From contig DASVBU010000021.1 of NCBI GenBank assembly GCA_036375695.1, positions 27,329 to 91,328 on the forward strand: a DNA stretch of 64,000 nucleotides, written 5' to 3'. The notes below the pieces were generated by a model, which saw nothing but the letters and a program-made list of their open reading frames with translations, was not told the origin of the DNA and did not search any database. Source of the stretch: Acidimicrobiia bacterium (GTDB lineage Bacteria; Actinomycetota; Acidimicrobiia; Spongiisociales; ZC4RG35). The translations under genes and the position numbers were made by a program. Shown here one piece after another: positions 1 to 64,000 of this stretch; position 1 is the stretch's first letter, and every line of letters starts with the position of its first letter.

Positions 1-745
1 CGCCAAGGCCCTGTCCCTGGCGATCGACCGGGAGGAACTGACCCGGGTCGGTTATGGCGTCGCCGGTAAGCCAACCTGCAACGTCTGGCCTTCCCCGCCG
101 GCAGTGTCCACCACGCACGACTGGTGCTTGACCCAGGACATCGATCAGGCGAATGCCATCCTCGATGGTCTGGGCTACATGGACACCAATGGCGACGGGA
201 CCCGTGAGCATCCGGAGTTCGGCGAGTTGATCTTCGACTTCAACACGTCGACCAACGGCGTCCGCCAGAGCTTCCAGCAGCTCATCGAGTCCTACTGGGG
301 GCAGATCGGAATCGGCGCCCGGATGCGGAACACCGATGCCAGCGTCTACTTCGGCAACGAAGACGGTGCTGACAACATCAACCGGTTCGTCGGCGACATC
401 CAGATGTACACCTTCGTGCCGCTGCCGGGTGGGCAGTCCCACTTCGCGCAGTACACGACTGCTGAGATCACGGGTGCGTTCAACAACTACGGTGGGTCGA
501 ACCTGGTTCGTTACTCGAACCCCGAGTTCGACGCTCTCTTCGATCAACTGAGCACCACCACCGATCAGGATGAGCGCAACGAGATCATCAAGCAGCTGAG
601 TGACCTGGTCGTCGGCGACGGCGCGGTGATCCCGCTCGTCTGGCGTGCTTCCGCCTCTGCGTTCAAGAACGACATCAAGGGCTACGGCACGCTCAACGGC
701 TGGGACTCCGAGCTCTGGAACATCGCGGACTGGTATCGCGAATAG
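1..745 (+). CDS. ABC transporter substrate-binding protein, family 5 (peptide/nickel DppA/NikA-like), 5'-truncated by window edge
   Basis: Reading frame is open from position 2 upstream of the track ATG at 104 (AKALSLAIDREELT...); C-terminal region typical of SBP_bac_5; followed by DppB/DppC-like permeases. Confidence 0.7.
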   Translation, partial: AKALSLAIDREELTRVGYGVAGKPTCNVWPSPPAVSTTHDWCLTQDIDQANAILDGLGYMDTNGDGTREHPEFGELIFDFNTSTNGVRQSFQQLIESYWGQIGIGARMRNTDASVYFGNEDGADNINRFVGDIQMYTFVPLPGGQSHFAQYTTAEITGAFNNYGGSNLVRYSNPEFDALFDQLSTTTDQDERNEIIKQLSDLVVGDGAVIPLVWRASASAFKNDIKGYGTLNGWDSELWNIADWYRE

Positions 746-840
746 CCCAGAGGTTGGTCTAGTCCCCCAATAGAGGTGCGGAGGGCCTCTCAGGGTCACC
801 TGGGAGGCCCTCCCGCTCCCGCCTACGAGCCGAGGAGACC

Positions 841-1860
841 ATGGGCCGCTACGTGATACGTCGCCTCTTGCTGGCGATCCCGACCGTGATCGCGATCGGG
901 TTCGTCATCTTCGCCATCCTGGATCTGGCGCCGGGCGACCCCACGTCCAACCTGCCCCTCAACATCCCTCCGGAGACCCGGGAGCAGATCCGACGCGCCC
1001 TCGGTCTCGATCAGCCCTTCGTCATCCGATGGCTCAAGTGGATGCAGCTCATGTTCATCAACGAGCCGCTCCACATGATCGAGTCGATCTTCAACATCTG
1101 CATCGGCGACTGCGAGAACCGGGTCCGCATCGTCTCGTGGGCCGGCAGGGCCCCTGCCCTCGACATCATCTGGGGCCGTCTCCCTCAGACCCTCTGGGTC
1201 CTGGGCACCGCCTTCATCATCGGGATCCTCATCGCGGTCCCGACCGGCATCCTCTCCGCCTACAAGCAGTACTCGTGGTTCGACAACGTGGGGACCTTCT
1301 TCTCCATGGTCGGGTTCTCCGTGCCCACCTTCTTCACCGGTCTGGTGGCGATCGTGATCTTCGCCGTCAACCTGAGGTGGTTCCCGTCGATCTACGACAC
1401 GACCCACCACGTCGACTGGACCGACTGGAACAGCATCCTGATCCAGATCAAACAGATGATCATGCCGGTGGCGGTCCTGTCTCTCTTCAACGCCGCCGCC
1501 CTGACCCGTTTCACCCGCGCCTCGGTCCTCGACAACCTCAACGAGGACTACGTCCGCACGGCGCGCTCCAAGGGTCTCGGTGAGCGGCCGGTGGTGACGG
1601 TTCACGTGTTGCGCAACAGCATGATCCCGGTGGTCACCCTGATCGCCCTCCAGATCCCGGGCATCTTCGCCGGGGCGATCATCACCGAGCAGATCTTCCG
1701 GATCAACGGTCTGGGGGCGCTGCTGATCACCGCCATCGGCCAGTCGGACGTGCCGATGGTGCAGACGCTGACGTTCATCTTCGCCGTGCTCATCGTGGTG
1801 TTCAATCTCGTCGCCGACGTCACGTACGGCCTGCTCGATCCGCGGATCCGGTACGACTGA
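841..1860 (+). CDS. ABC transporter permease, DppB/OppB/NikB-like
   Basis: N-terminus MGRYVIRRLLLAIPTVIAIGFVIFAILDLAPGDP is the classic DppB signature; multi-TM; good SD (gaggagacc ATG). Confidence 0.85.
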   Translation: MGRYVIRRLLLAIPTVIAIGFVIFAILDLAPGDPTSNLPLNIPPETREQIRRALGLDQPFVIRWLKWMQLMFINEPLHMIESIFNICIGDCENRVRIVSWAGRAPALDIIWGRLPQTLWVLGTAFIIGILIAVPTGILSAYKQYSWFDNVGTFFSMVGFSVPTFFTGLVAIVIFAVNLRWFPSIYDTTHHVDWTDWNSILIQIKQMIMPVAVLSLFNAAALTRFTRASVLDNLNEDYVRTARSKGLGERPVVTVHVLRNSMIPVVTLIALQIPGIFAGAIITEQIFRINGLGALLITAIGQSDVPMVQTLTFIFAVLIVVFNLVADVTYGLLDPRIRYD

Positions 1861-1871
1861 GAGGAGGGATC

Positions 1872-2810
1872 ATGTCGACCACCCAGGAGCGTCTCGACGT
1901 CGAACAGGCGGCCACTGCGACCCCGGAGAGGTACCGCTCCCTCCGTTCCGACGTTTGGCGCCAGTTCCGCCGTCACAAGGGCGCCATCGTCGGTCTCGCT
2001 CTCATGGCGATCGTGGTCTTCGCCATCCTGGTCGGCCCGTTCCTGTGGGGCGGTGACGGTGTCACCCCCGACACCCTCAACGCCAACAAGACGCCGTCGT
2101 GGGAGCACCCGATGGGGACCGACAACCTCGGTCGCGACGTGATGGCCCGGGTCCTGGTCGGTGGTCGGATATCGCTCGCCGTCGGCGTCACCGCCATGGT
2201 GGTGGGGATCACCCTGGGCACGAGTGTCGGTGTCCTCTCCGGTTTCTTCCGCAAGCTGGACGGTCCGCTGATGCGGCTCACCGACCTGTTCCTGGCGTTG
2301 CCCGTCCTACCCCTGCTCCTGGTGGTGATGATGCTGTTCCGGGAGCCGCTGACCGAGACGTTCGGTCAGAACGCGGGGATCTTCCTCCTGGTGGTGAGCA
2401 TCATCGGCGCCACGTCCTGGATGACCACCGCCCGGGTGGTCCGCGGCCAGGTGCTCACCGTGAAGGAGAAGGAGTTCGTCCTCGCGGCCAACAGCATCGG
2501 GACGCGGAAGCGGAACATCGTGATGCGGCACATCCTCCCCAACGTGCTCAGCCCCGTCATGGTGGCGGCCGCGCTCGGAGTCGCCCAGGCCATCATCACG
2601 GAGTCGGCCTTGTCGTTCCTCGGTCTGGGATTCCCGCCCAGCTTCCCCACCTGGGGACGTCTGCTCTTCGACGCCAAGGACTACCTGCCCACCAACCCGT
2701 GGCGGGTGATCTGGCCGGGCATCATGATCTCGCTCACCGTGATCTCGGTGAATTTCATCGGCGACGGTCTCCGGGACGCCCTCGACCCGAAGCTCCGCAG
2801 CAAGAGCTAG
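1872..2810 (+). CDS. ABC transporter permease, DppC/OppC/NikC-like
   Basis: Binding-protein-dependent transport permease fold; directly follows the DppB-like gene; GGAGGG SD. Confidence 0.85.
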   Translation: MSTTQERLDVEQAATATPERYRSLRSDVWRQFRRHKGAIVGLALMAIVVFAILVGPFLWGGDGVTPDTLNANKTPSWEHPMGTDNLGRDVMARVLVGGRISLAVGVTAMVVGITLGTSVGVLSGFFRKLDGPLMRLTDLFLALPVLPLLLVVMMLFREPLTETFGQNAGIFLLVVSIIGATSWMTTARVVRGQVLTVKEKEFVLAANSIGTRKRNIVMRHILPNVLSPVMVAAALGVAQAIITESALSFLGLGFPPSFPTWGRLLFDAKDYLPTNPWRVIWPGIMISLTVISVNFIGDGLRDALDPKLRSKS

Positions 2811-3913
2811 AGCACCTTCTCCATTCGCTCCAGGATGGCCAGCAGCGTCGCCTCGTCGGTGGCGAAGTTGAATCTGGCGTGGCCCTCGCCACCCGGCCCG
2901 AATGGGAGACCGCCGCTCAGGGCCACCCGCGCCTCGTCCAACAGCACCGCGGCCGGGTCGTCCCACCCGTAGTCGGTGAAGTCGAGCCAGGCCAGGAACG
3001 TGGCCTCGGGCAGATGCATCCGCACCCTGGGAAGACGCTCGTCGATGAAGGAGGCGAGGAGGTCGCGGTTGTGCCGGAGACGCATCAGGACCTCGTCGAG
3101 CCATCCCTCCCCCTCCGCATATGCGGCGGCGCCTGCGATCAGCCCGAAGGTGCCCACCCCGATCTTCTCCGGGGTGAAGTAGTCGCGCCAGAATTCGAGG
3201 TCGCGGTCGTTGGTGAGGACGACCTGGGCGCACTTGAGCCCGGGAAGGTTGAACGCCTTCGACGCCGAGGTGATGGTGATGACCACATCGGGGGCGAGGG
3301 GCGCGGCCATCGTGTGGCTCCGCCCGTCGTAGAGGATGGCGGCATGGATCTCGTCGGCGATGACCCGGGCCCCATGCCGGGCCGCCACCGACACGACGTC
3401 CGAGACCTCGTCGACGCTGAGTGCCCGGGCCACCGGGTTCCACGGATTGCAAAGGACGACCGACCCGGCACCTTCGGCGAACGCACGATCCAGCCCGTCG
3501 ATGTCGATGCGGAAGCCGGCCTCCTCTTCGATGGAGGGCACCTCGATCACTTCGCGCCCGGCGCGCTCCACCATGGAGTAGAACGGGAAGTAGACAGGTG
3601 GGTGGAGGATCACCGGGCTCCCCGGCTCGGTGAGATGCATGATCGCCCGCCGACCTGCCTCGATGACGTCAGGGGCCGGGAACACGCCGGCCGGATCGAT
3701 GTCCGCGCCGAACCGCCGCTTCCAGAATCCCGTCGCCGCGACCGCGGCTGCCTCCTCGAGCCCGGGGTACGGGTATCCGGTGTCGCCGAGGTCGACGGCC
3801 TCGTGAAGCGCTTTGCTCACCGGCGGCGCCAACCCGAAGTCCATCTCCGCCACCCAGGCGCAGAGAACGTCCGGCTCGTAGTAGTTCCATTTCAGGCAGG
3901 GGCGGCTGGTCAT
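2807..3913 (-). CDS. MalY/PatB-type PLP-dependent aminotransferase / cystathionine beta-lyase (class I/II)
   Basis: 368 aa; WNYYEPD...AEMDF N-terminus and overall aminotransferase I/II organisation typical of PatB/MalY C-S lyases; convergent with dppC, stops overlap. Confidence 0.75.
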   Translation of the reverse strand: MTSRPCLKWNYYEPDVLCAWVAEMDFGLAPPVSKALHEAVDLGDTGYPYPGLEEAAAVAATGFWKRRFGADIDPAGVFPAPDVIEAGRRAIMHLTEPGSPVILHPPVYFPFYSMVERAGREVIEVPSIEEEAGFRIDIDGLDRAFAEGAGSVVLCNPWNPVARALSVDEVSDVVSVAARHGARVIADEIHAAILYDGRSHTMAAPLAPDVVITITSASKAFNLPGLKCAQVVLTNDRDLEFWRDYFTPEKIGVGTFGLIAGAAAYAEGEGWLDEVLMRLRHNRDLLASFIDERLPRVRMHLPEATFLAWLDFTDYGWDDPAAVLLDEARVALSGGLPFGPGGEGHARFNFATDEATLLAILERMEKVL

Positions 3914-3933
3914 GCGCCCATCATCGCGGAAGT

Positions 3934-4779
3934 TCAGGCCCCGATGGCAGATGCCGCGGTGCGGAACCTCCCGGCGATGGCGCGGCCGAAGAGGACCACG
4001 AAGAAGAACGCCACCGCGAACAGGGCGATGGTGGCGGAGCCGGCCGTGCCGGCGTGATAGCTGACGATCAAGCCCGTCACCACCGACAGGCCGCCGATGA
4101 CGACCGCCAGACCCATGATCATCGGGACCCGGCGGGCGATCAGCGATGCGGTGGCCGGGGGTCCGACGAGCAGCCCGAAGACGAGGAGGGTCCCCACCGT
4201 TCGGAAGGAGCCCACGATCACCAGGGTGATCAGTGCCAGCATGACGAAATGGGCGAGACGCGGTCGTAGGCCCAGGAGCCGGGCCTTGTCCTCGTTGAAG
4301 GAGAGGACGAGGAAGGGGCGATGGAACGCGATGGTCGCCACCACCGAGAGCCCGGCGATGAGGGCGAGGAGCACGATGTCGCCCCTCGTCACGCCGAGGG
4401 TGTCACCGAAGAGGACCGCCGCCAGCGTTCCCGCATAGGCGGGCGTGATGGAGAGGAGGATCACACCGAGGGCGAGCATCCCCACGAAGAGGAGGCCGAT
4501 CCCGGTGTCGTCTCCGAAGGACGTGCGGCTCCGGACGTAGTTGATCCCCAGGATCATCATCAGCGCGGCCCCGGCCGCCCCGATGAGCGGGTTGAAATCG
4601 AGGAGGACAGCGAGGGCGATCCCGGGGATGACGCCGTGGACGAGGGCGTCGCCCAGGAACGCCATGCCCCGGATCACCACCCAGGTGCCGACCAGGGCGA
4701 GAGCCATCGCGGCGAGGACGCCCGCCACAAGGGCTCGTTGCTGGAAGGCCAGCGCGAAGGGTTCGGTGAGCCAGTCCAT
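3934..4779 (-). CDS. znuB: metal (Zn/Mn) ABC transporter permease, ZnuB/TroC family
   Basis: 281 aa polytopic; ABC-3 family sequence; immediately downstream of a ZnuA-like SBP gene. Confidence 0.8.
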   Translation of the reverse strand: MDWLTEPFALAFQQRALVAGVLAAMALALVGTWVVIRGMAFLGDALVHGVIPGIALAVLLDFNPLIGAAGAALMMILGINYVRSRTSFGDDTGIGLLFVGMLALGVILLSITPAYAGTLAAVLFGDTLGVTRGDIVLLALIAGLSVVATIAFHRPFLVLSFNEDKARLLGLRPRLAHFVMLALITLVIVGSFRTVGTLLVFGLLVGPPATASLIARRVPMIMGLAVVIGGLSVVTGLIVSYHAGTAGSATIALFAVAFFFVVLFGRAIAGRFRTAASAIGA

Positions 4780-4788
4780 GAGGGCAAG

Positions 4789-5676
4789 CTATCCGCTGGC
4801 CGCCCGCGCGATCTCGCGGGCGTTGTGGCGGAGCAGATCGACCAGCGTCGGAGCAGGGCCGCCGGGGCCCGTCAGCGACTCGGTGTGCAGCGTCACCACA
4901 TCGACCCCTCCCACCTCCGCGGCGACGGTCCGGGCGACATCGTCGTTGCGGGTGGCGTCGACGAAGATCGCCGGCAGGTCCCGCGAGCGGATCAGCCGAA
5001 CGAGCTCGGCGAGGTCTCCCGAGCTGGGCGCCCCCGTGGACGAGCCCCCGGGGATGACGGTGGCGAGGACGTCCCACCCGTATCGGTCGGCGAAGTAGCC
5101 CATGGTGGCGTGATTGGTGACCAGCACCCGACGGTCGGGGGGCACCGCCTCCAGTATCCCCTCGATCTCCACATGGACGGCACGCAGCCGCTCGGCGTAG
5201 GCCAGGGCACGCTCCTCCCAGCCGACCTCGGGGTCGATCCGGGAAAGCTCGCCGGCGACCAGCCCGGCAGCATCCGCCATCCGGAGCGGATCCATCCAGA
5301 CATGGGGGTCGAGGCTGTGATCGTCACCTTCGACCACCTCGATGGGATCGAGGAGGGGTGCGACCTCGAACACCGCCACACCGTCGGCGGCCACGGATTC
5401 GAGGACGCCGGCCAGGGCCTCTTCCAGACCCAGGCCGTTGGCCACGACGAGGTCGGCCCGGGCCATGGCAGCCACCTGTGCCGAGGATGGCTGGAACTCG
5501 TGGGGGTCGGCGCCCGCAGGGATCAGGACCTCGACGGTCGCCCCGTCGCCGACGACGTTCGCCACGAGGTCGCCGAGGATGTTGGTCGTGACGACGATGC
5601 GCGGCTGGCCCGCGCCATCGTTGCCGCATGCCGCGACCAGGAGGGCGAGGACGATGGTGGCGGTTGCCCTTTTCAT
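4789..5676 (-). CDS. znuA: metal ABC transporter substrate-binding lipoprotein, ZnuA/TroA family
   Basis: Start moved to ATG at 5674-5676 (MKRATATIVLALLVAACG lipobox). The track's first 10 codons start at TTG and translate an AT-rich operator region. Acidic/His-rich stretch typical of ZnuA. Confidence 0.8.
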   Translation of the reverse strand: MKRATATIVLALLVAACGNDGAGQPRIVVTTNILGDLVANVVGDGATVEVLIPAGADPHEFQPSSAQVAAMARADLVVANGLGLEEALAGVLESVAADGVAVFEVAPLLDPIEVVEGDDHSLDPHVWMDPLRMADAAGLVAGELSRIDPEVGWEERALAYAERLRAVHVEIEGILEAVPPDRRVLVTNHATMGYFADRYGWDVLATVIPGGSSTGAPSSGDLAELVRLIRSRDLPAIFVDATRNDDVARTVAAEVGGVDVVTLHTESLTGPGGPAPTLVDLLRHNAREIARAASG

Positions 5677-5687
5677 CTCGATACCTA

Positions 5688-5712
5688 TAATGAGAATCGT
5701 TATCAACTAGAT
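5688..5712. promoter_or_regulatory. AT-rich divergent promoter/operator between znuA and zur with a candidate Zur box (ATGAGAATCGTTATCA) and a perfect TATAAT
   Basis: About 45 bp island of <40% GC in a 70% GC genome; imperfect palindrome resembling actinobacterial Zur boxes (TGAAAATCATTTTCA-like); coordinates approximate. Confidence 0.4.
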
Positions 5713-5725
5713 TATCACGAACAGA

Positions 5726-6169
5726 GTGACCGTCGCCAGCCACCATCGCCAGGTCGAGAGCCGTCTCGCCGAGTCCCAGGTCCGCTATACGAAGGGGCGG
5801 CGGGCGGTGGTCGATCTCCTCGCCTCCGCCGAGGGGCCCCTGGGCGCGGCCGAGATCCACGAGCGGCTCGAGGGTCAGGTCCCGCTCTCGTCGGTGTATC
5901 GCACCCTCTCGGTCCTCGAGGAGGCCGGCGTGCTCATCCCCCACTTCGCCCAGAAGGGCCTCACCCGGTACGAGCTCGCCGAATGGCTTCGGGGGCACCA
6001 CCATCATCTCGTGTGCGTCGTCTGTGGCGGCGTCGAAGACTTCACCCTGCCCGAGAGGTTGGAGGCGGAGATGGACCGCATCGTGCGCGACATCGGCTCC
6101 CTCGCCCGCTTCCGGGCGGTCAACCACTCGCTGGAGATCGAGGGGAGGTGCACCCGGTGCGACGCCTGA
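5726..6169 (+). CDS. zur: Fur-family transcriptional regulator, zinc uptake regulator (Zur)-like
   Basis: 147 aa; winged-helix N-terminus; His-rich HHHH then CxxC...CxxC metal-site motifs; divergent from znuA and followed by znuC; GTG start. Confidence 0.75.
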   Translation: MTVASHHRQVESRLAESQVRYTKGRRAVVDLLASAEGPLGAAEIHERLEGQVPLSSVYRTLSVLEEAGVLIPHFAQKGLTRYELAEWLRGHHHHLVCVVCGGVEDFTLPERLEAEMDRIVRDIGSLARFRAVNHSLEIEGRCTRCDA

Positions 6170-6924
6170 ACGGTGTCGCGGTCCGGGCCCGCGACCTGGT
6201 CCTCGGCTACGGCTCGTTCGTCGCAATCCGCCAGGCCACGTTCGCCATCCCTTTCGGGACCCTCACCGCGGTGATCGGCCCCAACGGCTCGGGGAAGTCC
6301 ACGCTGCTCAACTCGATCGCCGGGCTGGTCACACCGATGGCGGGATCCATCGAGGTGGCGGTGCCGCCGAAGCGGATCGCCTACGTGATGCAGTCGACAA
6401 AGGTTCCGGAGGCACTCCCGGTGTCGGTGCGCGAGGTGGTGACCATGGGTCGCTATGCCACCAGCGGGCCGGCGCGGCGTCTCACCGCGGAGGATCGCCG
6501 GGCCGTCTCCGATGCCATGGAGCGTCTCGGGATCACGGACCTGGCCCACCGACAGATCAGCAAGCTCTCCGGCGGCCAGCGTCAGCGGGCCTTCGTCGCC
6601 CAGGGTCTGGCACAGGACCACGACATCCTGTTGTTGGACGAGCCCCTGACGGGGATCGACATCACCACGGCCGGCGCCATCGACGAGGTGATCCACCACG
6701 AGATCGAGGAGGGCTGTGCGGTGGTGATGACAACCCACGATCTCACCGAGGCGGCCGTGGCGGGGCACGTCATCCTCGTCTCCGGAGGAGTGGTGGCATC
6801 TGGCCCACCTGCGGACGTGCTAACGGCGGAGAACTTGCGTCGTGCCTACGGTCCCGCGCTCCTCCATGCCGGCGAGGATCGGGTCTTCCTCGACGACCCG
6901 GCGCACTTCCCCGTGCAGGAGTAG
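6157..6924 (+). CDS. znuC: metal ABC transporter ATP-binding protein, ZnuC-like
   Basis: GTG start at 6157 in the same frame as the 867-aa track ORF, whose upstream part is artefact. Walker A GPNGSGKST, LSGGQRQR signature, Walker B LLLDEP; overlaps zur stop by 13 nt. Confidence 0.8.
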   Translation: MRRLNGVAVRARDLVLGYGSFVAIRQATFAIPFGTLTAVIGPNGSGKSTLLNSIAGLVTPMAGSIEVAVPPKRIAYVMQSTKVPEALPVSVREVVTMGRYATSGPARRLTAEDRRAVSDAMERLGITDLAHRQISKLSGGQRQRAFVAQGLAQDHDILLLDEPLTGIDITTAGAIDEVIHHEIEEGCAVVMTTHDLTEAAVAGHVILVSGGVVASGPPADVLTAENLRRAYGPALLHAGEDRVFLDDPAHFPVQE

Positions 6925-6935
6925 GGGACTTGCCG

Positions 6936-7037
6936 CCCCCTAACCCCCCGGCTCCGGCACCGGACGGGTTCCCCCTACCCCCGGCTCCGCTCCGCTTCGC
7001 CGGCGGTACCTTCCCCCAGCCTGGCTGGGGGACTAAT
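6936..7037. repeat. GC-rich hairpin repeat element, copy 1, with two CCCCCTA(A)CCCCCGGCTCCG sub-repeats
   Basis: Core CGGCGGTACCTTCCCCC-(loop)-GGGGGACTAATC; recurs at about 10004, 10090, 41848, 43041, 63888 and 63954; lies between convergent znuC and the ECF ATPase gene. Confidence 0.7.
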
Positions 7038-7770
7038 CATGGGCCAGGGTGAAGCCGTACGGCAGCTCCAGCCGATGCTCCGCCAGGAGATCCGGCCTGG
7101 AGAGCAGTTCCGGGGTCGGCATGTCGACCACGACCCGGCCCCCGTCCATCACCACGGAACGAGGGCAAAGCTCCAGGGCGAGCGGGAGGTCGTGGGTGAT
7201 CACCACCATGGTGACGTCGAGAACGGACAGCGTCTCGATGAGGGTGCGTCGGCCGGCCGGGTCGAGACCGGAGCCCGGTTCGTCGAGGACCAGGATCTCC
7301 GGGCCCATGGCAAGCACCGTCGCCAGGGCGGCGAGACGCTTCTCACCACCGCTGAGATGATGCGGAGGCCGACTCGCCAGATCGGAGGCACCCACCCGGT
7401 GCAGGGCCTCTTCGACCACCGCGTCCAGGTCCCGGCCACGGACACCGAGATTGGCCGGGCCGAATGCGACGTCGTCGGCGACGGTGGGCATGAAGAGCTG
7501 GTCGTTGGGATCCTGGAAGACGAGACCGACCCGACGGCGGATCTCCGTCACGGTGTCGTCGGTGAGTGACACACCCCCGACGAGGACCTCTCCAGAGGCG
7601 CCACGGAGGAGGCCGTTGAGATGGAGGGCGAGCGTGGTCTTGCCGGCGCCATTGGGACCGAGGAGCGCGACCCTCTCGCCCTCGGCGACCGTCAGATCGA
7701 CACCCCGCAGCGCCTCCCGCCCATCCGGGTAGGAGAACCGGAGACCGCGGACTTCCAACACAGGGATCAC
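7033..7770 (-). CDS. cbiO: ECF transporter ATPase (CbiO/NikO, EcfA-like)
   Basis: Walker [18 protein letters not shown] signature, Walker B ILVLDEP; start chosen at GTG at 7768-7770 (VIPVLEVRGLRFSY) giving a GTGA overlap with cbiQ; stop codon lies inside the repeat element. Confidence 0.8.
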   Translation of the reverse strand: MIPVLEVRGLRFSYPDGREALRGVDLTVAEGERVALLGPNGAGKTTLALHLNGLLRGASGEVLVGGVSLTDDTVTEIRRRVGLVFQDPNDQLFMPTVADDVAFGPANLGVRGRDLDAVVEEALHRVGASDLASRPPHHLSGGEKRLAALATVLAMGPEILVLDEPGSGLDPAGRRTLIETLSVLDVTMVVITHDLPLALELCPRSVVMDGGRVVVDMPTPELLSRPDLLAEHRLELPYGFTLAHD

Positions 7771-8531
7771 GAGCCCACCAACGCCATCACCGCCACAACC
7801 ACGGCCACCGTGGGTGCGACCAGGGCGACGAGCCACTGGGTCCTCGTGGCCCGTCGCCGCTCCAGCACCGGCATCTCACCGGTGTAGCCACGGGCCATCA
7901 TCGCCGAGTGGACCCGCTCCCCCCGCTCGTACGCCCTGACGAACAGCGCCCCGGACGCGGACGCGATCGGCCGGGCCTGCCACAGCCATCTCGCGTCGTG
8001 ACCACGAGCAACCATCGCCTGGCGCATCCTCGACATCTCGTCTGCGATCAGCTCCAGGTAACGGACCATGAATCCGGCGATGGACACCAGCACCGACGGA
8101 GCCTTCAGCGTGCGCAACCCTTCGAGGATTCTCGACACCTCGGTGGTGGCCACCAAGACGATCGCCGCCCCCGCACCCAGGGTGGTCTTGGCGATGATCC
8201 CCCACGCCGCCCACAGCCCGTCGCGGCTGACCGTCACCCAGCCCACGTCGACTCGCTCCCCAGACCCGACCAACGGGACCATCAAGGCGAGCAGGATGAA
8301 CGGGAGGGCGCCGGTCAACCGGAGTATGAAGAAGCGAAGCGGGATCCGGCCGACCACCAGAGCGACCGCCAGGATCACTGCGTAGACGGCGAACGCCCAG
8401 ACCTGGCGTGGCGGTGTCACCGCCACCGACAGGGCGAACAGGAGCACCGCCGCCACCTTGGTCTCGGGCGGGGCGTGATGGAGGGCACTGTGCTCGTGGA
8501 CGTAGAGGGCGTGGGCGTGGCCGGCGCCCAC
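7767..8531 (-). CDS. cbiQ: ECF transporter transmembrane T component (CbiQ/NikQ)
   Basis: 254 aa polytopic membrane protein between the CbiM and CbiO homologues. Confidence 0.8.
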   Translation of the reverse strand: MGAGHAHALYVHEHSALHHAPPETKVAAVLLFALSVAVTPPRQVWAFAVYAVILAVALVVGRIPLRFFILRLTGALPFILLALMVPLVGSGERVDVGWVTVSRDGLWAAWGIIAKTTLGAGAAIVLVATTEVSRILEGLRTLKAPSVLVSIAGFMVRYLELIADEMSRMRQAMVARGHDARWLWQARPIASASGALFVRAYERGERVHSAMMARGYTGEMPVLERRRATRTQWLVALVAPTVAVVVAVMALVGS

Positions 8532-8534
8532 GTC

Positions 8535-9509
8535 TCAGCCTGTCGCTCGGGGCGAGCGCTCCCGGAACGCCCGGAAGATCCCCCAGGCGACCAGCAGGGT
8601 GATGAGCGTCCCGGCCACGCCGGCGATGGCCAGGCTCATCCTCTCGTCCTCGATGCCCCTGGTGGCGTAGTCGGCGAAGAGGAAGTCCGACCAGGCGTGG
8701 TCCCGACCCTGGTCGGCGAAGCCCTCGGTCTGGGCCACCCGCTCCAGACCGTCGGGGGCATCGGCGGCGAACTGGCTCACCACGGTGGCGAAGACCACCG
8801 TCACCAACAAGCCACCCAGGACGAAGACGCGAGTCGGGACCTTGCCACGTCCACTGCGCAGATCGACGCCCGCGGCACCGTGGACCAGGTCGGGCCGGGA
8901 GGCGAGCACCGCTCCCACGGCGATGGAGCTGATCACCGCCTCACCGATCCCGATCAGGGCGTGGATGCCGACCATGGCGCCGAAGACGCGGGTGAACGGG
9001 ATCGGCGCCGTCGCCCCGAAGAGCCACTCGATGGAGAAGGCCGCCGCCGACAGCACGACGGAGGCCCATGAGGCGAGAGCGGTCGCCCCGAGGATGCCGC
9101 CTCGACCCGCCGGCAGGAGCTTCTTGAAGATGCCGAAGAGGGCATACCCGGCGTAGGCGGGGACGATCGCCATGTTGAGGATGTTGTAGCCGAGGGCGGT
9201 GAGCCCACCGTCGGCGAAGAACATCGCCTGCACGGCCACGACGACCGTGACGACGAGGGCGCCCAGATGCGGCCCGAGGAGGATGGCTGCCAGCGCGCCC
9301 CCCATGAGATGGCCGGTGGTGCCTGCGGCCACGGGGAAGTTGAACATCTGGGCGGCGAACACGAATGCGGCGGTGATCCCAGCCACCGGGACCACCTTCT
9401 CGCTCATGGTCTGCCTGAGCTGACGGAGGGCAGCGCCGACGGTGCCGACGCTGACGACGCCGGTGGCCACGGCGGTCCCTGCATTGAGAAACCCGTCAGG
9501 TGCGTGCAA
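8535..9509 (-). CDS. cbiMN: ECF substrate-capture component, CbiM/NikM fused to CbiN/NikN-like C-terminal domain
   Basis: Start re-set to TTG at 9507-9509, giving fMet-His-Ala-Pro-Asp-Gly-Phe-Leu (the conserved M1-H2 metal-binding N-terminus of CbiM/NikM) with GGAGGA 5 nt upstream. The upstream 180 codons of the track ORF are artefact. The C-terminal ~100 aa with 2 TM resemble CbiN. Confidence 0.75.
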   Translation of the reverse strand: MHAPDGFLNAGTAVATGVVSVGTVGAALRQLRQTMSEKVVPVAGITAAFVFAAQMFNFPVAAGTTGHLMGGALAAILLGPHLGALVVTVVVAVQAMFFADGGLTALGYNILNMAIVPAYAGYALFGIFKKLLPAGRGGILGATALASWASVVLSAAAFSIEWLFGATAPIPFTRVFGAMVGIHALIGIGEAVISSIAVGAVLASRPDLVHGAAGVDLRSGRGKVPTRVFVLGGLLVTVVFATVVSQFAADAPDGLERVAQTEGFADQGRDHAWSDFLFADYATRGIEDERMSLAIAGVAGTLITLLVAWGIFRAFRERSPRATG

Positions 9510-9536
9510 TTCGTCCTCCTGATGCCAGGCCATCGC

Positions 9537-9557
9537 AATTGCGAACTGCTTGCAGCA
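9537..9557. promoter_or_regulatory. Candidate Nur (nickel-responsive Fur) box TTGCGA-ACTGC-TTGCAG in the cbiMN / fur-paralog divergent intergenic region
   Basis: Matches the tTGCaa-N5-tTGCAA architecture reported for Streptomyces Nur operators. Lies ~25-45 nt upstream of the cbiMN TTG start and ~20-40 nt upstream of the Fur-paralog GTG start; coordinates +/-2. Confidence 0.45.
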
Positions 9558-9578
9558 AAAGGAGTATAGGTTTGCGCC

Positions 9579-10001
9579 GTGATCATCGACGATCCCTTGC
9601 GGAGCGCCCTGGAACGGGAGGGTCACCGGATGACCGCGCCGCGTCGCGCCGTGTGGCAGGTCGTCTCCACCGCGGAGCGCCATCTCACCGCAGACGAGAT
9701 CGCGGCCCGGGTTCGCTCCGAGTACCCGGACGTCAACCTGTCCTCGATCTATCGGTCGCTGACCCTCTTCGCCGATCTGGGCCTGGTCAGGGAGTCCAGC
9801 CTCGACAGCGGCGGGCCGGCGCATTGGGAGCCGGCGCACCCCGACGACGACTTCCACCTCCGCTGCCGGCGGTGCGGGAGGATCGACCACCACACCGGTG
9901 ACCTCGTCGACCGGGTGCGCAGCCACCTCGAGGGCGAGCACGGCTGGATCCCCGAGCAGGTGGAGCTGCTTGTGACCGGTCTCTGCCCGGACTGCGCCTG
10001 A
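9579..10001 (+). CDS. Fur-family transcriptional regulator, second paralog, Nur-like candidate
   Basis: 140 aa; HTH N-terminus; H..H..CRRC..........CPDC metal-site motifs; divergent from cbiMNQO. Nickel versus cobalt specificity not determinable from sequence. Confidence 0.7.
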   Translation: MIIDDPLRSALEREGHRMTAPRRAVWQVVSTAERHLTADEIAARVRSEYPDVNLSSIYRSLTLFADLGLVRESSLDSGGPAHWEPAHPDDDFHLRCRRCGRIDHHTGDLVDRVRSHLEGEHGWIPEQVELLVTGLCPDCA

Positions 10002-10003
10002 GC

Positions 10004-10138
10004 CCCCTACCCCCGGCCTCCGGCCGGCGGTACCTTCCCCCATGCTTCGCATGGGGGACTGATCCTTTCACCGGCCCCCGGGAACCATGGGCCGCCGTAC
10101 CTTCCCCCATGCTTCACATGGGGGACGCTGCAGCCCCG
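10004..10138. repeat. GC-rich hairpin repeat element, copies 2 (full) and 3 (core only), in tandem
   Basis: CCCCCTACCCCCGGCCTCCGGCCGGCGGTACCTTCCCCCATGCTTCGCATGGGGGACTGATCC then GCCGCCGTACCTTCCCCCATGCTTCACATGGGGGACGCTG; 9-bp perfect stem CCCCCATGC/GCATGGGGG; between convergent fur paralog and the acyl-CoA dehydrogenase. Confidence 0.7.
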
Positions 10139-10165
10139 CCCCGGCGACCTTGGCGTCGAGGTCCA

Positions 10166-11290
10166 TCAGAGCCCGAGGACGTCCCCCAGGCGCTGGCGAT
10201 GGAACCGGGGGTCGCCGAGGAGAAGCGACGACGTCTTGGCCCGCTTCAGGTAGAGGTGGGCGTCGTGCTCCCAGGTGAACCCGATCCCGCCGTGGAGTTG
10301 GATGTTCTCCCCGGCCGCCCACACGTAAGCCTCCGAGGCCACCGACGCGGCGAGGGGGGCGGCGATGGCAAACTCCTGCTCGTCGTCCGTGACCCGGACG
10401 GCGTGATACGCCACCGACTTGGCATGCTCCACCTTGACCAGCATCCGGGCACATCGGTGCTTGACCGCCTGGAACGACCCGATGGGCCGGCCGAACTGGT
10501 GGCGGGTCTTGGCGTACTCGGTCGACATCTCGAGACAGCGCTGGGCCCCACCGACCTGCTCGTTGGCGAGCAGCGACGACGCCATCGCGAGAGCCTTCTT
10601 CAACCCGTCGGCGGCCGGTCCGCCGCCGAGCGGTCGTCCCGCGGCCACACCCTCGAAGGCGACGTTGCCCTGGCGTCGGGTCGGGTCGAGGACGTCCACC
10701 TGCTCGACGCCGACCCCGGTCTCGCCGGCGCGGACCGGGAAGACGGCGACACCGTCGTCGGTGCGGGCCGCGACCAGGAACAGGTCGGCGAGATGACCGT
10801 CGAGGACGTGCTTCTTGACGCCCGAGATCATCCAACGGTCACCGTCCCGGGTGGCGGTGGTCTCGATCGCCTCGAGCCCCCAGTCGCGGGATCCCTCGAA
10901 GACGGCCAGCGTGGCGATGGTCTCGCCCGATGCGATGCCGGGGAGGAGCTCCGCCTTCTGCTCGTCGTCGGCGAGCGTCATGATCACGGGGGTGGCCAGC
11001 CCCACTGTGGCGAAGAAGGGGCCCGGGGTGACCATCCGGCCCATCTCCTCGAAGATCACCGACAGCTCCACGGGGCCGTAGCCGGCGCCGCCGTGCTCTT
11101 CGGGGATGGCGAGACCCGTCCAGCCGAGGTCTGCCATCTCCTTCCACAGCGAGCGATCGAACCCCTCGGGGGTCATCATCAGCTCCCGCACCGTCGGGAT
11201 CGGGAGCCGGTCGTCGAGGAACTCCCGCGCCGTGTTGCGGAGCAGCGTCACCTCCTCGGTCGGCGCATAGGAGACACGGGCCTCAGCCAC
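10166..11290 (-). CDS. acyl-CoA dehydrogenase family protein, probable non-catalytic partner subunit
   Basis: 374 aa ACAD fold (GGIGFTWEHDAHLY C-terminal helix); no recognisable C-terminal YEGT/IEGG catalytic-Glu motif; overlaps upstream ACAD gene by 8 nt. Confidence 0.75.
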   Translation of the reverse strand: MAEARVSYAPTEEVTLLRNTAREFLDDRLPIPTVRELMMTPEGFDRSLWKEMADLGWTGLAIPEEHGGAGYGPVELSVIFEEMGRMVTPGPFFATVGLATPVIMTLADDEQKAELLPGIASGETIATLAVFEGSRDWGLEAIETTATRDGDRWMISGVKKHVLDGHLADLFLVAARTDDGVAVFPVRAGETGVGVEQVDVLDPTRRQGNVAFEGVAAGRPLGGGPAADGLKKALAMASSLLANEQVGGAQRCLEMSTEYAKTRHQFGRPIGSFQAVKHRCARMLVKVEHAKSVAYHAVRVTDDEQEFAIAAPLAASVASEAYVWAAGENIQLHGGIGFTWEHDAHLYLKRAKTSSLLLGDPRFHRQRLGDVLGL

Positions 11291-12467
11291 GCGGCACCTC
11301 CCTCCACGGCACGTCCTTGTCCACCCTGGGGTCTCCGGGGAGGCCGAGGACCCGCTCCGCCAGGATGTTGAGCATCACCTCGGAGGTGCCACCCTCGATG
11401 GAATTGGCCCGGGTGCGAAGGAAGCCGTGCTGAGGCGGCCTGCCCTCGAAGACGGCCGGGCGGACGAGCTGATAGCCGCCCGGGTAGAGCGTCCCATCGA
11501 GGCCCATCAGCTCGAGGGTGAAGGACATCACCGCCTTGTTGTTGTCCGCCCAGGCCAGCTTGCCCGTGGACCCCTCGGGGCCCGGGATCCCGGCCTCCGC
11601 CATCTCGTCGGCGCGAATGGCGGTCAGACGTGCCGCCTCCACCTCGGCCCAGAGCCGGACGAGCTCGTCACGCATCACAGGGTCGCCGTCCCCGTACTCC
11701 TTCCAGGCGCCGATCGCCTCGGCGATCCGACCCGCGCCCCTCGGGACCGTGTTCCCGCCGATGGCCACCCGCTCGTTCATCAGGGTGGTGAGGGCGACAC
11801 GCCACCCGGCCCCGACGGCGTCGATCCGGTTGGCATCGGGAATCCTGGCGTCGTTGAAGAAGACCTCGTTGAACTCCGCCTCGCCGGTGATCTGATAGAG
11901 GGGGCGCACCTCGACACCGGGCGACTCCATGTCGACGACGAAGTAGGTCAGACCCTGGTGCTTGGGCACGTCGGGGTTCGTCCTGGCGACGAGCATCCCC
12001 CACTTGGCGAGGTGGGCCAGGGTGGTCCAAACCTTCTGCCCGTTGACCACCCACTCGTCGCCGTCACGGACGGCCATCGTGGCCAGGCCGGCCACATCGG
12101 AGCCGGCGCCGGGCTCGGAGAACATCTGGCACCAGATCTCCTCGGTGGTGAACATGGGACGCAGCCACCGCTGTTTCTGCTCGGAGGTGCCATGGGTGGT
12201 CAGCACACCGGCGCCCATGCCGATGCCGAGGACATTGCGGGCCCGGTTGTCGATGCTGGCACCCGCCTCGACGAGGCGGCGGTTGATGATCGTCTGATAG
12301 CGCCGCGGAAGCCCGAGCCCGCCCTCCCCTTCGGGATGCCATACCCAGGCGAGACCGAGGTCGTACTGGGCGCCCCAGAACTCCTTGTCGGGGGTCTCGG
12401 CCGGAGGGTGCCCCTCGAGGAGCTGCCGGATCAGGCCTTCGACCCGTTCCAGGTCATGGTCGCTCAT
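11283..12467 (-). CDS. acyl-CoA dehydrogenase (FadE-like)
   Basis: 394 aa; C-terminal SIEGGTSEVMLNI supplies the catalytic-base Glu; typical ACAD N-, middle and C-terminal domains. Confidence 0.85.
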   Translation of the reverse strand: MSDHDLERVEGLIRQLLEGHPPAETPDKEFWGAQYDLGLAWVWHPEGEGGLGLPRRYQTIINRRLVEAGASIDNRARNVLGIGMGAGVLTTHGTSEQKQRWLRPMFTTEEIWCQMFSEPGAGSDVAGLATMAVRDGDEWVVNGQKVWTTLAHLAKWGMLVARTNPDVPKHQGLTYFVVDMESPGVEVRPLYQITGEAEFNEVFFNDARIPDANRIDAVGAGWRVALTTLMNERVAIGGNTVPRGAGRIAEAIGAWKEYGDGDPVMRDELVRLWAEVEAARLTAIRADEMAEAGIPGPEGSTGKLAWADNNKAVMSFTLELMGLDGTLYPGGYQLVRPAVFEGRPPQHGFLRTRANSIEGGTSEVMLNILAERVLGLPGDPRVDKDVPWREVPRG

Positions 12468-12503
12468 ATGCCGCCAAGGTACAGCCGCCGGCCGAAGCTC
12501 GCG

Positions 12504-14132
12504 TCAGGGGATCGCCGGTTCGATGATGGCGTCGAGGTCGAGACCGGAAGGCAACGTGCCATAGAGGTGGCCCCAGTGGCCATCGAGACGGCTGGCGGCG
12601 AAGGCATCGAAGACCTCGGGCGAGGCGTGCTCGGCGAGCAGGACACCTGCCGCGGCCAGGGCCATCCGCTCCGTGATGATCCGCCCCGCGGCCTCGGCGT
12701 CGCTCATGTCGTAGCTCCCGAATGCGGCGTCCAGGGCCCGGTCGAGCCGCGGATCGTGCCCTCGCGCCTCTTCAAGTTCGTTCTGCAGCTCCTTGACCGC
12801 CGCCGGCTCGCGGGCCAGGACGCGGAGCACGTCGAGAGCGATCACGTTCCCACTCCCCTCCCAGATGGCGTTTACCGGGGACTCCCGATAGAGACGGGGC
12901 ATGATCGACTCCTCGACGTAGCCGTTCCCACCGAGACACTCCATTGCCTCCCGCACCACCTCGCTGCAGCGCTTGGTGACCCAGTACTTGGCCACGGGGG
13001 TGAGCAGCCGCTTGACCAGGTCCTCGTGGTCGTCGAGCGCCGCCCGGTCGAATGAGCCCGCCACCCGCATCATCAGGACCACGGCCGCCTCGGTCTCGAT
13101 CTCGAGATCGGCGAGGACGTTGCGCATCAGGGGCTTGGCGACCAGCTCGGCGCCGAACGCCGACCGGTGACGGGCGTGGTGGAAGGCCTGGGTGACGGCT
13201 TGCCGCATGAGGGCGGCGGAGCCGGTGATGCAGTCGAGACGGGTGTGGGCGACCATCTCGATGATCGACGCCACGCCCCGGCCCTCCTCCCCGACCAGAC
13301 GGCCCCAGGCGCCGTCGAACTCGACCTCCGACGAGGCGTTGGATCGGTTCCCCAGCTTGTCCTTGAGACGCTGGAGACGGATGGCGTTCACTTCGCCATC
13401 GGGGGTGAACCTGGGCACCAGGAAGCAAGAGAGCCCACCGGGCGCCTGGGCGAGGACGAGGAAGGCATCGCACATGGGCGCCGACATGAACCACTTGTGA
13501 CCCGTGAGGCTGAACTCGCCGTCGACTCCGGTCGGCGCCGCGGTCGTCGTGTTGGAGCGGACGTCGGAGCCGCCCTGCTTCTCGGTCATCCCCATCCCGA
13601 TGGTGACACCGGTCTTCTCCGCAGCCGGCCGGAAGGCCGGGTCGTACTTGCGGCTCACGATCCGGCGCTCCCACTCCTCGGCGACTTCCCGGGTGAGCCG
13701 GATGGTCGGGACGGCCCCACATGTCATGGAGATGGGGCAGAAGTGTCCCGCCTCGACCTGGGAGACGATGAAGGTCAGTGCGGCCCGCGCCGGGAACCCA
13801 CCCTCGCCCGGTTCCGTCTCCCACGGTATGGAGTGGAGACCGTTGGCGGTGGCCAGGTCCATGAGGTTGTGCCAGGCCGGATGGAACTCGACGGTGTCGG
13901 AGCGGCACCCGTAACGGTCGTGAGTGCGCAGACGGGGCGGGTTCTCGTTGGCGGCGAAGCCCCAGCCGTAGACCTCTTCGGTGGACATCTTCCGACCCAA
14001 CGCCTCCACCTGATCACGGGCCCACCCCGCACCCTCCCTTTCCAGGCCGGGCAGGAGAAGGGGGTCGGCGGCCGCCATGTCGTAGTCGACGAGGGGAGGC
14101 GTCTGATTGAAGACCTCGTGTGTGACGCCCAT
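12504..14132 (-). CDS. AidB-like / long acyl-CoA dehydrogenase
   Basis: 542 aa; ACAD core with IWEGSGNV catalytic motif and extra N- and C-terminal extensions as in AidB/ACAD10-11 type enzymes. Confidence 0.75.
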   Translation of the reverse strand: MGVTHEVFNQTPPLVDYDMAAADPLLLPGLEREGAGWARDQVEALGRKMSTEEVYGWGFAANENPPRLRTHDRYGCRSDTVEFHPAWHNLMDLATANGLHSIPWETEPGEGGFPARAALTFIVSQVEAGHFCPISMTCGAVPTIRLTREVAEEWERRIVSRKYDPAFRPAAEKTGVTIGMGMTEKQGGSDVRSNTTTAAPTGVDGEFSLTGHKWFMSAPMCDAFLVLAQAPGGLSCFLVPRFTPDGEVNAIRLQRLKDKLGNRSNASSEVEFDGAWGRLVGEEGRGVASIIEMVAHTRLDCITGSAALMRQAVTQAFHHARHRSAFGAELVAKPLMRNVLADLEIETEAAVVLMMRVAGSFDRAALDDHEDLVKRLLTPVAKYWVTKRCSEVVREAMECLGGNGYVEESIMPRLYRESPVNAIWEGSGNVIALDVLRVLAREPAAVKELQNELEEARGHDPRLDRALDAAFGSYDMSDAEAAGRIITERMALAAAGVLLAEHASPEVFDAFAASRLDGHWGHLYGTLPSGLDLDAIIEPAIP

Positions 14133-14209
14133 GGCGGAAGGCTAATCCCGGGGTGTAGGGCCCCGACCAGGGCCGTTGGGCCCTGGCGCGCCTGTGCCAT
14201 CCTTGCGAC

Positions 14210-14614
14210 ATGGCGGAACCCGCAGCCTTCGTCCACGAGTCCATGCCCCTGACGCGCACCCTGGGCATCACCACGGAAAAGCTCGACGCGTCCGAAGTCG
14301 TCCTGCGTCTCGAGTGGGCGCCAGAGCTGTGCACGGCCGGTGGCATCCTCCACGGTGGCGCCCTCATGGCTCTGGCGGACTCGGCCGGCGCCGTCTGCGC
14401 GTTCCTCAACCTCCCGGAGGGCGCCACGGCGACGAGCACGATCGAGTCGAAGACCAATTTCCTCGGGGCGGTGCGGGAAGGTTCCGTCACCGCCCGGGCG
14501 ACGGTGCTCCACGCCGGACGGACCACCATCGTGGTGGAGACGACGATCACCGGCCAGGACGAGCGGCTGGTGGCGAAGACCATCCAGACCCAGGCCGTGC
14601 TGGGCGGCTCCTGA
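14210..14614 (+). CDS. PaaI-family hotdog-fold thioesterase
   Basis: 134 aa; GGILHGGALMALADSAGA matches the PaaI/YbgC hotdog thioesterase active-site region. Confidence 0.8.
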   Translation: MAEPAAFVHESMPLTRTLGITTEKLDASEVVLRLEWAPELCTAGGILHGGALMALADSAGAVCAFLNLPEGATATSTIESKTNFLGAVREGSVTARATVLHAGRTTIVVETTITGQDERLVAKTIQTQAVLGGS

Positions 14615-14637
14615 GGTCTCCGGACTAAGTTCGCCTG

Positions 14638-15057
14638 ATGGAGCAGCGCATCAGCCTCGTCACCCTCGGCGTCCGTGACCTGAACAGGGCCAGGGCGTTC
14701 TACGAAGCGATGGGATGGCAGCCGGCACAGGACCTGGGCGAGGTCCTCTTCTATCAGACGGGCGGCATGGTCCTCGCCCTGTGGGGTCGGGCCGACCTTG
14801 CCGAGGACAGCCGGGTCGAAGACTCGGGTGGATGGGGCGGTGTGGCGCTGGCCTACAACGTGCGCTCGCCGGAGGACGTCGACGCCACGATCGAAGAGGC
14901 CCGCCAAGCCGGCGCCGTGATCAGCAAGGAGCCCGGCCCAACGGAGTGGGGCGGCTACCAGGGCGTGTTCATCGACCCGGAAGGGCATCCCTGGGAGGTC
15001 GCCCACAACCCCTTCTGGCCGATCGACGACGACGGCAGCATCAGGCTCGCGGGTTAG
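14638..15057 (+). CDS. VOC-family protein (glyoxalase / bleomycin-resistance fold)
   Basis: 139 aa; N-terminus ISLVTLGVRDLNRARAFYEAMGW typical of VOC proteins. Confidence 0.75.
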   Translation: MEQRISLVTLGVRDLNRARAFYEAMGWQPAQDLGEVLFYQTGGMVLALWGRADLAEDSRVEDSGGWGGVALAYNVRSPEDVDATIEEARQAGAVISKEPGPTEWGGYQGVFIDPEGHPWEVAHNPFWPIDDDGSIRLAG

Positions 15058-15992
15058 AGGTCGAGATCCCAGTTCTGGCCGACGAGGTCGTGCCCGAAGC
15101 TGTGGTGGCGATCCTCCTCGACCAGCGTGAACCCGGCCGACTCGTAGATCCGCCGCGCCGAGACCAGCACGTCGTTGGTCCACAGCATCATCTTCCGGTA
15201 GCCCGCGGAGCGGGCGAAGGCGATGCACTCCTCGACGAGGCGACTGCCGATCCCCCGCCCCCGCGCCCAAGGCTCGACCAGGAGGGTCCGGAGCTGGGCC
15301 GTGTCCGCATCCCGCTCCACGCAGAAGACGCAGCCGGCGCGGGCCCCGTCGATCTCGGCGATCCAGGCGTTCTCCCGACCGGGCCGGAAGTTGGCCTGGA
15401 AGTCGGCCATGATCCTCGCCACCAGGCCCTCGAACTCCTCGTTCCACCCGTACTCCTGGGCGTAGATGGCGCCATGGCGTGAGACGACCCAGCCCAGGTC
15501 GCCAGGTTCGAGACCCCGTACCACCACGTCGCCGCCGGCGTCCTCGGGACGAAGGAGGTGGAGTATCACCCCCATCGCCTCGACGAGCGCCCTCCGCTGA
15601 TCGTCGGTCAACGGCCCGACCAGGTCGGTGACCTGGTCCACGGACCTCTCGTCGAGGACGGCGAACGCGTCCCGACCCTCCGGGGTCAGCTCCAGGACCA
15701 GGGCGCGCCCGTCGTCCGGCGAGGGCGCCGACTCGACCAGGCCCTTCTCCTCGAGACGGGTCAGGACCCGGGTGAGGAAGCTGGCATCGATGCCGAGACG
15801 GGCGCGCAGGTCGGACCGCTCCCAACGCTCCCGCTGGGCGAGCTCGAAGAGCACCCGCGCCTCGGTGAGGGAGTGCTCGGTTTGGAGGAGACCCGAGTCG
15901 AGCAGGCCGATGATCTCGGTCCATGCCCGGCTGAAGCGTCGGAAGCGATCCACGACCGTCATGGCCGGAAAGTAGTGGACGGAGTCCACCAA
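15054..15992 (-). CDS. MarR-family HTH fused to GNAT N-acetyltransferase
   Basis: N-terminal MarR winged helix (ARVLFELAQ...LTRLEEKGLV); C-terminal GNAT motif A (RGRGIGSRLVEECIAFARSAGYRKMMLWT); alternative ATG start at 15960-15962. Confidence 0.7.
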   Translation of the reverse strand: MVDSVHYFPAMTVVDRFRRFSRAWTEIIGLLDSGLLQTEHSLTEARVLFELAQRERWERSDLRARLGIDASFLTRVLTRLEEKGLVESAPSPDDGRALVLELTPEGRDAFAVLDERSVDQVTDLVGPLTDDQRRALVEAMGVILHLLRPEDAGGDVVVRGLEPGDLGWVVSRHGAIYAQEYGWNEEFEGLVARIMADFQANFRPGRENAWIAEIDGARAGCVFCVERDADTAQLRTLLVEPWARGRGIGSRLVEECIAFARSAGYRKMMLWTNDVLVSARRIYESAGFTLVEEDRHHSFGHDLVGQNWDLDL

Positions 15993-16019
15993 ATCAAGCG
16001 GACGGGGTCCACTTTCTCC

Positions 16020-17618
16020 TCAGCCCACCCACGGGACGTCCCGGGTCCGGAACCGGGCCAGACCGGCGAAGGTGAGGGTCAGGGCCACCCCGACGAGCCA
16101 GAGCACCGGAGCCGGCTCGAACGGCTCCACCGGGACCGCAGGCACGTGGGTGAACGGCGAGAGGTTCATGGCCCACTGCGGCAGACCGAGGATCGGGCCG
16201 AGCTGACCGAGGAAGAGGAACGCGACCAGGGCGGCCCAGGCCACCCCGGTCAGCCCGGGCGCCGCCCCGTACAACGCCATGGCGACACCCGCCATGACCC
16301 ACACCGCCGGCAGATGGGCGAGCGCCGCGGAGGCGATCCGGGCGGCCTCGGCGAACGGCTGGCCGGCGGACAGCCCGTACACGATGCCGGCCACGGCGCC
16401 CGAGACCGCGAGCATCACGGCCGGCCCCGCGAGGGCGAATATCAGATGGGATCCGGCCAGGCGCGCGCGGGTGGTCGCGGTGGAGAGGATGAACTCGGTG
16501 CGAAGCAGCTCCTCCTCCTGCTGGAGCCGGAGCACCGTGCGGATCGCATAGCCCGAGACGAGGATCGCCACGATGCCGACGATGCTCATGAAGAAGGCGT
16601 CGGTGATGCCCTCGACTCCACCGAGCATGGCGAGGATCTCGGCCAGCTGCGGGCTGTCGGCGACGAGGCCGCCGATGCTCTCGGCGAAGGAGCCCATGAC
16701 CACGCCCATCACCGCCACGGCGACGCACCAGCCGACGAGGCCCGCCCGATGCTGACGCCAGGCGAGGCCGAGCGGGCCGCGAAGCCCGGCCCCGGCGCGG
16801 GCCACGCCGGCGCGCCGGGCGAGCCACCCCTCCCCCACGTCCCTCCGGGAGGAGAGCGCCAGGGCCAGCCCGCACAGGGCGAGGAAGCCGGCGAGCCACG
16901 CGACCACCACCCACCACCGCTCGCCCGCGAACGGTGACAGCTCGACCGCCCAACCGAAGGGGGTGAGCCACGCCAGCGCCCCGACGCCCGTGCTCTCCGA
17001 GACGATCCGGAGCAGGAAGAAGGCACCCAGCGCGCCGAGGCCGATGCCCCGGGTGACGCCGGTCGACGCGCTGAGTTGCGCCGCCACCGCGGCGACACCG
17101 GCGAAGAACGTCCCCATGCCTGCCGTGGCCAGGGCGAAGGCGACCGACCCGGGGGCCTCCAACCCGACGCCGATCAGGCCGGCGAGCTGGACGATCCCGG
17201 CGACGAGGGCGGCCGCCACCGTGACCAGGATCGCGGCTGCCAGCGGGCCGTGGCGGCCGACCACGGTCGAGCCGAGCAGCTCCCGCCGCCCGGTCTCCTC
17301 CTCGAGTCTCGTGTGCCGGATCATGGTGAGCACGGCCATCACGCCGACGAGGGTCCCGATGATGACGAGGAGCCGCCACGTGGTGAGCGCGCCGATGCTC
17401 GACCCCCGCAACGGGCCGAGGATCGCGGAGAACGCCGGGTTGGAGCCGATGGTGGCCGCCAGCTCCCGGCGCGACGCCTCCGTCGAGTAGAGCTCGAGGA
17501 AGGACTGCGCGGTGATCGCGGGCAGCGATCCCAGGGCGAGCACCCAGAAGGCCAGCTTGACGCGCTCCTGGCGCAGGATGAGCCGGGCGAGCCTGCCGGT
17601 TCCGGTGAAGGCGCTCAC
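16020..17618 (-). CDS. ABC-2 type exporter permease (duplicated 6+6 TM)
   Basis: 532 aa very hydrophobic; translationally coupled (4-nt overlap) to the upstream ABC ATPase gene. Confidence 0.7.
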
Positions 17619-18502
17619 GGCTCCTCGCGGTAGTGACGCATGAACAGCTCCTCGAGGGTGGGGGGCTGGCTCACGATGGCCTCCACCCCCATCCCCGCGA
17701 GGATCCCCACCACCTCACCGACCTGGTCGGAGTCCACCTCGAAGGTGGCCCGGGCGCCGGACACGTCGAGGTCGTGGACCCCGGGGACCCCGGCGAGCGC
17801 CGCCGGGTCGGACCGGAGGGTGACGTCGAACGTGGTCCTCGTCAGGTGTCTGAGCTCCTCGAGGGTGCCCGACTCGACCACCTTGCCGTGGCGGATGATG
17901 CTCACGCGATCACAGAGGGCCTCGACCTCGGCGAGGATGTGGCTGGCCAGCAGAACGGTGCGTCCGTTCTCCTTGTCCTCGCGGATCACCTCACGGAAGC
18001 GGGCCTCCATGAGCGGGTCGAGACCGGCGGTCGGCTCGTCGAGGATCAGCAGCTCCACGTCGGAGGCGAGGGCCGCGACGAGCGCCACCTTCTGGCGGTT
18101 GCCCTTGGAGTAGGTGGCCGCCTTCTTGGTGGGATCGAGGTCGAAGCGCTCGATCAGCTCCGCCCGGCGCCGCTCGTCGAGCCCGCCCCGGAGCCGTCCG
18201 AGCAGGTCGATGACCTCGCCGCCGGTGAGGCCGGGCCACAGCGTGACGTCCCCCGGCACATAGGCGAGACGGCGGTGGAGCTCGGTGGCCTCGGACCACG
18301 GGTCGCCCCCGAAGAGCCGCACCTCGCCGGAATCGTGATGGAGCAGGCCGAGGAGGATGCGGATCGTGGTGGTCTTCCCGGCCCCGTTGGGTCCGAGGAA
18401 GCCGTGGACCTCACCCGGCGCCACCTCGAGGTCGAGCCCGTCGAGGGCCCGTACGTGCCCGAAGCTCTTCACCAGGTCGAAGATCGATATGACTGCGGTC
18501 AC
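17615..18502 (-). CDS. ABC transporter ATP-binding protein (exporter type)
   Basis: Walker [12 protein letters not shown]-loop, [12 protein letters not shown] signature-like region, Walker B LILDEP. Confidence 0.85.
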
Positions 18503-18525
18503 GACACTCCCGATCGACTGAACAG

Positions 18526-19176
18526 TTGTTTAGCATACTGATCGTGCGTTCAGCAATCGCCCCGCCCGAAGACCTCACCACCCGGGCCCGGATCCGTGAT
18601 GCGGCCATGCGGCTCTTCCCCGAGCTGGGCTACGACGCCGCCTCGGTGCGACGGATCGCCAGGGAGGCCGGTGTCTCCCCTGCCCTCGTCCTCCACCACT
18701 ACGGCTCCAAGGAGGGGTTGCTACAGGCGTGCGACCACCACCTGGTGGAGCGCTACCGGCAGATCAAGGACGACGCCATCGCCGGCGGCATGTTCAACCC
18801 GGCGTTCATGAGCTCCGCCATGGCGGAGTCGAGGACCCTGATGAAGTACCTGGCGTGGGCGATGGCGTCGAACCGACCGGACGCCGCCGCCCTGTTCGAC
18901 GAGATGATGGCGGAGGCCGTGACGGTGAGCCGGGTCTCCATCGAGAAGGGGTACCTCACCGGCTCGCATGACCTGGAGGCCCGCACCGCGCTGCAGCTGG
19001 CGATGCAGATCGGGCTCGCCGTCCTCCACGAGCACGTGGAGCGGGTCACCGGGATCGACCTCTTCTCCGAGGAGGGGATCCGCCGGGCGACGCCCCTCCT
19101 TCTCGAGATCTACTCCGGGCTCTTCGACCCCGACCTGCTGGCCGAGCTCGTCGAGACACTCCCCGGACGCGCCTAG
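18526..19176 (+). CDS. TetR/AcrR-family transcriptional regulator
   Basis: N-terminal HTH ([45 protein letters not shown]); divergent from the ABC exporter operon; true start may be an internal GTG. Confidence 0.8.
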
Positions 19177-19185
19177 ATTCGGGGT

Positions 19186-19614
19186 GTGACACTCCCCGGT
19201 GAGATCCCGACGCGGCCCCACGAAGCGGCCAACCCCTGGGGCGACGCCGCCACCCCGTACGAGGAGTTGGGCGGCGACTCCCGGGTGCGGGAAGTGGTCG
19301 CAGCCTTCTACGACGTCATCGAGGAGGAGTCACCCGTCCTCCGGGCGATGCTCCCCAAGAACACCTCGGGATCCCGTCAGAAGCTCTACGAGTACCTGTC
19401 CGGCTGGCTCGGCGGGCCACCGTTGTACACCCAGAATCGGGGCCATCCCCGGCTGCGGATGCGCCATCTCCCCTTCCCCATCGGCGCCGACGAGGCCCGG
19501 GAGTGGATGCGATGCTTCCGGAAGGCCATGGACCGAACCGGTGTAGCTGGCCCGATCCGGGACTTCCTCGACTCCAAGCTGGCGCCCCTCGCCGCCCACA
19601 TGATCAACAGGTAG
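19186..19614 (+). CDS. group II truncated haemoglobin (trHbO/GlbO-like)
   Basis: 142 aa; 2/2 globin length and motifs (VVAAFYDVI..., Y/W-rich distal region). Confidence 0.7.
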   Translation: MTLPGEIPTRPHEAANPWGDAATPYEELGGDSRVREVVAAFYDVIEEESPVLRAMLPKNTSGSRQKLYEYLSGWLGGPPLYTQNRGHPRLRMRHLPFPIGADEAREWMRCFRKAMDRTGVAGPIRDFLDSKLAPLAAHMINR

Positions 19615-19709
19615 CGCCGGGTCGCTCCTGGTACCTTCTCCCCCGTTGCGATGACCGACAGCGAAGACCCTTCAGGTAGACGCATCGTCACCTCTAGGAC
19701 CCGAGGCCT

Positions 19710-20987
19710 GTGGCCATGAGCGAGATCTGGCCGCAACTGACCCTGATCGCAGTCCTCATCCTGGTGAACGCGGTCTTCGCCGGCACCGAGTTGGCTCTCG
19801 TCTCGCTCAGGGAGGGCCAGCTCCAGAGGCTCGAAGCCCGGGGCCGCCGGGGCGCGCTCCTCGCCCGTCTCGCCCGGGACCCGAACCGCTTCCTGGCCAC
19901 CATCCAGATCGTGATCACCCTGTCGGGCTTCTTCGCGTCGGCGTCGGCGGCGGTGACGCTGTCCGAGCCCCTCGCCGAGTCGCTCGAGTTCCTGGGACGG
20001 GCAGCCTCCCCCGTCGCGCTCGTCGTCGTCACGCTGGCGATCTCCTATCTGACGCTCGTCCTCGGCGAGCTGGCACCGAAGCGGCTCGCCATGCAGAACG
20101 CCGAGTCGTGGGGCTTGGTGATGGCGCGCCCCTTGAACGTGATCGCCCGTCTGTCGACACCGCTGGTGTGGGTCCTCTCCCGCAGCTCCGACCTGGTGGT
20201 CCGTCTCCTCGGCGGGGACCCTGCCAGGCTCGGTGAGGAAGTGACCCGGGAGGAGATTCGGGAGCTCATCATCACCCAGACCGGGTTCACCCCCCAGCAG
20301 CAGGTGATCATCTCCGGGGCGCTAGACATCTCGGAACGTTCGCTCCGCGAGTTGCTCCGCCCCCGCCGCGAGGTGGTGACGATCGACGCCTCGGCGTCGG
20401 TCGATGAGGGGATCCGCATCCTCCTCGACAGTGGCCACTCCCGCGCTCCCGTCGCCGTCCGTGGCGACCTCGACGAGGTGGTCGGCGTGGTCCACCTCCG
20501 CGACCTGATCGGCGAGACCGGCGCGGTGGCCGACCATGCCATGGAGCCCCTCTTCTTCCCCGAGACCGCCAGTGCCCTGGCCGCGCTCAGGGTGATGCAG
20601 CAGCGCCGGCAGCACCTCGCCATCGTGATCAGCGAACACGGGTCGGGCGAGGGCATCGTCACCATCGAGGACCTGCTCGAGGAGCTGGTCGGGGAGATCT
20701 ACGACGAGTACGACCGGGACGTCATAGCCGTGGAGCGCCGAGCCGACGGGAGCATCGACATCCCGGGCCGGTTCCCGGTGCACGACCTCATCGACCTCGG
20801 AATCGACGTGCCTGCCGGGGAGTACGCCACCGTCGCCGGGATGGTGTTGGAGAGCCTCGGCCGTCTCCCCCAGGAGCCCGGCGACACCGTCGTCGTCGGC
20901 GACTGGGAGGCCACCGTCCTCGAGGTGGCGGACCGGGCGCTCACCCGGATCAGGCTGCGTCGCCGACCCGGCACCGAGGACGAGTGA
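19710..20987 (+). CDS. CNNM/CorC/TlyC-family protein (DUF21 TM domain + CBS pair + CorC_HlyC)
   Basis: 425 aa; N-terminal 4-TM DUF21, central CBS pair, C-terminal transporter-associated domain. Confidence 0.85.
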   Translation: MAMSEIWPQLTLIAVLILVNAVFAGTELALVSLREGQLQRLEARGRRGALLARLARDPNRFLATIQIVITLSGFFASASAAVTLSEPLAESLEFLGRAASPVALVVVTLAISYLTLVLGELAPKRLAMQNAESWGLVMARPLNVIARLSTPLVWVLSRSSDLVVRLLGGDPARLGEEVTREEIRELIITQTGFTPQQQVIISGALDISERSLRELLRPRREVVTIDASASVDEGIRILLDSGHSRAPVAVRGDLDEVVGVVHLRDLIGETGAVADHAMEPLFFPETASALAALRVMQQRRQHLAIVISEHGSGEGIVTIEDLLEELVGEIYDEYDRDVIAVERRADGSIDIPGRFPVHDLIDLGIDVPAGEYATVAGMVLESLGRLPQEPGDTVVVGDWEATVLEVADRALTRIRLRRRPGTEDE

Positions 20988-20990
20988 TCC

Positions 20991-22004
20991 TCAGCCCGGG
21001 AAGACGGTCACGGCGTCGACGTCTACCTCCACCCGGTCGCCCGGGCTGAAGTGGTCGCCAGGGCCGAGCCGGGACCGGATCAGGGTGCCGTCGTCGAACG
21101 CCACCGTGACCAGCTGGTCGTGGCCGAAGAACTCGCGGCCCTTCACCACCGCCTTGCCCCTGGGGTCGGCGACCAGACGGACCGACTCCGGCCGGACCAT
21201 GACCCAGACCTCCCCTTCGCCGTCGCCCCGGAAGGCGCCGAGCACCGACTCGACACTCCCCCCGTGACCCCTCCCGCGGATGAAGTTGGCGTCGCCGATG
21301 AACTGGCCCACCCAGGCGCTGGCGGGCGACCAGTACAGCTCCTGCGGCGTGGCCATCTGGACGATGCGCCCGCGGTTCATCACTGCGACCAGGTCGGAGA
21401 TGGAGAGTGCCTCTTCCTGGTCGTGGGTGATGAAGAGGGCGGTGGTGCCGGCACCCCGGAGGATGCTGATGATCTCGCCCCGCACGCGTGACCGCAGCGT
21501 GTCGTCGAGGTTGGAGAACGGCTCGTCGAGGATGAGGACGTCGGGACGAGGGGCCATGGCCCGGGCCAGGGCGACCCTCTGTTGCTGACCGCCCGACAAC
21601 TCGTGCGGGTAGCGCTTCCCCAGACCGGTGAGACCGACCACCTCGAGGATCTCGTCGACCCGCGCCTCCCGGTCCTTTGCCTTGGCCAGGCCGTACCCGA
21701 CGTTGGCCCGCACGTCCATGTGCGGGAAGAGGGCGTAGTCCTGGAGGACGACCCCGACTCTTCTCTCTTCAGGCGGGACGAAGACGCCCGGCCCGACGAC
21801 ACGGCGGCCACGGATGTCCACGGTGCCTGCATCGGGGCGGTCGAAGCCGGCGAGGACCCGGAGCATGGTGCTCTTCCCGGTGCCCGACGGACCGAGGAGG
21901 GTGACCACGGCGCCGGCGGGCACGCTGAGATCGCATCCGTCGAGCGCCACGGTCTCGCCGTAGCGCTTGGTGATCCCGACCGCGTCGATGACCAGTTCAG
22001 TCAT
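20991..22004 (-). CDS. ABC transporter ATP-binding protein with TOBE domain, iron(III)/polyamine type (FbpC/PotA-like)
   Basis: Walker A GPSGTGKST, LSGGQQQRVALAR signature, Walker B LILDEP; C-terminal TOBE-like domain. Confidence 0.8.
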   Translation of the reverse strand: MTELVIDAVGITKRYGETVALDGCDLSVPAGAVVTLLGPSGTGKSTMLRVLAGFDRPDAGTVDIRGRRVVGPGVFVPPEERRVGVVLQDYALFPHMDVRANVGYGLAKAKDREARVDEILEVVGLTGLGKRYPHELSGGQQQRVALARAMAPRPDVLILDEPFSNLDDTLRSRVRGEIISILRGAGTTALFITHDQEEALSISDLVAVMNRGRIVQMATPQELYWSPASAWVGQFIGDANFIRGRGHGGSVESVLGAFRGDGEGEVWVMVRPESVRLVADPRGKAVVKGREFFGHDQLVTVAFDDGTLIRSRLGPGDHFSPGDRVEVDVDAVTVFPG

Positions 22005-23604
22005 GGATGTCCTTGACCACGAAGAAGTACAGGGGCGCCGCCGACACCAGGATCAGGGCCAAAGCGGCAAAGCTGGCCTGACTGTAGAAGACCTCGTTGG
22101 TTGCGCTCCAGATGCGCACCGGGAGCGTGTCGAACTCCGTGGGACGTAGCAGGAGCGTGGCCGGCAGCTCCTTCATCACCGACAGGAAGACCAGAGCCGC
22201 CCCCGCCAGCGCGGAGCGCCGCATCATCGGGATGGTGACCCGCCGCATCGTCGCCCATTGGCCCATGCCGAGGCTGCGGGACACCTCCTCCAACGCGGGA
22301 CCGATCCTCCTCATCCCGCTCTCCACCGCGGCCAGGGCCTGAGGCAGGAACATCGCCAGATAGACGATGATCAGCAGGGGGATCGTCTGGTAGATGGGGC
22401 GGAACCACTGGACGGTGAGGACCAGGAAGGCGAGACCGACAGCCAGGTGGGGAAGCGAGTAGGTGAGCCACGGGATGCCCTCGAGCACCCGGGTGACCGA
22501 GTTGCGGTGCCTGGTGGCGAGGATCCCCAGTGGCACCGCCGCCGCGCCCACCACCAAGGCCGCCACCGCCGAGAGCCCGATCGACCTCAGTGTCTGCGGC
22601 ACCACACCGAGAAGGGAGGCACCCTGGGCGATGCCGCGGACCATCCACCACACCATCGTCGAGATCGGCAGGAGAAGGGCCAGGAGGGCCAGGAGCCCCA
22701 GAAACGAGTGGGCCACAACCCGGCCGGCGGGGCTCAGGTTGTGCAGCGAGACCCGACGCGCCGGTCGTGCGCCGTAGAGGGCGGCCCGGCCCCGGGCCAC
22801 CTGCTGCAAGACCACCAGGACCAGAGCACCGGACGAGAGCACACCCGCCAGGAAGAGGGCAGGGCCGGGGTCGAGACGGCCCGCGAACTGGGTGTAGATG
22901 GTGCGGGTGAACGTGTCGAACCGGAGCATCGAGACCGCCCCGAACTCGGCGATGACGTAGAGGGCCACGAGCAGGGCGCCGGAGGCGAGGGCAGGCCGAA
23001 GTTGCGGTATGACCACTTTCCGGATGGTGCGCCACCGCCCGGCGCCCAAGCCCCGGGACACGTCCTCCAGAGCCGGGTCGAGCCGACGTAGCACCGGCAC
23101 CGCCAGCAGGTGGATGAAGGAGAAGTTCCACAGGCTCAGCGCGGCCCACGCCGCCCAAAAGCCCTGGAACACCGGGAGACCCGGGAGGCCGAGCTTCTCG
23201 AGGAAAAGGGTGAGGGTGCCCCCGTTTCCCGATGCCGACAGCATCGCCAGGGCGCCGACATAGGAAGGGATGACCAGGGGCAAGGTCATCAACGTCGACC
23301 AGATCCGGGAGCCACCGAGATCGGTCCGGGTCGTCAGCCAGGCGGTGGTCAGACCGAGCGCCAACGTGGTGGCGGTCACGGTCACCGTGAGCAGACCCGT
23401 CGAGACCGCCAGTTCCCGGAGCCTCTCTCCGGTGAAGCCGCCGGCGTCGAACCCGCCCGGTCGCAGCACCACCCACAGGAGGTAGACGATGGGGATCGCC
23501 GCCGGGAGGACAACGGCGACCCCGGCCACCCAGAGGGCGGCCGGGGCCTCGGGTCGCCTGGTTGTCCCGGCGGGCGTCGTCAGACGATGGGCGAGTTCGA
23601 CCAA
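21997..23604 (-). CDS. iron(III) ABC transporter permease, two fused permease domains (FbpB-like)
   Basis: 535 aa, about 12 TM; sits between the FbpC-like and FbpA-like genes. Confidence 0.8.
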   Translation of the reverse strand: MVELAHRLTTPAGTTRRPEAPAALWVAGVAVVLPAAIPIVYLLWVVLRPGGFDAGGFTGERLRELAVSTGLLTVTVTATTLALGLTTAWLTTRTDLGGSRIWSTLMTLPLVIPSYVGALAMLSASGNGGTLTLFLEKLGLPGLPVFQGFWAAWAALSLWNFSFIHLLAVPVLRRLDPALEDVSRGLGAGRWRTIRKVVIPQLRPALASGALLVALYVIAEFGAVSMLRFDTFTRTIYTQFAGRLDPGPALFLAGVLSSGALVLVVLQQVARGRAALYGARPARRVSLHNLSPAGRVVAHSFLGLLALLALLLPISTMVWWMVRGIAQGASLLGVVPQTLRSIGLSAVAALVVGAAAVPLGILATRHRNSVTRVLEGIPWLTYSLPHLAVGLAFLVLTVQWFRPIYQTIPLLIIVYLAMFLPQALAAVESGMRRIGPALEEVSRSLGMGQWATMRRVTIPMMRRSALAGAALVFLSVMKELPATLLLRPTEFDTLPVRIWSATNEVFYSQASFAALALILVSAAPLYFFVVKDIHD

Positions 23605-23614
23605 TTCGTCGTCC

Positions 23615-24643
23615 TCAGCTCAGACCGACCTCCGCGATCAGGTCGACGGCGCTGTCCAGGTAGTCGGCCAGATCCGAGAGGTTGATGTCGGGGCCCCGCA
23701 ACTCCGAGAGTGGCTTCTGGCCCTCGGGTGTGAAGTCGCCTTCGATGAGACCGTACTCGTGGAGGTTCTCCGAGAAGTGCCGCTGGGCGTCCTCGGCGAG
23801 CAGGTAGCGGATGAACTCCAGCGCCGCCTCCTTGTTGTCCGAGGGCTCGAGGACACCCACGCCGGTGGCCGCCACCAGGGCGCCCGGGTCACCGGGGGCC
23901 AGGTAGTGGTTCTTGGCGGTGGCCGAGCCCTGGTCGTCGATCAGGCCGAGTAGGTAGTAGTGATTGACCAGCCCGGCGTCGAGGTCGCCGGCGTCGACGG
24001 CCTGGACGATCGGGCCGTTGCTCGGGAAGATCTGGGGGTCGTTGGCGACCATTCCCTCCAGCCACTCCCGCGTCTTCTCGGTGCCGTCGACCAGTTCCAT
24101 CGCCGAGACGAAGGCTATGAACGAGGCATTGGTCGGAGCGATGCCGATGCGCCCCTTCCACTTGGGATCGGTCAGCTCATAGACGCTGGCGGGCAACTCG
24201 TCCTCGGAGACCAGCTCCGGGTTGTAGACGAGGACACGGCTCCGGCCGGTGACCCCGACCCAATGCCCATCCGCGTCGCGGTAATGCTCGGGGACCAGGG
24301 AGAGGATGTCCTCGGGGAGCTCGGCGAGCAGCCCCTCGTCACCGATTGCGCCGATCCATGCCGGGTCCTGGGCCCAGAACACGTCGGCGTCGGTGGTCTC
24401 GCCCTCGTTGAGGATCGTCGTGGCGAGGTCACTGGTGCCATCGCCGTAGCGGACCCGGACATCGATGCCGGTGTCCGCCTCGAACTCCTCGATGATCGGG
24501 GTGACGAAGTTCTCGTTCCTGCCCGAGTAGACGGTCAGCGTGCCGGACCCGAGCGTGGTGTCGGTGGACTGCTCCCCGCAAGCGGCCACCGCGACGACCA
24601 GCGCCAGGACGGCGGTCGCCAACCTGGATGTGCTTCGAACCAT
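23615..24643 (-). CDS. iron(III)-binding periplasmic lipoprotein (FbpA/AfuA family SBP)
   Basis: Start re-set to ATG at 24641-24643 (MVRSTSRLATAVLALVVAVAACG lipoprotein signal). The track's extra 47 N-terminal codons would otherwise overlap the upstream gene. Confidence 0.75.
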   Translation of the reverse strand: MVRSTSRLATAVLALVVAVAACGEQSTDTTLGSGTLTVYSGRNENFVTPIIEEFEADTGIDVRVRYGDGTSDLATTILNEGETTDADVFWAQDPAWIGAIGDEGLLAELPEDILSLVPEHYRDADGHWVGVTGRSRVLVYNPELVSEDELPASVYELTDPKWKGRIGIAPTNASFIAFVSAMELVDGTEKTREWLEGMVANDPQIFPSNGPIVQAVDAGDLDAGLVNHYYLLGLIDDQGSATAKNHYLAPGDPGALVAATGVGVLEPSDNKEAALEFIRYLLAEDAQRHFSENLHEYGLIEGDFTPEGQKPLSELRGPDINLSDLADYLDSAVDLIAEVGLS

Positions 24644-24680
24644 GACTCGCAAGGTATAAACACTATGGCCATAGTGCAAA

Positions 24681-26669
24681 TTACCGGGCGAAGCCGAGCA
24701 GGTGGAGCTCGGAGGGGAGAAGTGCCTGCGGCCCGTCCGACAGCGCCTCCTCGGGACGGGGATGGATCTCCACCATGAGGCCATGGGCGCCGGCTGCGAG
24801 ACCCGCCCGGCCCAGGGGGATGACCAGGGGTCGCACCCCGGCTGCGTGCGACGGATCCACGATCACCGGGAGATGGGTCAACTGCCGCAGCACCGGCACC
24901 GCGGCCACGTCGAGGGTGCTCCTGGTGGCGGTCTCGAAGGTGCGAATGCCTCGCTCGCACAGGATCACCTGGCGGTTGCCCTCGGCCAGTATGTACTCCG
25001 CCGCCTGGAGGAACTCCTCGATGGTGGCGCTCATACCCCGCTTGAGCAGAACAGGTTTGCGCACCTTGCCCACGGCCGACAGGAGGGCGAAGTTCTGCAT
25101 GTTGCGGGTCCCGATCTGGAGGACGTCGGCGACCTCCGCCATCGGCGCCACGTGCTCGGGCGCGAGGACCTCGGTGACGACGGGGAGCCCGTGGGCCCTT
25201 CCCGCCTCGGCGAGCAACTCCAGAGCCTCGAAGCCGAGCCCCTGGAAGCTGTAGGGCGAAGTCCTGGGCTTGAAACAGCCACCCCTCAGCACGCTTCCTC
25301 CCGCCTCCCGCGTCGCCCGGGCGCACTCCATGACCTGCGCCCGGTTCTCCACGGCACAGGGGCCGGCGATGAGGACCGGGTCGGCATCGCCGCCGATTCG
25401 GACGCCCGCCACCTCGACAACGGTGTCCCCCGTACCAGCCCGGCGCGCCAGCTTGGGGACGCCGACGTCGCGGATCGTCGTCGCCGGCGACTCCTCGGGC
25501 ACGACTCCGGTGGCCGGAGGCGCCAGGGGTCGCCGCCTGTGAGGCCGGAGGTCGGAGGACGGGTACGACCCGAGCACGCGCATGAACCGCGCCTTCCGTC
25601 CGACGCCCTCGAGCGCCCGGACCACTGCCTCGTCGGACACGTTGCCCTCGAAGTCGAGGATGAACGTCTCCTCCCAGGGGTCGTCGGGGTTGGGCCGTGA
25701 CTCCAGCTTGACCAGTGGGATGCCCTCACGGGCGAATTCCGCCAGGACCTCCATGAGGGAGCCGGGCTCGTTCCCCACCGAGAGGACGATCGTGGTCTTG
25801 ACGGGGACACCGGGTGTGACATCGATCCGCGCCCTGGAGACCGCCAGGAACCGGGTGAAGTTGTCCGGCCGGTCGGTGATCGACGGGTGCAGGACGTGGA
25901 GACCCCTGGACAACGCGGCCTCCTCCGCGGCCACGGCCGCCACGGACGGGTCGCCGAGCAGGCGGACCTCCTCGGCGGCGCCCGCCGTGTCCCAGCTGTA
26001 GACCACCTCGGCTCCGAGACCGCGCAGGAAGTCGGAGCACTGTGCAACGGCCTGCGGGTGTGCCAGGACGCGGGCGATGCCATCCAGGCTGGCGCCCGGG
26101 AGACCGATGAGCCGATGGGCCACCGGCAACCTGACCTCCCCGGTCACCGCCAGATCGTTGGCGATGAGCAGGTCGTAGACCTCGACGATGCTCCCCGACG
26201 TCGAGTTCTCCACCGGGAGGACCGCCGCGTCCGCCCGCCCCTTCCCCACCTCGGCGACGGCGTCGGCGAAGGTGGTGGTGCCCGCGAACTCGACCCCTTC
26301 GTCACCGAAGAGTCGCCGGGCGGCGACGTGACTGAAGGCACCCGGAGCCCCCTGGAAGGTCACTCGTCTCACCCTCCCGGCGAGTCGCCGCTCACCCACC
26401 AGGTCGAGCTGGACCCGGAGGGAGTCGTCGAGGATCTGCTCCCAGAGACGCACCACCACCCCTGCGTCGAGCCCGTATTCCCGCGCCACCGCCACCCGCT
26501 CGGCGAGGAGACGCTCCTCGCGCTCGGCGTCGTGGAAAGCAAGACCGTTTTGGACCTTCTCTGCGGCGATGTCGGTCACCAGACGGCGACGCTCGGCGAG
26601 CAGCTCGAGGATGCGACGGTCCACGTCGTCGATCCCGGCTCGGTGTGAATCCAATGGTGAAGGGGTCAT
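24681..26669 (-). CDS. tri-domain fusion: chorismate mutase + prephenate dehydratase (with ACT) + DAHP synthase type I-beta
   Basis: N-terminal CM_2 ([25 protein letters not shown]); PDT motifs ([11 protein letters not shown]...ENSTSGSI...); ACT ([32 protein letters not shown]); C-terminal DAHPS I-beta (IAGPCAVEN...[14 protein letters not shown]); GGGAG SD 7 nt upstream. Confidence 0.8.
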
Positions 26670-26754
26670 GGGTGTCTCCCGGGGTGATGCCCGCGACGCG
26701 GGAAATGAAGAGTGAACGAACGATGGAGAAACGGAGGGGTGTGGTGATCGGCGC

Positions 26755-26817
26755 TTACGCGCCGAAATAGGCGCGGCCGAAATAGCGATAGACGAAGCTA
26801 TGGCCGAAACGCCTCAT
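26755..26817 (-). CDS. candidate aromatic amino-acid leader peptide [20 protein letters not shown] (20 aa)
   Basis: Sits 85 nt upstream of the CM-PDT-DAHPS gene on the same strand. 4 Phe and 3 Tyr in 20 codons, all three Tyr as rare TAT codons, rare TAA stop. Followed by hairpins GGCGCGTAAGCGCC and CCCGCGTCGCGGG and a CCUCC stretch that could pair with the downstream SD. Weak SD of its own. Confidence 0.45.
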
Positions 26818-26870
26818 GAAGTCACTATAGCCCCGATCTCCCATGGTGTCTCGGGCCTAACCTCGCCCGG

Positions 26871-27890
26871 TTGACGGGAACGGCTCTCATCTCCGGAACC
26901 GGCCTGATCGGCACATCGATCGGGCTCGGGCTGCGCTCCGCGGGCTGGCAGGTCGTCGGCTGGGACCCAGATCCCGCCACTACCGCGGAGGCGCGGCGTC
27001 GCGGCGCGCTCGACCGGGTCACGGATCACCCGGAGGATCACTCGGGCATCGATCTCGTCGTCCTCGCCGGCCCTCTACCAGCGATCGTGGCCACGCTGAG
27101 GAGCCTGCGAAGCGGCGCTCTGATCACCGACGTCGCCGGTGTCAAGACCCCCGTCGTGGAGGCCGCCGCCAACCTCCCCCGGTTCGTCGGTGGTCATCCC
27201 ATGGCGGGCGGAGCCACCCGCGGCCCGGACCTCGCCTCTGCCCACCTCTTCCACGGAGCTGCCTGGGTGCTGACCACGGACGGAGCCTCGGAGGGTGACC
27301 TGGAGACCATCGAGGAGGTGGTCCGGACGCTGGGCGCAAACCCGCTGCGGATGACCGCCGACGAGCACGACTCGGCCGTCGCCCGGGTCAGCCATCTCCC
27401 CCATCTCCTCGCCGGGGCGCTGGTCAGGATCGCGGCGAGGCGGGAGGCGATGGGTCTGGCCGGAGGTGGCTTCCGCGACCTGACCCGCGTCGCCGCGTCC
27501 GACACGTCGTGGTGGCCGGACGTCCTCCAGGCAAACGCCACCGAGGTGGCTGACGCCATCTCGGAGCTGCAGGCGGACCTGGAGGGGGCCCGGGCACGGC
27601 TCCTCGCCGGCGACAAGGTCGCCATCACCGGGTCGCTCGAGGAGGCGCGGGCCATCCGATCCTCGCTCGGCGAGCACCATGCCCAGATCCGGGTCATCCT
27701 CATCGATCGTCCGGGAGAGTTGGCGCGGGTGGGACATGCCCTGGAGGCGAGCCACGCGGACGTGCGGGACATCCAGCTCCGTCATGGGGAGCACGGGGGT
27801 GGCGGCGTCCTCACCATCTCGGTCACGCCGCGGTCGGCCCGGGCACTGCGTGAGGCGCTGGAGGCCGAGGGCTTCACCCTCGAAGTCTGA
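26871..27890 (+). CDS. tyrA: prephenate/arogenate dehydrogenase (TyrA) with C-terminal ACT domain
   Basis: Rossmann N-terminus ISGTGLIGTSIGLGL; PDH catalytic region GGHPMAGG; TTG start per track; divergent from the leader/CM-PDT-DAHPS unit. Confidence 0.8.
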   Translation: MTGTALISGTGLIGTSIGLGLRSAGWQVVGWDPDPATTAEARRRGALDRVTDHPEDHSGIDLVVLAGPLPAIVATLRSLRSGALITDVAGVKTPVVEAAANLPRFVGGHPMAGGATRGPDLASAHLFHGAAWVLTTDGASEGDLETIEEVVRTLGANPLRMTADEHDSAVARVSHLPHLLAGALVRIAARREAMGLAGGGFRDLTRVAASDTSWWPDVLQANATEVADAISELQADLEGARARLLAGDKVAITGSLEEARAIRSSLGEHHAQIRVILIDRPGELARVGHALEASHADVRDIQLRHGEHGGGGVLTISVTPRSARALREALEAEGFTLEV

Positions 27891-27913
27891 GACCCCACAT
27901 AGAGTCGTCGCCA

Positions 27914-28216
27914 ATGCAGCCGTGGATCAGGGATGCCGATGGGGGCGCCGAGTTGCTGATCCACGTCCAGCCGGGGGCCCGAAGATCCGGTGTCGCCGGG
28001 ACCCATGGGGACGCGCTGAAGATCGCGGTACGGGAGAAGGCCACGGGCGGTGCGGCCAACCGCGCCGTCTGCGAACTCGTCGCCGACCTGCTCGAGGTCC
28101 CTCGTTCCACCGTGGAGCTGGTGTCCGGGCACCGCAGTCGTCGCAAACGCCTCCGTGTCGGCGGGGTGGATGCGACCAGCGTCGAGGCCGCGATCTCGGG
28201 CCTCGTGGCCGATTGA
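27914..28216 (+). CDS. DUF167 (YggU/UPF0235) family protein
   Basis: 100 aa; LLIHVQPGARRSGVAGTHGDALKIAVREKATGGAANRAVCELVADLL is characteristic of DUF167. Confidence 0.7.
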   Translation: MQPWIRDADGGAELLIHVQPGARRSGVAGTHGDALKIAVREKATGGAANRAVCELVADLLEVPRSTVELVSGHRSRRKRLRVGGVDATSVEAAISGLVAD

Positions 28217-28324
28217 GGCCATTTCGGCTTTTTGCTCCCTCCCAAACGCCCCATGGTTACACTCCCCCGAATCGGTGGCGGGTTCGCTCGCGCACCGAGC
28301 AATCAAATGGAGGAAAAGGAAGAC

Positions 28325-29710
28325 ATGAGTCGCAATTTCAGATCGCGACACCTGCTGATCCTGACGGTGGTCCTCGCCTTCATCGTTGCCGCATGTGGCA
28401 ATGGTGGCGAGGGGACGACGACCACCACCGGAGGTGGGGACACGACCACCACCGAAGGTGGGATGACGACCACCACGGAAGGCGGCGGGGGTCCCGAAGA
28501 CGACCCGCTCGGTGTCTGGGAGATCGCCCCTGGCGAGGCCATCCAGATCCGGGCGCTCCAGTCCCAGACCGGTGACGCCGGGCCCCTGGGCATCGACCAG
28601 ATCCGGGGCGTCCAGCTCGCCATCGCCGACTTCGGTCCGGTGGCCGGCGAGTGGGAAGTCGACCTCGGCACACCCGAGGACGACCTGTGCAACGCCGAAG
28701 GCGGCCAGGCCGGCGCCCAGGCCATCGTGGCCCAGGAGAACGTGATCGCCGTGATCGGCACCACCTGCTCCGGAGCCGCGTACGCCGCGGCCCCGGTCAT
28801 CACGGGTGCCAACATGGTGATGTTCTCGGGCTCGAACACGGCTCCGAACCTGACCTCTGACCTGCAGGGCAATGCGGGCGAGCAGCACTTCGAGGGCTAC
28901 TACCGCACGGCCCACAACGACCTGTTCCAGGGCGCCGCGGTGGCCAGCTTCGTGTTCAACGACCTGGGTCTGACCCGTGCGGTCGCCATCCATGACGGCG
29001 ACCCCTACACGGAGGGTCTCGTCGACGCCTTCATCGCGGCGTTCGAGACTCTCGGCGGCGAAGTCCCGCTGAAGACGGCCACGACCGGCCAGCAGGGCCA
29101 GGATCAGACGGCGCTCCTCTCCGAGGTCGCCGCTGCCGAGCCCGAGGTCGTGTTCTTCCCGATCTTCCCGCAGACGGGTGGCCCGGAGATCATCCAGCAG
29201 AAGGACGGCGTCGCCGGCCTCGAGGACGTGATCTGGATCGGTGCTGACGGCCTGTTCGTCAACAGCTTCATCACCATCCCGCAGTCCGTGGGCATGTACT
29301 TCTCCGGTCCGGACCTCGACTTCGGTGGCAACACCAGCGCCACTGGTAAGACCTACCAGGAGATGGTGGATGCCTATGTCGCCGAGTTCGGTGAGGAGCC
29401 CACTGCTCCGTTCCACGCCCACACCTACGACGCCACCGTGCTGGTGCTCACCGCCATCCAGGAGGTGGGTGTCGTCGGTGACGACGGCGTGCTGCGGATC
29501 GGCAAGCAGGCCCTGCGCGACTACCTGAACAACGTCTCGGACTTCGACGGTCTGATCGGCAAGATCACCTGCGACGAGTTCGGTGACTGCGGTAGCCAGC
29601 GGGTCCAGGTCGCCCACCACGACGACGCCGCCGTGGACAACATCGCCGACGTGGAGGTCGTCGCTCAGTACGCACGTGCTGACCTGATCGATCTCATCAC
29701 CGGCGGCTGA
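28325..29710 (+). CDS. ABC transporter substrate-binding lipoprotein, Leu/Ile/Val-binding (Peripla_BP_6) family, system 1
   Basis: Start re-set to ATG at 28325 (MSRNFRSRHLLILTVVLAFIVAACG lipobox, AGGAAAAGGAAG SD). Thr/Gly-rich tandem linker TTTTTGGGDTTTTEGGMTTTTEGGGG. LivK-like fold. Confidence 0.8.
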   Translation: MSRNFRSRHLLILTVVLAFIVAACGNGGEGTTTTTGGGDTTTTEGGMTTTTEGGGGPEDDPLGVWEIAPGEAIQIRALQSQTGDAGPLGIDQIRGVQLAIADFGPVAGEWEVDLGTPEDDLCNAEGGQAGAQAIVAQENVIAVIGTTCSGAAYAAAPVITGANMVMFSGSNTAPNLTSDLQGNAGEQHFEGYYRTAHNDLFQGAAVASFVFNDLGLTRAVAIHDGDPYTEGLVDAFIAAFETLGGEVPLKTATTGQQGQDQTALLSEVAAAEPEVVFFPIFPQTGGPEIIQQKDGVAGLEDVIWIGADGLFVNSFITIPQSVGMYFSGPDLDFGGNTSATGKTYQEMVDAYVAEFGEEPTAPFHAHTYDATVLVLTAIQEVGVVGDDGVLRIGKQALRDYLNNVSDFDGLIGKITCDEFGDCGSQRVQVAHHDDAAVDNIADVEVVAQYARADLIDLITGG

Positions 29711-29732
29711 TCCCGACGGATCCAACGATCTG

Positions 29733-29766
29733 AAAGGGGCCCGGCTCGAGCCGGGCCCCTTTCTCA
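29733..29766 (+). terminator. intrinsic terminator-like perfect hairpin after the SBP gene
   Basis: AAAGGGGCCCGGCTCGAGCCGGGCCCCTTTCT: 12-bp GC stem flanked by an A-tract and a T-tract. Confidence 0.6.
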
Positions 29767-29874
29767 CGCCCCGAAACCGGTTCACCCGTTGGGCGAATCC
29801 CTCGATCCGATACGACATGGGCGAAGTCAGTCCGCTATCGTGCCGCAACCTCCAAGGCGCGGACTGGAGTTCAC

Positions 29875-31164
29875 TTGGCTACCGAGAGCATCAGAGTGGA
29901 ACAAAGACGTGTGTCGGCGGACACACCGACCGTCGCCGTCGACGTCTTCATCAACGCCCTCAAGGTGTTCCTCGGCTTCTTCGCCCTCTGGGCCCTCGTG
30001 GGCGCCATCAGCCTCCAGATAGAGGGAAGACTCATCTCGGGCGCCGCCTGGCGGGACGTCCTCACCGGTGGGTTCGTCCAGGGCGCCATGTACGGCCTGG
30101 TCGCCCTGGGATACTCGATGGTCTACGGCATCCTCGGGTTCATCAACTTCGCGCATGGCGAGGTCTTCATGACCGGGATGTTCGGCGCCATGTTCGTGGC
30201 CCACGGGTTGGCCGACAACGGGATGCTGGAGTCGAACTTCTTCCTGGCCATGCTCATCATGATCGTCGCCGCCATGATCGTCTCGTCGGTGGTGGCGGTG
30301 GTGATCGAGAGAGTGGCCTATCGCCCGCTGCGGGGCGCTCCCCGCCTCATCCCCCTGATCACCTCGATCGGCGTCTCGTTCTTCCTCCAGTACGCCGTCA
30401 GCGGTCTCTTCGGCGCGGGTGTGAAGCGCTTCCCCGAGCTCCCTGCAGCCATGCAGCAGCGCTACAACATCCTCGGGCTCCTGGTCAACGGGAGCCAGAT
30501 CCTCGTCGTCGTGGTCACCGCCATCTCGGTGGTCGGCCTCTGGTGGTTCGTCACCCGCTCCAAGACCGGGCGCGCCATCAGGGCGGTAGCCGAGGACAAG
30601 GAGATCGCAGGGCTCATGGGCATCGACGTCGACCGGACCGTGGTCATGACCTTCCTCGTCGGCGGCGCGATGGCGGGTGTGGCTGCGGCGATGTGGGCAT
30701 TCCTCTACAAGAACGTCTTCTTCTTGTCCGGCTTCCTCCCCGGGATCAAGGCGTTCACCGCCGCAGTCCTGGGCGGCATCGGCAACCTGCCAGGCGCCCT
30801 GCTCGGAGGCATGACACTCGGTCTCGTCGAAGCCGCCGGGCCCACCTTCATGACCGCCTGGCGCTGGGCGATCCCCGACGTCGTCGCCTATGTGCTCGGG
30901 GTGATCTCGCTGGCGCTCGCCGTCTTCGGCGCCTACCGGCTCCGTCGGCGAGTCATCGTGCAGACCAGCACCAACATCTCCCTGATCGTCCTCGGTGTCC
31001 TGTTCGCGGTATTGGCCTTCACGGTCATCCCCGGGTTCCAGGTCGTGATCCCCGGCGCATCCCAGCTCAAGGACATGATCGCCTTCATAGTGCTGATCGG
31101 CGTCCTCATGATCCGCCCGATCGGGCTCCTGGGCGAGAGGCTCGCCGTGGAGGAGAGGGGCTGA
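29875..31164 (+). CDS. branched-chain amino-acid-type ABC permease, LivH-like, system 1
   Basis: LVALGYSMVYGILGFINFAHGEVFM matches the LivH N-terminal motif; start uncertain (N-terminal extension in track ORF). Confidence 0.7.
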   Translation: MATESIRVEQRRVSADTPTVAVDVFINALKVFLGFFALWALVGAISLQIEGRLISGAAWRDVLTGGFVQGAMYGLVALGYSMVYGILGFINFAHGEVFMTGMFGAMFVAHGLADNGMLESNFFLAMLIMIVAAMIVSSVVAVVIERVAYRPLRGAPRLIPLITSIGVSFFLQYAVSGLFGAGVKRFPELPAAMQQRYNILGLLVNGSQILVVVVTAISVVGLWWFVTRSKTGRAIRAVAEDKEIAGLMGIDVDRTVVMTFLVGGAMAGVAAAMWAFLYKNVFFLSGFLPGIKAFTAAVLGGIGNLPGALLGGMTLGLVEAAGPTFMTAWRWAIPDVVAYVLGVISLALAVFGAYRLRRRVIVQTSTNISLIVLGVLFAVLAFTVIPGFQVVIPGASQLKDMIAFIVLIGVLMIRPIGLLGERLAVEERG

Positions 31165-31165
31165 G

Positions 31166-33123
<1,958 letters not shown>

Positions 33124-33124
<1 letters not shown>

Positions 33125-33912
33125 TGGCGGAGCACATGATGGAGACCCGAGCGCTGGCGAAGCGGTTCGGCGGTCTCAACGCGCTCGCCGGTGTCGACTT
33201 CCACATCGACCGCGGGGAGATCGTGAGCATCATCGGGCCCAATGGCGCCGGGAAGACGACCTTCTTCAATGCCGTCAGCGGCATGTACCCGCCGGACTCC
33301 GGTGACGCCCTGTTCAAGGGCCAGAGCATCGCCGGGCTGAGCCCCGACCAGATCACCAAGATCGGCATCGCCCGGACGTTCCAGAACGTGCGGCTCTTCC
33401 CCAACATGACGGTGCTGGAGAACGTGATGGTCGCCCGTCACTGCCGCACCCACAAGAGCGTCCTGCCCACCATCTTCCGGAGCCCGGGGTTCCTCGCCGA
33501 GGAGAAGGAGATCGAGGACCGGGCCAAGGAGATCCTGTCGTTCTTCGGCAAGAGGCTCCACGGCTACCGCTGGGAGCAGCCCGCCTATGTGCTCTCCTAC
33601 GCCAACCGCCGTCGTCTCGAGATCGCCCGGGCCATGGCGACCGACCCCGAGCTGCTCCTGCTCGACGAGCCGACCGCAGGCATGAACCCCCGGGAGAGCA
33701 TGGAGCTGCGCGAGCTGATCGGCCGGCTCCGGGACGAGTGGGGCTTCACCATCATCATCATCGAGCACGACATGCGGGTGGTCCGTGACGTCTCCGACCG
33801 GGTGGTGGTGCTCGACCACGGAGAGAAGCTCACGGAGGGCACGTACGATCAGGTCTCGACCAACCCGCAGGTGATCGAGGCCTACCTGGGCCGACAGGCG
33901 GATCAGGGCTGA
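33124..33912 (+). CDS. ABC ATP-binding protein LivG-like, system 1
   Basis: Start at ATG at 33124 overlapping the LivM stop (TGATG); Walker [10 protein letters not shown]; LivG-type C-terminal extension. Confidence 0.85.
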
Positions 33913-34643
33913 TGACCGAAGATCGCACCCCCCTCCTCGAATTCAAGGACGTGAACACCTACTACGGGCTGGTTCACATCCTCAAGGACGTCAACCTCAA
34001 GATCTACCCGGGCGAGATCGTCTGTCTCCTCGGCGGCAACGCCTCGGGGAAGAGCACCACGCTGAAGACGATCCTGGGCATGGTCATCCCCGCCTCGGGA
34101 ACCGTGTACATCGACGGCATGGACGTGACCAAATGGTCGACCAGCCAGCGTGTCGAGCACGGGATCTCGATGGTCCCGGAGAACCGTCGCCTGTTCAAGC
34201 GGATGACGGTGAGGGAGAACCTCGAGATCGGCGCCTACCTGCGCAAGGACAGGGAGAACCTTCAGGCCGAGATGGAGCGGATCTTCGAGCTGTTCCCCAG
34301 GGTCAAGGAGCGGCTCAACCAGAAGGCCGGGACCCTCTCCGGTGGCGAGCAGCAGATGGTGGCCGTGGGCCGTGCCCTCATGTCCAACCCCAAGCTCCTC
34401 CTCATGGACGAGCCGTCGATGGGTCTGGCCCCGATCCTGGTCGCCCAGAGCTTCGAGATCATCCAGCAGATCCACGAGGCCGGGACCTCGGTGTTCGTGG
34501 TGGAGCAGAACGCCAACATGGCGCTCTCCATCGCCGACCGGGGCTATGTGCTCCAGACCGGCCAGATCGTGCTCTCCGACACGGCCCAGGCGCTTCTGGA
34601 GAACCCGCAGATGCGCCAGGCCTACCTCGGCGAAGTCTCCTAG
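33912..34643 (+). CDS. ABC ATP-binding protein LivF-like, system 1
   Basis: Walker A GGNASGKST, LSGGEQQMVAVGRAL signature; ATGA overlap with LivG. Confidence 0.85.
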   Translation: MTEDRTPLLEFKDVNTYYGLVHILKDVNLKIYPGEIVCLLGGNASGKSTTLKTILGMVIPASGTVYIDGMDVTKWSTSQRVEHGISMVPENRRLFKRMTVRENLEIGAYLRKDRENLQAEMERIFELFPRVKERLNQKAGTLSGGEQQMVAVGRALMSNPKLLLMDEPSMGLAPILVAQSFEIIQQIHEAGTSVFVVEQNANMALSIADRGYVLQTGQIVLSDTAQALLENPQMRQAYLGEVS

Positions 34644-34756
34644 ACCAGCCCTCCGGGCGCCGAGAAGTACCTGTCCGATTACCCCTTCGACTATCGGGCA
34701 CGCGTAAGGTCACGCCGCTACCCTCGCCACGCCCCGGCAGGGGCGCTGGAGGAGGA

Positions 34757-35526
<770 letters not shown>

Positions 35527-35539
<13 letters not shown>

Positions 35540-36378
35540 GGGCACGACTTCTCGGCGAAGTCCTCCCCCGGGCGGAGGGACACGACGTCGTCCTCTCGGT
35601 CGAGGGCCTCCACCTCTCCTTCCACGCGGTGAAGGCCATCGAAGGTGTCGGCTTCACCGTCCACGACGGGGAGATCTTCGCCATCATCGGGCCCAACGGC
35701 GCCGGGAAGACCTCGGTGTTCAACTGCATCTCCGGCTTCTATCGCCCCGACTCGGGCACGATCGGCTTCGATGGTCGTGACCTCGTCGGCCTCAAGCCAC
35801 ACAGGATCGCCAACCTCGGCGTCGCCCGGACGTTCCAGAACATCGAGCTCTTCCCCCAGATGACCGTGCTCGACAACCTCATGCTGGGCCGGCACCGCCA
35901 CCTTCGCTACGGGTCGCTCGCCGCCATGCTCCGGGTGGGCAAGGCGATTCGGCAGGAGGTGCACAACCGAGAGGTCGTCGAAGCCATCGTCGAATTCCTC
36001 GAACTGGAGCCATATCGCAAGTCCTACGTGGCGATGCTCCCGTATGGTGTGCAGAAGAGGGTCGAGCTGGGCCGGGCCCTCGCCACGGAGCCTCGCATCC
36101 TGCTCCTCGACGAGCCGGCCGCCGGCATGAACCTCGAGGAGACCGAAGACATGGCGCGCTACATCACCGACATCCGGCGGGAGTTGGGGATTGGCGTGAT
36201 CCTCGTCGACCACGACATGCGTCTGGTGATGGACCTCGCCGACACGGTCCTCGCCCTCGAGTTCGGCCGGCACATCGCCACCGGCTCACCCGATGCCATC
36301 CAATCCAACCCAGACGTGATCCGCGCCTATCTGGGCGAGGGTCAGCAGTCCGCGACGATCCCGGGAGGTTCCGCATGA
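35527..36378 (+). CDS. ABC ATP-binding protein LivG-like, system 2
   Basis: Walker [10 protein letters not shown]; LivG-type; GTG start overlapping the previous stop. Confidence 0.85.
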
Positions 36379-38225
36379 CCACCACACTCGAGCCGAGAAC
36401 CCGTCTGCGCACACCGGCGGCGCGACTGGTCGAGCACGCCGAGCTCACGCCGAACAAGGTGGCCCTCAGGGAGAAGTACCACGGCGTCTGGAGAGAGATC
36501 ACCTGGGGTGAGTACTGGGACAACGTGGAGACGTTCGCCCACGCCCTCATGGCGTACGGGATCGAGAAGGGCGACCGGGTGGCCATCCAATCCGAGAACC
36601 GGCCCGAGTGGCTGTACACCGACCTGGGATCGATGTCCGCCGGCGCCATCTGCGTCGGTCTCTATCCCACCAACCCGACCGCCGAGATCGAGTACCTCCT
36701 CTCCAACTCCGGCTCCAAGGTCCACGTGGTCGAGGATCAGGAGCAGGCAGACAAGGTCCTGGCCATCCCGCCGGACAGGCTCCCGGAGCTGAAGCACATC
36801 ATCTACATCGAGCACCGGGGAGTGGACAACATCGACGACCCGCGGCTCATCTCCTGGGACGAATTCATGGCTGCCGGCCGGGAGCACCGTGAAGCCCATC
36901 CCGACGCGGTGGCCCGGAGCCTCGACGAGGCGGAGCCCGACGACGTCGTCTACCTCATCTACACATCCGGCACCACCGGGCCACCCAAGGGCGCCATGCT
37001 CACCATGGGCAACCTGGTCTACGCCACGGAGTTGATCACCGGCCATCGCGCGCTGATCCGCCCTCCGGCCGGCCCCAAGGACCTCCTCGTCTCCTATCTG
37101 CCGTTGTGCCACATCTACGAGAAGGTGTTCTCGGTGCTGATCGGCATCGGCGGCGGCGCCACGGTGCATTTCGGCGAGTCGCTGGACACGCTGATCACCG
37201 ACCTTCGCGAGGTCCAGCCCACGATCATGCAGGGCGTCCCGCGGATCTGGGAGCGGATCCACGCATCCTCGATGGTGCGGATGGCATCCGCCTCCCCGCT
37301 GAAGAGGCTCAACGCCGGGATCTGGCTGGCAGCCGCCCGCCACATCGGGGCCACCAAGGTGAAGCGGAACGGCCACCACACCGTGTCGACCAAGATCCTC
37401 GCCGCCCTCGGCGAGGTCTTCTTGTTCCGGGCGCTAAAGGACCGCGCGGGCCTGCGGCGTGTCCGCACGGCCATCTCCGGCGCCGCGCCGATCGCCCCCG
37501 AGATCCTCGAGTTCTACATGGGCATCGGGGTCCCGCTGTTCGAGGCCTACGGGATGACCGAGAACACCGCCATCGCCACTGCCAACCCGCCGGACGACGT
37601 CAAGGTGGGGACGGTCGGGCCGCCCTATGAGGGGACCGAGCTCGAGATCGACCCCGAGACCGGGGAGATCCTGGTCCGGCATGGCGCGGTGTTCGCCGGC
37701 TACTGGAACATGCCCGAGGCCACGGCGCGGACGCTCGATGCCGACGGCTGGCTCCACACCGGCGACGTCGGCGAGTGGGTGGACGGGACCCACGTCAAGA
37801 TCGTCGACCGGATCAAGGACATCATCATCACCAGTGGGGGCAAGAACATCTCCCCCTCGGAGCTCGAGAACTCCTTGAAGGCGTCGCCGTACATCAAGGA
37901 GGCGATCGTCATCGGGGACCGGCGCAAGTACCTGACGGCCCTCATCGGGATCGACTACGAGGTCGTCTCCGAGTGGGCGCAGCGTCGCAACATCCCCCAC
38001 ACCACCTACCGCGACCTCTCCGAGAAGCCGGAGGTGGTCGCCCTGGTGGACAAGGCGGTCAAGGAGGTGAACGAGAAGTTCGCCCGGGTCGAGCAGATCA
38101 AGGCGTTCCGGCTCATCACCAAGGAGCTCGACCACGAGGACGGCGAGCTCACCGCCACCCAGAAGGTGAAGCGAACCATCATCGAGTCCCGATTCGCCGA
38201 CCTAATCGAGTCGATGTACGAATGA
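36375..38225 (+). CDS. long-chain fatty-acid-CoA ligase (AMP-dependent synthetase/ligase), embedded in ABC system 2
   Basis: 616 aa; AMP-binding motif YTSGTTGPPKGAML; FACL-type linker and C-terminal domain; overlaps flanking genes by 4 nt on each side. Confidence 0.85.
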   Translation: MTTTLEPRTRLRTPAARLVEHAELTPNKVALREKYHGVWREITWGEYWDNVETFAHALMAYGIEKGDRVAIQSENRPEWLYTDLGSMSAGAICVGLYPTNPTAEIEYLLSNSGSKVHVVEDQEQADKVLAIPPDRLPELKHIIYIEHRGVDNIDDPRLISWDEFMAAGREHREAHPDAVARSLDEAEPDDVVYLIYTSGTTGPPKGAMLTMGNLVYATELITGHRALIRPPAGPKDLLVSYLPLCHIYEKVFSVLIGIGGGATVHFGESLDTLITDLREVQPTIMQGVPRIWERIHASSMVRMASASPLKRLNAGIWLAAARHIGATKVKRNGHHTVSTKILAALGEVFLFRALKDRAGLRRVRTAISGAAPIAPEILEFYMGIGVPLFEAYGMTENTAIATANPPDDVKVGTVGPPYEGTELEIDPETGEILVRHGAVFAGYWNMPEATARTLDADGWLHTGDVGEWVDGTHVKIVDRIKDIIITSGGKNISPSELENSLKASPYIKEAIVIGDRRKYLTALIGIDYEVVSEWAQRRNIPHTTYRDLSEKPEVVALVDKAVKEVNEKFARVEQIKAFRLITKELDHEDGELTATQKVKRTIIESRFADLIESMYE

Positions 38226-39115
38226 CCCAGTTCATCCAGGTGGTCCTGAACGGGGTGGCCCAGGCCGCCGTCTACGCCCTGGTGGCGGTGGGCTTCGTCA
38301 TCATCTTCAAGTCCACCCAGGTGCTCAACTTCGCCCAGCCGGCCTTGCTCCTCTTCGGTGCGCTGTGGGTGACGTACTTCGCCACCTCGGTGGGTCTCCC
38401 GTTCTGGCTGTCCGTGATCATCGCGGTCGTCCTCTCGGCCGCCACCGGCATCGCCGTGGAGCGCACGGCTCTTCGGCCCATGGTCGGGAAGCCGATCTTC
38501 GCCGTGGCGATCATGACGATCGGGCTGAACACGGTGCTCACGGTGCTCGCCCTTGCCGGCCTCGGCATCGACCTCCGACCCATCGGCGACCCCTGGGGGA
38601 TCAAGACCGTCCGGCTCGGCGGCTTCGCCCTCGCCCAGCACCAGGTGGCGGCGATCATCACGGCCGTCGTCCTGGTCTCGGCGCTGCTCGTCTTCTTCAA
38701 GTACTCCCGGATGGGGCTTGCGATGCGGGCGGCGGCATTCGACCAGGAGGTGGCCCTCACCCAAGGCGTCTCGGTCGCCTCTGTGTTCGCCCTGTCCTGG
38801 GCGCTGTCGGCGGTGCTCGCCATGTTCGGCGGTGTCTTCGTCGGCGCCGGGGTGGGCATCGACCGGAGCGCCCAGGTGGTTGCCCTCAAGGCCCTGCCGG
38901 TGGTCATCGTGGGAGGCCTCGACTCGATCGGGGGCGCTCTCGTCGGCGCGATCATCATCGGGATCACCGAGGCGCTCGCCCAGAACTACCAGCCCACCCT
39001 GGCACCCGGGCTGGGTCGGAACTTCTCCCAGGTCGTGCCGTACCTGGTGATGTTCATCGTGCTGCTGATCCGGCCGACGGGTCTGTTCGGCACCGAGGAG
39101 GTGGAGAGGGTATGA
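38222..39115 (+). CDS. branched-chain amino-acid-type ABC permease, LivH-like, system 2
   Basis: Start at ATG at 38222 (ATGA overlap with ligase stop); MTQFIQVVLNGVAQAAVYALVAVGFVIIF is LivH-like. Confidence 0.8.
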   Translation: MTQFIQVVLNGVAQAAVYALVAVGFVIIFKSTQVLNFAQPALLLFGALWVTYFATSVGLPFWLSVIIAVVLSAATGIAVERTALRPMVGKPIFAVAIMTIGLNTVLTVLALAGLGIDLRPIGDPWGIKTVRLGGFALAQHQVAAIITAVVLVSALLVFFKYSRMGLAMRAAAFDQEVALTQGVSVASVFALSWALSAVLAMFGGVFVGAGVGIDRSAQVVALKALPVVIVGGLDSIGGALVGAIIIGITEALAQNYQPTLAPGLGRNFSQVVPYLVMFIVLLIRPTGLFGTEEVERV

Positions 39116-40311
39116 GGCTGGGTCGGCCGGGGCTCATCTCCGACTACGCCACGGACACGGCCATCTTCCGGAGCAACGTCGCCCGTTTCTGGTTCACCGT
39201 GCTCCTCGTCGTCGTCGTGGTACTCGGTCTCGGAGGGGCCATCCCGCTCGGGTTCATGACCCTGTCCCTCGACGGGGAGGCGATGTTCCTCCTCGTCACC
39301 GCCCTGTTCGCTTCGGTGGCCGCCATCGGGCTCAACATCGTCACCGGTATCGCCGGCCAGGTCTCCCTGGGCCACGCCTTCTTCCTCGGTCTGGGCGCAT
39401 TCACCGCCGCCCTGCTCGGGGGTGTCGGGGAGACCCGCCAGGTCTTCGACCTCGAGACCGGACAGTTCGTACAGCAGACCCTGCTCTTGGGCTTCGAACT
39501 CGACATGCTCATCTGGCTGCCCGCAGCCGGCATCGTCGCCGCGCTCGCCGGCCTGATCGTGGCCCCGGTCGCCTTCCGGCTCCGGGGCCTCTACCTGGCA
39601 GTGGTCACGCTCGGTCTGGTGTTCCTCGGCGAGCACCTGTTCCGGGAGTGGGACGTGCTCACGGGCGGAGTGGGCATCGGCCGGCCGACTCCCTCGCTAT
39701 CCCTTCTCGGCTTTCGATTCGACCAACCCGGCGAGGTGCTGGGCTTCATGCTCGACCGGCAAGAGAAGCTGTTCGTGCTCGGCCTCATCCTGCTCCTCAT
39801 CTTCGGCCTGGCAGCCAAGAACCTGACCCGCTCCAAGATCGGCCGCGCCCTCTCGGCGATCAGGGACAGGGACATCGCGGCTTCGATGATGGGGATCGAC
39901 CTCTCCAGGTACAAGACCGTCGCCTTCGTCATCTCGTCGTTCTACGCGGGGGTCGCCGGTGCCCTGCTCTACACGGTGATCGGGCGCCTCCAACCCGAGT
40001 CGTTCAACCTCCTGCTCTCCGTGGAGTACATCGCCATGATCCTCATCGGTGGCGTCGCCACGGTCTCGGGCGCGATCATGGGGGCGGCGTTCATCACCTT
40101 CCTGCCCCTCGTGGTCAGGTGGCTGGCCGGGTTCCCGGTCTTCGGGTTCATCTCCACCGCACCGGGGGGCAACTTCCCCACGGTCGCCCACATCGAGGAG
40201 ATCCTGTTTGGCGTCCTCATCGTGGTGTTCCTCATATTCGAGCCTCTCGGTCTGTACGGAATCTGGATACGCATTCGCAACTACTGGAAGGCTTGGCCGT
40301 TCAGTTATTGA
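39112..40311 (+). CDS. branched-chain amino-acid-type ABC permease, LivM-like, system 2
   Basis: Start at ATG at 39112 (ATGA overlap); NIVTGIAGQVSLGHAFFLGLGAFTAALL is LivM-like. Confidence 0.8.
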   Translation: MRLGRPGLISDYATDTAIFRSNVARFWFTVLLVVVVVLGLGGAIPLGFMTLSLDGEAMFLLVTALFASVAAIGLNIVTGIAGQVSLGHAFFLGLGAFTAALLGGVGETRQVFDLETGQFVQQTLLLGFELDMLIWLPAAGIVAALAGLIVAPVAFRLRGLYLAVVTLGLVFLGEHLFREWDVLTGGVGIGRPTPSLSLLGFRFDQPGEVLGFMLDRQEKLFVLGLILLLIFGLAAKNLTRSKIGRALSAIRDRDIAASMMGIDLSRYKTVAFVISSFYAGVAGALLYTVIGRLQPESFNLLLSVEYIAMILIGGVATVSGAIMGAAFITFLPLVVRWLAGFPVFGFISTAPGGNFPTVAHIEEILFGVLIVVFLIFEPLGLYGIWIRIRNYWKAWPFSY

Positions 40312-40381
40312 GCAGAGAGATAAAGTTGGCGGACGGTCGGATAGGACCGCGTCCGTCATGGACAACTAGGAGGAGAAGGAC

Positions 40382-41791
40382 ATGAAGTCACGATGGCTAT
40401 TGAGCCTGGTGGCCTTGTCGCTCGTGATCGCCGCCTGCGGAGGGAATGGTGGTGCCACCACCACGACCGCCGCGCCCGAGGAGACGACCACGACGGGTGG
40501 TGGTGACACCACGACAACCACCACGGGCTCGGGTGAGATCGAGTACGACGTGGGTGTCACGCCCGCTCCATGTGAGGACGCGGTCAACGATGGGAACGGG
40601 TGTATCTACCTGGGGATCATCTCCGACCTCACGACCGGGCCGTTCGCCGCTCTCGGTGTCCCGCTGACCGCCGCCCAGCGCCATTTCTGGAACCAGGTCA
40701 ACGCCGACGGCGGGCTCGACGGATTCGACGTCATCATCCGTGACGACGACGTCATCGACGCCCACTACACCCCGGAGGACACCGCGGCCGGCTACGAGAC
40801 CATCCGCGGCCGGGTCCTGGCATTGGCCCAATCGCTGGGCACGCCACAGACCCAGAGCATCATCGACCGGATGGAGGAAGACAACGTCGTCGCCGCACCG
40901 GCCACGTGGTGGTCCGGATGGAACTTCCCCGAGGAGGAAAACGGCCTCATCCTCGAGTCGGGTGCCTCGTACTGCATCGAGGCCATGAACGGGATGTCGT
41001 TCATGTCGACGGTGATGCCGGAAGGGTTCACCTGGGCGCTCGTTCGCTTCCCGGGCGACTACGGCGGCGACTACGGCGCCGGCGCTCTCATCGCAGCCTC
41101 GATGCTCGGTCTGGGCGACCCGTTGTTCGACCTCCAGCTGGTCCCGATCTCGGCCGGTGGCGCCGTCACCGAGGCGGTGGGGCGGATCGTCGCCGAGAAG
41201 CCGGACCTGATCGTCCTCGTCTCGGGCCCGGTGGAGATGGCACAGATCGCGGCGGGCACCTTCCAGGGTGGCCACACCGAGTTCCAGATCCTGGGCGCCA
41301 GCCCGACCTGGAACGTGGCCCTGAAGGCCAACGCCGACCTGATGCCGCTCCTCGAGGGCGTGTACAAGGGCACAACGCCGTGGGGCGGTTGGACCACCGA
41401 CACCCCCGGTCATGCCGCCATGCGGGCCTCCGCGGAGGAGAACTGGTTCGACCCGAACTCAGAGCCGCCCCGCGGCCCGAACGGCGCCTACTCCGCCGGT
41501 TGGACCTGGCAGTACCCGATCAAGGCGCTCCTCGAGGCGGCCATCGCCTCCGGTGACCTGACTCGGGCCAACGTGGCCTCGATCGCGAAATCGCTGGACG
41601 GTGTGGACTACCAGGGCATCCTGCCCACCCGCAACTACTCCGGCACGGCCAACGACAACGCGGTGCGAACCACCTTCATCAACAAGGCGGACTCCGCCTC
41701 CGAAGACGGTCTGTCGCCGATCTCCGATGGCGCCTACACGGCGGACATCGTCGCCGACTTCGACTACCAGGGGCCCTGCTTCACGGGCTGA
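40382..41791 (+). CDS. ABC transporter substrate-binding lipoprotein (Peripla_BP_6-like), system 2
   Basis: Lipobox LVIAACG; Thr/Gly-rich linker GGATTTTAAPEETTTTGGGDTTTTTTGSG; AGGAGGAGAAGGAC SD. Confidence 0.8.
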   Translation: MKSRWLLSLVALSLVIAACGGNGGATTTTAAPEETTTTGGGDTTTTTTGSGEIEYDVGVTPAPCEDAVNDGNGCIYLGIISDLTTGPFAALGVPLTAAQRHFWNQVNADGGLDGFDVIIRDDDVIDAHYTPEDTAAGYETIRGRVLALAQSLGTPQTQSIIDRMEEDNVVAAPATWWSGWNFPEEENGLILESGASYCIEAMNGMSFMSTVMPEGFTWALVRFPGDYGGDYGAGALIAASMLGLGDPLFDLQLVPISAGGAVTEAVGRIVAEKPDLIVLVSGPVEMAQIAAGTFQGGHTEFQILGASPTWNVALKANADLMPLLEGVYKGTTPWGGWTTDTPGHAAMRASAEENWFDPNSEPPRGPNGAYSAGWTWQYPIKALLEAAIASGDLTRANVASIAKSLDGVDYQGILPTRNYSGTANDNAVRTTFINKADSASEDGLSPISDGAYTADIVADFDYQGPCFTG

Positions 41792-41801
41792 ACGAGGTGC
41801 G

Positions 41802-41845
41802 AAAAAAGGACGAAGGGCCGGTCATGCCGGCCCTTCGTCCTTTCG
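41802..41845 (+). terminator. intrinsic terminator-like hairpin after SBP gene 2
   Basis: AAAAAGGACGAAGGGCCGG-tcatg-CCGGCCCTTCGTCCTTTCGC: 15-bp stem with an A-tract before it. Confidence 0.6.
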
Positions 41846-41847
41846 CA

Positions 41848-41920
41848 GGATCAGTCCCCCACGACCGGAGGGAGTGGGGGAAGGCACCGCCGGCTAGCAA
41901 AGCGGAGCCGGGGGTAGAGC
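41848..41920. repeat. GC-rich hairpin repeat element, copy 4 (inverted orientation)
   Basis: GATCAGTCCCCCACGACCGGAGGGAGTGGGGGAAGGCACCGCC...GGAGCCGGGGGTAGAG is the reverse complement of the copy 1/2 consensus. Confidence 0.65.
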
Positions 41921-41941
41921 CACCAGGCGAAGGGATCGGAG

Positions 41942-42382
41942 ATGGCAGTGCTGCGGATGGACAACGTCCTGGTCGTCGTGAGTGACCTCGAGGCCGCGAT
42001 CGGCTTCTTCCTCGAGCTGGGGATGGAGCTCGAAGGCCGTGCCGAATTGCAAGGGCCCTGGGTGGACCGGGTCATCGGCATCGACGACGCCCACGACGAG
42101 ATCGCCATGCTCCGGACACCCGACGGCCACTCCCGTCTGGAGCTGACCCGGTTCCACAACCCGGAGGCGGTGGACCCTTCGCCCCGGGACCTTCCGGTGA
42201 ATGCACTCGGCTACCGCCGCATCATGTTCGCCATCGACGACCTCGACGACACGCTGGAACGTCTACGTCCCCACGGCGGCGAGCTGGTGCGCGACATCGT
42301 CGAGTACGAGGACCAATACCGCCTCTGCTTCGTCCGGGGGCCGGACGGGATCATCGTCGGGCTCGCCCAGCCCCTGTCCTAG
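41942..42382 (+). CDS. VOC-family (glyoxalase-like) protein
   Basis: 146 aa; MDNVLVVVSDLEAAIGFFLELGMEL N-terminus typical of the VOC fold. Confidence 0.75.
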   Translation: MAVLRMDNVLVVVSDLEAAIGFFLELGMELEGRAELQGPWVDRVIGIDDAHDEIAMLRTPDGHSRLELTRFHNPEAVDPSPRDLPVNALGYRRIMFAIDDLDDTLERLRPHGGELVRDIVEYEDQYRLCFVRGPDGIIVGLAQPLS

Positions 42383-42391
42383 CATCACCGG

Positions 42392-43012
42392 GTGCCCCGC
42401 AAGCTCATCGTCAGCAATTTCCAGACCCTCGACGGCTTCTACGAGTCGACGGACAAGACGTTTCACCGCTTCTTCGACTACTTCCTCCCCGAGTACGGGC
42501 GGAACGATGCCTTCGACGCGCACAACCGGGACCTGCTGCGGGACGCGGGCACCCTGATCATCAGCGGCCGGGAGTCGTTCCTCGGGAACAAGGGCTATTG
42601 GACGAGCGTGCCCGACGATCCCGATGCGACCGAGGTCCGTCGGGAGTTCGCGGACCTCATGGCCGGGACCGAGAAGGTCGTGGTCTCCAACACCATCCAG
42701 CCGGACGACCTGGCGCCATGGGACGACACGACACGCATCGTCCGCGGAGACGACCTGATCCCCGAGATGAGGGCGCTCAAGGAACGGCCTGGCGGCGACA
42801 TCCTCATCCTCCAGGGCCGCCGGTTGTGGAACGAGCTGCTCCTCCACGGTCTGGTCGACGAGCTCCAGATCACGATCTTCCCGGTGATCGGTGGTGAGGG
42901 GATCCCTCTGTTCACCGGCAGGCCGCCGGTGTCGCTTCGTCTCGTCTCCACCCGTACCTACGAGGGCTCGGGGAACATCCTCGCCGTCTACCAGCCGATC
43001 CTGGCCGGATAG
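42392..43012 (+). CDS. dihydrofolate reductase-like (RibD C-terminal domain) family protein
   Basis: 206 aa; [16 protein letters not shown]...[36 protein letters not shown] matches RibD_C/YwjB-type proteins. Confidence 0.75.
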
Positions 43013-43040
43013 GCACGTCCGAGGCATCGGACCGGTACGG

Positions 43041-43104
43041 CACCCCCTATCCCCGCCCTTCGGGCAGCGGTACCTTCCCCGAGCCCCCGGCGGGGGCTAA
43101 TCCT
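43041..43104. repeat. GC-rich hairpin repeat element, copy 5
   Basis: CACCCCCTATCCCCGCCCTTCGGGCAGCGGTACCTTCCCCGAGCCCCCGGCGGGGGCTAATCC; the stop codon of the converging minus-strand gene lies inside GGGGGCTAATC. Confidence 0.65.
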
Positions 43105-44281
43105 TGGCGAGGCGTTTGCCCAGCGGTGACGGGAAGCGTGGCATGACCACCCGCTCTTCGAGCCACTCCCCCAGTGCCTCGGCCTCTTCGGCGATCCGAC
43201 GGGCGACCCGATCTCCCACCTCGTCGAGCACCTCGTGGACCACGGAGCCGTCGGCACGCTGTCCCCAGCCTCCCACTATTCGGCCACCGACCCAGACCGT
43301 CGGACCGGCGTTCCCCACGCTGTCGAACACCTCGCCTCCGTGGGGGCCCAAATACCAGGCGCGCTCCTTCCAACCCATCGTGGACGAGTCCAACGCCGGG
43401 AGGAAGGCCACGACGTCTCGCCCGGAGCCATCGACCCCGGGATCGTCGGGCAGGACATACGCCGCGGATCCGTCCTCCAGCTCCACCTCCACCGCCTCGA
43501 CGCCGACGAGCGCCTCTCGTGCGAACTTGGCCGTCCAACCGGTCCACCACCGGATGTCGGTGAGAGTCGCCGGGGCGTGTGTCTCCAGATAGCGGCGGAG
43601 GATCATCACCCTGCCCTCCTCGGGCTCGGCTCGTGGCAGCGGGTCGCCTAGCCACTCGTCGGACCGGGCCCACCGGTATTGACTCGACCGCCAGGTCCCT
43701 GCGGGCCGGGCGCGGACCACGAGACCGTCCAGGGCGAGGATCAGAAGCAGACGTGTCGACACCGGCACCTTGGCCACCCATTTCCCCGACCCGATCTCGA
43801 TCTCCTGGGCGAGACCGGGGATCAGATGGGCCAATTCACGGGTCGACAGGACGCGCCCCGAGAGTGTCTCCATCACAGCCTCGCTGAGCCGCTCCACGTG
43901 CGACGCGATTCGCTCAGCCGGCATCACCGCGGCCAGCCAGCCGTAGAAGCGCTCCCGCTCCTTGCTGGCGATGTCACGGGTGGCCCCGGCGTGGAACCAG
44001 ACGGCGTCGTCCCGGTCGAACAAGAAGAGGGTGCGACGGATCGAGTGCATCCGGATCAGGCTGCGCCGGTCGTAGAGGGAGTGCTCCAGGTCGCCGATCT
44101 CGAACCCCGGGACACGGGTCCACATGGAGATGTAGGGGGTCGCAGGGTCCGTCGAGTGCAGAGCTGCCACCGATCGGACCACATCCTCCGGCGTCCCCGC
44201 GGTCCTTTGGTGCAGATGGCGCGCCACCATGCGTCCTCGCCGCTCGGCATCTGAGATCTTCAACCGCCGACCCCGGCCCAT
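43097..44281 (-). CDS. winged-helix DNA-binding protein, AlkZ/YcaQ (HTH_42) family candidate
   Basis: About 394 aa from ATG at 44279-44281 (MGRGRRLKISDAERRGRMVARHLHQ...); N-terminal motif and length resemble the AlkZ/YcaQ DNA glycosylase family; assignment is moderate. Confidence 0.55.
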   Translation of the reverse strand: MGRGRRLKISDAERRGRMVARHLHQRTAGTPEDVVRSVAALHSTDPATPYISMWTRVPGFEIGDLEHSLYDRRSLIRMHSIRRTLFLFDRDDAVWFHAGATRDIASKERERFYGWLAAVMPAERIASHVERLSEAVMETLSGRVLSTRELAHLIPGLAQEIEIGSGKWVAKVPVSTRLLLILALDGLVVRARPAGTWRSSQYRWARSDEWLGDPLPRAEPEEGRVMILRRYLETHAPATLTDIRWWTGWTAKFAREALVGVEAVEVELEDGSAAYVLPDDPGVDGSGRDVVAFLPALDSSTMGWKERAWYLGPHGGEVFDSVGNAGPTVWVGGRIVGGWGQRADGSVVHEVLDEVGDRVARRIAEEAEALGEWLEERVVMPRFPSPLGKRLAKD

Positions 44282-45177
44282 TTCAGGACTCGCGCCGCGC
44301 GCAGGGTGTTCCAGCGGCTCGGCTTGCCCGCTCCATCCTCCATCTCGAAATGGACCAGCCCTCGATGCGTGTTCTGCAGGTTCCACCTGCCGTCCCGCCG
44401 CCTCTTCGCCTGGATCACCTCGAGGGCCTCCTCACAACGAGAGTCGGGGCGGGGCAGGGCCAGTCGCATGTAGTCCATGCCGCGGAGCAGGTCGTAATGC
44501 CAGCGCGGCGGGAAGGAGAACATCGGAAATGAGCGGTGAGCCGGCTCGCCCGTGCTCTTGGTCCGAAACATGCGACGCTCCAGCAGGTACTCATGGCCGG
44601 AACGTCGCGGCGTCGAGGCGGCGCCGGCGTCGGGGCCATCCGAGGCCTGGTAGGCGTGCAGCGCCTCCAGTACCGAGATGGTGGTGTGGAACGACCCGCG
44701 GCTCGACCGCTCGTCACAGTTCCACCCCCCATCGGGGCGCTGCTGCTCCAATAGCCAATCCAGGGAGTCGGTCGACCAGTCGGGATGACCGAAGTACGAC
44801 GCGATCGCAACCGTCATCGCCGTGACGCAGGGCTCGCCGATCACGCTGAAGTACGGGCCCGCCCAAGGTCGTCTCCATCGAACCTTGTCCCGGACGTCGC
44901 GGACGACCCGCTGCGACTCGGCAACGCGCGGCGGCAGACCCATGTGGATCAGGAGGAGAAGGGTGTAGGTGGTCGAGGTCCATTTCGGGACATAGGTGCC
45001 CCCACCCCATTGCCCGGTGGCCTCATCCCTCAGGTCGAGCAGGCGGCGCCCCCAACCCTCCTTCGCCACCCGAGAGCGCTCGTCGCCGACGGCCTGCTCC
45101 GTTTCGTCGGTGAGATCCGCCATCACCTGCCATCGGATGGCGGGATCGCCCTCCATGAGCCACGCCAAGACGTCCAT
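44260..45177 (-). CDS. hypothetical protein with prenyltransferase/terpene-cyclase-like alpha-alpha toroid repeats
   Basis: 305 aa; repeated Q..DGGW-type motifs (LLEQQRPDGGWN, RRRDGRWN); no confident family assignment. Confidence 0.4.
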   Translation of the reverse strand: MDVLAWLMEGDPAIRWQVMADLTDETEQAVGDERSRVAKEGWGRRLLDLRDEATGQWGGGTYVPKWTSTTYTLLLLIHMGLPPRVAESQRVVRDVRDKVRWRRPWAGPYFSVIGEPCVTAMTVAIASYFGHPDWSTDSLDWLLEQQRPDGGWNCDERSSRGSFHTTISVLEALHAYQASDGPDAGAASTPRRSGHEYLLERRMFRTKSTGEPAHRSFPMFSFPPRWHYDLLRGMDYMRLALPRPDSRCEEALEVIQAKRRRDGRWNLQNTHRGLVHFEMEDGAGKPSRWNTLRAARVLKWAGVGG

Positions 45178-45262
45178 CTCGCCAGCCTACGAGCCGACCA
45201 GGACAGCAGCCGACCTCGAATCCGGACGGAGCCGGCGAGAGGGAAGCCGGTGCTGCGAGCCC

Positions 45263-45655
45263 TCAGAGAGCCGGTTCGCGGCCTTGCGTCACACCCCAGA
45301 GCACGTCCTTGATGCTGAGCACGCCGAGCAGCTTGCCCGACTCGTTCCGGACGAGCAGATGCCGATAGCCGGCGGCCAGCATCCAGTCGGCGGCGTACCG
45401 CACGTCGACGTCCGGCTCGAGGTAGTCGGGATCCGGCGTCATCACCTCGGATACGGACGTGATCTCGGGGTCGCCCTCGTCGGCGATCAACTCGAGAACA
45501 TCTCGCTCGGTGACGATCCCGATCAGGTCGCCGTCACCGTCCACGACCGCGAGGGAGCCGGTTTCGTGCGCCACCATCAGCTTGGCCGCCTCTGTGAGTG
45601 TGGTGTCGGGTGTGCAGCTTGCGACCTCCGCGCTGATGAGTTCGTTGACCTGCAT
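45263..45655 (-). CDS. CBS-pair domain protein
   Basis: Start re-set to ATG at 45653-45655 with GGAGG SD; 130 aa with two CBS motifs; the upstream 83 codons of the track ORF are low-complexity artefact. Confidence 0.75.
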   Translation of the reverse strand: MQVNELISAEVASCTPDTTLTEAAKLMVAHETGSLAVVDGDGDLIGIVTERDVLELIADEGDPEITSVSEVMTPDPDYLEPDVDVRYAADWMLAAGYRHLLVRNESGKLLGVLSIKDVLWGVTQGREPAL

Positions 45656-45719
45656 GGAGAACCTCCTTCTTCCCCGAATGGTGGTCGGGAAAGCACTGAA
45701 CCGGTAAGGCCGAACGACC

Positions 45720-46064
45720 CTAATCCCGGGAGCCGTGCGATGGTGCCTGGGGAGCCCCCTCGACGAAGAAGAAGAGCGATTCCGGATAGCACCACCACCA
45801 GTCCTCACCGGGCTCGAAGGAGCGGACCACCGGGTGCCCCGCCTCTTCGTGATGGGCCGATGCGTGCTTCCCGGGCGAGGCGTTGCAGCACCCGACGTGC
45901 CCACAGGTCATGCAGATGCGGAGATGGACCCACCAGCCCCCGGACTGCTCGCACTCGTAGCAGCCCTGCGAGGAGGGCTCGACGTCGGTGAGAACCTGAT
46001 CCAGATGTGCGCACTCGGCCACGACGGCGGCACACACTACAGCCGAGGCGGCGTCATGCCCCAT
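45720..46064 (-). CDS. UBP-type zinc-finger (zf-UBP) protein
   Basis: 114 aa from ATG at 46062-46064; CYECEQSGGWWVHLRICMTCGHVGCCNASPGKHASAHHEE is the zf-UBP Cys/His pattern. Confidence 0.7.
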   Translation of the reverse strand: MGHDAASAVVCAAVVAECAHLDQVLTDVEPSSQGCYECEQSGGWWVHLRICMTCGHVGCCNASPGKHASAHHEEAGHPVVRSFEPGEDWWWCYPESLFFFVEGAPQAPSHGSRD

Positions 46065-46074
46065 ACTTGTCGTC

Positions 46075-46746
46075 GTGAGCCGCGCTCTCCTCCTCGTCCA
46101 CAGCCCACTCCTCGGGCCCAGCTCGTGGGCGCCGATGGCATCCGCCGCGGTCGACCGGGGCCACGAGGTCGGAGTCGCCGACCTGCGACCGGCCCTGGAG
46201 CTCGACGGTCCCCTCTGGCCCGAGATGGTCCGCCTCGCCCGGATCGCAGGCCGACACCTCAGGGAACCGGTCGACGTGATCGCCCACTCCGGTGCGGGCG
46301 CCCTTCTGCCGGGGATCGGCGCCGCCATGGGCCCATCCTTGGGCCGGTTGGTCTTCGTCGACGCCGTGCTCCCGCCCGCATCTGGCCCGCATCGGTTCCA
46401 GGGTCTGTTGCAGAAGGTCGAGGAACTGGCGGGAGGCGCCGACCGACTCCCCTCCTGGTGGGAATGGTGGCCAGAGGACACCGTGGCCCGGTTGGTCCCC
46501 GACCGGTCGCTCCGGAAGACGCTCCAGGCGGACACGCCGAGGGTCCCCGTCGAATGGTGGCGTCAGGAGATTCCGACACCCACCGCCTGGGCGGAGCGGC
46601 GGCATCTCTATGTGCGGCTCAGCACGCCCTACGACGAGGACGCCGAGCGTGCCCGGTCGATGGGGTTCGACGTGGTCACCCTCGACTCCCACCACCTCGC
46701 CATCGCCACGGACCCCGAGGGTGTACTGGATGCAGTCCTCGCCTAG
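46075..46746 (+). CDS. alpha/beta-hydrolase-fold protein
   Basis: 223 aa; LLVHSPLLG...DVIAHSGAG nucleophile-elbow-like motif; GTG start 10 bp from the divergent zf-UBP gene. Confidence 0.5.
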   Translation: MSRALLLVHSPLLGPSSWAPMASAAVDRGHEVGVADLRPALELDGPLWPEMVRLARIAGRHLREPVDVIAHSGAGALLPGIGAAMGPSLGRLVFVDAVLPPASGPHRFQGLLQKVEELAGGADRLPSWWEWWPEDTVARLVPDRSLRKTLQADTPRVPVEWWRQEIPTPTAWAERRHLYVRLSTPYDEDAERARSMGFDVVTLDSHHLAIATDPEGVLDAVLA

Positions 46747-47243
46747 AGCAGCATCAGCACGAGGGCGGCCAGCCACATGAAGCCCTCGATGTTCATCGCC
46801 GCGGACACCCGGTTGGCCGCGGCGATCGCCTCCGGCCGCTTGCCGGCCGCCAGCGCGGTGCGCAGCCCGCGTCGCGCCGGTGTCGTCACCAGGATGGCCA
46901 CCACGACGATCCCCAGCGCGACGGCAGCGCCCGCCCAGGCCAGGAGATCCACCTCTCCCACTCCCAGCCGATAGACGAGCAGGCCCCCGGTCACGGCGAC
47001 TCCGGCGGCGCCGACGATGTCCATGCCGACGGACCGGCGCAGCCGCCTCACCAGTCCGTCCTCCGGCCCATCCATGTCACGGATGGTCTCCCTCATGTCG
47101 GACGGAAGCCCGAGCTTGTTCCCGAACCACACCGATGCGAACGCGAAATGGAGCGCGCGTATCACGACATCCAGGACGTCCACCATCTCCTCCCGGCCTT
47201 CATGGCGCGATGATCGCAGGTTGGCCCGACGCCGGTCGGTCAT
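46743..47243 (-). CDS. hypothetical membrane protein (3-4 TM)
   Basis: 166 aa; hydrophobic segments; no family assignable. Confidence 0.4.
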
Positions 47244-47272
47244 CCGGGAAATCCCGTACGCTGTCGGGCGAG

Positions 47273-48835
47273 ATGACGACTCCGCGCCGATCGGATCCTG
47301 TACTGGCCGGGATCCTGGCCACCGATCAGTACCAGCTCACCATGGCCCAGCTCTACTGGAAGGAGGGGCTGGGTGACCGGATGGCCCAGTTCGACTACTT
47401 CTTCCGCAGCTACCCCGACTACGGGGACCACCAGGCGGGTTACTGCATCGCCGCCGGCCTCGGATGGCTCCTGGAGTGGATGGAGGGGGCCAGGTTCACG
47501 AGAGACGACGTGGAGATCCTCGCGGCGCAGCGCACCGTCACCGGCGAGCCCCGGTTCGATCCCGAGTTCATCGCCTGGCTGGAGAAGTACGGCGACTTCT
47601 CCCAGCTGGAGATCCGGGCGATACCAGAAGGCCGGGTGGTCCACCCCAACGCACCGGTCGCCTCCGTGACCGGGCCTCTGGCCATCGCCCAGATCCTGGA
47701 GACCCACCTCCTCAACCGGCTCAATTACCCCACCCTCATCGCCACAAAGGCCTCCCGGGCCAAGGAGGCAGCCCGCGGTGGCGCCGTCCTCGAGTTCGGC
47801 CTCCGACGCGGCCCGGAGTCCGGGTCCCACGCCGGAGGGTACGGGGCCCTGATCGGTGGCGCCGACTTCACCTCCAACACCGCCCTGTCCACGGTCATGG
47901 GGCTCGACCCGAAGGGGACGCACGCCCACTCGATGGTGCAGGCGTTCATGGCACTGGGGATGGGCGAGTTGGAGGCATTCCGCCGCTTCGCCGAGCTCTA
48001 CCCCGACGAGTGCATCCTGCTGGTCGACACGGTGGACGTCCTCACGTCAGGGATCCCCAACGCCATCAAGGTGTTCGAGGAACTGCAGGCGAATGGTCAC
48101 AAGCCCGGCGGGATCCGTCTCGACTCGGGAGACCTCGCCTATCTCGCCATCCAATCGGCGGTCCTTCTCGACGAGGCCGGTTTCACCGATGTGCCCATCG
48201 TCCTCTCCTCCGACCTCGACGAGCTCGTCATCTGGCAGATCCTCTCCCAGATCGACTCCGAGGCGCCCCGCTATGGAGTGGATCCCCAGAGGCTGGCGTC
48301 GAGGCTGGTCTACGGCGTCGGCACCCGTCTCATCACCTCGGAGGGCGACGGCGCCCTGGGCGGCGTCTACAAGCTGGTGGCGGTGGCCGACGAGTCCGGC
48401 GAGATGGTCCCGGCGATCAAGGTCTCGGAGGACGTGGCCAAGGTCCCGATCCCGGGGGTGAAGCGCGTGTTCCGCGTCTACGACCGGCGCGGCCTGGCCA
48501 CCGCCGACCTGGTCGCCCTGGCCGACGAGGACCCCGCCTCGATGTCCCAGCTGCAGCTCCATCACCCGCACCTGGGTCTGCAACGCGTCCTCACTCCGGC
48601 CGACATCTCCGAGATCGAGGAGCTGATGGTCCCGGCTTTCTCCGAGGGCCGCCGTCTCGACGGGTCACCGGACCTCGAGGAGTTGAGGCGCCGTCGAGAC
48701 GCCGACCTGGAGCGGCTCGACCCCGGTGTGCGGCGTTTGGTCAACCCGCACGTCTATCACGTGTCGGTGACCGCGGCGATGCACCAGATGCAGCGGAGCC
48801 TCCTCGACGAGGCGCTCAACGGCGCCGAGATCTAG
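47273..48835 (+). CDS. pncB: nicotinate phosphoribosyltransferase
   Basis: Start at ATG at 47273 ([29 protein letters not shown] is the NAPRTase N-terminal signature); 520 aa; upstream part of the track ORF is artefact. Confidence 0.85.
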
Positions 48836-49419
48836 GCGACGTCGACGCCGGCCTCGGCGAGCTCGGCGGCGGCACGGACACCGTCGCCGGGAGACAGGTT
48901 CACCGCCCTGCAGCAGTCGGCGAGCACGGTGGTCTCGAACCCCTCGGCGACGGCGTCGAGAGCCGACGCCTTGACGCAGTAGTCGAGGGCCAGACCGACG
49001 ACGACCACGCGCTCGATCCCCATCGCGCGCAGCTGCTCGGCGAGCCCGGTGGAGGTCACCTCGCCGGTCTCCGGGTCACTCACGTTGAAGGCCGAGTAGC
49101 CGTCCTCACCTCCGGTGCCCTTCTTGACGAACAGGGCGTCGTCGAGGACACGGAGACTCGGGTGGAACTCGGCTCCCTTGGTGCCGCCCACACAATGGAC
49201 CGGCCAGATGCCACCGTCCTTTTCGAAGTGGGGCGTCGTGTCGGGATGCCAGTCCTGGGTGTACACGATGGTCGCACCGGCCCGGCGGGCCTGTTCGATC
49301 TCGAGGTTGACGAAGGAGATGGCCTCCTCGGCGCCGGGTACGTAGAGGCTGCCCTCCGGGTCGGCGAAGTCGTTCTGCACGTCGACCACGATGAGAGCGG
49401 TTCCGTTGTCGTAGTCCAT
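48832..49419 (-). CDS. pncA: nicotinamidase / isochorismatase-family hydrolase
   Basis: Start at ATG at 49417-49419; [11 protein letters not shown]...TQDWHP...C (catalytic Cys in LDYCVKAS) typical of PncA. Confidence 0.85.
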
Positions 49420-49445
49420 GGCCCTCCGAGGGTACCGTCGACCTC

Positions 49446-50255
49446 TCAGCCTTCGAACGTGTTGCACGCGGCCGGGTTGCCCTCCTCCCAGCCACGGGTG
49501 AACCACTCGACACGCTGGTCGGCGGAACCGTGGGTCCAGGACTCCGGGTTCACCTGACCCTGGATCCGTTCCTGGATGCGGTCGTCACCGACCGCCGCTG
49601 CCGCATCGATCGCCTCCCGGATCTCACCCTGCTCGAAGACGCCCGCCTCCCGGATCGAGAATGCCCACACCCCGGCGAAGCAGTCCGCCTGGAGCTCCAA
49701 CCTCACCGAGAGTGCGTTGGCCTCGGCCTGGGAGGAGGCCGCCTGCTGGGCGCGCTGCACCTCCTCCATGATCCCGAGACGGTTCTGGACGTGGTGCCCG
49801 ACCTCGTGGGCGATGACATACGCCTCGGCGACATCACCCCCGGATGCGCCGAATCGCCCCACCAGCTCGTCGAAGAAGGTCTCGTCGATGTAGATGGTCT
49901 CGTCCGGCGGGCAATAGTGCGGCCCGACCGCCGAGGTCGCCCCTCCGCAGGCGGACGTCGTGCTGCCCCGGAAGAGCACGACCAGCGGCTCGACATAGTC
50001 CTGCCCCCAGTCGGCGAAGATGGCGTTCCAGGTGTCGTCGGTCGAGCCGAGCACCAGCTCCACGAACTCTTCGTACTCGTCCTCGCCGGCGAACTCGTCG
50101 GGTTGGACACCGGGCTGGGCCGGGGCCTGGGCGTTCTGCAGCTGGTCGAGCATCTGGTCGAGCCCGCCGCCGCCACCACCGAACAGGCTGATGAGGAGGA
50201 AGACGATCAGCCCCACACCCCCCAAACCGCCGATCGCCAGCCCGCCCCCGCCCAT
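49446..50255 (-). CDS. neutral zinc metallopeptidase (YpfJ family), membrane-anchored
   Basis: Start at ATG at 50253-50255 before a TM helix (GGLGGVGLIVFLLISLF); HEVGHHVQN HExxH motif. Confidence 0.75.
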   Translation of the reverse strand: MGGGGLAIGGLGGVGLIVFLLISLFGGGGGGLDQMLDQLQNAQAPAQPGVQPDEFAGEDEYEEFVELVLGSTDDTWNAIFADWGQDYVEPLVVLFRGSTTSACGGATSAVGPHYCPPDETIYIDETFFDELVGRFGASGGDVAEAYVIAHEVGHHVQNRLGIMEEVQRAQQAASSQAEANALSVRLELQADCFAGVWAFSIREAGVFEQGEIREAIDAAAAVGDDRIQERIQGQVNPESWTHGSADQRVEWFTRGWEEGNPAACNTFEG

Positions 50256-50394
50256 GCCGCGGCGGTCTTCCACCCTGCCGCGGGTGCTGAGCCGATCCCA
50301 TCGTGCCAAATCAAGACCTCCCTTAATCTGCACCAACCTACCCACCATCAGCCTCAAGCAAGCCTGACCTTCGGCCCTATCGGGCGAAGAGGGA

Positions 50395-50859
50395 GTGGCA
50401 GACACTGGTGCCATGAGCACCGCAGAGCCACGAGCCGGCCTGGAACGAGCCCGCGATCGCCGTCAAGACCTTCGTCTCGCCATGGAGACCCTGGAAAAGG
50501 CCCTGGCCGCGCCGGCGGACACGGACACCTGGCTGAAAGGTGTCCGTGCCGCGGCCTCCGACCTGACCATGGCCCTCCGAGCCCACATCGACGAAGTCGA
50601 GGGGCCGCGGGGGCTGCTCGCCGAGATCCGGCTCGACGCCCCCCGGTTGTGCCACCTCGTCGACGAGCTCACCGCCGAACACCCCGAGCTGCTGCGCTCC
50701 TGCGAGCGGCTGCGACAGTCGATGGATGACGAGGCCCCCGACTTCCGCCAGGTGCGACGCCGGGCGATGAGCCTCCTCGGGCGTCTCTCCCTGCACCGCC
50801 AGACCGGATCCGACCTCGTCTACGAGGCCTACCACGTGGACATCGGCGGGGAGAACTGA
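50395..50859 (+). CDS. hypothetical protein (predicted all-helical)
   Basis: 154 aa ORF with consistent GC3 codon bias; no recognisable motif. Confidence 0.4.
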   Translation: MADTGAMSTAEPRAGLERARDRRQDLRLAMETLEKALAAPADTDTWLKGVRAAASDLTMALRAHIDEVEGPRGLLAEIRLDAPRLCHLVDELTAEHPELLRSCERLRQSMDDEAPDFRQVRRRAMSLLGRLSLHRQTGSDLVYEAYHVDIGGEN

Positions 50860-50860
50860 G

Positions 50861-51880
50861 TCAGGCGAAGAACCAGGCCGCGTCCCGGAAGACATCCGGA
50901 TCGAGGGCCCGCGGTTCACGACACGCATCGAGTATGTCCACCTCGGTCATCCGATCTCCGCGCACCGACACCATCACCCCGGACTTTCCGGCGATGGTCA
51001 GCTCGGCGGCGTGGACGCCCATCCTCGTGGCCAGCACCCGGTCGAAGGCGGTCGGAGTCCCTCCACGTTGCAGATGACCCAGCGTCACCACCCGGGCCTC
51101 GTACCCGGTGAGACGCTCCAACTCCCGGGCGACCATGCTCCCGGCGCCACCGAGACGCTCGAAGCCGAAGGCGTCCACCCCGCTGGTCACGTAGCCCTCG
51201 GGCCCCGGGATGCCCTCGGCGACCACCACGAGGGAGTAGGTCCGCCCCGCCTCGTGCCGGGCCGTGATCCGCGCAGCCACGTCCTCGACATCCCGGCCGA
51301 CCTCGGGTACCAGGATCGCCTCCGCTCCCCCGGCGAGGCCCGCGTAGGCCGCGATCCAACCGGCGGTCCTCCCCATCGTCTCCACGACCATGATCCGGTC
51401 ATGGGACTCCGCCGTCGTGGTGAGCCGATCGATTGCGTCGGTGACCACCTGGACCGCCGTGTGGAAGCCAAAAGTGACGTCGGTGCCGCCGATGTCGTTG
51501 TCGATCGTCTTGGGTATGCCGACCACCTTGAGGCCCTCCTCGGCGAGCTGGGCCGCGGAGCGGAGGCTCCCGTCACCACCGATCACCACGAGGGAGTCGA
51601 TTCCAAGTGCCTCGACCGTGGGTCGGACCGACTCGTACCCGTTGCCGTGGACATAGGGGTCGAGTCGCGAACTGCCCAGGATCGTCCCGCCCCGGGCGAT
51701 GATCCCGCGGACGCTGTCCCGGGTGAGCGGACGGGTCTTCCCCTCCATCAGGCCCTTCCAGCCCTTCTCCACCCCGACGACCGACCAACCCTCGGCATCG
51801 AGGCGCGCCACGACACCCCTGATCGCGGCGTTGGTACCGGGGCAGTCGCCACCGGCAGTCACCAGTCCCACGGTGGGCAC
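50861..51880 (-). CDS. pfkA: 6-phosphofructokinase
   Basis: 339 aa; GLVTAGGDCPGTNAAIRGVV, VVIGGDGS and MGR motifs of the PFK_A family. Confidence 0.85.
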   Translation of the reverse strand: MPTVGLVTAGGDCPGTNAAIRGVVARLDAEGWSVVGVEKGWKGLMEGKTRPLTRDSVRGIIARGGTILGSSRLDPYVHGNGYESVRPTVEALGIDSLVVIGGDGSLRSAAQLAEEGLKVVGIPKTIDNDIGGTDVTFGFHTAVQVVTDAIDRLTTTAESHDRIMVVETMGRTAGWIAAYAGLAGGAEAILVPEVGRDVEDVAARITARHEAGRTYSLVVVAEGIPGPEGYVTSGVDAFGFERLGGAGSMVARELERLTGYEARVVTLGHLQRGGTPTAFDRVLATRMGVHAAELTIAGKSGVMVSVRGDRMTEVDILDACREPRALDPDVFRDAAWFFA

Positions 51881-51987
51881 TCAACCCTCCAAGGTCGCGC
51901 TCATCGACCCCAGGGTATGCGCGCTTCGGGGTCAGGTCGCGCATCGCCCTGGCGTCCAGCCGCACGACCGGCCATATCCTGCGGCGA

Positions 51988-54618
51988 ATGAGGCCCAACG
52001 GAGAGGAGGATCGCACAGGCCCGTCGCCGCCGGCCTGGCATGCCCTCCCGACCGAGGAGGCGGCCCGCGCCCTGGGCACCGATCCCGACACCGGGCTGGG
52101 GTCGGCCGTCGCCAGACAGCGCCTCACCGAGCACGGGCCCAACCGGATCACCCCGGCGCAGCGTTGGGTGCGTCTCCGAATCCTCCTCCGACAGTTCGCC
52201 GACGTTCTCATATGGCTGCTCGTCGGCGCGGCCCTGATCAGCGGATTCCTCCTCGACTCCTGGGTGGACGCAGGAGCCATCGGGGCGATCGTGATCCTCA
52301 ACGCCGCCCTCGGCTACTGGCACGAATCGCGCGCCCGGACGGCATTGGAGCGGCTCTCCGACCTCCAGGCACCCATGGCACGCGTGATCCGCGAGGGGAC
52401 CACACGCGACATCCCCGCCTCCGAGGTCGTGCCGGGGGACCTCGTCGTCCTCGAGCCCGGCGACCGTGTGCCTGCCGACGGGAGGGTGGTGAACGCCATC
52501 CGTCTCCTCGTCGACGAGTCCAGCCTCACCGGCGAGTCGGCGGCCACTCCGAAGACGCCGAATCCCGTGCCCGCCGACGCTCCGCTCGGTGACCGGGTGT
52601 CGATGGTCCACGCCGGGACGCTGGTCGTCGGCGGGAGGGGTCGATGCGTCATCACTGCAACCGGGCTTCGGACCGAAGTCGGCCGTATCGCCGAGCTGGC
52701 GGCGGGTGCGATCCCGCTGACGCCTCTCGAGGTGGCGGTGCGGCGCATCGGCCGCCGGATCGCCGTGCTCGCAGCGGCGACCGCGGGCCTGGTGTTCACG
52801 ATCGGGCTCGCCCGCGGGTTCGGCCCCGAGCCGATGCTCCTCGTGGCCATCGCCCTGGCGGTGGCGGCGATCCCGGAGGGCCTCCCCGCAGTCATCACGG
52901 TGAGTCTCGCCGGCGGGTTGCAGCGGATGGCGAAGCGGAACGCGGTGGTCCGGCGTCTCGCCGCCGTCGAGGCCCTCGGTGCGGTCGACGTGATCTGCAC
53001 CGACAAGACCGGGACCCTCACCGCTCCCAGGCTCGAGGTCGTGAACGTCCTCATGGCGGACGGACGGCAGGGCATCGACCTCCTCTCCGTGCCGACGGGA
53101 GCGCCCCGTCTGCTCGCCCTGACCGCCGCCCTCTGCAACGACGCCTACCGGGCGCCGGAGGGCTGGGCAGGTGACCCGGTCGAGATCGCGCTCGTCGAGG
53201 CGGTGAGCCGCGCCGGAGTCGACCCGTTCGAGCTGAGGTCCCGGCACCCCCGTCTCGACGAGGCCGGATTCGATGGCGACCGCAAGCGGATGTCAACCGT
53301 CCACGAGATCGAGGGGCGGACCGTGCTCCTGGTCAAGGGCGCACCGGAGGTGCTCATCTCCCTCGCCGCGTCGGTGTTCGCCGGGGCGAAGCCCACCGAT
53401 CTCGACGACGCGGCGCGGGAGTGGGTCCTGGCTTCGGCCGAGAGGCTGGCTTCCGGAGGGCTGAGGACACTGGGCTTCGCCGTCCGCCTGCTGGACGGGC
53501 CTCCCCGCGACCCGGCGGGCGAGGAGCAGGACCTGATCTATCTGGGGATGGTGGCGATGCGGGAGCAGATCCGCCCCGAGGTTCCCGAGGCCGTGGCCGC
53601 CGCGGAGCGCGCCGGCGTACGCACGGTGATGGTGACCGGCGACCACGCCACGACGGCGGAGGCGATCGCCGACGCGGTCGGGATCACCAAGGGCGAGGTC
53701 ATGACCGGCGCCACGCTGGCCCGGATCGCGCAAGAAGACCTGACCAGGAGCATCCACCGCTACCGGGTGTTCGCCCGGGTCGACCCGGTCCACAAGGTCA
53801 AGATCGTCGACGCCTGGAAGGGCGCCGGGGCCCTGGTGGCCATGACCGGTGATGGAGTCAACGACGCTCCGGCACTCCGCCGGGCCGACATCGGGGTGGC
53901 GATGGGGTCCGGGACCGACGTGGCACGTGAGGCGGCGGCGCTGATCCTCACCGACGACAACTACGCCACGATCGTCTCCGCCATCGCAGAGGGGAGGCGC
54001 TTGTTCTCCGGCCTCCGCAACGTTGTCCACTATCTGCTCTCGGCCAACGTGTCGGAGGTGCTCTACATCCTCGCCGGATTCGCCATCTTCGGACACCTGG
54101 GCGAGCCGCTCCTCCCGGTGCAGCTCCTCTGGATCAACCTGGTCTCCGACTCACTGCCCGCCGTCGCCCTGGGGGCGGACCGGCCGGCCGGCAACGTCCT
54201 CGAGATGCCGCCGGGCACGGGCCGGGACGTGCTCTCCGGCGCCAACCTGTTGCGGCTCGGGATCCAGGGTGCGGTGCTCGCCATGGGAGCCATGGCCGCG
54301 TTCCTGGGCGGCGCCTACTTCTTCGATCTCGGAGGGAGCGGTTCGCAGACCATGGTGTTCACGACCCTGGTCCTGTCCCAGCTGCTCCACGCCCTCAGCG
54401 TCCGCTCCGACAGACCCGGCACGGGGCCACCCGGGCGATGGCTGATCGCCGCCCTCCTCGGTTCCGCGGCCATCCACATGGCCGTGGTCTACAGCCCGAT
54501 CGGGGCCCGGGTGTTTCGCACGGTTCCCCTCCCACTCCTGCCCATGGCGTGGGCGGTCGGTGCCTCCCTGGCCACGATGATCGTCGTCCGGATCGTCAAT
54601 TGGTTCCTGCGCCGCTGA
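51988..54618 (+). CDS. cation-translocating P-type ATPase, P2 class (Ca2+/Mg2+-type)
   Basis: 876 aa; DKTGTLT phosphorylation site, TGDHATTAEAIA, GDGVNDAPAL; N-terminal cation_ATPase_N; 10-TM layout. Confidence 0.85.
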   Translation: MRPNGEEDRTGPSPPAWHALPTEEAARALGTDPDTGLGSAVARQRLTEHGPNRITPAQRWVRLRILLRQFADVLIWLLVGAALISGFLLDSWVDAGAIGAIVILNAALGYWHESRARTALERLSDLQAPMARVIREGTTRDIPASEVVPGDLVVLEPGDRVPADGRVVNAIRLLVDESSLTGESAATPKTPNPVPADAPLGDRVSMVHAGTLVVGGRGRCVITATGLRTEVGRIAELAAGAIPLTPLEVAVRRIGRRIAVLAAATAGLVFTIGLARGFGPEPMLLVAIALAVAAIPEGLPAVITVSLAGGLQRMAKRNAVVRRLAAVEALGAVDVICTDKTGTLTAPRLEVVNVLMADGRQGIDLLSVPTGAPRLLALTAALCNDAYRAPEGWAGDPVEIALVEAVSRAGVDPFELRSRHPRLDEAGFDGDRKRMSTVHEIEGRTVLLVKGAPEVLISLAASVFAGAKPTDLDDAAREWVLASAERLASGGLRTLGFAVRLLDGPPRDPAGEEQDLIYLGMVAMREQIRPEVPEAVAAAERAGVRTVMVTGDHATTAEAIADAVGITKGEVMTGATLARIAQEDLTRSIHRYRVFARVDPVHKVKIVDAWKGAGALVAMTGDGVNDAPALRRADIGVAMGSGTDVAREAAALILTDDNYATIVSAIAEGRRLFSGLRNVVHYLLSANVSEVLYILAGFAIFGHLGEPLLPVQLLWINLVSDSLPAVALGADRPAGNVLEMPPGTGRDVLSGANLLRLGIQGAVLAMGAMAAFLGGAYFFDLGGSGSQTMVFTTLVLSQLLHALSVRSDRPGTGPPGRWLIAALLGSAAIHMAVVYSPIGARVFRTVPLPLLPMAWAVGASLATMIVVRIVNWFLRR

Positions 54619-54639
54619 GGTCGGCGCGATACTCACCCG

Positions 54640-55884
54640 ATGCACGAGGCCGAATCCCCAGCCGCCGTCCGGGCCCAGTCGCCTGCCGCGGGACGGCTCA
54701 CCGCCACCCTCTTCGGTGGAGTGGCCCTCGCCTCCACGGCGTACATCGCCATGGCCACGCTCTCGTCGATCGCCATAGACGACCTGACGGGATCGGCGTC
54801 CCTCGCCGGTGTGCCCGGGGCAACCGCCGTGGTGGGAACTGCCGTCGGGACCACCGTGCTCAGCCTGGGTGTGGCGCGTCGTGGCCGGCGGCCCGGTCTG
54901 ATCGGTGGCTATACCGCGGCGGCCCTCGGGGCGGTGGTCGCCGGCCTGGCCGTGATCACCCGATCGGTGGCGCTCCTCTTCGTCGGGATGGCACTGGTCG
55001 GGCTGGGGAACGCCGCCTCCCACCTGGCCCGCTACGCCTCCGCCGATCTCTACGTCCCGACCCGAAGAGCCACCGCGCTCGCTTGGGTGGTCTGGGGCTC
55101 GACGATCGGCTCGGTGGCCGGCCCCACCCTCCTCGGCCCTGCGGGTCGGATCGCCGAATCCGTGGGCAGGTCGGAGTTGTTGGGCGGCTATGCCATCGGT
55201 GCCGGGTTCATGGCCCTGGCGGCATTGCTCTACTTCGTGGCACTCCGGCCGGATCCGGCCCGGGTGGCGGTGGAGCAGCCCACGGAACGGCGCATCGTCT
55301 TCGCCGACATCACGACCGCGTTCCGATCCTCGTCGGTGAAGGCAGGGCTGTCGGCCATGGTCGCCGGACAGGTGGTGATGGTGATGATCATGACCGCCAC
55401 CCCGTTGCACGTGCATCACCACGGCTCGGACCTCGGGTCGGTGGGAGTGGTGATGAGCGCCCACACCCTGGGCATGTTCGCCCTCGCCCCGCTCGTGGGA
55501 CGTATCGTGGACCGCGTCGGCGGGCTCAAGGTGGCATTGCTCGGGATGGCCGCCCTGGGGGTGGCTGCCCTAGGTGCCGCCTACGGTCCCAACGAGACGA
55601 TCCCGGGGCTGGTTGTCACGCTCTGGCTCCTCGGGCTCGGCTGGAACATGACTTTCGTGGCGGGCAGCTCGACCCTGGTGACGGGTCTCGACCCCGGCAT
55701 CAGGGCCAGGGTGCAGGGCACAGCGGACTCGCTCACCTGGCTCTCTTCGGCGGTCTCCGCCGTCGCCGCCGGTCTGCTCTACCAGGCGGCGGACTATCGG
55801 ACCCTCGGCCTCATCGGCCTCGCCCTGCTCGCTGCCCCTCTACTCGTCGTCCTTCGCCACCGACCGGCACCCACACCGGCCTGA
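54640..55884 (+). CDS. MFS transporter
   Basis: 414 aa, about 12 TM; MFS motif A-like GVARRGRRPGL between TM2 and TM3. Confidence 0.75.
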   Translation: MHEAESPAAVRAQSPAAGRLTATLFGGVALASTAYIAMATLSSIAIDDLTGSASLAGVPGATAVVGTAVGTTVLSLGVARRGRRPGLIGGYTAAALGAVVAGLAVITRSVALLFVGMALVGLGNAASHLARYASADLYVPTRRATALAWVVWGSTIGSVAGPTLLGPAGRIAESVGRSELLGGYAIGAGFMALAALLYFVALRPDPARVAVEQPTERRIVFADITTAFRSSSVKAGLSAMVAGQVVMVMIMTATPLHVHHHGSDLGSVGVVMSAHTLGMFALAPLVGRIVDRVGGLKVALLGMAALGVAALGAAYGPNETIPGLVVTLWLLGLGWNMTFVAGSSTLVTGLDPGIRARVQGTADSLTWLSSAVSAVAAGLLYQAADYRTLGLIGLALLAAPLLVVLRHRPAPTPA

Positions 55885-57006
55885 TCAGAACGCGTCGCGC
55901 AGACCCAGCTCGACATTGCGACGCACCCAGCGGGCCACATCCCTCGGTGTGATGATGCCGACGATCCGGCCGTCCTCGACGACGAGGACCCGGCTATCGG
56001 CGTCCTCCCGAAGCTGGGCCAGGACCTCGGTCATCGGCGCCTCGGGGGGCACGGTGGGCAGATCGGCCAACTCGGTCATCGCCGACCAGACCTGTCGCAC
56101 GTCCCAATAGTCCCTGGGGATTTGACGCACGGCCCGCAAGGTGAGCAGGCCCGTCCGCTCGTCGGACACGACCGGGAAGGCGGAGTGGTCGTAACGGAGG
56201 AAGAAGTCGTCCACGGCCTCGGCGATGGTGGCCTCGAAGGGGATGCTCACCGGGTCGGGCGACATGAGGTCGCTGGCGGTGACGTCCTCGAGGGCGGACC
56301 GGACGACCACCTCTCGTGCCTCGGCCGCGGCCGCCTGCATCAGGAACCATCCGATCGCCGCCATCCACAGGCCGCCGAGGTCGCCGGCGAAGACCGCGAA
56401 GAGCCCGAGGGCGATGAGACCGGTGGCGATGAAGGTCCCCACCCGGGCGGCGCCGGTGGTGGCCCGCGCCTGGCTTCCGGAACGGGCCCAGAGGATCGAC
56501 CGCAGGACCCTGCCCCCGTCCAGTGGGAAGCCGGGGAGGAGGTTGAAGACACCGAGGAGGAGGTTGAGCCAGCCGAGCGAGCCGACCGCCTCGAGGACCA
56601 AGGGAGCGAGAGCGCCCCTGCCCAGCGTCACCACGCCCCACAGCAGGGCGGCCAGGCCGAGGCTGGTCAGGGGGCCGACAACGGCGATGAGGAACTCGTC
56701 GCGGGGACGCGGGGCCTCCATCTTCATCCGGCTCACGCCGCCGAAGAGGAAGAGGGTTATCCCTTCCACGGGCACCCCGCGGGCCTGGGCCACCAGCGAG
56801 TGGCTGATCTCGTGGAGCAGCACCGAGGCGAAGAAGACGATGGCGGTGATGCCGGCCGCGACGATGAGGACAGCGGCCGACTGACTCGGGAATTCCTCCT
56901 GGAACTGGGCATAGAACGACCAGGCGAAGAGGAACACCACCACCAGCCAGGAGGGGTCGATCGAGATGTCGATCCCCAGGAAGCGGAACAGCTTGATCTC
57001 GTTCAT
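55885..57006 (-). CDS. site-2 protease (M50 family) with C-terminal CBS pair
   Basis: HEISH HExxH in a TM helix plus downstream LDG motif region; two CBS motifs at the C-terminus. Confidence 0.8.
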
Positions 57007-57039
57007 CTCGAGGGCTCCGCGATCATGGGCTCCCGGAGC

Positions 57040-57435
57040 TCACGTCCCCCACTCGGGCGGTGGCTCGTGACGGCCCGGCTCGAAATGCCAGTACTCGCGG
57101 AGTCGCACGCATCTCCAGTCGTCGTCGAAGTCGAGGAGGAGGCAGCCGGGGAGGGTGACCTCGTCGCGGTTCACCTTCATGTTGGTCCAGAACTCGACGG
57201 CGACCCGCCTCCCGTCGACGAAGGGCCTGCCCATCCGCACCGAGACGTCACTCTGGGCGGCGGTCACACCGGCCCAGTAGGCGGCGACACCCTCTGGCCC
57301 CTGATGGGGCTCGTCGAAGATGCGGTCGCGGTAGGTGGATCCCTCGGCGAACAGGGCCGCGGCAGCCTCGGGATCCCGGTTCTCCCATGCCTGGCGATAC
57401 GCCTCGACCCATTCCTCGACACTTCGCACTTTCAA
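57040..57435 (-). CDS. NTF2-like / SnoaL-like domain protein
   Basis: 131 aa; EEWVEAYRQAWENRDPEAAAALFAEGSTYRD is a typical SnoaL_2 N-terminus. Confidence 0.65.
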   Translation of the reverse strand: MKVRSVEEWVEAYRQAWENRDPEAAAALFAEGSTYRDRIFDEPHQGPEGVAAYWAGVTAAQSDVSVRMGRPFVDGRRVAVEFWTNMKVNRDEVTLPGCLLLDFDDDWRCVRLREYWHFEPGRHEPPPEWGT

Positions 57436-57480
57436 CCTCCTGGAGTTCGCCCCGAGCCTAGGCGTGCCCGACGAAGGCGC

Positions 57481-58281
57481 TCAGCCCTCCTTGGGCCCGT
57501 GGTGGAGGTGCCCCACCGCCCCTCTGGCCTCGGGGTCCTTGACGTAGGTGGGCCGGAGCTCGACGGGCTCGGCTGCCACGCGGCGCGCCCGCAGGTTGAG
57601 GGCCTCGACGAGAATCGAGAAGCCCATGGCGAAGTAGATGTAGCCCTTGGGGATGTGAAGCTCCCATCCCTCGGCCACGAGCGATGTTCCGATGAGGAGC
57701 AGGAACGCCAGCGCCAGCATCTTCACGGTTGGATGGCGATTGACGAAGTCGCTGATCGGGCCCGAGGAGAGCAGCATCACCCCGACCGCGATGACGACCG
57801 CGGCGATCATCACACCGAGGACATCGGACATGCCCACGGCGGTGATGACCGAGTCCAGGCTGAAGACGGCATCGATGAGCACGATCTGGGTGATCACCGC
57901 CCCGAAGGAGGCCGCCGCGCTCGTCGTCCGGGCGTGCTCCGGTTCCTCGCCCTCCAGCTTCTCATGGATCTCGAAGGTGGCCTTCCCGATGAGGAAGAGC
58001 CCGCCGAGGAGCAGGATCAGGTCGCGCCCCGAGATCTCGTTGCCGAAAACACCGAACAGGGGGGCGGTGAGGCCGATCACCCAGTTGATGGCGAGAAGGA
58101 GGGCGATCCTCATGCCCATGGCCAGGCTCAGGCCGATGGTGCGGGCGCGCTTCTGCTGGTTGGCGGGCAGGCGCCCCGAGAGGATCGAGAGGAAGACGAG
58201 GTTGTCGATGCCGAGGACGATCTCGAGGGTGGTCAGCGTGAGCAGTGCCACCCAGATGTCCGGGTCGGTGATCCAGTCCAT
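57481..58281 (-). CDS. TerC-family integral membrane protein
   Basis: LEIVLGIDNLVFLSIL signature of TerC/YkoY; 266 aa, about 7 TM. Confidence 0.8.
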   Translation of the reverse strand: MDWITDPDIWVALLTLTTLEIVLGIDNLVFLSILSGRLPANQQKRARTIGLSLAMGMRIALLLAINWVIGLTAPLFGVFGNEISGRDLILLLGGLFLIGKATFEIHEKLEGEEPEHARTTSAAASFGAVITQIVLIDAVFSLDSVITAVGMSDVLGVMIAAVVIAVGVMLLSSGPISDFVNRHPTVKMLALAFLLLIGTSLVAEGWELHIPKGYIYFAMGFSILVEALNLRARRVAAEPVELRPTYVKDPEARGAVGHLHHGPKEG

Positions 58282-58329
58282 GCCGGGACGATACGCAGGC
58301 GTGCCCGGGTATCCCGGAACCGGCCCCGA

Positions 58330-58767
58330 TCAAGGAATCAGCGAAGCGGCGAGGAACACCACGGCCAGGGAGACCCCTGCGCCGAATATCCCCAGGGCTC
58401 GAGAGAGGCGGCGTGAGGCCCGGGCGGCGACGAAGCCATGGACACCGGCCAGCACGAAGGAGACCAGGGCGAGGACGATCTTCACGGTCAGGGTCGTGCC
58501 ATAGCCCGGTGTCCTCAGACCGAGCAGCGTGACACCGCGGTGGTAGGCAAGGGCGAGCCCGGTGCCCAACAGCAACGGCATGAGGACCAGGAGGCCGATA
58601 CGCCCGAATCTCTCCCCCGCGGCGATGAACACCTCACGCCGCCGCTCGGGATCGTCGACCGAACGCTCCAGCGCCTGACGCACCACCACCGCCAGGGTGA
58701 GCTGCCCGCCGACCCAGAGCACCGCGCCGAAGAGGTGGAGGAACCGGACGATGGGCCAGATGCTCAC
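58330..58767 (-). CDS. hypothetical 4-TM membrane protein (CopD-like?)
   Basis: 145 aa; four hydrophobic helices; sits next to the copper ATPase module; family uncertain. Confidence 0.35.
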   Translation of the reverse strand: MSIWPIVRFLHLFGAVLWVGGQLTLAVVVRQALERSVDDPERRREVFIAAGERFGRIGLLVLMPLLLGTGLALAYHRGVTLLGLRTPGYGTTLTVKIVLALVSFVLAGVHGFVAARASRRLSRALGIFGAGVSLAVVFLAASLIP

Positions 58768-58970
58768 GGGTCGTTTCGTAATCCCCGCGGGGCCCCGGAG
58801 TCAAACCGGCCGGGGCCCGCTTCGCGACGATCGCCGCTCTGGTTGCCCTCACCCTCGCCGGGGTGAGTGGCTTCCTCGCCGGTCTGCTGTACAGCCGCAA
58901 CCGCTGACTTCCGGCCCTGGAGAACGGCACCGCCGGGGATGTACCTTGGCTCCGGAGAAAGGAGTCGACA

Positions 58971-59282
58971 TTGGCCGTTGTCATCCCCGACCTCGAGGCC
59001 GAGGTCTCCATCCCGCAGAACGGGACCCTGAGCCGTGTCCTCTATCAGGACGATCGCGTCCGGCTGGTCCTCTTCGCCTTCGACGAAGGTCAGGAGCTCA
59101 CGGAGCACCGGTCCAGCTCCGGCGCCGTCGTCCAGGTGGTGAAAGGGCGACTCCGATTCACCGCCAGTGGCGAGGAGCACGAGCTGGGACCGAGCAGCTG
59201 GCTGTGCATGGCCCCGGGTGAGGAGCACGCCCTGGAGGCGACCGAGCCCAGCCTGATGCTGCTCACATTGATCAGGAACTGA
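58971..59282 (+). CDS. cupin-domain protein
   Basis: 103 aa; cupin motif region (HRSSSGAVVQVVKGRL...GEEHALEA). Confidence 0.65.
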   Translation: MAVVIPDLEAEVSIPQNGTLSRVLYQDDRVRLVLFAFDEGQELTEHRSSSGAVVQVVKGRLRFTASGEEHELGPSSWLCMAPGEEHALEATEPSLMLLTLIRN

Positions 59283-61400
59283 CCCCGCCGGGTGACAGAT
59301 CGATCCGTCGCAGCAACTGGGCGTTGAGCGCCACGATCACAGTGGAGGCGCTCATCAGGATCGCGGCGGCCGCCGGGGCTAGTGCCAGCCCCGCCCAGGC
59401 CAGGGCGCCGGCGGCCAGCGGGATCGCCAGCACGTTGTAGCCGGCGGCCCAGACGAGGTTCTGGACCATCTTTCGATAGCCGGCCTCTGAGAGCTTCCGG
59501 ATCGCCACCACACCGCGCGGGTCGTCGGAGGCGAGGACGACACCGGCGGTCTCGATGGCCACGTCGGTGCCGGCGCCGATCGCGATCCCGACGTCGGCCT
59601 GGGCGAGCGCCGGGGCGTCGTTGACGCCGTCACCCACCATGGCGACCTTCCGCCCCTCCGCCTGGAGCTCGGCGACGCGGGCGTGCTTGTCCTCCGGGAG
59701 GACCTCGGCCAGCACGTAGTCGATCCCCAGCTCGGCGGCCACCGCCTCGGCCACCTGCTTGGCGTCACCGGTGATCATCCCCACGCTCACGCCCATCAGG
59801 TGGAGCTCGGCCACCGCCTGCCTCGATTCCGGCCTGACCTCGTCCTCCATGGCGATGGCTCCGGTGACACGACCGTCCTCCACGACATAGAGGACCGCCG
59901 CCCCCCTCGCCCGCCAGACCGCGATGCGCTCTCTCAGATCCGGAGGCTCGTCGATGCCCTGCTCCCGCAGGAGCGCCGGGCCGCCCACCGCGGAGACCAC
60001 GCCATCGACCACGGCCTCGACACCACGGCCACTCATCGCCCTGAAGCCGATGGCCTCCTTCACCGGCCCCCGCTTCGACGCCTCGGCCACGATGGCCCTG
60101 GCAAGGGGATGCTCCGAGTCGGACTCGACCGCGGCGGCTGTCGCCAGGAGCCGGTCGTCATCGCCATCCAGGGCGATCACGCCGCGCACCTGGTGTCGGC
60201 CCAGCGTCAAGGTGCCCGTTTTGTCGAACAGCACGGTGTCGACCCTGCGCATCTCCTCGAGGGCGAGACGGTCCTTGACCAGGATGCCGTTCCGCGCCGC
60301 CATGCCGGTGCTGATCGATATCACCAGTGGTATGGCCAGCCCCAGGGCGTGGGGGCAGGCGATGACCAGGACCGAGACGGTGCGGACGACCGCCTCGTCC
60401 GTCCGCCCCGCCAGGGCCCAGACGACCACCGTGATCACCGCGGCCCCCATCGCCACGTAGAAGAGCAGCGCGGCCGCCCGGTCGGCCAGCACCTGGGCGC
60501 GGGAACGGGACTCCTGGGCCTCGCCGACCAATCGCTGGATCCCGGCCAGGGCGGTCTCCTCCCCGACGGCGGTGACCTCGACGCGGATGGCGCTGTCGGT
60601 GGCCACCGAGCCGGCCACCACTCGATCGCCCGGGTCCTTTGTCACCGGGTTGGCCTCCCCGGTGATCATCGACTCGTCCATGGCGGCGGCTCCGTCGACG
60701 ACCTTCCCGTCGGCGGGCACCCGCGCACCGGGACGCACCAGCACCAGGTCACCGGGCCGCAGGGCGGCAAGCGGGATCCTCTCCACCTCGTTGCCCACGA
60801 TCCGCTCCGCCTCGTCGGGGAGGAGCTCGGCGAGGGCCGAAAGGGCGCGCTGTGCCTGCCCCACCGCCCGCATCTCCATCCAGTGCCCCAGGAGCATCAC
60901 GGTGATCAGGGCGGCCAGCTCCCACCAGAAATCGAGCTGGAACCATCCGAGGGTGGTGGCCGCCGAGGCCAGGAATGCGACGGTGATCGCCATGCCGATG
61001 AGGAGCATCATCCCGGGCCGGCGAGACCGGATCTCCGAGACCGCGCCGGCGAGGAACGGGGTGCCGCCGTAGACGAAGACGATCGTGCCCAACACCGGAG
61101 CCACCCATTCCGAGCCGGGGAAGTCCGGAGCCGTGTACCCGAACCAGGCCTGGATCATCCCCGAGTAGACGACCACCGGGATCGTGAGGGCGAGACACAG
61201 CCAGAAACGATCCCGGAACATCGCCACGTCATGGCCGGCGTGGGTGTCGTGTCCCTCATGGTCAGGATGGCCATGGGCGTCGCCGTGGTGGGCCGGGCTC
61301 TCGCGGACATGAGGCTCCAGCGGGTGGCCCTCACGACCAGGCTCGTGATGCTCGTCGCCTCGGTTCGGAGTCCCGTGCTCGGGGTATTGGCGGTCGGTCA
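59272..61400 (-). CDS. copB: copper-exporting P1B-type ATPase, CopB-like (P1B-3: CPH motif, His-rich N-terminus)
   Basis: IACPHALGLAIP CPH motif in TM6; DKTGTLT; GDGVNDAPAL; N-terminal region with about 12 His; start tentatively ATG at 61398-61400 (the track's TTG at 61440 is also possible). Confidence 0.8.
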
Positions 61401-61500
61401 TGACGTAGTCTCGATACCCCGGGGAACTCGACCCTACCAAGGGGACCGGGGTGTCGATCGGTGGCGAGGAGCAACAGCAGCCTTCACCGCAGCCGAGAGG

Positions 61501-62295
61501 TCAGCCGGCGCCAAGCGGCCGACGGGATCCACCGAGGAGTCGCCCCGTCCAGGAGCGACTCTTCCTGAAGTACGTCTCGATCAGGTTCCGGTCGGCGAGG
61601 ACACCTCTCGCCAGCACCCGCTCCGGCTGGGTGGCGACCCGGATGGTCAGTCCCAGCAGTCCGGCGAGCGTCTGCGCGTCCTCGGCGGCGAGCCCCATGG
61701 CATGCGCCCCACCATTTCGCGCCTCGTACTCGAGGTCGGGATCCAGCTCCCCGAAGAGCTGGAGGGCGGCCTCGGCGAGCGCCTCCGGGCTCGGGCCGGC
61801 CGCCTCCTGCGCCCCGACGACCCGGCTCTCGCAGACCACCGACACCTCGGCCCCGTCGGCGCGAACATCGAGGAGGAAGTGCGGGGACGAGGCGTCGACG
61901 TCGAGACCGAGACCCATGGCCATCGTCACGGGGCGCAGGAGCACGGCCGTTTCCCCCGGCAGGCGGTCACCCACCCGACGCCAGAGGAACTGGGCGCCGG
62001 TCGGGACCAGGAGGACCGTGGCCTTCCGACGCGCCGCGTGCGGCGCCTCGGTCACCAGCCACGACATGTAGGCCAGCGTCAGTTCCATCGACGACGACTC
62101 GACGGAGCTGAACGGGCTGACCAGCTCGTAATCGCCCCATTGTCCGGCAACCGAGGACAGGACCTCCTCGCCGAAGAACCGAGGACGACCGGCACGGTCG
62201 ACCGCGACGAGCGCGGGATGGATCGACAGGTCGCGACCGACCCATCGGAACGTGTCCGGTCCGGGGGCGACCACCACGAGCCGTTCCCGGACCAT
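61501..62295 (-). CDS. hypothetical protein, possibly degenerate ASKHA/actin-like fold (weak CoaX/Baf-like resemblance)
   Basis: 264 aa; N-terminal LVVVAPGPDTFRWV, middle GLGLDVDASSPHFLLDV and C-terminal GGAHAMG loosely echo the phosphate-1/phosphate-2/adenosine motifs but lack the conserved D/G/T residues. Confidence 0.3.
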   Translation of the reverse strand: MVRERLVVVAPGPDTFRWVGRDLSIHPALVAVDRAGRPRFFGEEVLSSVAGQWGDYELVSPFSSVESSSMELTLAYMSWLVTEAPHAARRKATVLLVPTGAQFLWRRVGDRLPGETAVLLRPVTMAMGLGLDVDASSPHFLLDVRADGAEVSVVCESRVVGAQEAAGPSPEALAEAALQLFGELDPDLEYEARNGGAHAMGLAAEDAQTLAGLLGLTIRVATQPERVLARGVLADRNLIETYFRKSRSWTGRLLGGSRRPLGAG

Positions 62296-62336
62296 CTCAC
62301 GATCCCCGCTTCACATCATGAGCCGGTCTGCCGTGG

Positions 62337-62642
62337 TCACTTCGATGCGCAGGCCACGCAGAAACGTGTCTGGGGGACGGCCTCGAGCCGGGCCGTGGAG
62401 ATGACGGACCGGCACCGTTCGCAGATCCCATACACCCCGGCGTCCATCCGCTCCAATGCGGCGGTGATCTCTTCCAGAGCCTTCTCGTTGATCTCCCGGA
62501 AGGCGAGTGCGATGTCGTCGTTCTCCGGCGCATCCTCGAGTTGGGCCAGGCGCGAGTCGCGAGCCGTCTCCAACTCCTCGCGGAGACGCTCGAGGAGATC
62601 GTCGGGGATGATCTCGCCAAATGCGTGCTGGGGTGCGGTCAT
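62337..62642 (-). CDS. DksA/TraR-family C4-type zinc-finger protein
   Basis: 101 aa from ATG at 62640-62642 with GGAGG SD; CERCRSVI...RFCVAC C4 finger after a coiled-coil region. Confidence 0.75.
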   Translation of the reverse strand: MTAPQHAFGEIIPDDLLERLREELETARDSRLAQLEDAPENDDIALAFREINEKALEEITAALERMDAGVYGICERCRSVISTARLEAVPQTRFCVACASK

Positions 62643-62727
62643 GTGGAAACCTCCATGAGCGAGTGCTCGGGACCATCTAACCGTTTGCTGCAAGGCAACT
62701 GGTTGGTGTATTAGCATCGCTAACAGA

Positions 62728-63834
62728 GTGACCCACCAGGCGGGCGATCTTCTCAGCACGGGTGACCCCGGTCTCGACCGTTTGCTCGGAGGTCTCCTCC
62801 CCGGTGACAACGTGGTCTGGATCGGCGATCGACCCGAGGTCCACGAGTCGATCGAGGCCGCCCTCGTCGCCACCGGGCCCACGACCCTGGTCCAGCTCGC
62901 CGACCACATGAGCATCCCTGCCGGTGTCGATCTGGTCGACGCCCGGGCCGGTCGGCCCCACGCCGACCTCAAGCTCACGGAACGCGAGATCGTGCAGCGC
63001 GGGCGGGAACGCGGGGCGAGGATCGTCGTCAGGGATCTCGACACCCTGGTGCGGCGTCTCGGCCCGGAGGGGGCACTGGCCTTCTTCACCCGCACCTGCC
63101 CGCGACTGTTCGACCTCGGCGCCATCGCCTACTGGCGGGCGACCCGGAGCGGAAGCGGCGCCATCCTCGAGGGCGTCCAACGGGTGACGCAGTGCGTCAT
63201 CGACCACACGGGAGGGCGTCTCCGGGTGCTCAAGGCAGAGAGCAGACCCGCCGCGGTGGGGCGGATCTTCGACGTCGCCGTGACCGCCGATGGTCTCGAC
63301 CTCGAGGAGGTGAGGGCCGCCAACCGTCTCGCCGAGGGTCTGCGCAGACTGAGGATGGCCCGCGGCCTGACCCAGACCGAGCTGGGCAGGCTCGCCGGTG
63401 TGTCACCCAGTGCGATCTCCCAGGCCGAGGCAGGCAAACGGGGACTGAGCCTGGACACGCTCCTCACGCTGGCCCAGGCCATGAACGTGTCCATCGACGA
63501 TCTGCTCAGCTACCACCCCGAGCCCGGCTACATCCTGGCCCGCCGCGACCGGATCCCGGCACGGCGCGGGGTGGTGCCATTGCTCGACGACCCGGGTGCC
63601 GGGCTCCGCGCCTATCTGGTGGTGCTCGGGCCGGGTGAGAGTGGCGAGCCGGGAGCGATCCACAAGGGAGCCGAGCTGGTGCTGGTGGGCAACGGTGTCG
63701 TCCAGATCATGCTCAACGAGGAGACACCCGTCCTGAGAGGGGGCGACGCCGTCCTGGTCACCCAGGACGCCATCCGCGGCTGGCACAACCTGCTTCCCGA
63801 GACGGCCCGCCTCTTCTGGATCGTCCGGGACTAG
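62728..63834 (+). CDS. three-domain regulator: degenerate RecA/KaiC-like N-terminal domain + XRE-family HTH + C-terminal cupin
   Basis: N-terminus GDPGLDRLLGGLLPGDNVVWIGDRPE resembles the KaiC/RadA fold but has no Walker A GKT/S; central LTQTELGRLAGVSPSAISQAEAGKRGLSLDTLLTLAQAM is a Cro/C1-type HTH; C-terminal about 100 aa cupin. Confidence 0.6.
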   Translation: MTHQAGDLLSTGDPGLDRLLGGLLPGDNVVWIGDRPEVHESIEAALVATGPTTLVQLADHMSIPAGVDLVDARAGRPHADLKLTEREIVQRGRERGARIVVRDLDTLVRRLGPEGALAFFTRTCPRLFDLGAIAYWRATRSGSGAILEGVQRVTQCVIDHTGGRLRVLKAESRPAAVGRIFDVAVTADGLDLEEVRAANRLAEGLRRLRMARGLTQTELGRLAGVSPSAISQAEAGKRGLSLDTLLTLAQAMNVSIDDLLSYHPEPGYILARRDRIPARRGVVPLLDDPGAGLRAYLVVLGPGESGEPGAIHKGAELVLVGNGVVQIMLNEETPVLRGGDAVLVTQDAIRGWHNLLPETARLFWIVRD

Positions 63835-63887
63835 CGACTCCGTCCCCCGAAACGGAAGCGAAGGAGGCAGGAGCCAGGACCAGTCCC

Positions 63888-64000
63888 CAACGACCGCAGG
63901 GAGTGGGGGAAGGTACCGCCGCCGAAGGCGGGGGTAGGGGCCAGGATCAGTCCCCCACGACCGCAGGGAGTGGGGGAAGGTACCGCCGCCGAAGGCGGGG
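63888..64000. repeat. GC-rich hairpin repeat element, copies 6 and 7 in direct tandem (about 66-bp period), second truncated by window end
   Basis: GGA(C/T)CAGTCCCC(A/C)ACGACCGCAGGGAGTGGGGGAAGGTACCGCCGCCGAAGGCGGGGGTAGGGG repeated twice; inverted orientation relative to copies 1-3. Confidence 0.7.

Follow-up and report, generated by a model that had tools for sequence, protein, structure and literature searches.

In Acidimicrobiia, the gene for a fusion protein that carries out the first shikimate step and both Phe-branch steps is preceded by a short Phe/Tyr-rich ORF. On comparative sequence evidence, this ORF is probably a leaderless regulatory peptide gene through which the operon that begins with this fusion of chorismate mutase, prephenate dehydratase, ACT domain and DAHP synthase (CM-PDT-ACT-DAHPS) senses how much charged tRNA-Phe and tRNA-Tyr is available. 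We analyzed the leader in a 64,000-nucleotide stretch of an Acidimicrobiia genome (hereafter, the window) and in a curated set of 30 distinct loci that includes the window. The loci are Acidimicrobiia by the labels available, and their fusion proteins are 54–84% identical where full length. Judged by its F/Y bias and its in-frame conservation in the 30 curated loci, the leader ORF of the window is not a chance ORF.

A Phe/Tyr-rich ORF between two divergent aromatic genes

The leader and its neighbors are laid out in the window as follows.

26858..27890, plus strand: divergent tyrA (prephenate dehydrogenase and ACT by Pfam), start TTG 26871, including the -10-like TAACCT
26824..26852, minus strand: promoter-like site, -35 GAGACA at 26852-26847, 17-nt spacer, -10 TATAGT at 26829-26824
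26755..26817, minus strand: leader ORF with its TAA stop, from sequence and in-frame conservation, predicted leaderless
26776..26785, minus strand: first C-UAU-UUC-GGC unit (Tyr12-Phe13-Gly14), aromatic pair at -9/-8 from the stop
26761..26770, minus strand: second C-UAU-UUC-GGC unit (Tyr17-Phe18-Gly19), aromatic pair at -4/-3, entering the 5' arm of hairpin 1
26748..26765, minus strand: hairpin 1, UCGGCGC 26765-26759, loop GUAA 26758-26755 with the stop inside, GCGCCGA 26754-26748
26732..26746, minus strand: tract CACCACACCCCUCCG, G-free until its closing CG
26690..26702, minus strand: hairpin 2, CCCGC-GUC-GCGGG (CCCGCGTCGCGGG, 26702-26690), 9 nt upstream of the SD, no U run after it
26676..26680, minus strand: SD GGGAG for the fusion gene, with 6 nt to ATG 26669
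26670..26754, minus strand: spacer of 85 nt from leader stop to structural ATG, C 45%, G 19%
24681..26669, minus strand: regulated gene, chorismate mutase, prephenate dehydratase, ACT and DAHP synthase by Pfam, 662 aa

The leader ORF runs on the minus strand from ATG 26817 to TAA 26757-26755 and has 20 codons: ATG AGG CGT TTC GGC CAT AGC TTC GTC TAT CGC TAT TTC GGC CGC GCC TAT TTC GGC GCG TAA. Seven of the 20 encode Phe or Tyr (4 Phe, 3 Tyr), which amounts to 35% of leader codons against ~3% in a rough sample of the window's long ORFs; in the same rough sample, TAT makes up 23% of Tyr codons. Within the 64 kb this is the sole F/Y-biased intergenic small ORF, and a search of the window for intergenic small ORFs biased toward other amino acids found none. 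The two C-UAU-UUC-GGC units form a direct repeat (D2) with a spacing of 15 nt.

A sequence-only reading of the region had described a 20-residue ORF with seven aromatic residues at 26817..26755, TAT for all three Tyr, a TAA stop, 85 nt to the structural ATG, two GC hairpins, a CCUCC tract and a GGGAG SD, and all of these are present in the sequence. One correction concerns the start: the same frame also has an ATG at 26844, which would extend the peptide to 29 aa, but the predicted -10 is downstream of this ATG and relatives do not share it. The same reading had named the downstream gene as CM-PDT-DAHPS and the divergent one as tyrA; Pfam agrees (CM_2, PDT, ACT and DAHP_synth_1 for the downstream gene) and adds the ACT domain to the fusion.

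The promoter-like site is the only one in 26400-27200, and shuffled sequences gave 0. Only 6 nt separate its end from the leader ATG, and the window ORF has no SD of its own. The position of this site predicts that the leader ORF is leaderless and comes first in the mRNA. The arrangement recurs in relatives: an NANNNT -10 is placed 6-10 nt before the start codon in 30 of 30 curated loci, preceded at 17-18 nt by TTGAC(A/G/T) in 26 of them. Back-to-back with the leader promoter stands that of tyrA, with its -10-like TAACCT at 26858-26863, 7 nt before the TTG start. Locus L081 has the same CCTAACCT as the window, followed there by 6 nt and GTG, and the divergent tyrA is kept in L081, L082, L084 and L205-L208. 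GGAG/GAGG-type SD motifs lie 6-10 nt before the structural start in all relatives.

A conserved peptide end across relatives

The sequence-only reading had proposed a comparison of relatives for conservation of the F/Y codons. The leader keeps its frame throughout the 30 curated loci and its aromatic codons are conserved, which clearly contradicts the outcome that the reading had named as refuting, a lack of conservation of the small ORF or its aromatic codons. The leaders have 20-26 codons, with a variable N-terminal half and a conserved C-terminus of the form (F/Y)(F/Y)G-x-x-Y-F-G-A-stop, which accommodates F<->Y swaps and in-frame indels. Counting back from the stop, Phe or Tyr occupies -9 in 27/30 and -8 in 24/30 leaders and Gly occupies -7 in 22/30; Tyr is found at -4 in 28/30, Phe at -3 in 29/30, Gly at -2 in 29/30 and Ala at -1 in 28/30. 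On average, 4.7 of the last 10 codons are F/Y codons, compared with 6% in the rest of the ORF. Alignment indels are multiples of 3 inside the ORF and of any length in the spacer. The leaders of the window and L081 differ by V->F, Y->F, Y->F and F->Y, and therefore aromatic identity, not sequence, is what is kept. The emphasis that had been placed on rare TAT codons holds for position -4, where the Tyr codon is TAT in 26 of 28 cases, but not for the other Tyr codons of the same leaders, which are mostly TAC (11/13). For the near-invariant YFGA-stop, constraints on peptide, codons and hairpin cannot be split.

All 30 curated loci share one anatomy, in which a promoter, the ORF, a stop-codon hairpin, a G-free tract and a C-rich, G-poor spacer lead to the SD. 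A profile search of genome contigs with the fusion protein was swamped by single-domain DAHP synthases and gave four leader-bearing loci (L001, L002, L014 and L003), three of them labelled Acidimicrobiia; the productive sources of leaders were a DNA-pattern scan of metagenomes and exact-protein look-ups. Among the genuine leader copies of the metagenome scan, all those with sufficient downstream sequence stand before this fusion gene. Homologues of the fusion protein are overwhelmingly Acidimicrobiia MAG proteins, and the leader is absent from the fusion genes of other phyla at <=50% identity (L004-L011). At the level of sequence, anatomy, conservation, a predicted leaderless geometry and an exclusive association with the fusion gene are features of the family.

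A stop codon in a hairpin, followed by an unpaired C-rich tract

Hairpin 1 (GGCGCGTAAGCGCC in the window) has arms of 7 nt that are 100% complementary (inverted repeat I3), and it appears in both the MFE and the centroid folds of the window. Its 5' arm is ~93% paired on average across the 30 full leaders and 98% paired in the window. No covariation was seen in hairpin 1 (93.8% of cells pair) because the sequence is almost invariant. The centre has 3, 4 or 5 nt, the stop codon never falls outside the hairpin, and L001 and L208 have shorter arms of 5 bp. Hairpin 2 (CCCGCGUCGCGGG) is confined to the window's subclade and is not a consensus element: only the closest relatives L081, L082 and L084 have a GC hairpin at this place, with different sequences.

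The tract, which contains CCCCUCCG at 26739-26732 on the minus strand of the window, has the family consensus yACC(Y)CACC(Y)CCGC. It begins 2-5 nt after hairpin 1, and its columns are nearly invariant. Its predicted unpaired probability is 0.91 in the window and 0.73 on average across leaders, and it pairs with the leader ORF less than its own shuffles do (p=2e-4). We rejected read-through or translation of the tract, given that the window has UAAG where others have UAG and that the frame is not kept. We also rejected an extended hairpin, a terminator-like stem of the tract with G-rich Arg/Gly codons: the real tract stabilises the fold less than shuffles do, its registers differ between clades and the tract is predicted to be unpaired. 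Elsewhere in the window, neither the tract pattern nor the hairpin pattern is enriched, so that there is no regulon signal there.

Spacers measure 63-94 nt in the first 26 curated leaders, with C 0.36-0.57 and G 0.12-0.23, and 72-84 nt in the four leaders added later. The best 78-nt segment of the window's spacer has a C/G ratio of 2.69, within the top 0.05% of all such segments on both strands of the 64 kb. Another intergenic 5' region of the window has a stronger C>G skew than the leader spacer, so the skew by itself says little about a rut site.

Proposed mechanism and alternatives

In the mechanism that we favor, transcription would start at or within ~3 nt of ATG 26817, and a 70S ribosome would begin translation once the 5' end emerges. 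Within the last 11 codons it would meet two aromatic pairs, each followed by Gly, the second of which would run into the hairpin with the stop in its loop. With plentiful Phe- and Tyr-tRNA the ribosome would finish and depart, hairpin 1 would refold and the C-rich single strand would be exposed. With scarce Phe- or Tyr-tRNA it would halt at the aromatic pairs and occupy the 5' arm of the hairpin, beside the C-rich tract. We infer that such stalling raises expression, and we infer likewise the route by which it would do so.

Several features recall a classical transcription attenuator of the trpL or pheL type, in which a stall at the F/Y codons would switch an intrinsic terminator to an antiterminator: the stop codon lies in a loop, the 5' arm of the hairpin is made of the last codons, a second GC hairpin stands upstream of the SD, and an extra UUUCGGCCGCGCC copy in the window offers the 5' arm a pairing partner that competes with hairpin 1. 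The stop-codon hairpin also has what we take to be a resemblance to the 1:2 pause hairpin of E. coli trpL. We nevertheless consider this explanation highly improbable. A scan for intrinsic terminators found no terminator-like hairpin with a U run in 26400-27200; AUCACCAC comes after hairpin 1 and CAUCACCCC after hairpin 2, with no U residues behind either. RNAalifold on the 30 leaders returned hairpin 1 and no alternative helices, and an all-against-all scan of column pairs gave no other conserved or covarying helix. The alternative pairing of the window comes from a lineage-specific 15-nt duplication that is missing in other clades. Rfam leader families, including Phe_leader, had no match (cmscan of 26000-27500, E<=10), the output consisting of spurious eukaryotic lncRNA, miRNA and snoRNA hits below threshold. 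What had been read as the classic architecture of a ribosome-stalling attenuator thus has neither a U-run terminator nor mutually exclusive helices by RNAalifold and the column scan. Translational attenuation as in the mycobacterial leaderless Cys small ORFs (sORFs), with a leader that sequesters the SD until a stall at F/Y unmasks it, is unlikely, despite strong support in clade B and L207, where CCUCGGCGC, CUUCGGG or UUUCGGCGC of the ORF pairs with the SD-containing GCGCCGAGG. L003, L101, L106, L116, L150, L172 and L207 have ORF:SD duplexes of -19 to -23 kcal/mol that rank in the top 0-4% of controls, and in L150 a changed ORF (UAC UUC GGG) matches a changed SD region (CCCGAGGUAG). The MFE fold of the window also closes the SD, pairing GGGAG with UUCUC of the spacer (SD 14% unpaired). 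Against this, the ORF:SD duplex of the window reaches -6.8 kcal/mol versus -13.2 +/- 2.7 for random coding 45-mers, and in the window, L081, L082, L084, L205 and L206 the ORF pairs more weakly than such 45-mers (91-100% of controls at least as stable). Energies with the own and with other partners do not differ overall (p=0.16), and the window SD stays closed (0.14-0.17) when the footprint of a ribosome placed at -7, at -3 or at the stop is masked in silico. The ORF as an anti-SD in all members was rejected for the window's clade and is insignificant overall. So was the tract in that role: the CCUCC:SD pairing proposed from the sequence alone does not exceed shuffled controls across the family, and about half of the leaders have CCCCC instead, which cannot pair with the A of GGAG. 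In a sister clade, the output is more likely translational, with strong pairing of the structural-gene SD to ORF codons that lie within the Phe codons and just 5' of them, and it seems that one and the same sensor has been connected to different outputs in sister clades.

Two further explanations would not need hunger for charged tRNA. The nascent chain R-R/A-F/Y-F/Y-G-x-x-Y-F-G-A may act as an arrest peptide that takes free Phe or Tyr as its signal and gates Rho or another factor at the tract, which we regard as very unlikely. About 11 residues are conserved up to the stop, beyond F/Y richness alone; the estimated reach of a ribosome at the stop, ~+13, is where the tract begins; the known systems tnaC, speFL and cruR have the same geometry (PMC12360218); and a default stall released by Phe would have the right sign for a biosynthetic gene. 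However, G(-2) and A(-1) are accounted for by the hairpin arm, and the F<->Y swaps and the variable positions -5, -6 and -10 fit codon sensing. We also know of no similarity between the leader C-terminus and the arrest motifs RAPP, RAGP and TnaC, which counts against an arrest peptide. Finally, the conserved element may not be a translational sensor at all: the palindrome TCGGCGC-N3/4-GCGCCGA could be a repressor operator or roadblock, or the ORF product could act in trans. Hairpin 1 is indeed a perfect palindrome in DNA, without covariation, and the peptide C-terminus is highly conserved. This explanation is extremely improbable, as a centre of 3, 4 or 5 nt with arms down to 5 bp (L001 and L208) is easy for an RNA loop and awkward for a dimeric operator. 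It also gives no account of why F and Y interchange or why the element is linked exclusively to a gene of the Phe/Tyr pathway, and against it stand a stop that is always inside the palindrome and a start that is always 6-10 nt after the -10.

Within the favored mechanism, a sensor of charged tRNA supply, the absence of alternative structures and of covariation means that the route from stall to expression is not derivable from sequence in the window's clade. Our leading guess for the output there, a tentative one, is that Rho loads on the tract and spacer and terminates transcription prematurely; a ribosome kept at the end of the leader ORF or close to it would hinder this loading. By our estimate, a ribosome with Phe(-3) in the A site reaches ~+4 past the stop and the tract starts at ~+12, and therefore steric shielding of rut would be marginal unless the ribosome pauses at the stop. 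It is distinctly unlikely, though conceivable, that the leader is an attenuator without alternative RNA folding, in which a leaderless peptide with a fixed C-terminus retains the ribosome at its stop or beside it and this occupancy alone gates yACCyCACCyCCGC. Occupancy would then be set by hunger stalls or by a nascent chain sensing free Phe or Tyr, and the tract would be used by Rho or by another single-strand-binding factor. If true, this would be tnaC/speFL-type logic in an anabolic operon of Actinobacteriota.

Comparison with known leader peptides

Leader-peptide control of Phe/Tyr synthesis is textbook knowledge for gamma-proteobacteria. In E. coli, the Phe-codon-rich leader pheL precedes the gene for chorismate mutase/prephenate dehydratase and senses charged tRNA-Phe by stalling (PMC11802643, PMC3082878). 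Like pheL, the Acidimicrobiia leader is a short Phe-rich ORF directly before a CM/PDT gene. Whereas pheL is translated from an SD of its own and carries a classical terminator/antiterminator set, the Acidimicrobiia ORF is predicted to be leaderless, with no U-tailed terminator or alternative helices; it also mixes Phe and Tyr codons, has no Rfam match and precedes a gene that adds DAHP synthase.

Leader-peptide cases that we found in the literature for Actinobacteriota are C. glutamicum aroR, an aromatic one, together with C. glutamicum trpL, mycobacterial ilvB1 and the Cys sORFs. A 2005 survey reported no RNA regulatory structure upstream of Actinobacteria Phe/Tyr genes (PMC1262725). The sequence-only view that leader-peptide attenuation of aromatic-pathway genes is poorly documented in high-GC Gram-positives agrees with that survey, but aroR (PMC11802643) is a documented aromatic case, and mycobacteria have leaderless Cys sORF attenuators (bioRxiv 10.1101/834739). 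In Corynebacterium glutamicum, the aroR leader peptide, with Phe-Tyr-Phe, precedes the DAHPS gene aroF and has been known since 2014 (Neshat et al.; PMC11802643). By the description available, it is induced under Phe limitation and acts by transcription attenuation (PMC11802643). According to this description, aroR is an actinobacterial F/Y leader before a DAHP synthase operon, as is the Acidimicrobiia leader, but it belongs to Actinomycetes and to a stand-alone DAHPS instead of the fusion; the YFGA-stop hairpin and the C tract are not part of that description.

The mycobacterial leaderless polycysteine sORFs are first cistrons that cannot form their duplex with the RBS while a ribosome is stalled on them (Canestrari et al., bioRxiv 10.1101/834739). 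They and the Acidimicrobiia leader are alike in being leaderless first cistrons (here by prediction), in carrying codons for the product of the pathway and in having no intrinsic terminator. Their duplex matches the clade B relatives well, but it is absent in the window's clade. The Acidimicrobiia family shares a conserved peptide end, a hairpin and a tract. The Cys sORFs are not known to share much beyond their codon content.

In the uORF-gated Rho attenuators tnaC, speFL and cruR, occupancy at the end of the ORF decides Rho loading (PMC12360218). The Rho geometry proposed for the Acidimicrobiia leader resembles tnaC and speFL, and as in all three the leader stop lies directly before pyrimidine-rich unstructured RNA. 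In contrast, all three sense a free ligand via the nascent peptide, the targets of tnaC and speFL are catabolic or decarboxylase genes, and in the Acidimicrobiia leader the tract would be only marginally shielded by a hunger stall at -4/-3. The leader may belong to a setting with few intrinsic terminators and a dominant Rho, as is reported for M. tuberculosis (bioRxiv 10.1101/2022.06.01.494293; PMC12360218).

The closest functional relatives of the leader are E. coli pheL, C. glutamicum aroR and the mycobacterial leaderless Cys sORFs. To these, the present family adds a leader that is widely conserved in Acidimicrobiia, a little-studied class with few cultured members, and that has a putative control over one gene uniting the first shikimate step with both Phe-branch steps. 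It is an unannotated small gene of relevance to MAG annotation. With its predicted leaderless start, near-invariant peptide end, stop in a hairpin and unpaired C tract, and no terminator, it offers a compact and testable case of attenuation beside these systems.

The leader locus and its neighbours

The sequence-only reading had described a Phe/Tyr-rich small ORF (the leader), a spacer, a Shine-Dalgarno sequence (SD) and the genes on either side. Re-reading of the sequence and Pfam searches showed this description to be accurate. The features are as follows.

26817 to 26755, minus: leader ORF of 20 codons, ATG 26817 to TAA 26757-26755 (sequence reading)
Leader stop to structural ATG 26669, minus: spacer of 85 nt, which holds the SD
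26680-26676, minus: SD GGGAG of the structural gene
From ATG 26669, minus: fusion protein of 662 aa, chorismate mutase + prephenate dehydratase + ACT + DAHP synthase (Pfam)
26871..27890, plus: divergent gene (tyrA), prephenate dehydrogenase + ACT (Pfam)
Across the leader end, minus: hairpin 1, perfect 7 bp, UCGGCGC arm, GUAA loop, GCGCCGA arm (inverted-repeat search, fold)
Within the leader, minus: direct repeat C-UAU-UUC-GGC, two copies, spacing 15 nt
Ending 6 nt before ATG 26817, minus: sigma-70-like promoter GAGACA-17-TATAGT, the sole such site in 26400-27200

The leader contains four Phe and three Tyr, and all three Tyr codons are TAT. Its final codons UUC GGC GCG make the 5' arm of hairpin 1, and the stop codon lies within the loop. 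Because the predicted promoter ends 6 nt before the ATG, the transcript would start with the ORF; a second in-frame ATG (26844) is upstream of the predicted -10 TATAGT.

Hairpin 2 with its flanks (26681-26707, minus; AUUUC-CCGCGUCGCGGG-CAUCACC) resembles a diverged copy of hairpin 1 (26741-26770, minus; AUUUC-GGCGCGUAAGCGCC-GAUCACC). Together with a 15-nt duplication (CTATTTCGGC), this likeness suggests that local duplication shaped the leader. The RNA 3' of hairpin 1 (26732-26750, minus) reads GAUCACC...CCUCC(G)UUUCU in the window and in L081, a related locus, and resembles the 3' tail of 16S rRNA after helix 45 (GGAUCACCUCCUUUCU). The likeness is not general, since other clades carry CCCCC and are 1-3 nt longer here.

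On the plus strand (26858-26873), a -10-like TAACCT stands 7 nt before the TTG start of tyrA. L081 has the same CCTAACCT (2290-2320), then 6 nt, then the GTG of tyrA, so tyrA is probably leaderless too. The predicted tyrA and leader promoters are back-to-back, ~5 bp apart. Synteny 3' of the fusion gene is also conserved (20991-24784, minus): a solute-binding protein gene (SBP_bac_11/1/8/6) is followed by a 535-aa double BPD_transp_1 permease and a 337-aa ORF. Starting at its first ATG, the SBP ORF would run over the last ~100 nt of the fusion gene, and these genes may be co-transcribed with the fusion gene.

Conservation and distribution of the leader

In a 64-kb scan of the window, the leader was the only F/Y-biased intergenic small ORF; among the window's long ORFs, sampled roughly, F+Y account for ~3% of codons. 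The decisive evidence that the leader exceeds chance is comparative. For the homologues most similar to the window's fusion gene (84, 82 and 73% identity), exact-protein look-ups retrieved contigs that all have the same gene order (tyrA, the fusion gene on the opposite strand, SBP, permease), and upstream of these fusion genes are the leaders MRRFGQSFFFAFYGRAYFGA, MRRSGQSTVPAPIGRAFAFYFYFGA and MRRSDQNFVFSFYGRAYFGA. Remoter relatives (fusion identity 54-65%) carry, for instance, MNRARRTEGLFFAFYGRGYFGA, MSRDASAIRDTRSFGAFFFRGYFGA and MKTAPTPIVSATPRRFFGFVYFGA. A degenerate pattern of the core DNA matched 120 loci in a metagenome scan, of which ~30 had the C-rich tract; all tract-bearing loci with enough downstream DNA precede the same fusion gene. 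Conservation of the ORF and its aromatic codons in relatives had been proposed as a check, and indeed the ORF is kept in frame and its aromatic character preserved.

The fusion occurs very frequently among MAGs of Acidimicrobiia. Among the loci examined, the leader ORF was absent upstream of fusion genes of at most 50% identity from other phyla. Copies at 45-50% identity without the leader (L004-L011) are on contigs labelled Ignavibacteria, Melioribacter, Acidobacteriota, Holophagales, Chthoniobacterales, Actinomycetes and Krumholzibacteriia. Clade B, a sister of the window's clade, appears to belong to Acidimicrobiia too, since the fusion protein of its member L106 is 98.5% identical to P0108, labelled Acidimicrobiia by NCBI. 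The GTDB representative L003 (CAVTFV010000006.1) has the leader type of L106 and is labelled 'uncultured Acidobacteriota'; its taxon label or binning may be wrong.

Shared anatomy of the leaders

We read the shared anatomy from an alignment of 30 curated leaders (A2). A NANNNT -10 is located 6-10 nt before the ATG/GTG in all 30, preceded at 17-18 nt by TTGAC(A/G/T) in 26, and the space between the -10 and the leader start is too short for an SD. The same leaderless geometry has been described for mycobacterial sORFs (bioRxiv 10.1101/834739). Leaders are 20-26 codons long and their N-terminal half is not conserved. Counting back from the stop, the end is A(-1) in 28/30, G(-2) in 29/30, F(-3) in 29/30 and Y(-4) in 28/30, followed by G(-7) in 22/30, F/Y(-8) in 24/30, F/Y(-9) in 27/30 and R/A at -10. 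Aromatic codons account for 4.7 of the last 10 codons versus 6% in the remaining ORF. Indels are multiples of three inside the ORF and not so in the spacer. The leader of L081 departs from that of the window by H->Q, V->F, Y->F, R->A, Y->F and F->Y; it is the aromatic character that persists through these changes. The proposed use of rare TAT codons stood in part: Tyr(-4) is TAT in 26/28, but the other leader Tyr codons are TAC in 11/13, so the rare-codon signal is real yet position-specific.

Hairpin 1 is the sole consensus helix, and its 5' arm is on average ~93% paired in full-leader ensembles. It showed no covariation among the 30 leaders because it is nearly invariant; the loop has 3, 4 or 5 nt, and L001 and L208 keep the hairpin with altered arms. 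The tract yACC(Y)CACC(Y)CCGC starts 2-5 nt 3' of hairpin 1, with no G before the closing CGC. In 26 leaders the spacer measures 63-94 nt, with a C fraction of 0.36-0.57 and a G fraction of 0.12-0.23; a further four have spacers of 72-84 nt. Over 78 nt the window spacer has a C/G of 2.69, which places it among the top 0.05% of the 64 kb. The leaders also have in common an SD of the GGAG/GAGG type, 6-10 nt ahead of the structural start.

Candidate RNA outputs

The locus had been read as a classical attenuator, a view that did not hold: there was no terminator-like site (hairpin plus U run) in 26400-27200, the consensus fold of the 30 leaders contained no conserved second helix, and beyond hairpin 1 a scan of column pairs showed neither conserved nor covarying ones. 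These results speak against a classical terminator/antiterminator switch with alternative helices. The leader region had no Rfam match.

The suggested CCUCC:GGGAG pairing failed as well, as tract:SD duplexes are no stronger than shuffles (mean z = 0.04) and many leaders have CCCCC. We also rejected a long stem closed by the tract with G-rich Arg/Gly codons (real tract -2.7 vs shuffles -3.6 kcal/mol, p = 2e-4), and conserved-frame translation of the tract (the window has UAAG, other leaders in A2 UAG). Since the tract stabilises the fold less than shuffles and has a predicted unpaired probability of 0.91 in the window (mean of the 30 leaders 0.73), it looks selected, on these fold models, to remain single-stranded.

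For each leader, we set the pairing energy between the final 45 nt of the ORF and that leader's SD window against control energies for random coding 45-mers of the same locus. The predicted duplexes of seven leaders (L003, L101, L106, L116, L150, L172, L207) have energies of -19 to -23 kcal/mol and rank within the top 0-4% of controls. Here the ORF CCUCGGCGC / CUUCGGG / UUUCGGCGC is complementary to the SD-containing GCGCCGAGG, and in L150 an altered ORF (UAC UUC GGG) is matched by an altered SD region (CCCGAGGUAG). These duplexes fit the translational mechanism of mycobacterial Cys sORFs (bioRxiv 10.1101/834739). In the window's clade (window, L081, L082, L084, L205, L206) the duplex is weaker than most controls. 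Energies with own versus foreign partners showed no overall difference (p = 0.16). Given strong and weak duplexes by clade, the same sensor seems, in these models, to be attached to different outputs.

Proposed mechanism

The sensor is well supported by the comparative sequence data: a predicted leaderless ORF with two aromatic pairs at which translation would slow under a shortage of Phe- or Tyr-tRNA. These pairs are at -9/-8 and -4/-3, the second adjoining hairpin 1, which holds the stop codon. From pathway logic and the pheL and aroR precedents (PMC11802643), we infer that stalling would raise expression.

In the window's clade, the conserved features left for an output are hairpin 1, the unpaired C-rich tract and the spacer. 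They look like the Rho loading site that lies beside the uORF stop codon in tnaC, speFL and cruR (PMC12360218), and in M. tuberculosis Rho and translated uORFs reportedly shape premature termination, intrinsic terminators being rare (bioRxiv 10.1101/2022.06.01.494293). By analogy with these reports, we tentatively favour Rho-dependent premature termination, which a ribosome held at the leader end would reduce. However, a hunger stall at -3 would protect only to ~+4 past the stop and the tract begins at ~+12, and another 5' region of the window shows stronger C>G skew. Weak masking of the SD is a less likely output: with a ribosome footprint masked at -7, -3 or the stop, the window SD is still ~85% paired, with a weak spacer partner. 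An arrest-peptide variant is quite improbable.

The strongest C>G skew of any 78-nt stretch in the window (C/G 4.1) is at 50295-50372 (plus), in AT-richer intergenic DNA just upstream of a plus-strand gene starting near 50414. This genome may tend in general towards 5' regions rich in C and poor in G.

Comparison with known systems

In Actinobacteria, a 2005 survey detected no RNA regulatory element ahead of Phe/Tyr genes (PMC1262725), and a full-text search found no literature linking Acidimicrobiia with a leader peptide. E. coli pheL-pheA has the same function, but unlike it the element here shows neither terminator nor alternative helices and matches no Rfam family. C. glutamicum aroR-aroF also shares the function. 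With the mycobacterial leaderless Cys sORFs the element shares its architecture (leaderless, no terminator), whereas their sORF:RBS duplex is not found in the window. The geometry of tnaC and speFL, a stop codon beside C-rich RNA, is the same, and a role for Rho here would be by analogy. The leader element is real, conserved and unannotated, and its output stage appears unusual.

Follow-up and report, generated by a model that had tools for sequence, protein, structure and literature searches.

A Liv-type ABC importer cassette with an embedded acyl-CoA synthetase gene lies beside a putative amino-acid importer in an Acidimicrobiia genome

The eleven genes at 28325-41791 of the window, by which we mean the whole 64,000-nt stretch of DNA analysed, likely encode two independent HAAT importers: system 1 would be of the amino-acid type, and system 2 would couple the import of fatty or similar acids to CoA ligation. 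System 2 is a copy of a conserved six-gene cassette, widespread but little studied, that is found in Actinomycetota and in Alpha- and Betaproteobacteria; the substrate-binding protein (SBP) of system 2 has the fatty-acid-binding SBP 4N03 as its nearest solved structure.

Gene organization of the two systems

ORF and domain analysis placed all eleven genes on the + strand in the order SBP1-H1-M1-G1-F1 / F2-G2-ACSL-H2-M2-SBP2, which bears out the gene order, co-directionality and domains given in the first-pass annotation. System 1 comprises a lipoprotein-type SBP (SBP1, 28325-29710, 461 aa), LivH-type and LivM-type permeases with BPD_transp_2 domains (H1, 29875-31164, 429 aa from the TTG at 29875, with an alternative GTG at 29896; M1, 31166-33124, 652 aa), a LivG-type ATPase (G1, 33124-33912, ABC_tran and BCA_ABC_TP_C) and a LivF-type ATPase (F1, 33912-34643, ABC_tran). 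System 2 consists of a LivF-type ATPase (F2, 34757-35539, 260 aa, ABC_tran), a LivG-type ATPase (G2, 35536-36378, 280 aa from the GTG at 35536, ABC_tran and BCA_ABC_TP_C; in L004 this gene is likewise called at 280 aa), a long-chain-type acyl-CoA synthetase (ACSL, 36375-38225, 616 aa), LivH-type and LivM-type permeases (H2, 38222-39115, 297 aa, BPD_transp_2 104 bits; M2, 39112-40311, 399 aa, BPD_transp_2 113 bits) and a second lipoprotein-type SBP (SBP2, 40382-41791, 469 aa).

The ATGA overlaps previously described on both sides of the ligase gene are present in the junction sequences (G2/ACSL and ACSL/H2) and recur at H2/M2; the F2/G2 overlap is GTGA, and single-nucleotide overlaps occur at M1/G1 and at G1/F1. 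Overlapping stops and starts throughout, as had been claimed, are thus found at several junctions but not at SBP1-H1, F1-F2 and M2-SBP2, where gaps of 165, 113 and 70 nt intervene. The overlapping codons suggest translational coupling of neighbouring genes, and only that; the stoichiometric co-expression of ligase and transporter proposed earlier goes beyond it. In a relative with 80% identity, ACSL and H2 do not overlap but are separated by 25 nt.

RNAfold of the intergenic regions revealed a GC-rich hairpin with a 14-bp stem and a 4-nt loop (29732-29763) directly 3' of SBP1, within the SBP1-H1 gap. A consensus terminator scan made no call at this hairpin because a U tract is absent; it could possibly act as a partial terminator or mRNA stabiliser, which would favour SBP excess. 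The F1-F2 gap (34644-34756), with the ribosome-binding site GGAGGAGGA at its end, is presumed to mark where system 2 begins as a transcription unit of its own. A scan of this gap for sigma-70-type promoters found none, and the upstream neighbours of system 2 differ in L090/L091 and L023. Downstream of SBP2, folding of 41792-41941 gave a strong GC hairpin (41798-41847) with CCTTTCGC at the end of its 3' stem arm; this hairpin is likely the operon terminator.

The two systems had been described as a mirror-image pair. The comparison speaks for juxtaposition and not duplication: SBP1 and SBP2 gave no BLAST hit with each other, identity between the two systems is 25-28% for the permeases and 42-44% for the ATPases, and system 2 stands alone elsewhere (L090/L091; a relative with 68% identity). 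The two belong to unrelated HAAT subfamilies that have come to lie side by side in a lineage-specific arrangement.

System 1 resembles amino-acid importers

SBP1 matches Peripla_BP_6 (104 bits) and ANF_receptor (79 bits) and carries the lipobox VAAC, with a Thr/Gly-rich linker following the lipobox Cys. Its best relatives in the PDB are the amino-acid binders 3TD9, 2LBP, 4N0Q, 4GNR and 1USG. Four of the five LivK contacts to the alpha-amino acid are retained, at the equivalents of Ser79, Thr102, Tyr150 and Glu226 (as Asp), and Tyr202 is lost; SBP1 thus shares most amino-acid contact residues with binders of the E. coli LivJ/LivK type. The LivK contacts Ser79, Thr102, Tyr150 and Tyr202 are confirmed in PMC6983066. 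Since SBP1 is most like true amino-acid binders, the earlier prediction of an organic-acid substrate does not extend to system 1, which is probably an amino-acid importer.

The permeases of system 1 have additional segments. H1 (BPD_transp_2, 140 bits; LivH NCBIfam, 194 bits against a cutoff of 379) has a hydrophobic insert ahead of its last helix, seen by hydropathy, and is likewise 429 aa in the relative L089. The extra N-terminal membrane domain reported for M1 exists, as a multi-helix domain at residues 1-260 (31166-31945); it is nearer 260 than the claimed 300 aa, with BPD_transp_2 at 262-608 and a DUF3185-like insert at 398-454. In the AlphaFold2 (AF2) model of M1 (pLDDT 72), this domain reaches values of about 80-90. 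Used as a query, it retrieved 312 clusters in which it is always N-terminal, and many of these have the length of a LivM-like protein (550-900 aa). In Acidimicrobiia, LivM proteins commonly measure 580-700 aa; long LivM permeases are the norm there, and a long M1 is ordinary for the class. G1 and F1 score 290.8 bits (cutoff 362) and 290.5 bits (cutoff 441) with the LivG and LivF NCBIfam models.

SBP2, the ligase and a C-terminal tail set system 2 apart

SBP2 has a Peripla_BP_6 domain (63.8 bits) and no hit in NCBIfam. Its PDB sequence search matched no amino-acid binder, and 4N03 was the sole hit (E 1e-28, 24% identity). With the AF2 model of SBP2 (pLDDT 88), Foldseek also ranked 4N03 on top (E 3e-27, TMt 0.87; next match 1.5e-18), with the aromatic-acid SBPs 4EY3, 4EVQ and 4F8J further down at E about 1e-14 and TMt about 0.75. 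4N03, whose ligand we take to be palmitate, is an actinobacterial protein with the same Peripla_BP_6 fold, and nothing else matched SBP2 nearly as well in sequence and fold; a literature search turned up no paper about 4N03. SBPs from copies of the cassette in other phyla likewise match 4N03 best, and the cassette SBPs of Nonomuraea, Sulfitobacter, Agrobacterium and many metagenome loci are 4N03-like. In a profile alignment of SBP2 with LivK (hhalign probability 5.8%), hydroxyl residues are kept at the carboxylate-binding positions (Thr154, Ser178 and Tyr227), Gly282 falls at Tyr202, and Ser307, in a variable column, falls at Glu226. As aligned at that probability, SBP2 would lack LivK's amino-group contact, Glu226 presumably being the acidic residue that makes it.

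ACSL contains AMP-binding (267 bits) and AMP-binding_C_3 domains, and its best NCBIfam model is FadD11 (380 bits, below the cutoff of 950). The motifs YTSGTTGPPKG (196-206), YGMTE (392), HTGD (461), DRIKD (478) and TATQKVKR (593) are present, as is the fatty-acyl-CoA-synthetase (FACS) signature DGWLHTGDVGEWVDGTHVKIVDRIK at 457-481, and the ANL core motifs are all invariant across the family. A scan of ACSL for hydrophobic segments found none; its catalytic motifs are intact, and it is predicted to be a soluble enzyme.

F2 ends in a polybasic tail (residues 238-260, nt 35468-35536, LHGEEVASFANVKHYRRKKRWLS), corresponding to the near-invariant KHY(K/R)RRKRWL-COOH of LivF-type proteins of the cassette. 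The tail is kept in all ten cassette homologues compared, from four bacterial classes; in the alignment, F1 ends in ...AYLGEVS without it. In 80 of 80 metagenome matches the reading frame ends with this motif, and 77 of the 80 loci also have LivF-like sequence there. The tail appears to be a new detail of the cassette.

The ligase and the transporter are linked across phyla

We examined linkage in both directions. Among 15 loci chosen by ligase similarity (at least 31% identity), 13, spanning Acidimicrobiia, other Actinomycetota, Alpha- and Betaproteobacteria, have G2/H2/M2/F2 homologues adjoining the ligase, in varying gene orders. When loci were chosen by the F2 tail motif alone, 18 of the 21 showing a full transporter also had an ACSL with 32% identity or more; no ligase is in view beside the tail-bearing transporters L119, L125 and L147, and at L162 the F2 homologue alone is in view. 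The ligase-transporter link thus persists across phyla despite shuffled gene order.

Nonomuraea gerenzanensis (ACSL 59% identity) and a Sulfitobacter plasmid share the order F-G-ACSL-H-M-SBP with the window; the Sulfitobacter copy lies among genes for acyl-CoA dehydrogenase, enoyl-CoA hydratase, AtuA and acyl-CoA carboxylase. On an Agrobacterium Ti plasmid the ligase follows F, and an acyl-CoA dehydrogenase gene comes after it. Genes for acyl-CoA dehydrogenase, hydratase and thiolase surround the proteobacterial copies; in the window and in L089/L090 the cassette has no beta-oxidation genes at its flanks. The neighbours are glyoxalase, RibD_C and AlkZ genes in the window, and MoaE and BioY genes in L090.

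Proposed function and alternatives

In the mechanism we favour, the ligand would be an aliphatic carboxylic acid, most likely a fatty acid of medium or long chain length, which the lipoprotein-tethered SBP2 would catch outside the cell and the H2/M2 permease, driven by the G2/F2 ATPases, would carry across the membrane. The soluble ACSL would turn this acid at once into acyl-CoA, trapping the acid and holding free acid low, which would amount to vectorial acylation by an ABC importer. We infer the ligand and its chain class, the transport direction, the action of the ligase on the transported molecule and any contact between ligase and transporter. Since SBP2 appears to lack the amino-group residue (in the alignment of hhalign probability 5.8%) and the ligase has its catalytic motifs and FACS signature, the earlier idea of organic-acid uptake with CoA trapping is supported for system 2, as it is by the gene linkage and the kinship of SBP2 with 4N03; for system 1 it is not supported.

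System 2 might instead couple import and CoA activation for something other than a straight-chain fatty acid, such as a pimelate-like dicarboxylate, an aromatic acid, or an acid of branched or terpenoid type, which we consider rather unlikely. By analogy, a pimelate-specific Liv-type ABC system with an adjacent ligase exists in Ralstonia, the AtuA, acyl-CoA carboxylase and enoyl-CoA hydratase genes around the Sulfitobacter cassette form an Atu-like context that hints at branched or terpenoid acids, R. palustris COG0683 SBPs have dicarboxylic and aromatic as well as fatty ligands, and aromatic-acid SBPs are among the fold matches of SBP2. These, however, fit SBP2 far less well than 4N03 (TMt about 0.75 versus 0.87), and the ligase has a long-chain FACS signature and an ACSL-type C-terminal domain, with coumarate and malonyl ligases aligning over partial stretches only.

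Liv models are the best NCBIfam matches for all transporter subunits, and public annotations label them branched-chain amino acid transporters; taken at face value, both systems would be ordinary importers of branched-chain or hydrophobic amino acids and the ligase an unrelated passenger gene. We hold this to be highly improbable: every Liv score lies below its curated cutoff (for H2, 100.8 bits against the LivH cutoff of 379) and SBP2 has no hit, the ligase linkage survives across phyla and gene-order changes, and SBP2 neither matches amino-acid binders in PDB sequence searches nor, at an hhalign probability of 5.8%, keeps the acidic residue that would pair with the amino group. Equally hard to credit is a ligase serving not catabolism but membrane lipid synthesis or remodelling from exogenous fatty acids, or an acyl-AMP ligase loading a carrier protein and not CoA. 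The cassette does lack flanking beta-oxidation genes in the window and in L089/L090, and FadD11 is a mycobacterial enzyme of unclear role, but the proteobacterial cassettes lie amid beta-oxidation-type genes, ACSL has the A8 motif and C-terminal lysine motif typical of CoA-forming enzymes, and no carrier-protein or acyltransferase gene was found near the cassette.

Comparison with known systems

E. coli LIV-I (LivJ/K-HMGF, TC 3.A.1.4.1) has the same subunit set and domain families as both systems, which differ from it in that all their NCBIfam scores fall below the equivalog cutoffs. E. coli LivM has about 425 aa compared with 652 aa for M1, and system 2 departs further through its non-LivJ-like SBP, tailed LivF and inserted ligase.

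Vectorial acylation systems such as E. coli FadL/FadD and eukaryotic FATP/ACSL resemble system 2 in coupling fatty-acid transport to immediate thioesterification. The M. tuberculosis mce1 transporter operon encodes the synthetase fadD5 (bioRxiv 10.1101/2024.10.29.620959), and peroxisomal ABCD transporters are coupled to acyl-CoA synthetases (PMC4900756). The transporters are nevertheless unrelated to system 2 (outer-membrane barrel, Mce/YrbE, type IV ABC exporter fold), and none of FadL/FadD, FATP/ACSL, mce1 and ABCD uses a type I binding-protein-dependent HAAT importer.

The concept of a transporter paired with a ligase is already known from mce1-fadD5, the R. palustris Cou, Hba and Pim systems and the Ralstonia pimelate system. 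In R. palustris, most COG0683 'branched-chain amino acid' SBPs have fatty, dicarboxylic or aromatic acids as ligands, with CoA-ligase genes adjoining (PMC3223731), and the acid importers include CouPSTU with CouB, HbaEFGHI with the hba/bad ligases, and RPA3723-3725 beside pimA (PMC3223731, PMC3610893). Like system 2, these are Liv-like ABC importers genomically tied to a CoA ligase, which in their case activates the imported acid; their binding proteins take such acids and not Leu/Ile/Val. Their ligases, however, are of a short aromatic or a medium-chain type and are encoded in adjacent operons, whereas the 616-aa ACSL-type enzyme of system 2 is encoded inside the transporter operon; their SBPs resemble SBP2 only remotely (TMt about 0.75, 11-16% identity), and the LivF tail is not reported for them. 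In Ralstonia sp. CL21, a five-gene Liv-type ABC system (ABZR87_RS12600-12620) directly adjoins the acyl-CoA ligase RS12625 and shares with it a pimelate-specific fitness defect; for RR42_RS11130-11155 of Cupriavidus basilensis the substrates are pimelate plus adipate (PMC12543098). The Ralstonia system differs from system 2 in its pimelate substrate and in a ligase gene that follows the SBP gene, and its common fitness defect is genetic evidence that such importer-ligase pairs work together.

Gene organization and junctions

The window has a G+C content of about 68%, and the proteins of the region are identical to gene products on Acidimicrobiia metagenome-assembled genomes. Reading frames and start codons define eleven genes, all on the + strand, and the Pfam matches bear out the assignment of every one. 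System 1 consists of the binding protein SBP1 (28325-29710; Peripla_BP_6, PF13458, 104 bits), the LivH-type permease H1 (29875 or 29896-31164; BPD_transp_2, PF02653, 140 bits), the LivM-type permease M1 (31166-33124; BPD_transp_2, 131 bits), the LivG-type ATPase G1 (33124-33912; ABC_tran and the LivG-specific end BCA_ABC_TP_C, PF12399) and the LivF-type ATPase F1 (33912-34643; ABC_tran). System 2, the ligase-linked cassette, consists of F2 (34757-35539; ABC_tran), G2 (35536-36378; ABC_tran and BCA_ABC_TP_C), the acyl-CoA ligase ACSL (36375-38225; AMP-binding, PF00501, 267 bits, and AMP-binding_C_3, PF23562, 54 bits), H2 (38222-39115; BPD_transp_2, 104 bits), M2 (39112-40311; BPD_transp_2, 113 bits) and SBP2 (40382-41791; Peripla_BP_6, 63.8 bits). 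F1 and F2 both match the LivF model best in NCBIfam, and each binding protein has a hydrophobic N-terminus followed by a lipobox Cys. Both systems have the subunits of a HAAT importer (TC 3.A.1.4), with two permeases, LivG and LivF ATPases, and a cluster B (Peripla_BP_6) binding protein with an export/lipoprotein signal.

ATGA overlaps are found on both sides of ACSL and at H2/M2, a GTGA overlap at F2/G2, and one shared base at M1/G1 and at G1/F1. The first-pass annotation had described all genes as overlapping; its eleven genes and the ATGA junctions on both ligase flanks are retained, but three gaps of 165, 113 and 70 nt interrupt the series. The stop/start overlaps suggest translational coupling. 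The fixed stoichiometry of transporter and ligase that had also been proposed goes further than this and is unproven, and the ACSL/H2 overlap is not kept in L089, a relative of 80% identity.

Folding of the intergenic regions revealed long perfect GC hairpins directly 3' of both binding-protein genes (29732-29763 and 41798-41847). The first of these lies between SBP1 and the remaining operon genes, a position that would suit an expression level of the binding protein different from that of the other genes. The 113-nt spacer between the two systems carries a strong ribosome-binding site at its end. No regulatory RNA, tRNA or sigma-70-type promoter was found in the region, and consensus terminator-like sites are not commoner than in shuffled sequence. 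Upstream of F2, ACTTGGTAGCCT is common to L090 and L023, two related Acidimicrobiia loci, and all that L089 has in common with the window is a loose AAG(G)TC...CTAC(C/G)CT; the alignment is unconvincing and gives no grounds for a conserved operator or promoter.

Several other genes of the window are of note. A single 662-aa ORF (24681-26669, - strand) combines CM_2 chorismate mutase, PDT prephenate dehydratase, ACT and DAHP_synth_1 domains, an unusual fusion, with one polypeptide covering the first step and the late steps of phenylalanine synthesis. Divergent from it lies a prephenate dehydrogenase-ACT gene (26871-27890). This aromatic-biosynthesis block is missing at the equivalent place in L089. 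Directly 5' of SBP1 stands a small gene (27914-28216, + strand), DUF167/YggU-like by eye. The gene at this position in L089 belongs to PF02594 ('PF1765-like'), so the adjacency to SBP1 is conserved although the aromatic-biosynthesis genes are not kept there. In a 312-aa ORF further upstream (15054-15992, - strand), a MarR-type DNA-binding domain and a GNAT acetyltransferase domain are fused.

The two systems belong to different subfamilies

The two gene sets had been presented as a mirror-image pair. SBP1 and SBP2 give no BLAST match to each other, and between the systems the permeases are 25-28% and the ATPases 42-44% identical. The lack of detectable similarity between the binding proteins and the low identity of the other subunits point to two old HAAT subfamilies rather than a recent duplication with inverted gene order. 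The systems are adjacent in L089, as in the window, but in a relative of 68% identity (L090/L091) the six system 2 genes occur alone, between moaE and bioY, and L023 has no system 1 genes in the 6 kb upstream of F2. A duplication as the source of this layout is ruled out by the dissimilar binding proteins, the permease divergence and the solitary system 2 of L090/L091. The arrangement is a juxtaposition specific to the lineage, and systems 1 and 2 are not one unit.

System 1: a probable amino-acid-type importer with enlarged permeases

The solved relatives of SBP1 are all amino-acid binders: 3TD9 (Thermotoga, LivK-like), E. coli LivK/LivJ, 4N0Q (Brucella) and 4GNR (pneumococcal LivJ). In LivK, Glu226 is reported to contact the ligand as partner of the amino group. 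Of the five LivK positions that hold the alpha-carboxylate and alpha-ammonium groups, four are retained by SBP1 in a HMMER alignment: Ser79, Thr102 and Tyr150 are unchanged, Glu226 is replaced by Asp, and the fifth, Tyr202, by Ile. Ser79, Thr102, Tyr150 and Tyr202 are ligand contacts in LivJ/K (PMC6983066). The NCBIfam scores of system 1 all lie below the curated cutoffs (score/cutoff in bits: LivJ/K 68/477, LivH 194/379, LivM 251/366, LivG 291/362 and LivF 291/441), so system 1 is not a LIV-I orthologue. Judged by these relationships, it is probably an amino-acid-type HAAT importer.

At its N-terminus M1 has about 260 extra residues that form a membrane domain, fewer than the roughly 300 first reported. 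A search with this domain by itself against 1.84 billion cluster representatives matched 312 clusters; the domain is always N-terminal in the target, and many targets are 550-900 aa long, a LivM-like length. LivM homologues of 580-700 aa are the norm in Acidimicrobiia, and the extra domain is a lineage trait and not a peculiarity of the locus. The AlphaFold model of M1 has a mediocre pLDDT of 72, and its N-terminal domain of six to seven helices shows good local confidence. Foldseek (E <= 0.001) found no PDB match for the model, core included, and no solved BPD_transp_2 (HAAT/CUT2-type) permease resembling it; the modest pLDDT may contribute to this result. M1 also has a DUF3185-like two-helix insert (residues 398-454), and the NCBI name 'DUF3185 family protein' for the identical protein wrongly labels what is a LivM-type permease. 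As H1 has an extra hydrophobic insert ahead of its last helix, both system 1 permeases are enlarged.

System 2: conserved linkage of transporter and ligase

The association of ligase and transporter was assessed in two samples. Among 15 loci chosen solely by ACSL similarity (identity of at least 31%), homologues of G2, H2, M2 and F2 stand beside the ligase in 13; of the two exceptions, one ends at a contig edge and the other is a Muribaculaceae contig that lacks transporter genes. These loci span Acidimicrobiia, other Actinomycetota, Alphaproteobacteria and Betaproteobacteria/Usitatibacter, with the gene orders F-G-ACSL-H-M-SBP, ACSL-G-H-M-SBP-F, G-ACSL-H-M-SBP-F and G-F-ACSL-H-M. Nonomuraea gerenzanensis has the order of the window (identities of 72/62/59/53/51/37%), as does a Sulfitobacter plasmid, where the cassette is surrounded by genes for acyl-CoA dehydrogenase, enoyl-CoA hydratase, AtuA-family proteins and acyl-CoA carboxylase. 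On an Agrobacterium Ti plasmid, the order is G-H-M-SBP-F-ACSL, followed by acyl-CoA dehydrogenase and SDR genes. In the second sample, chosen solely by the C-terminal tail motif of F2, ACSL (identity of at least 32%) is present in 18 of the 21 loci with a complete transporter among the matches listed. Linkage kept through such rearrangement across phyla is strong evidence for a shared function of ligase and transporter.

The NCBIfam scan of system 2 covered H2, G2, F2 and SBP2: H2 (101/379 bits, score/cutoff), G2 (278/362) and F2 (224/441) fall below the curated LIV-I cutoffs, and SBP2 gave no match. The sole PDB sequence match of SBP2 is 4N03, a fatty-acid-binding protein from Thermomonospora curvata (E 1e-28), which is also the best fold match of its AlphaFold model (pLDDT 88) with an E-value of 3e-27 and a TM-score of 0.87, the next match being at 1.5e-18. 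4N03 is likewise the best match for the Nonomuraea, Sulfitobacter and Agrobacterium cassette binding proteins and for many from metagenomes. A profile alignment with LivK, of low confidence but following the fold, places Thr154, Ser178 and Tyr227 of SBP2, all conserved within the family, at the carboxylate-binding positions; it also places Gly282 at LivK Tyr202 and the variable Ser307 at the amino-group partner Glu226.

ACSL, of the long-chain acyl-CoA synthetase type (ACSL/COG1022) of the ANL superfamily, has all ANL catalytic motifs: the P-loop-like YTSGTTGPPKG (196-206), invariant in 12 homologues, YGMTE (392), HTGD (461), DRIKD (478) and, with the C-terminal catalytic lysine, TATQKVKR (593). 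Its C-terminal domain, AMP-binding_C_3, is likewise ACSL-type. Residues 457-481 correspond to the fatty-acyl-CoA-synthetase signature DGWLHTGDVGEWVDGTHVKIVDRIK, a motif reportedly described by Black and co-workers in 1997. The protein contains no hydrophobic segment and is predicted to be soluble. Its best family model is mycobacterial FadD11 (NF038343); a score of 380 bits, far below the cutoff of 950, rules out a FadD11 orthologue.

Taken together, the kinship of SBP2, its model and the ligase features suggest that system 2 would take up an aliphatic carboxylic acid, the simplest candidate being a fatty acid of medium or long chain. Branched acids and dicarboxylates are further candidates, to which the Atu-like gene neighbourhood of the Sulfitobacter cassette and the pimelate precedent point. 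The gene linkage suggests vectorial acylation, in which the ABC transporter would bring the acid into the cell and ACSL, by its predicted activity, would thioesterify it on arrival. The predicted coupling of uptake to thioesterification put forward in the first-pass annotation is supported for system 2, by the conserved linkage, the 4N03-like SBP2 and the ligase motifs, and does not extend to system 1, with its amino-acid-type SBP1.

About 20 kb before the cassette, at 10166-14132 (- strand), stands a run of three acyl-CoA dehydrogenase genes, of which one is AidB-like. This part of the genome thus encodes a capacity for acyl-CoA oxidation, but by genes unlinked to system 2; a beta-oxidation context for the cassette was rejected, these dehydrogenases being distant and on the opposite strand.

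A conserved C-terminal tail on F2

At 260 aa, F2 exceeds F1 by 17 residues, and it continues for about 20 residues past the YLG at which F1 essentially ends. Its C-terminus (35468-35536), ...SFANVKHYRRKKRWLS, ends in VKHYRRKKRWLS. The tail, with the near-invariant consensus (S/N)(F/Y)(R/K)x(V/I)KHY(K/R)RRKRWL(x)-COOH, hardly differs among the ten cassette homologues compared, from four bacterial classes, and is absent from F1 and canonical LivF. A metagenome search with a degenerate DNA pattern for KHY[RK]R[RK]KRWL returned at least 80 loci; among the 80 matches listed, a stop codon falls within one residue of the motif in every case, and a LivF-like sequence ends at the motif in 77. The tail-bearing loci are the window, L010, L013, L016, L017, L019, L020, L086-L088, L090 and L092-L171.

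That a short C-terminus of polybasic and aromatic character is so well conserved implies a specific contact, for which lipid head groups, the ligase or acyl-CoA are the candidate partners. A bolder proposal, which we consider improbable, is that the tail (SF-x-x-V-KHY-K/R-RRKRWL-COOH) acts as a dedicated coupling element, either docking ACSL on the nucleotide-binding domains to form a physical metabolon or sensing acyl-CoA or free fatty acid to gate the ATPase (product trans-inhibition). If true, either role would make the cassette the first ABC importer with a binding protein to carry a built-in partner for vectorial acylation.

Significance and comparison with known systems

Three features mark the subfamily, namely ACSL within the operon, a binding protein like 4N03 and a LivF with the tail; by these, it most likely serves as a unit for the uptake and activation of a fatty or organic acid. 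This combination would permit automatic re-annotation of many soil, freshwater and marine metagenome genes, with the greatest weight for Acidimicrobiia and other abundant uncultured heterotrophs, whose diet is read from transporter counts; for the window alone, the main gain is an annotation that is correct and more precise. The cassette also offers a clean genetic test of whether an ABC importer and an acyl-CoA synthetase work as one machine, for which Nonomuraea, Sulfitobacter and Agrobacterium are culturable carriers. A full-text literature search, covering few subscription journals, found no description of the LivF tail and no paper on the cassette as such or on 4N03.

The principle of transport plus CoA ligase is already established. 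Most of the COG0683 'branched-chain amino acid' binding proteins of R. palustris bind fatty, dicarboxylic or aromatic acids, and their ABC genes adjoin the matching CoA ligases, as in CouP/CouB, Hba and RPA3723-5 beside pimA (PMC3223731). A pimelate-specific fitness defect is shared in Ralstonia CL21 by the five genes of a Liv-type ABC system and the acyl-CoA ligase next to them (PMC12543098); this Ralstonia/Cupriavidus pimelate system is a precedent in gene arrangement and phenotype. FadD5 is encoded in the mycobacterial mce1 operon (bioRxiv 10.1101/2024.10.29.620959), and acyl-CoA synthetases cooperate with the peroxisomal ABCD transporters (PMC4900756). What sets the cassette apart from the R. 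palustris, Ralstonia, mce1 and ABCD systems is a 616-aa ACSL-type ligase inside the transporter operon, together with a 4N03-type binding protein and a tailed LivF.
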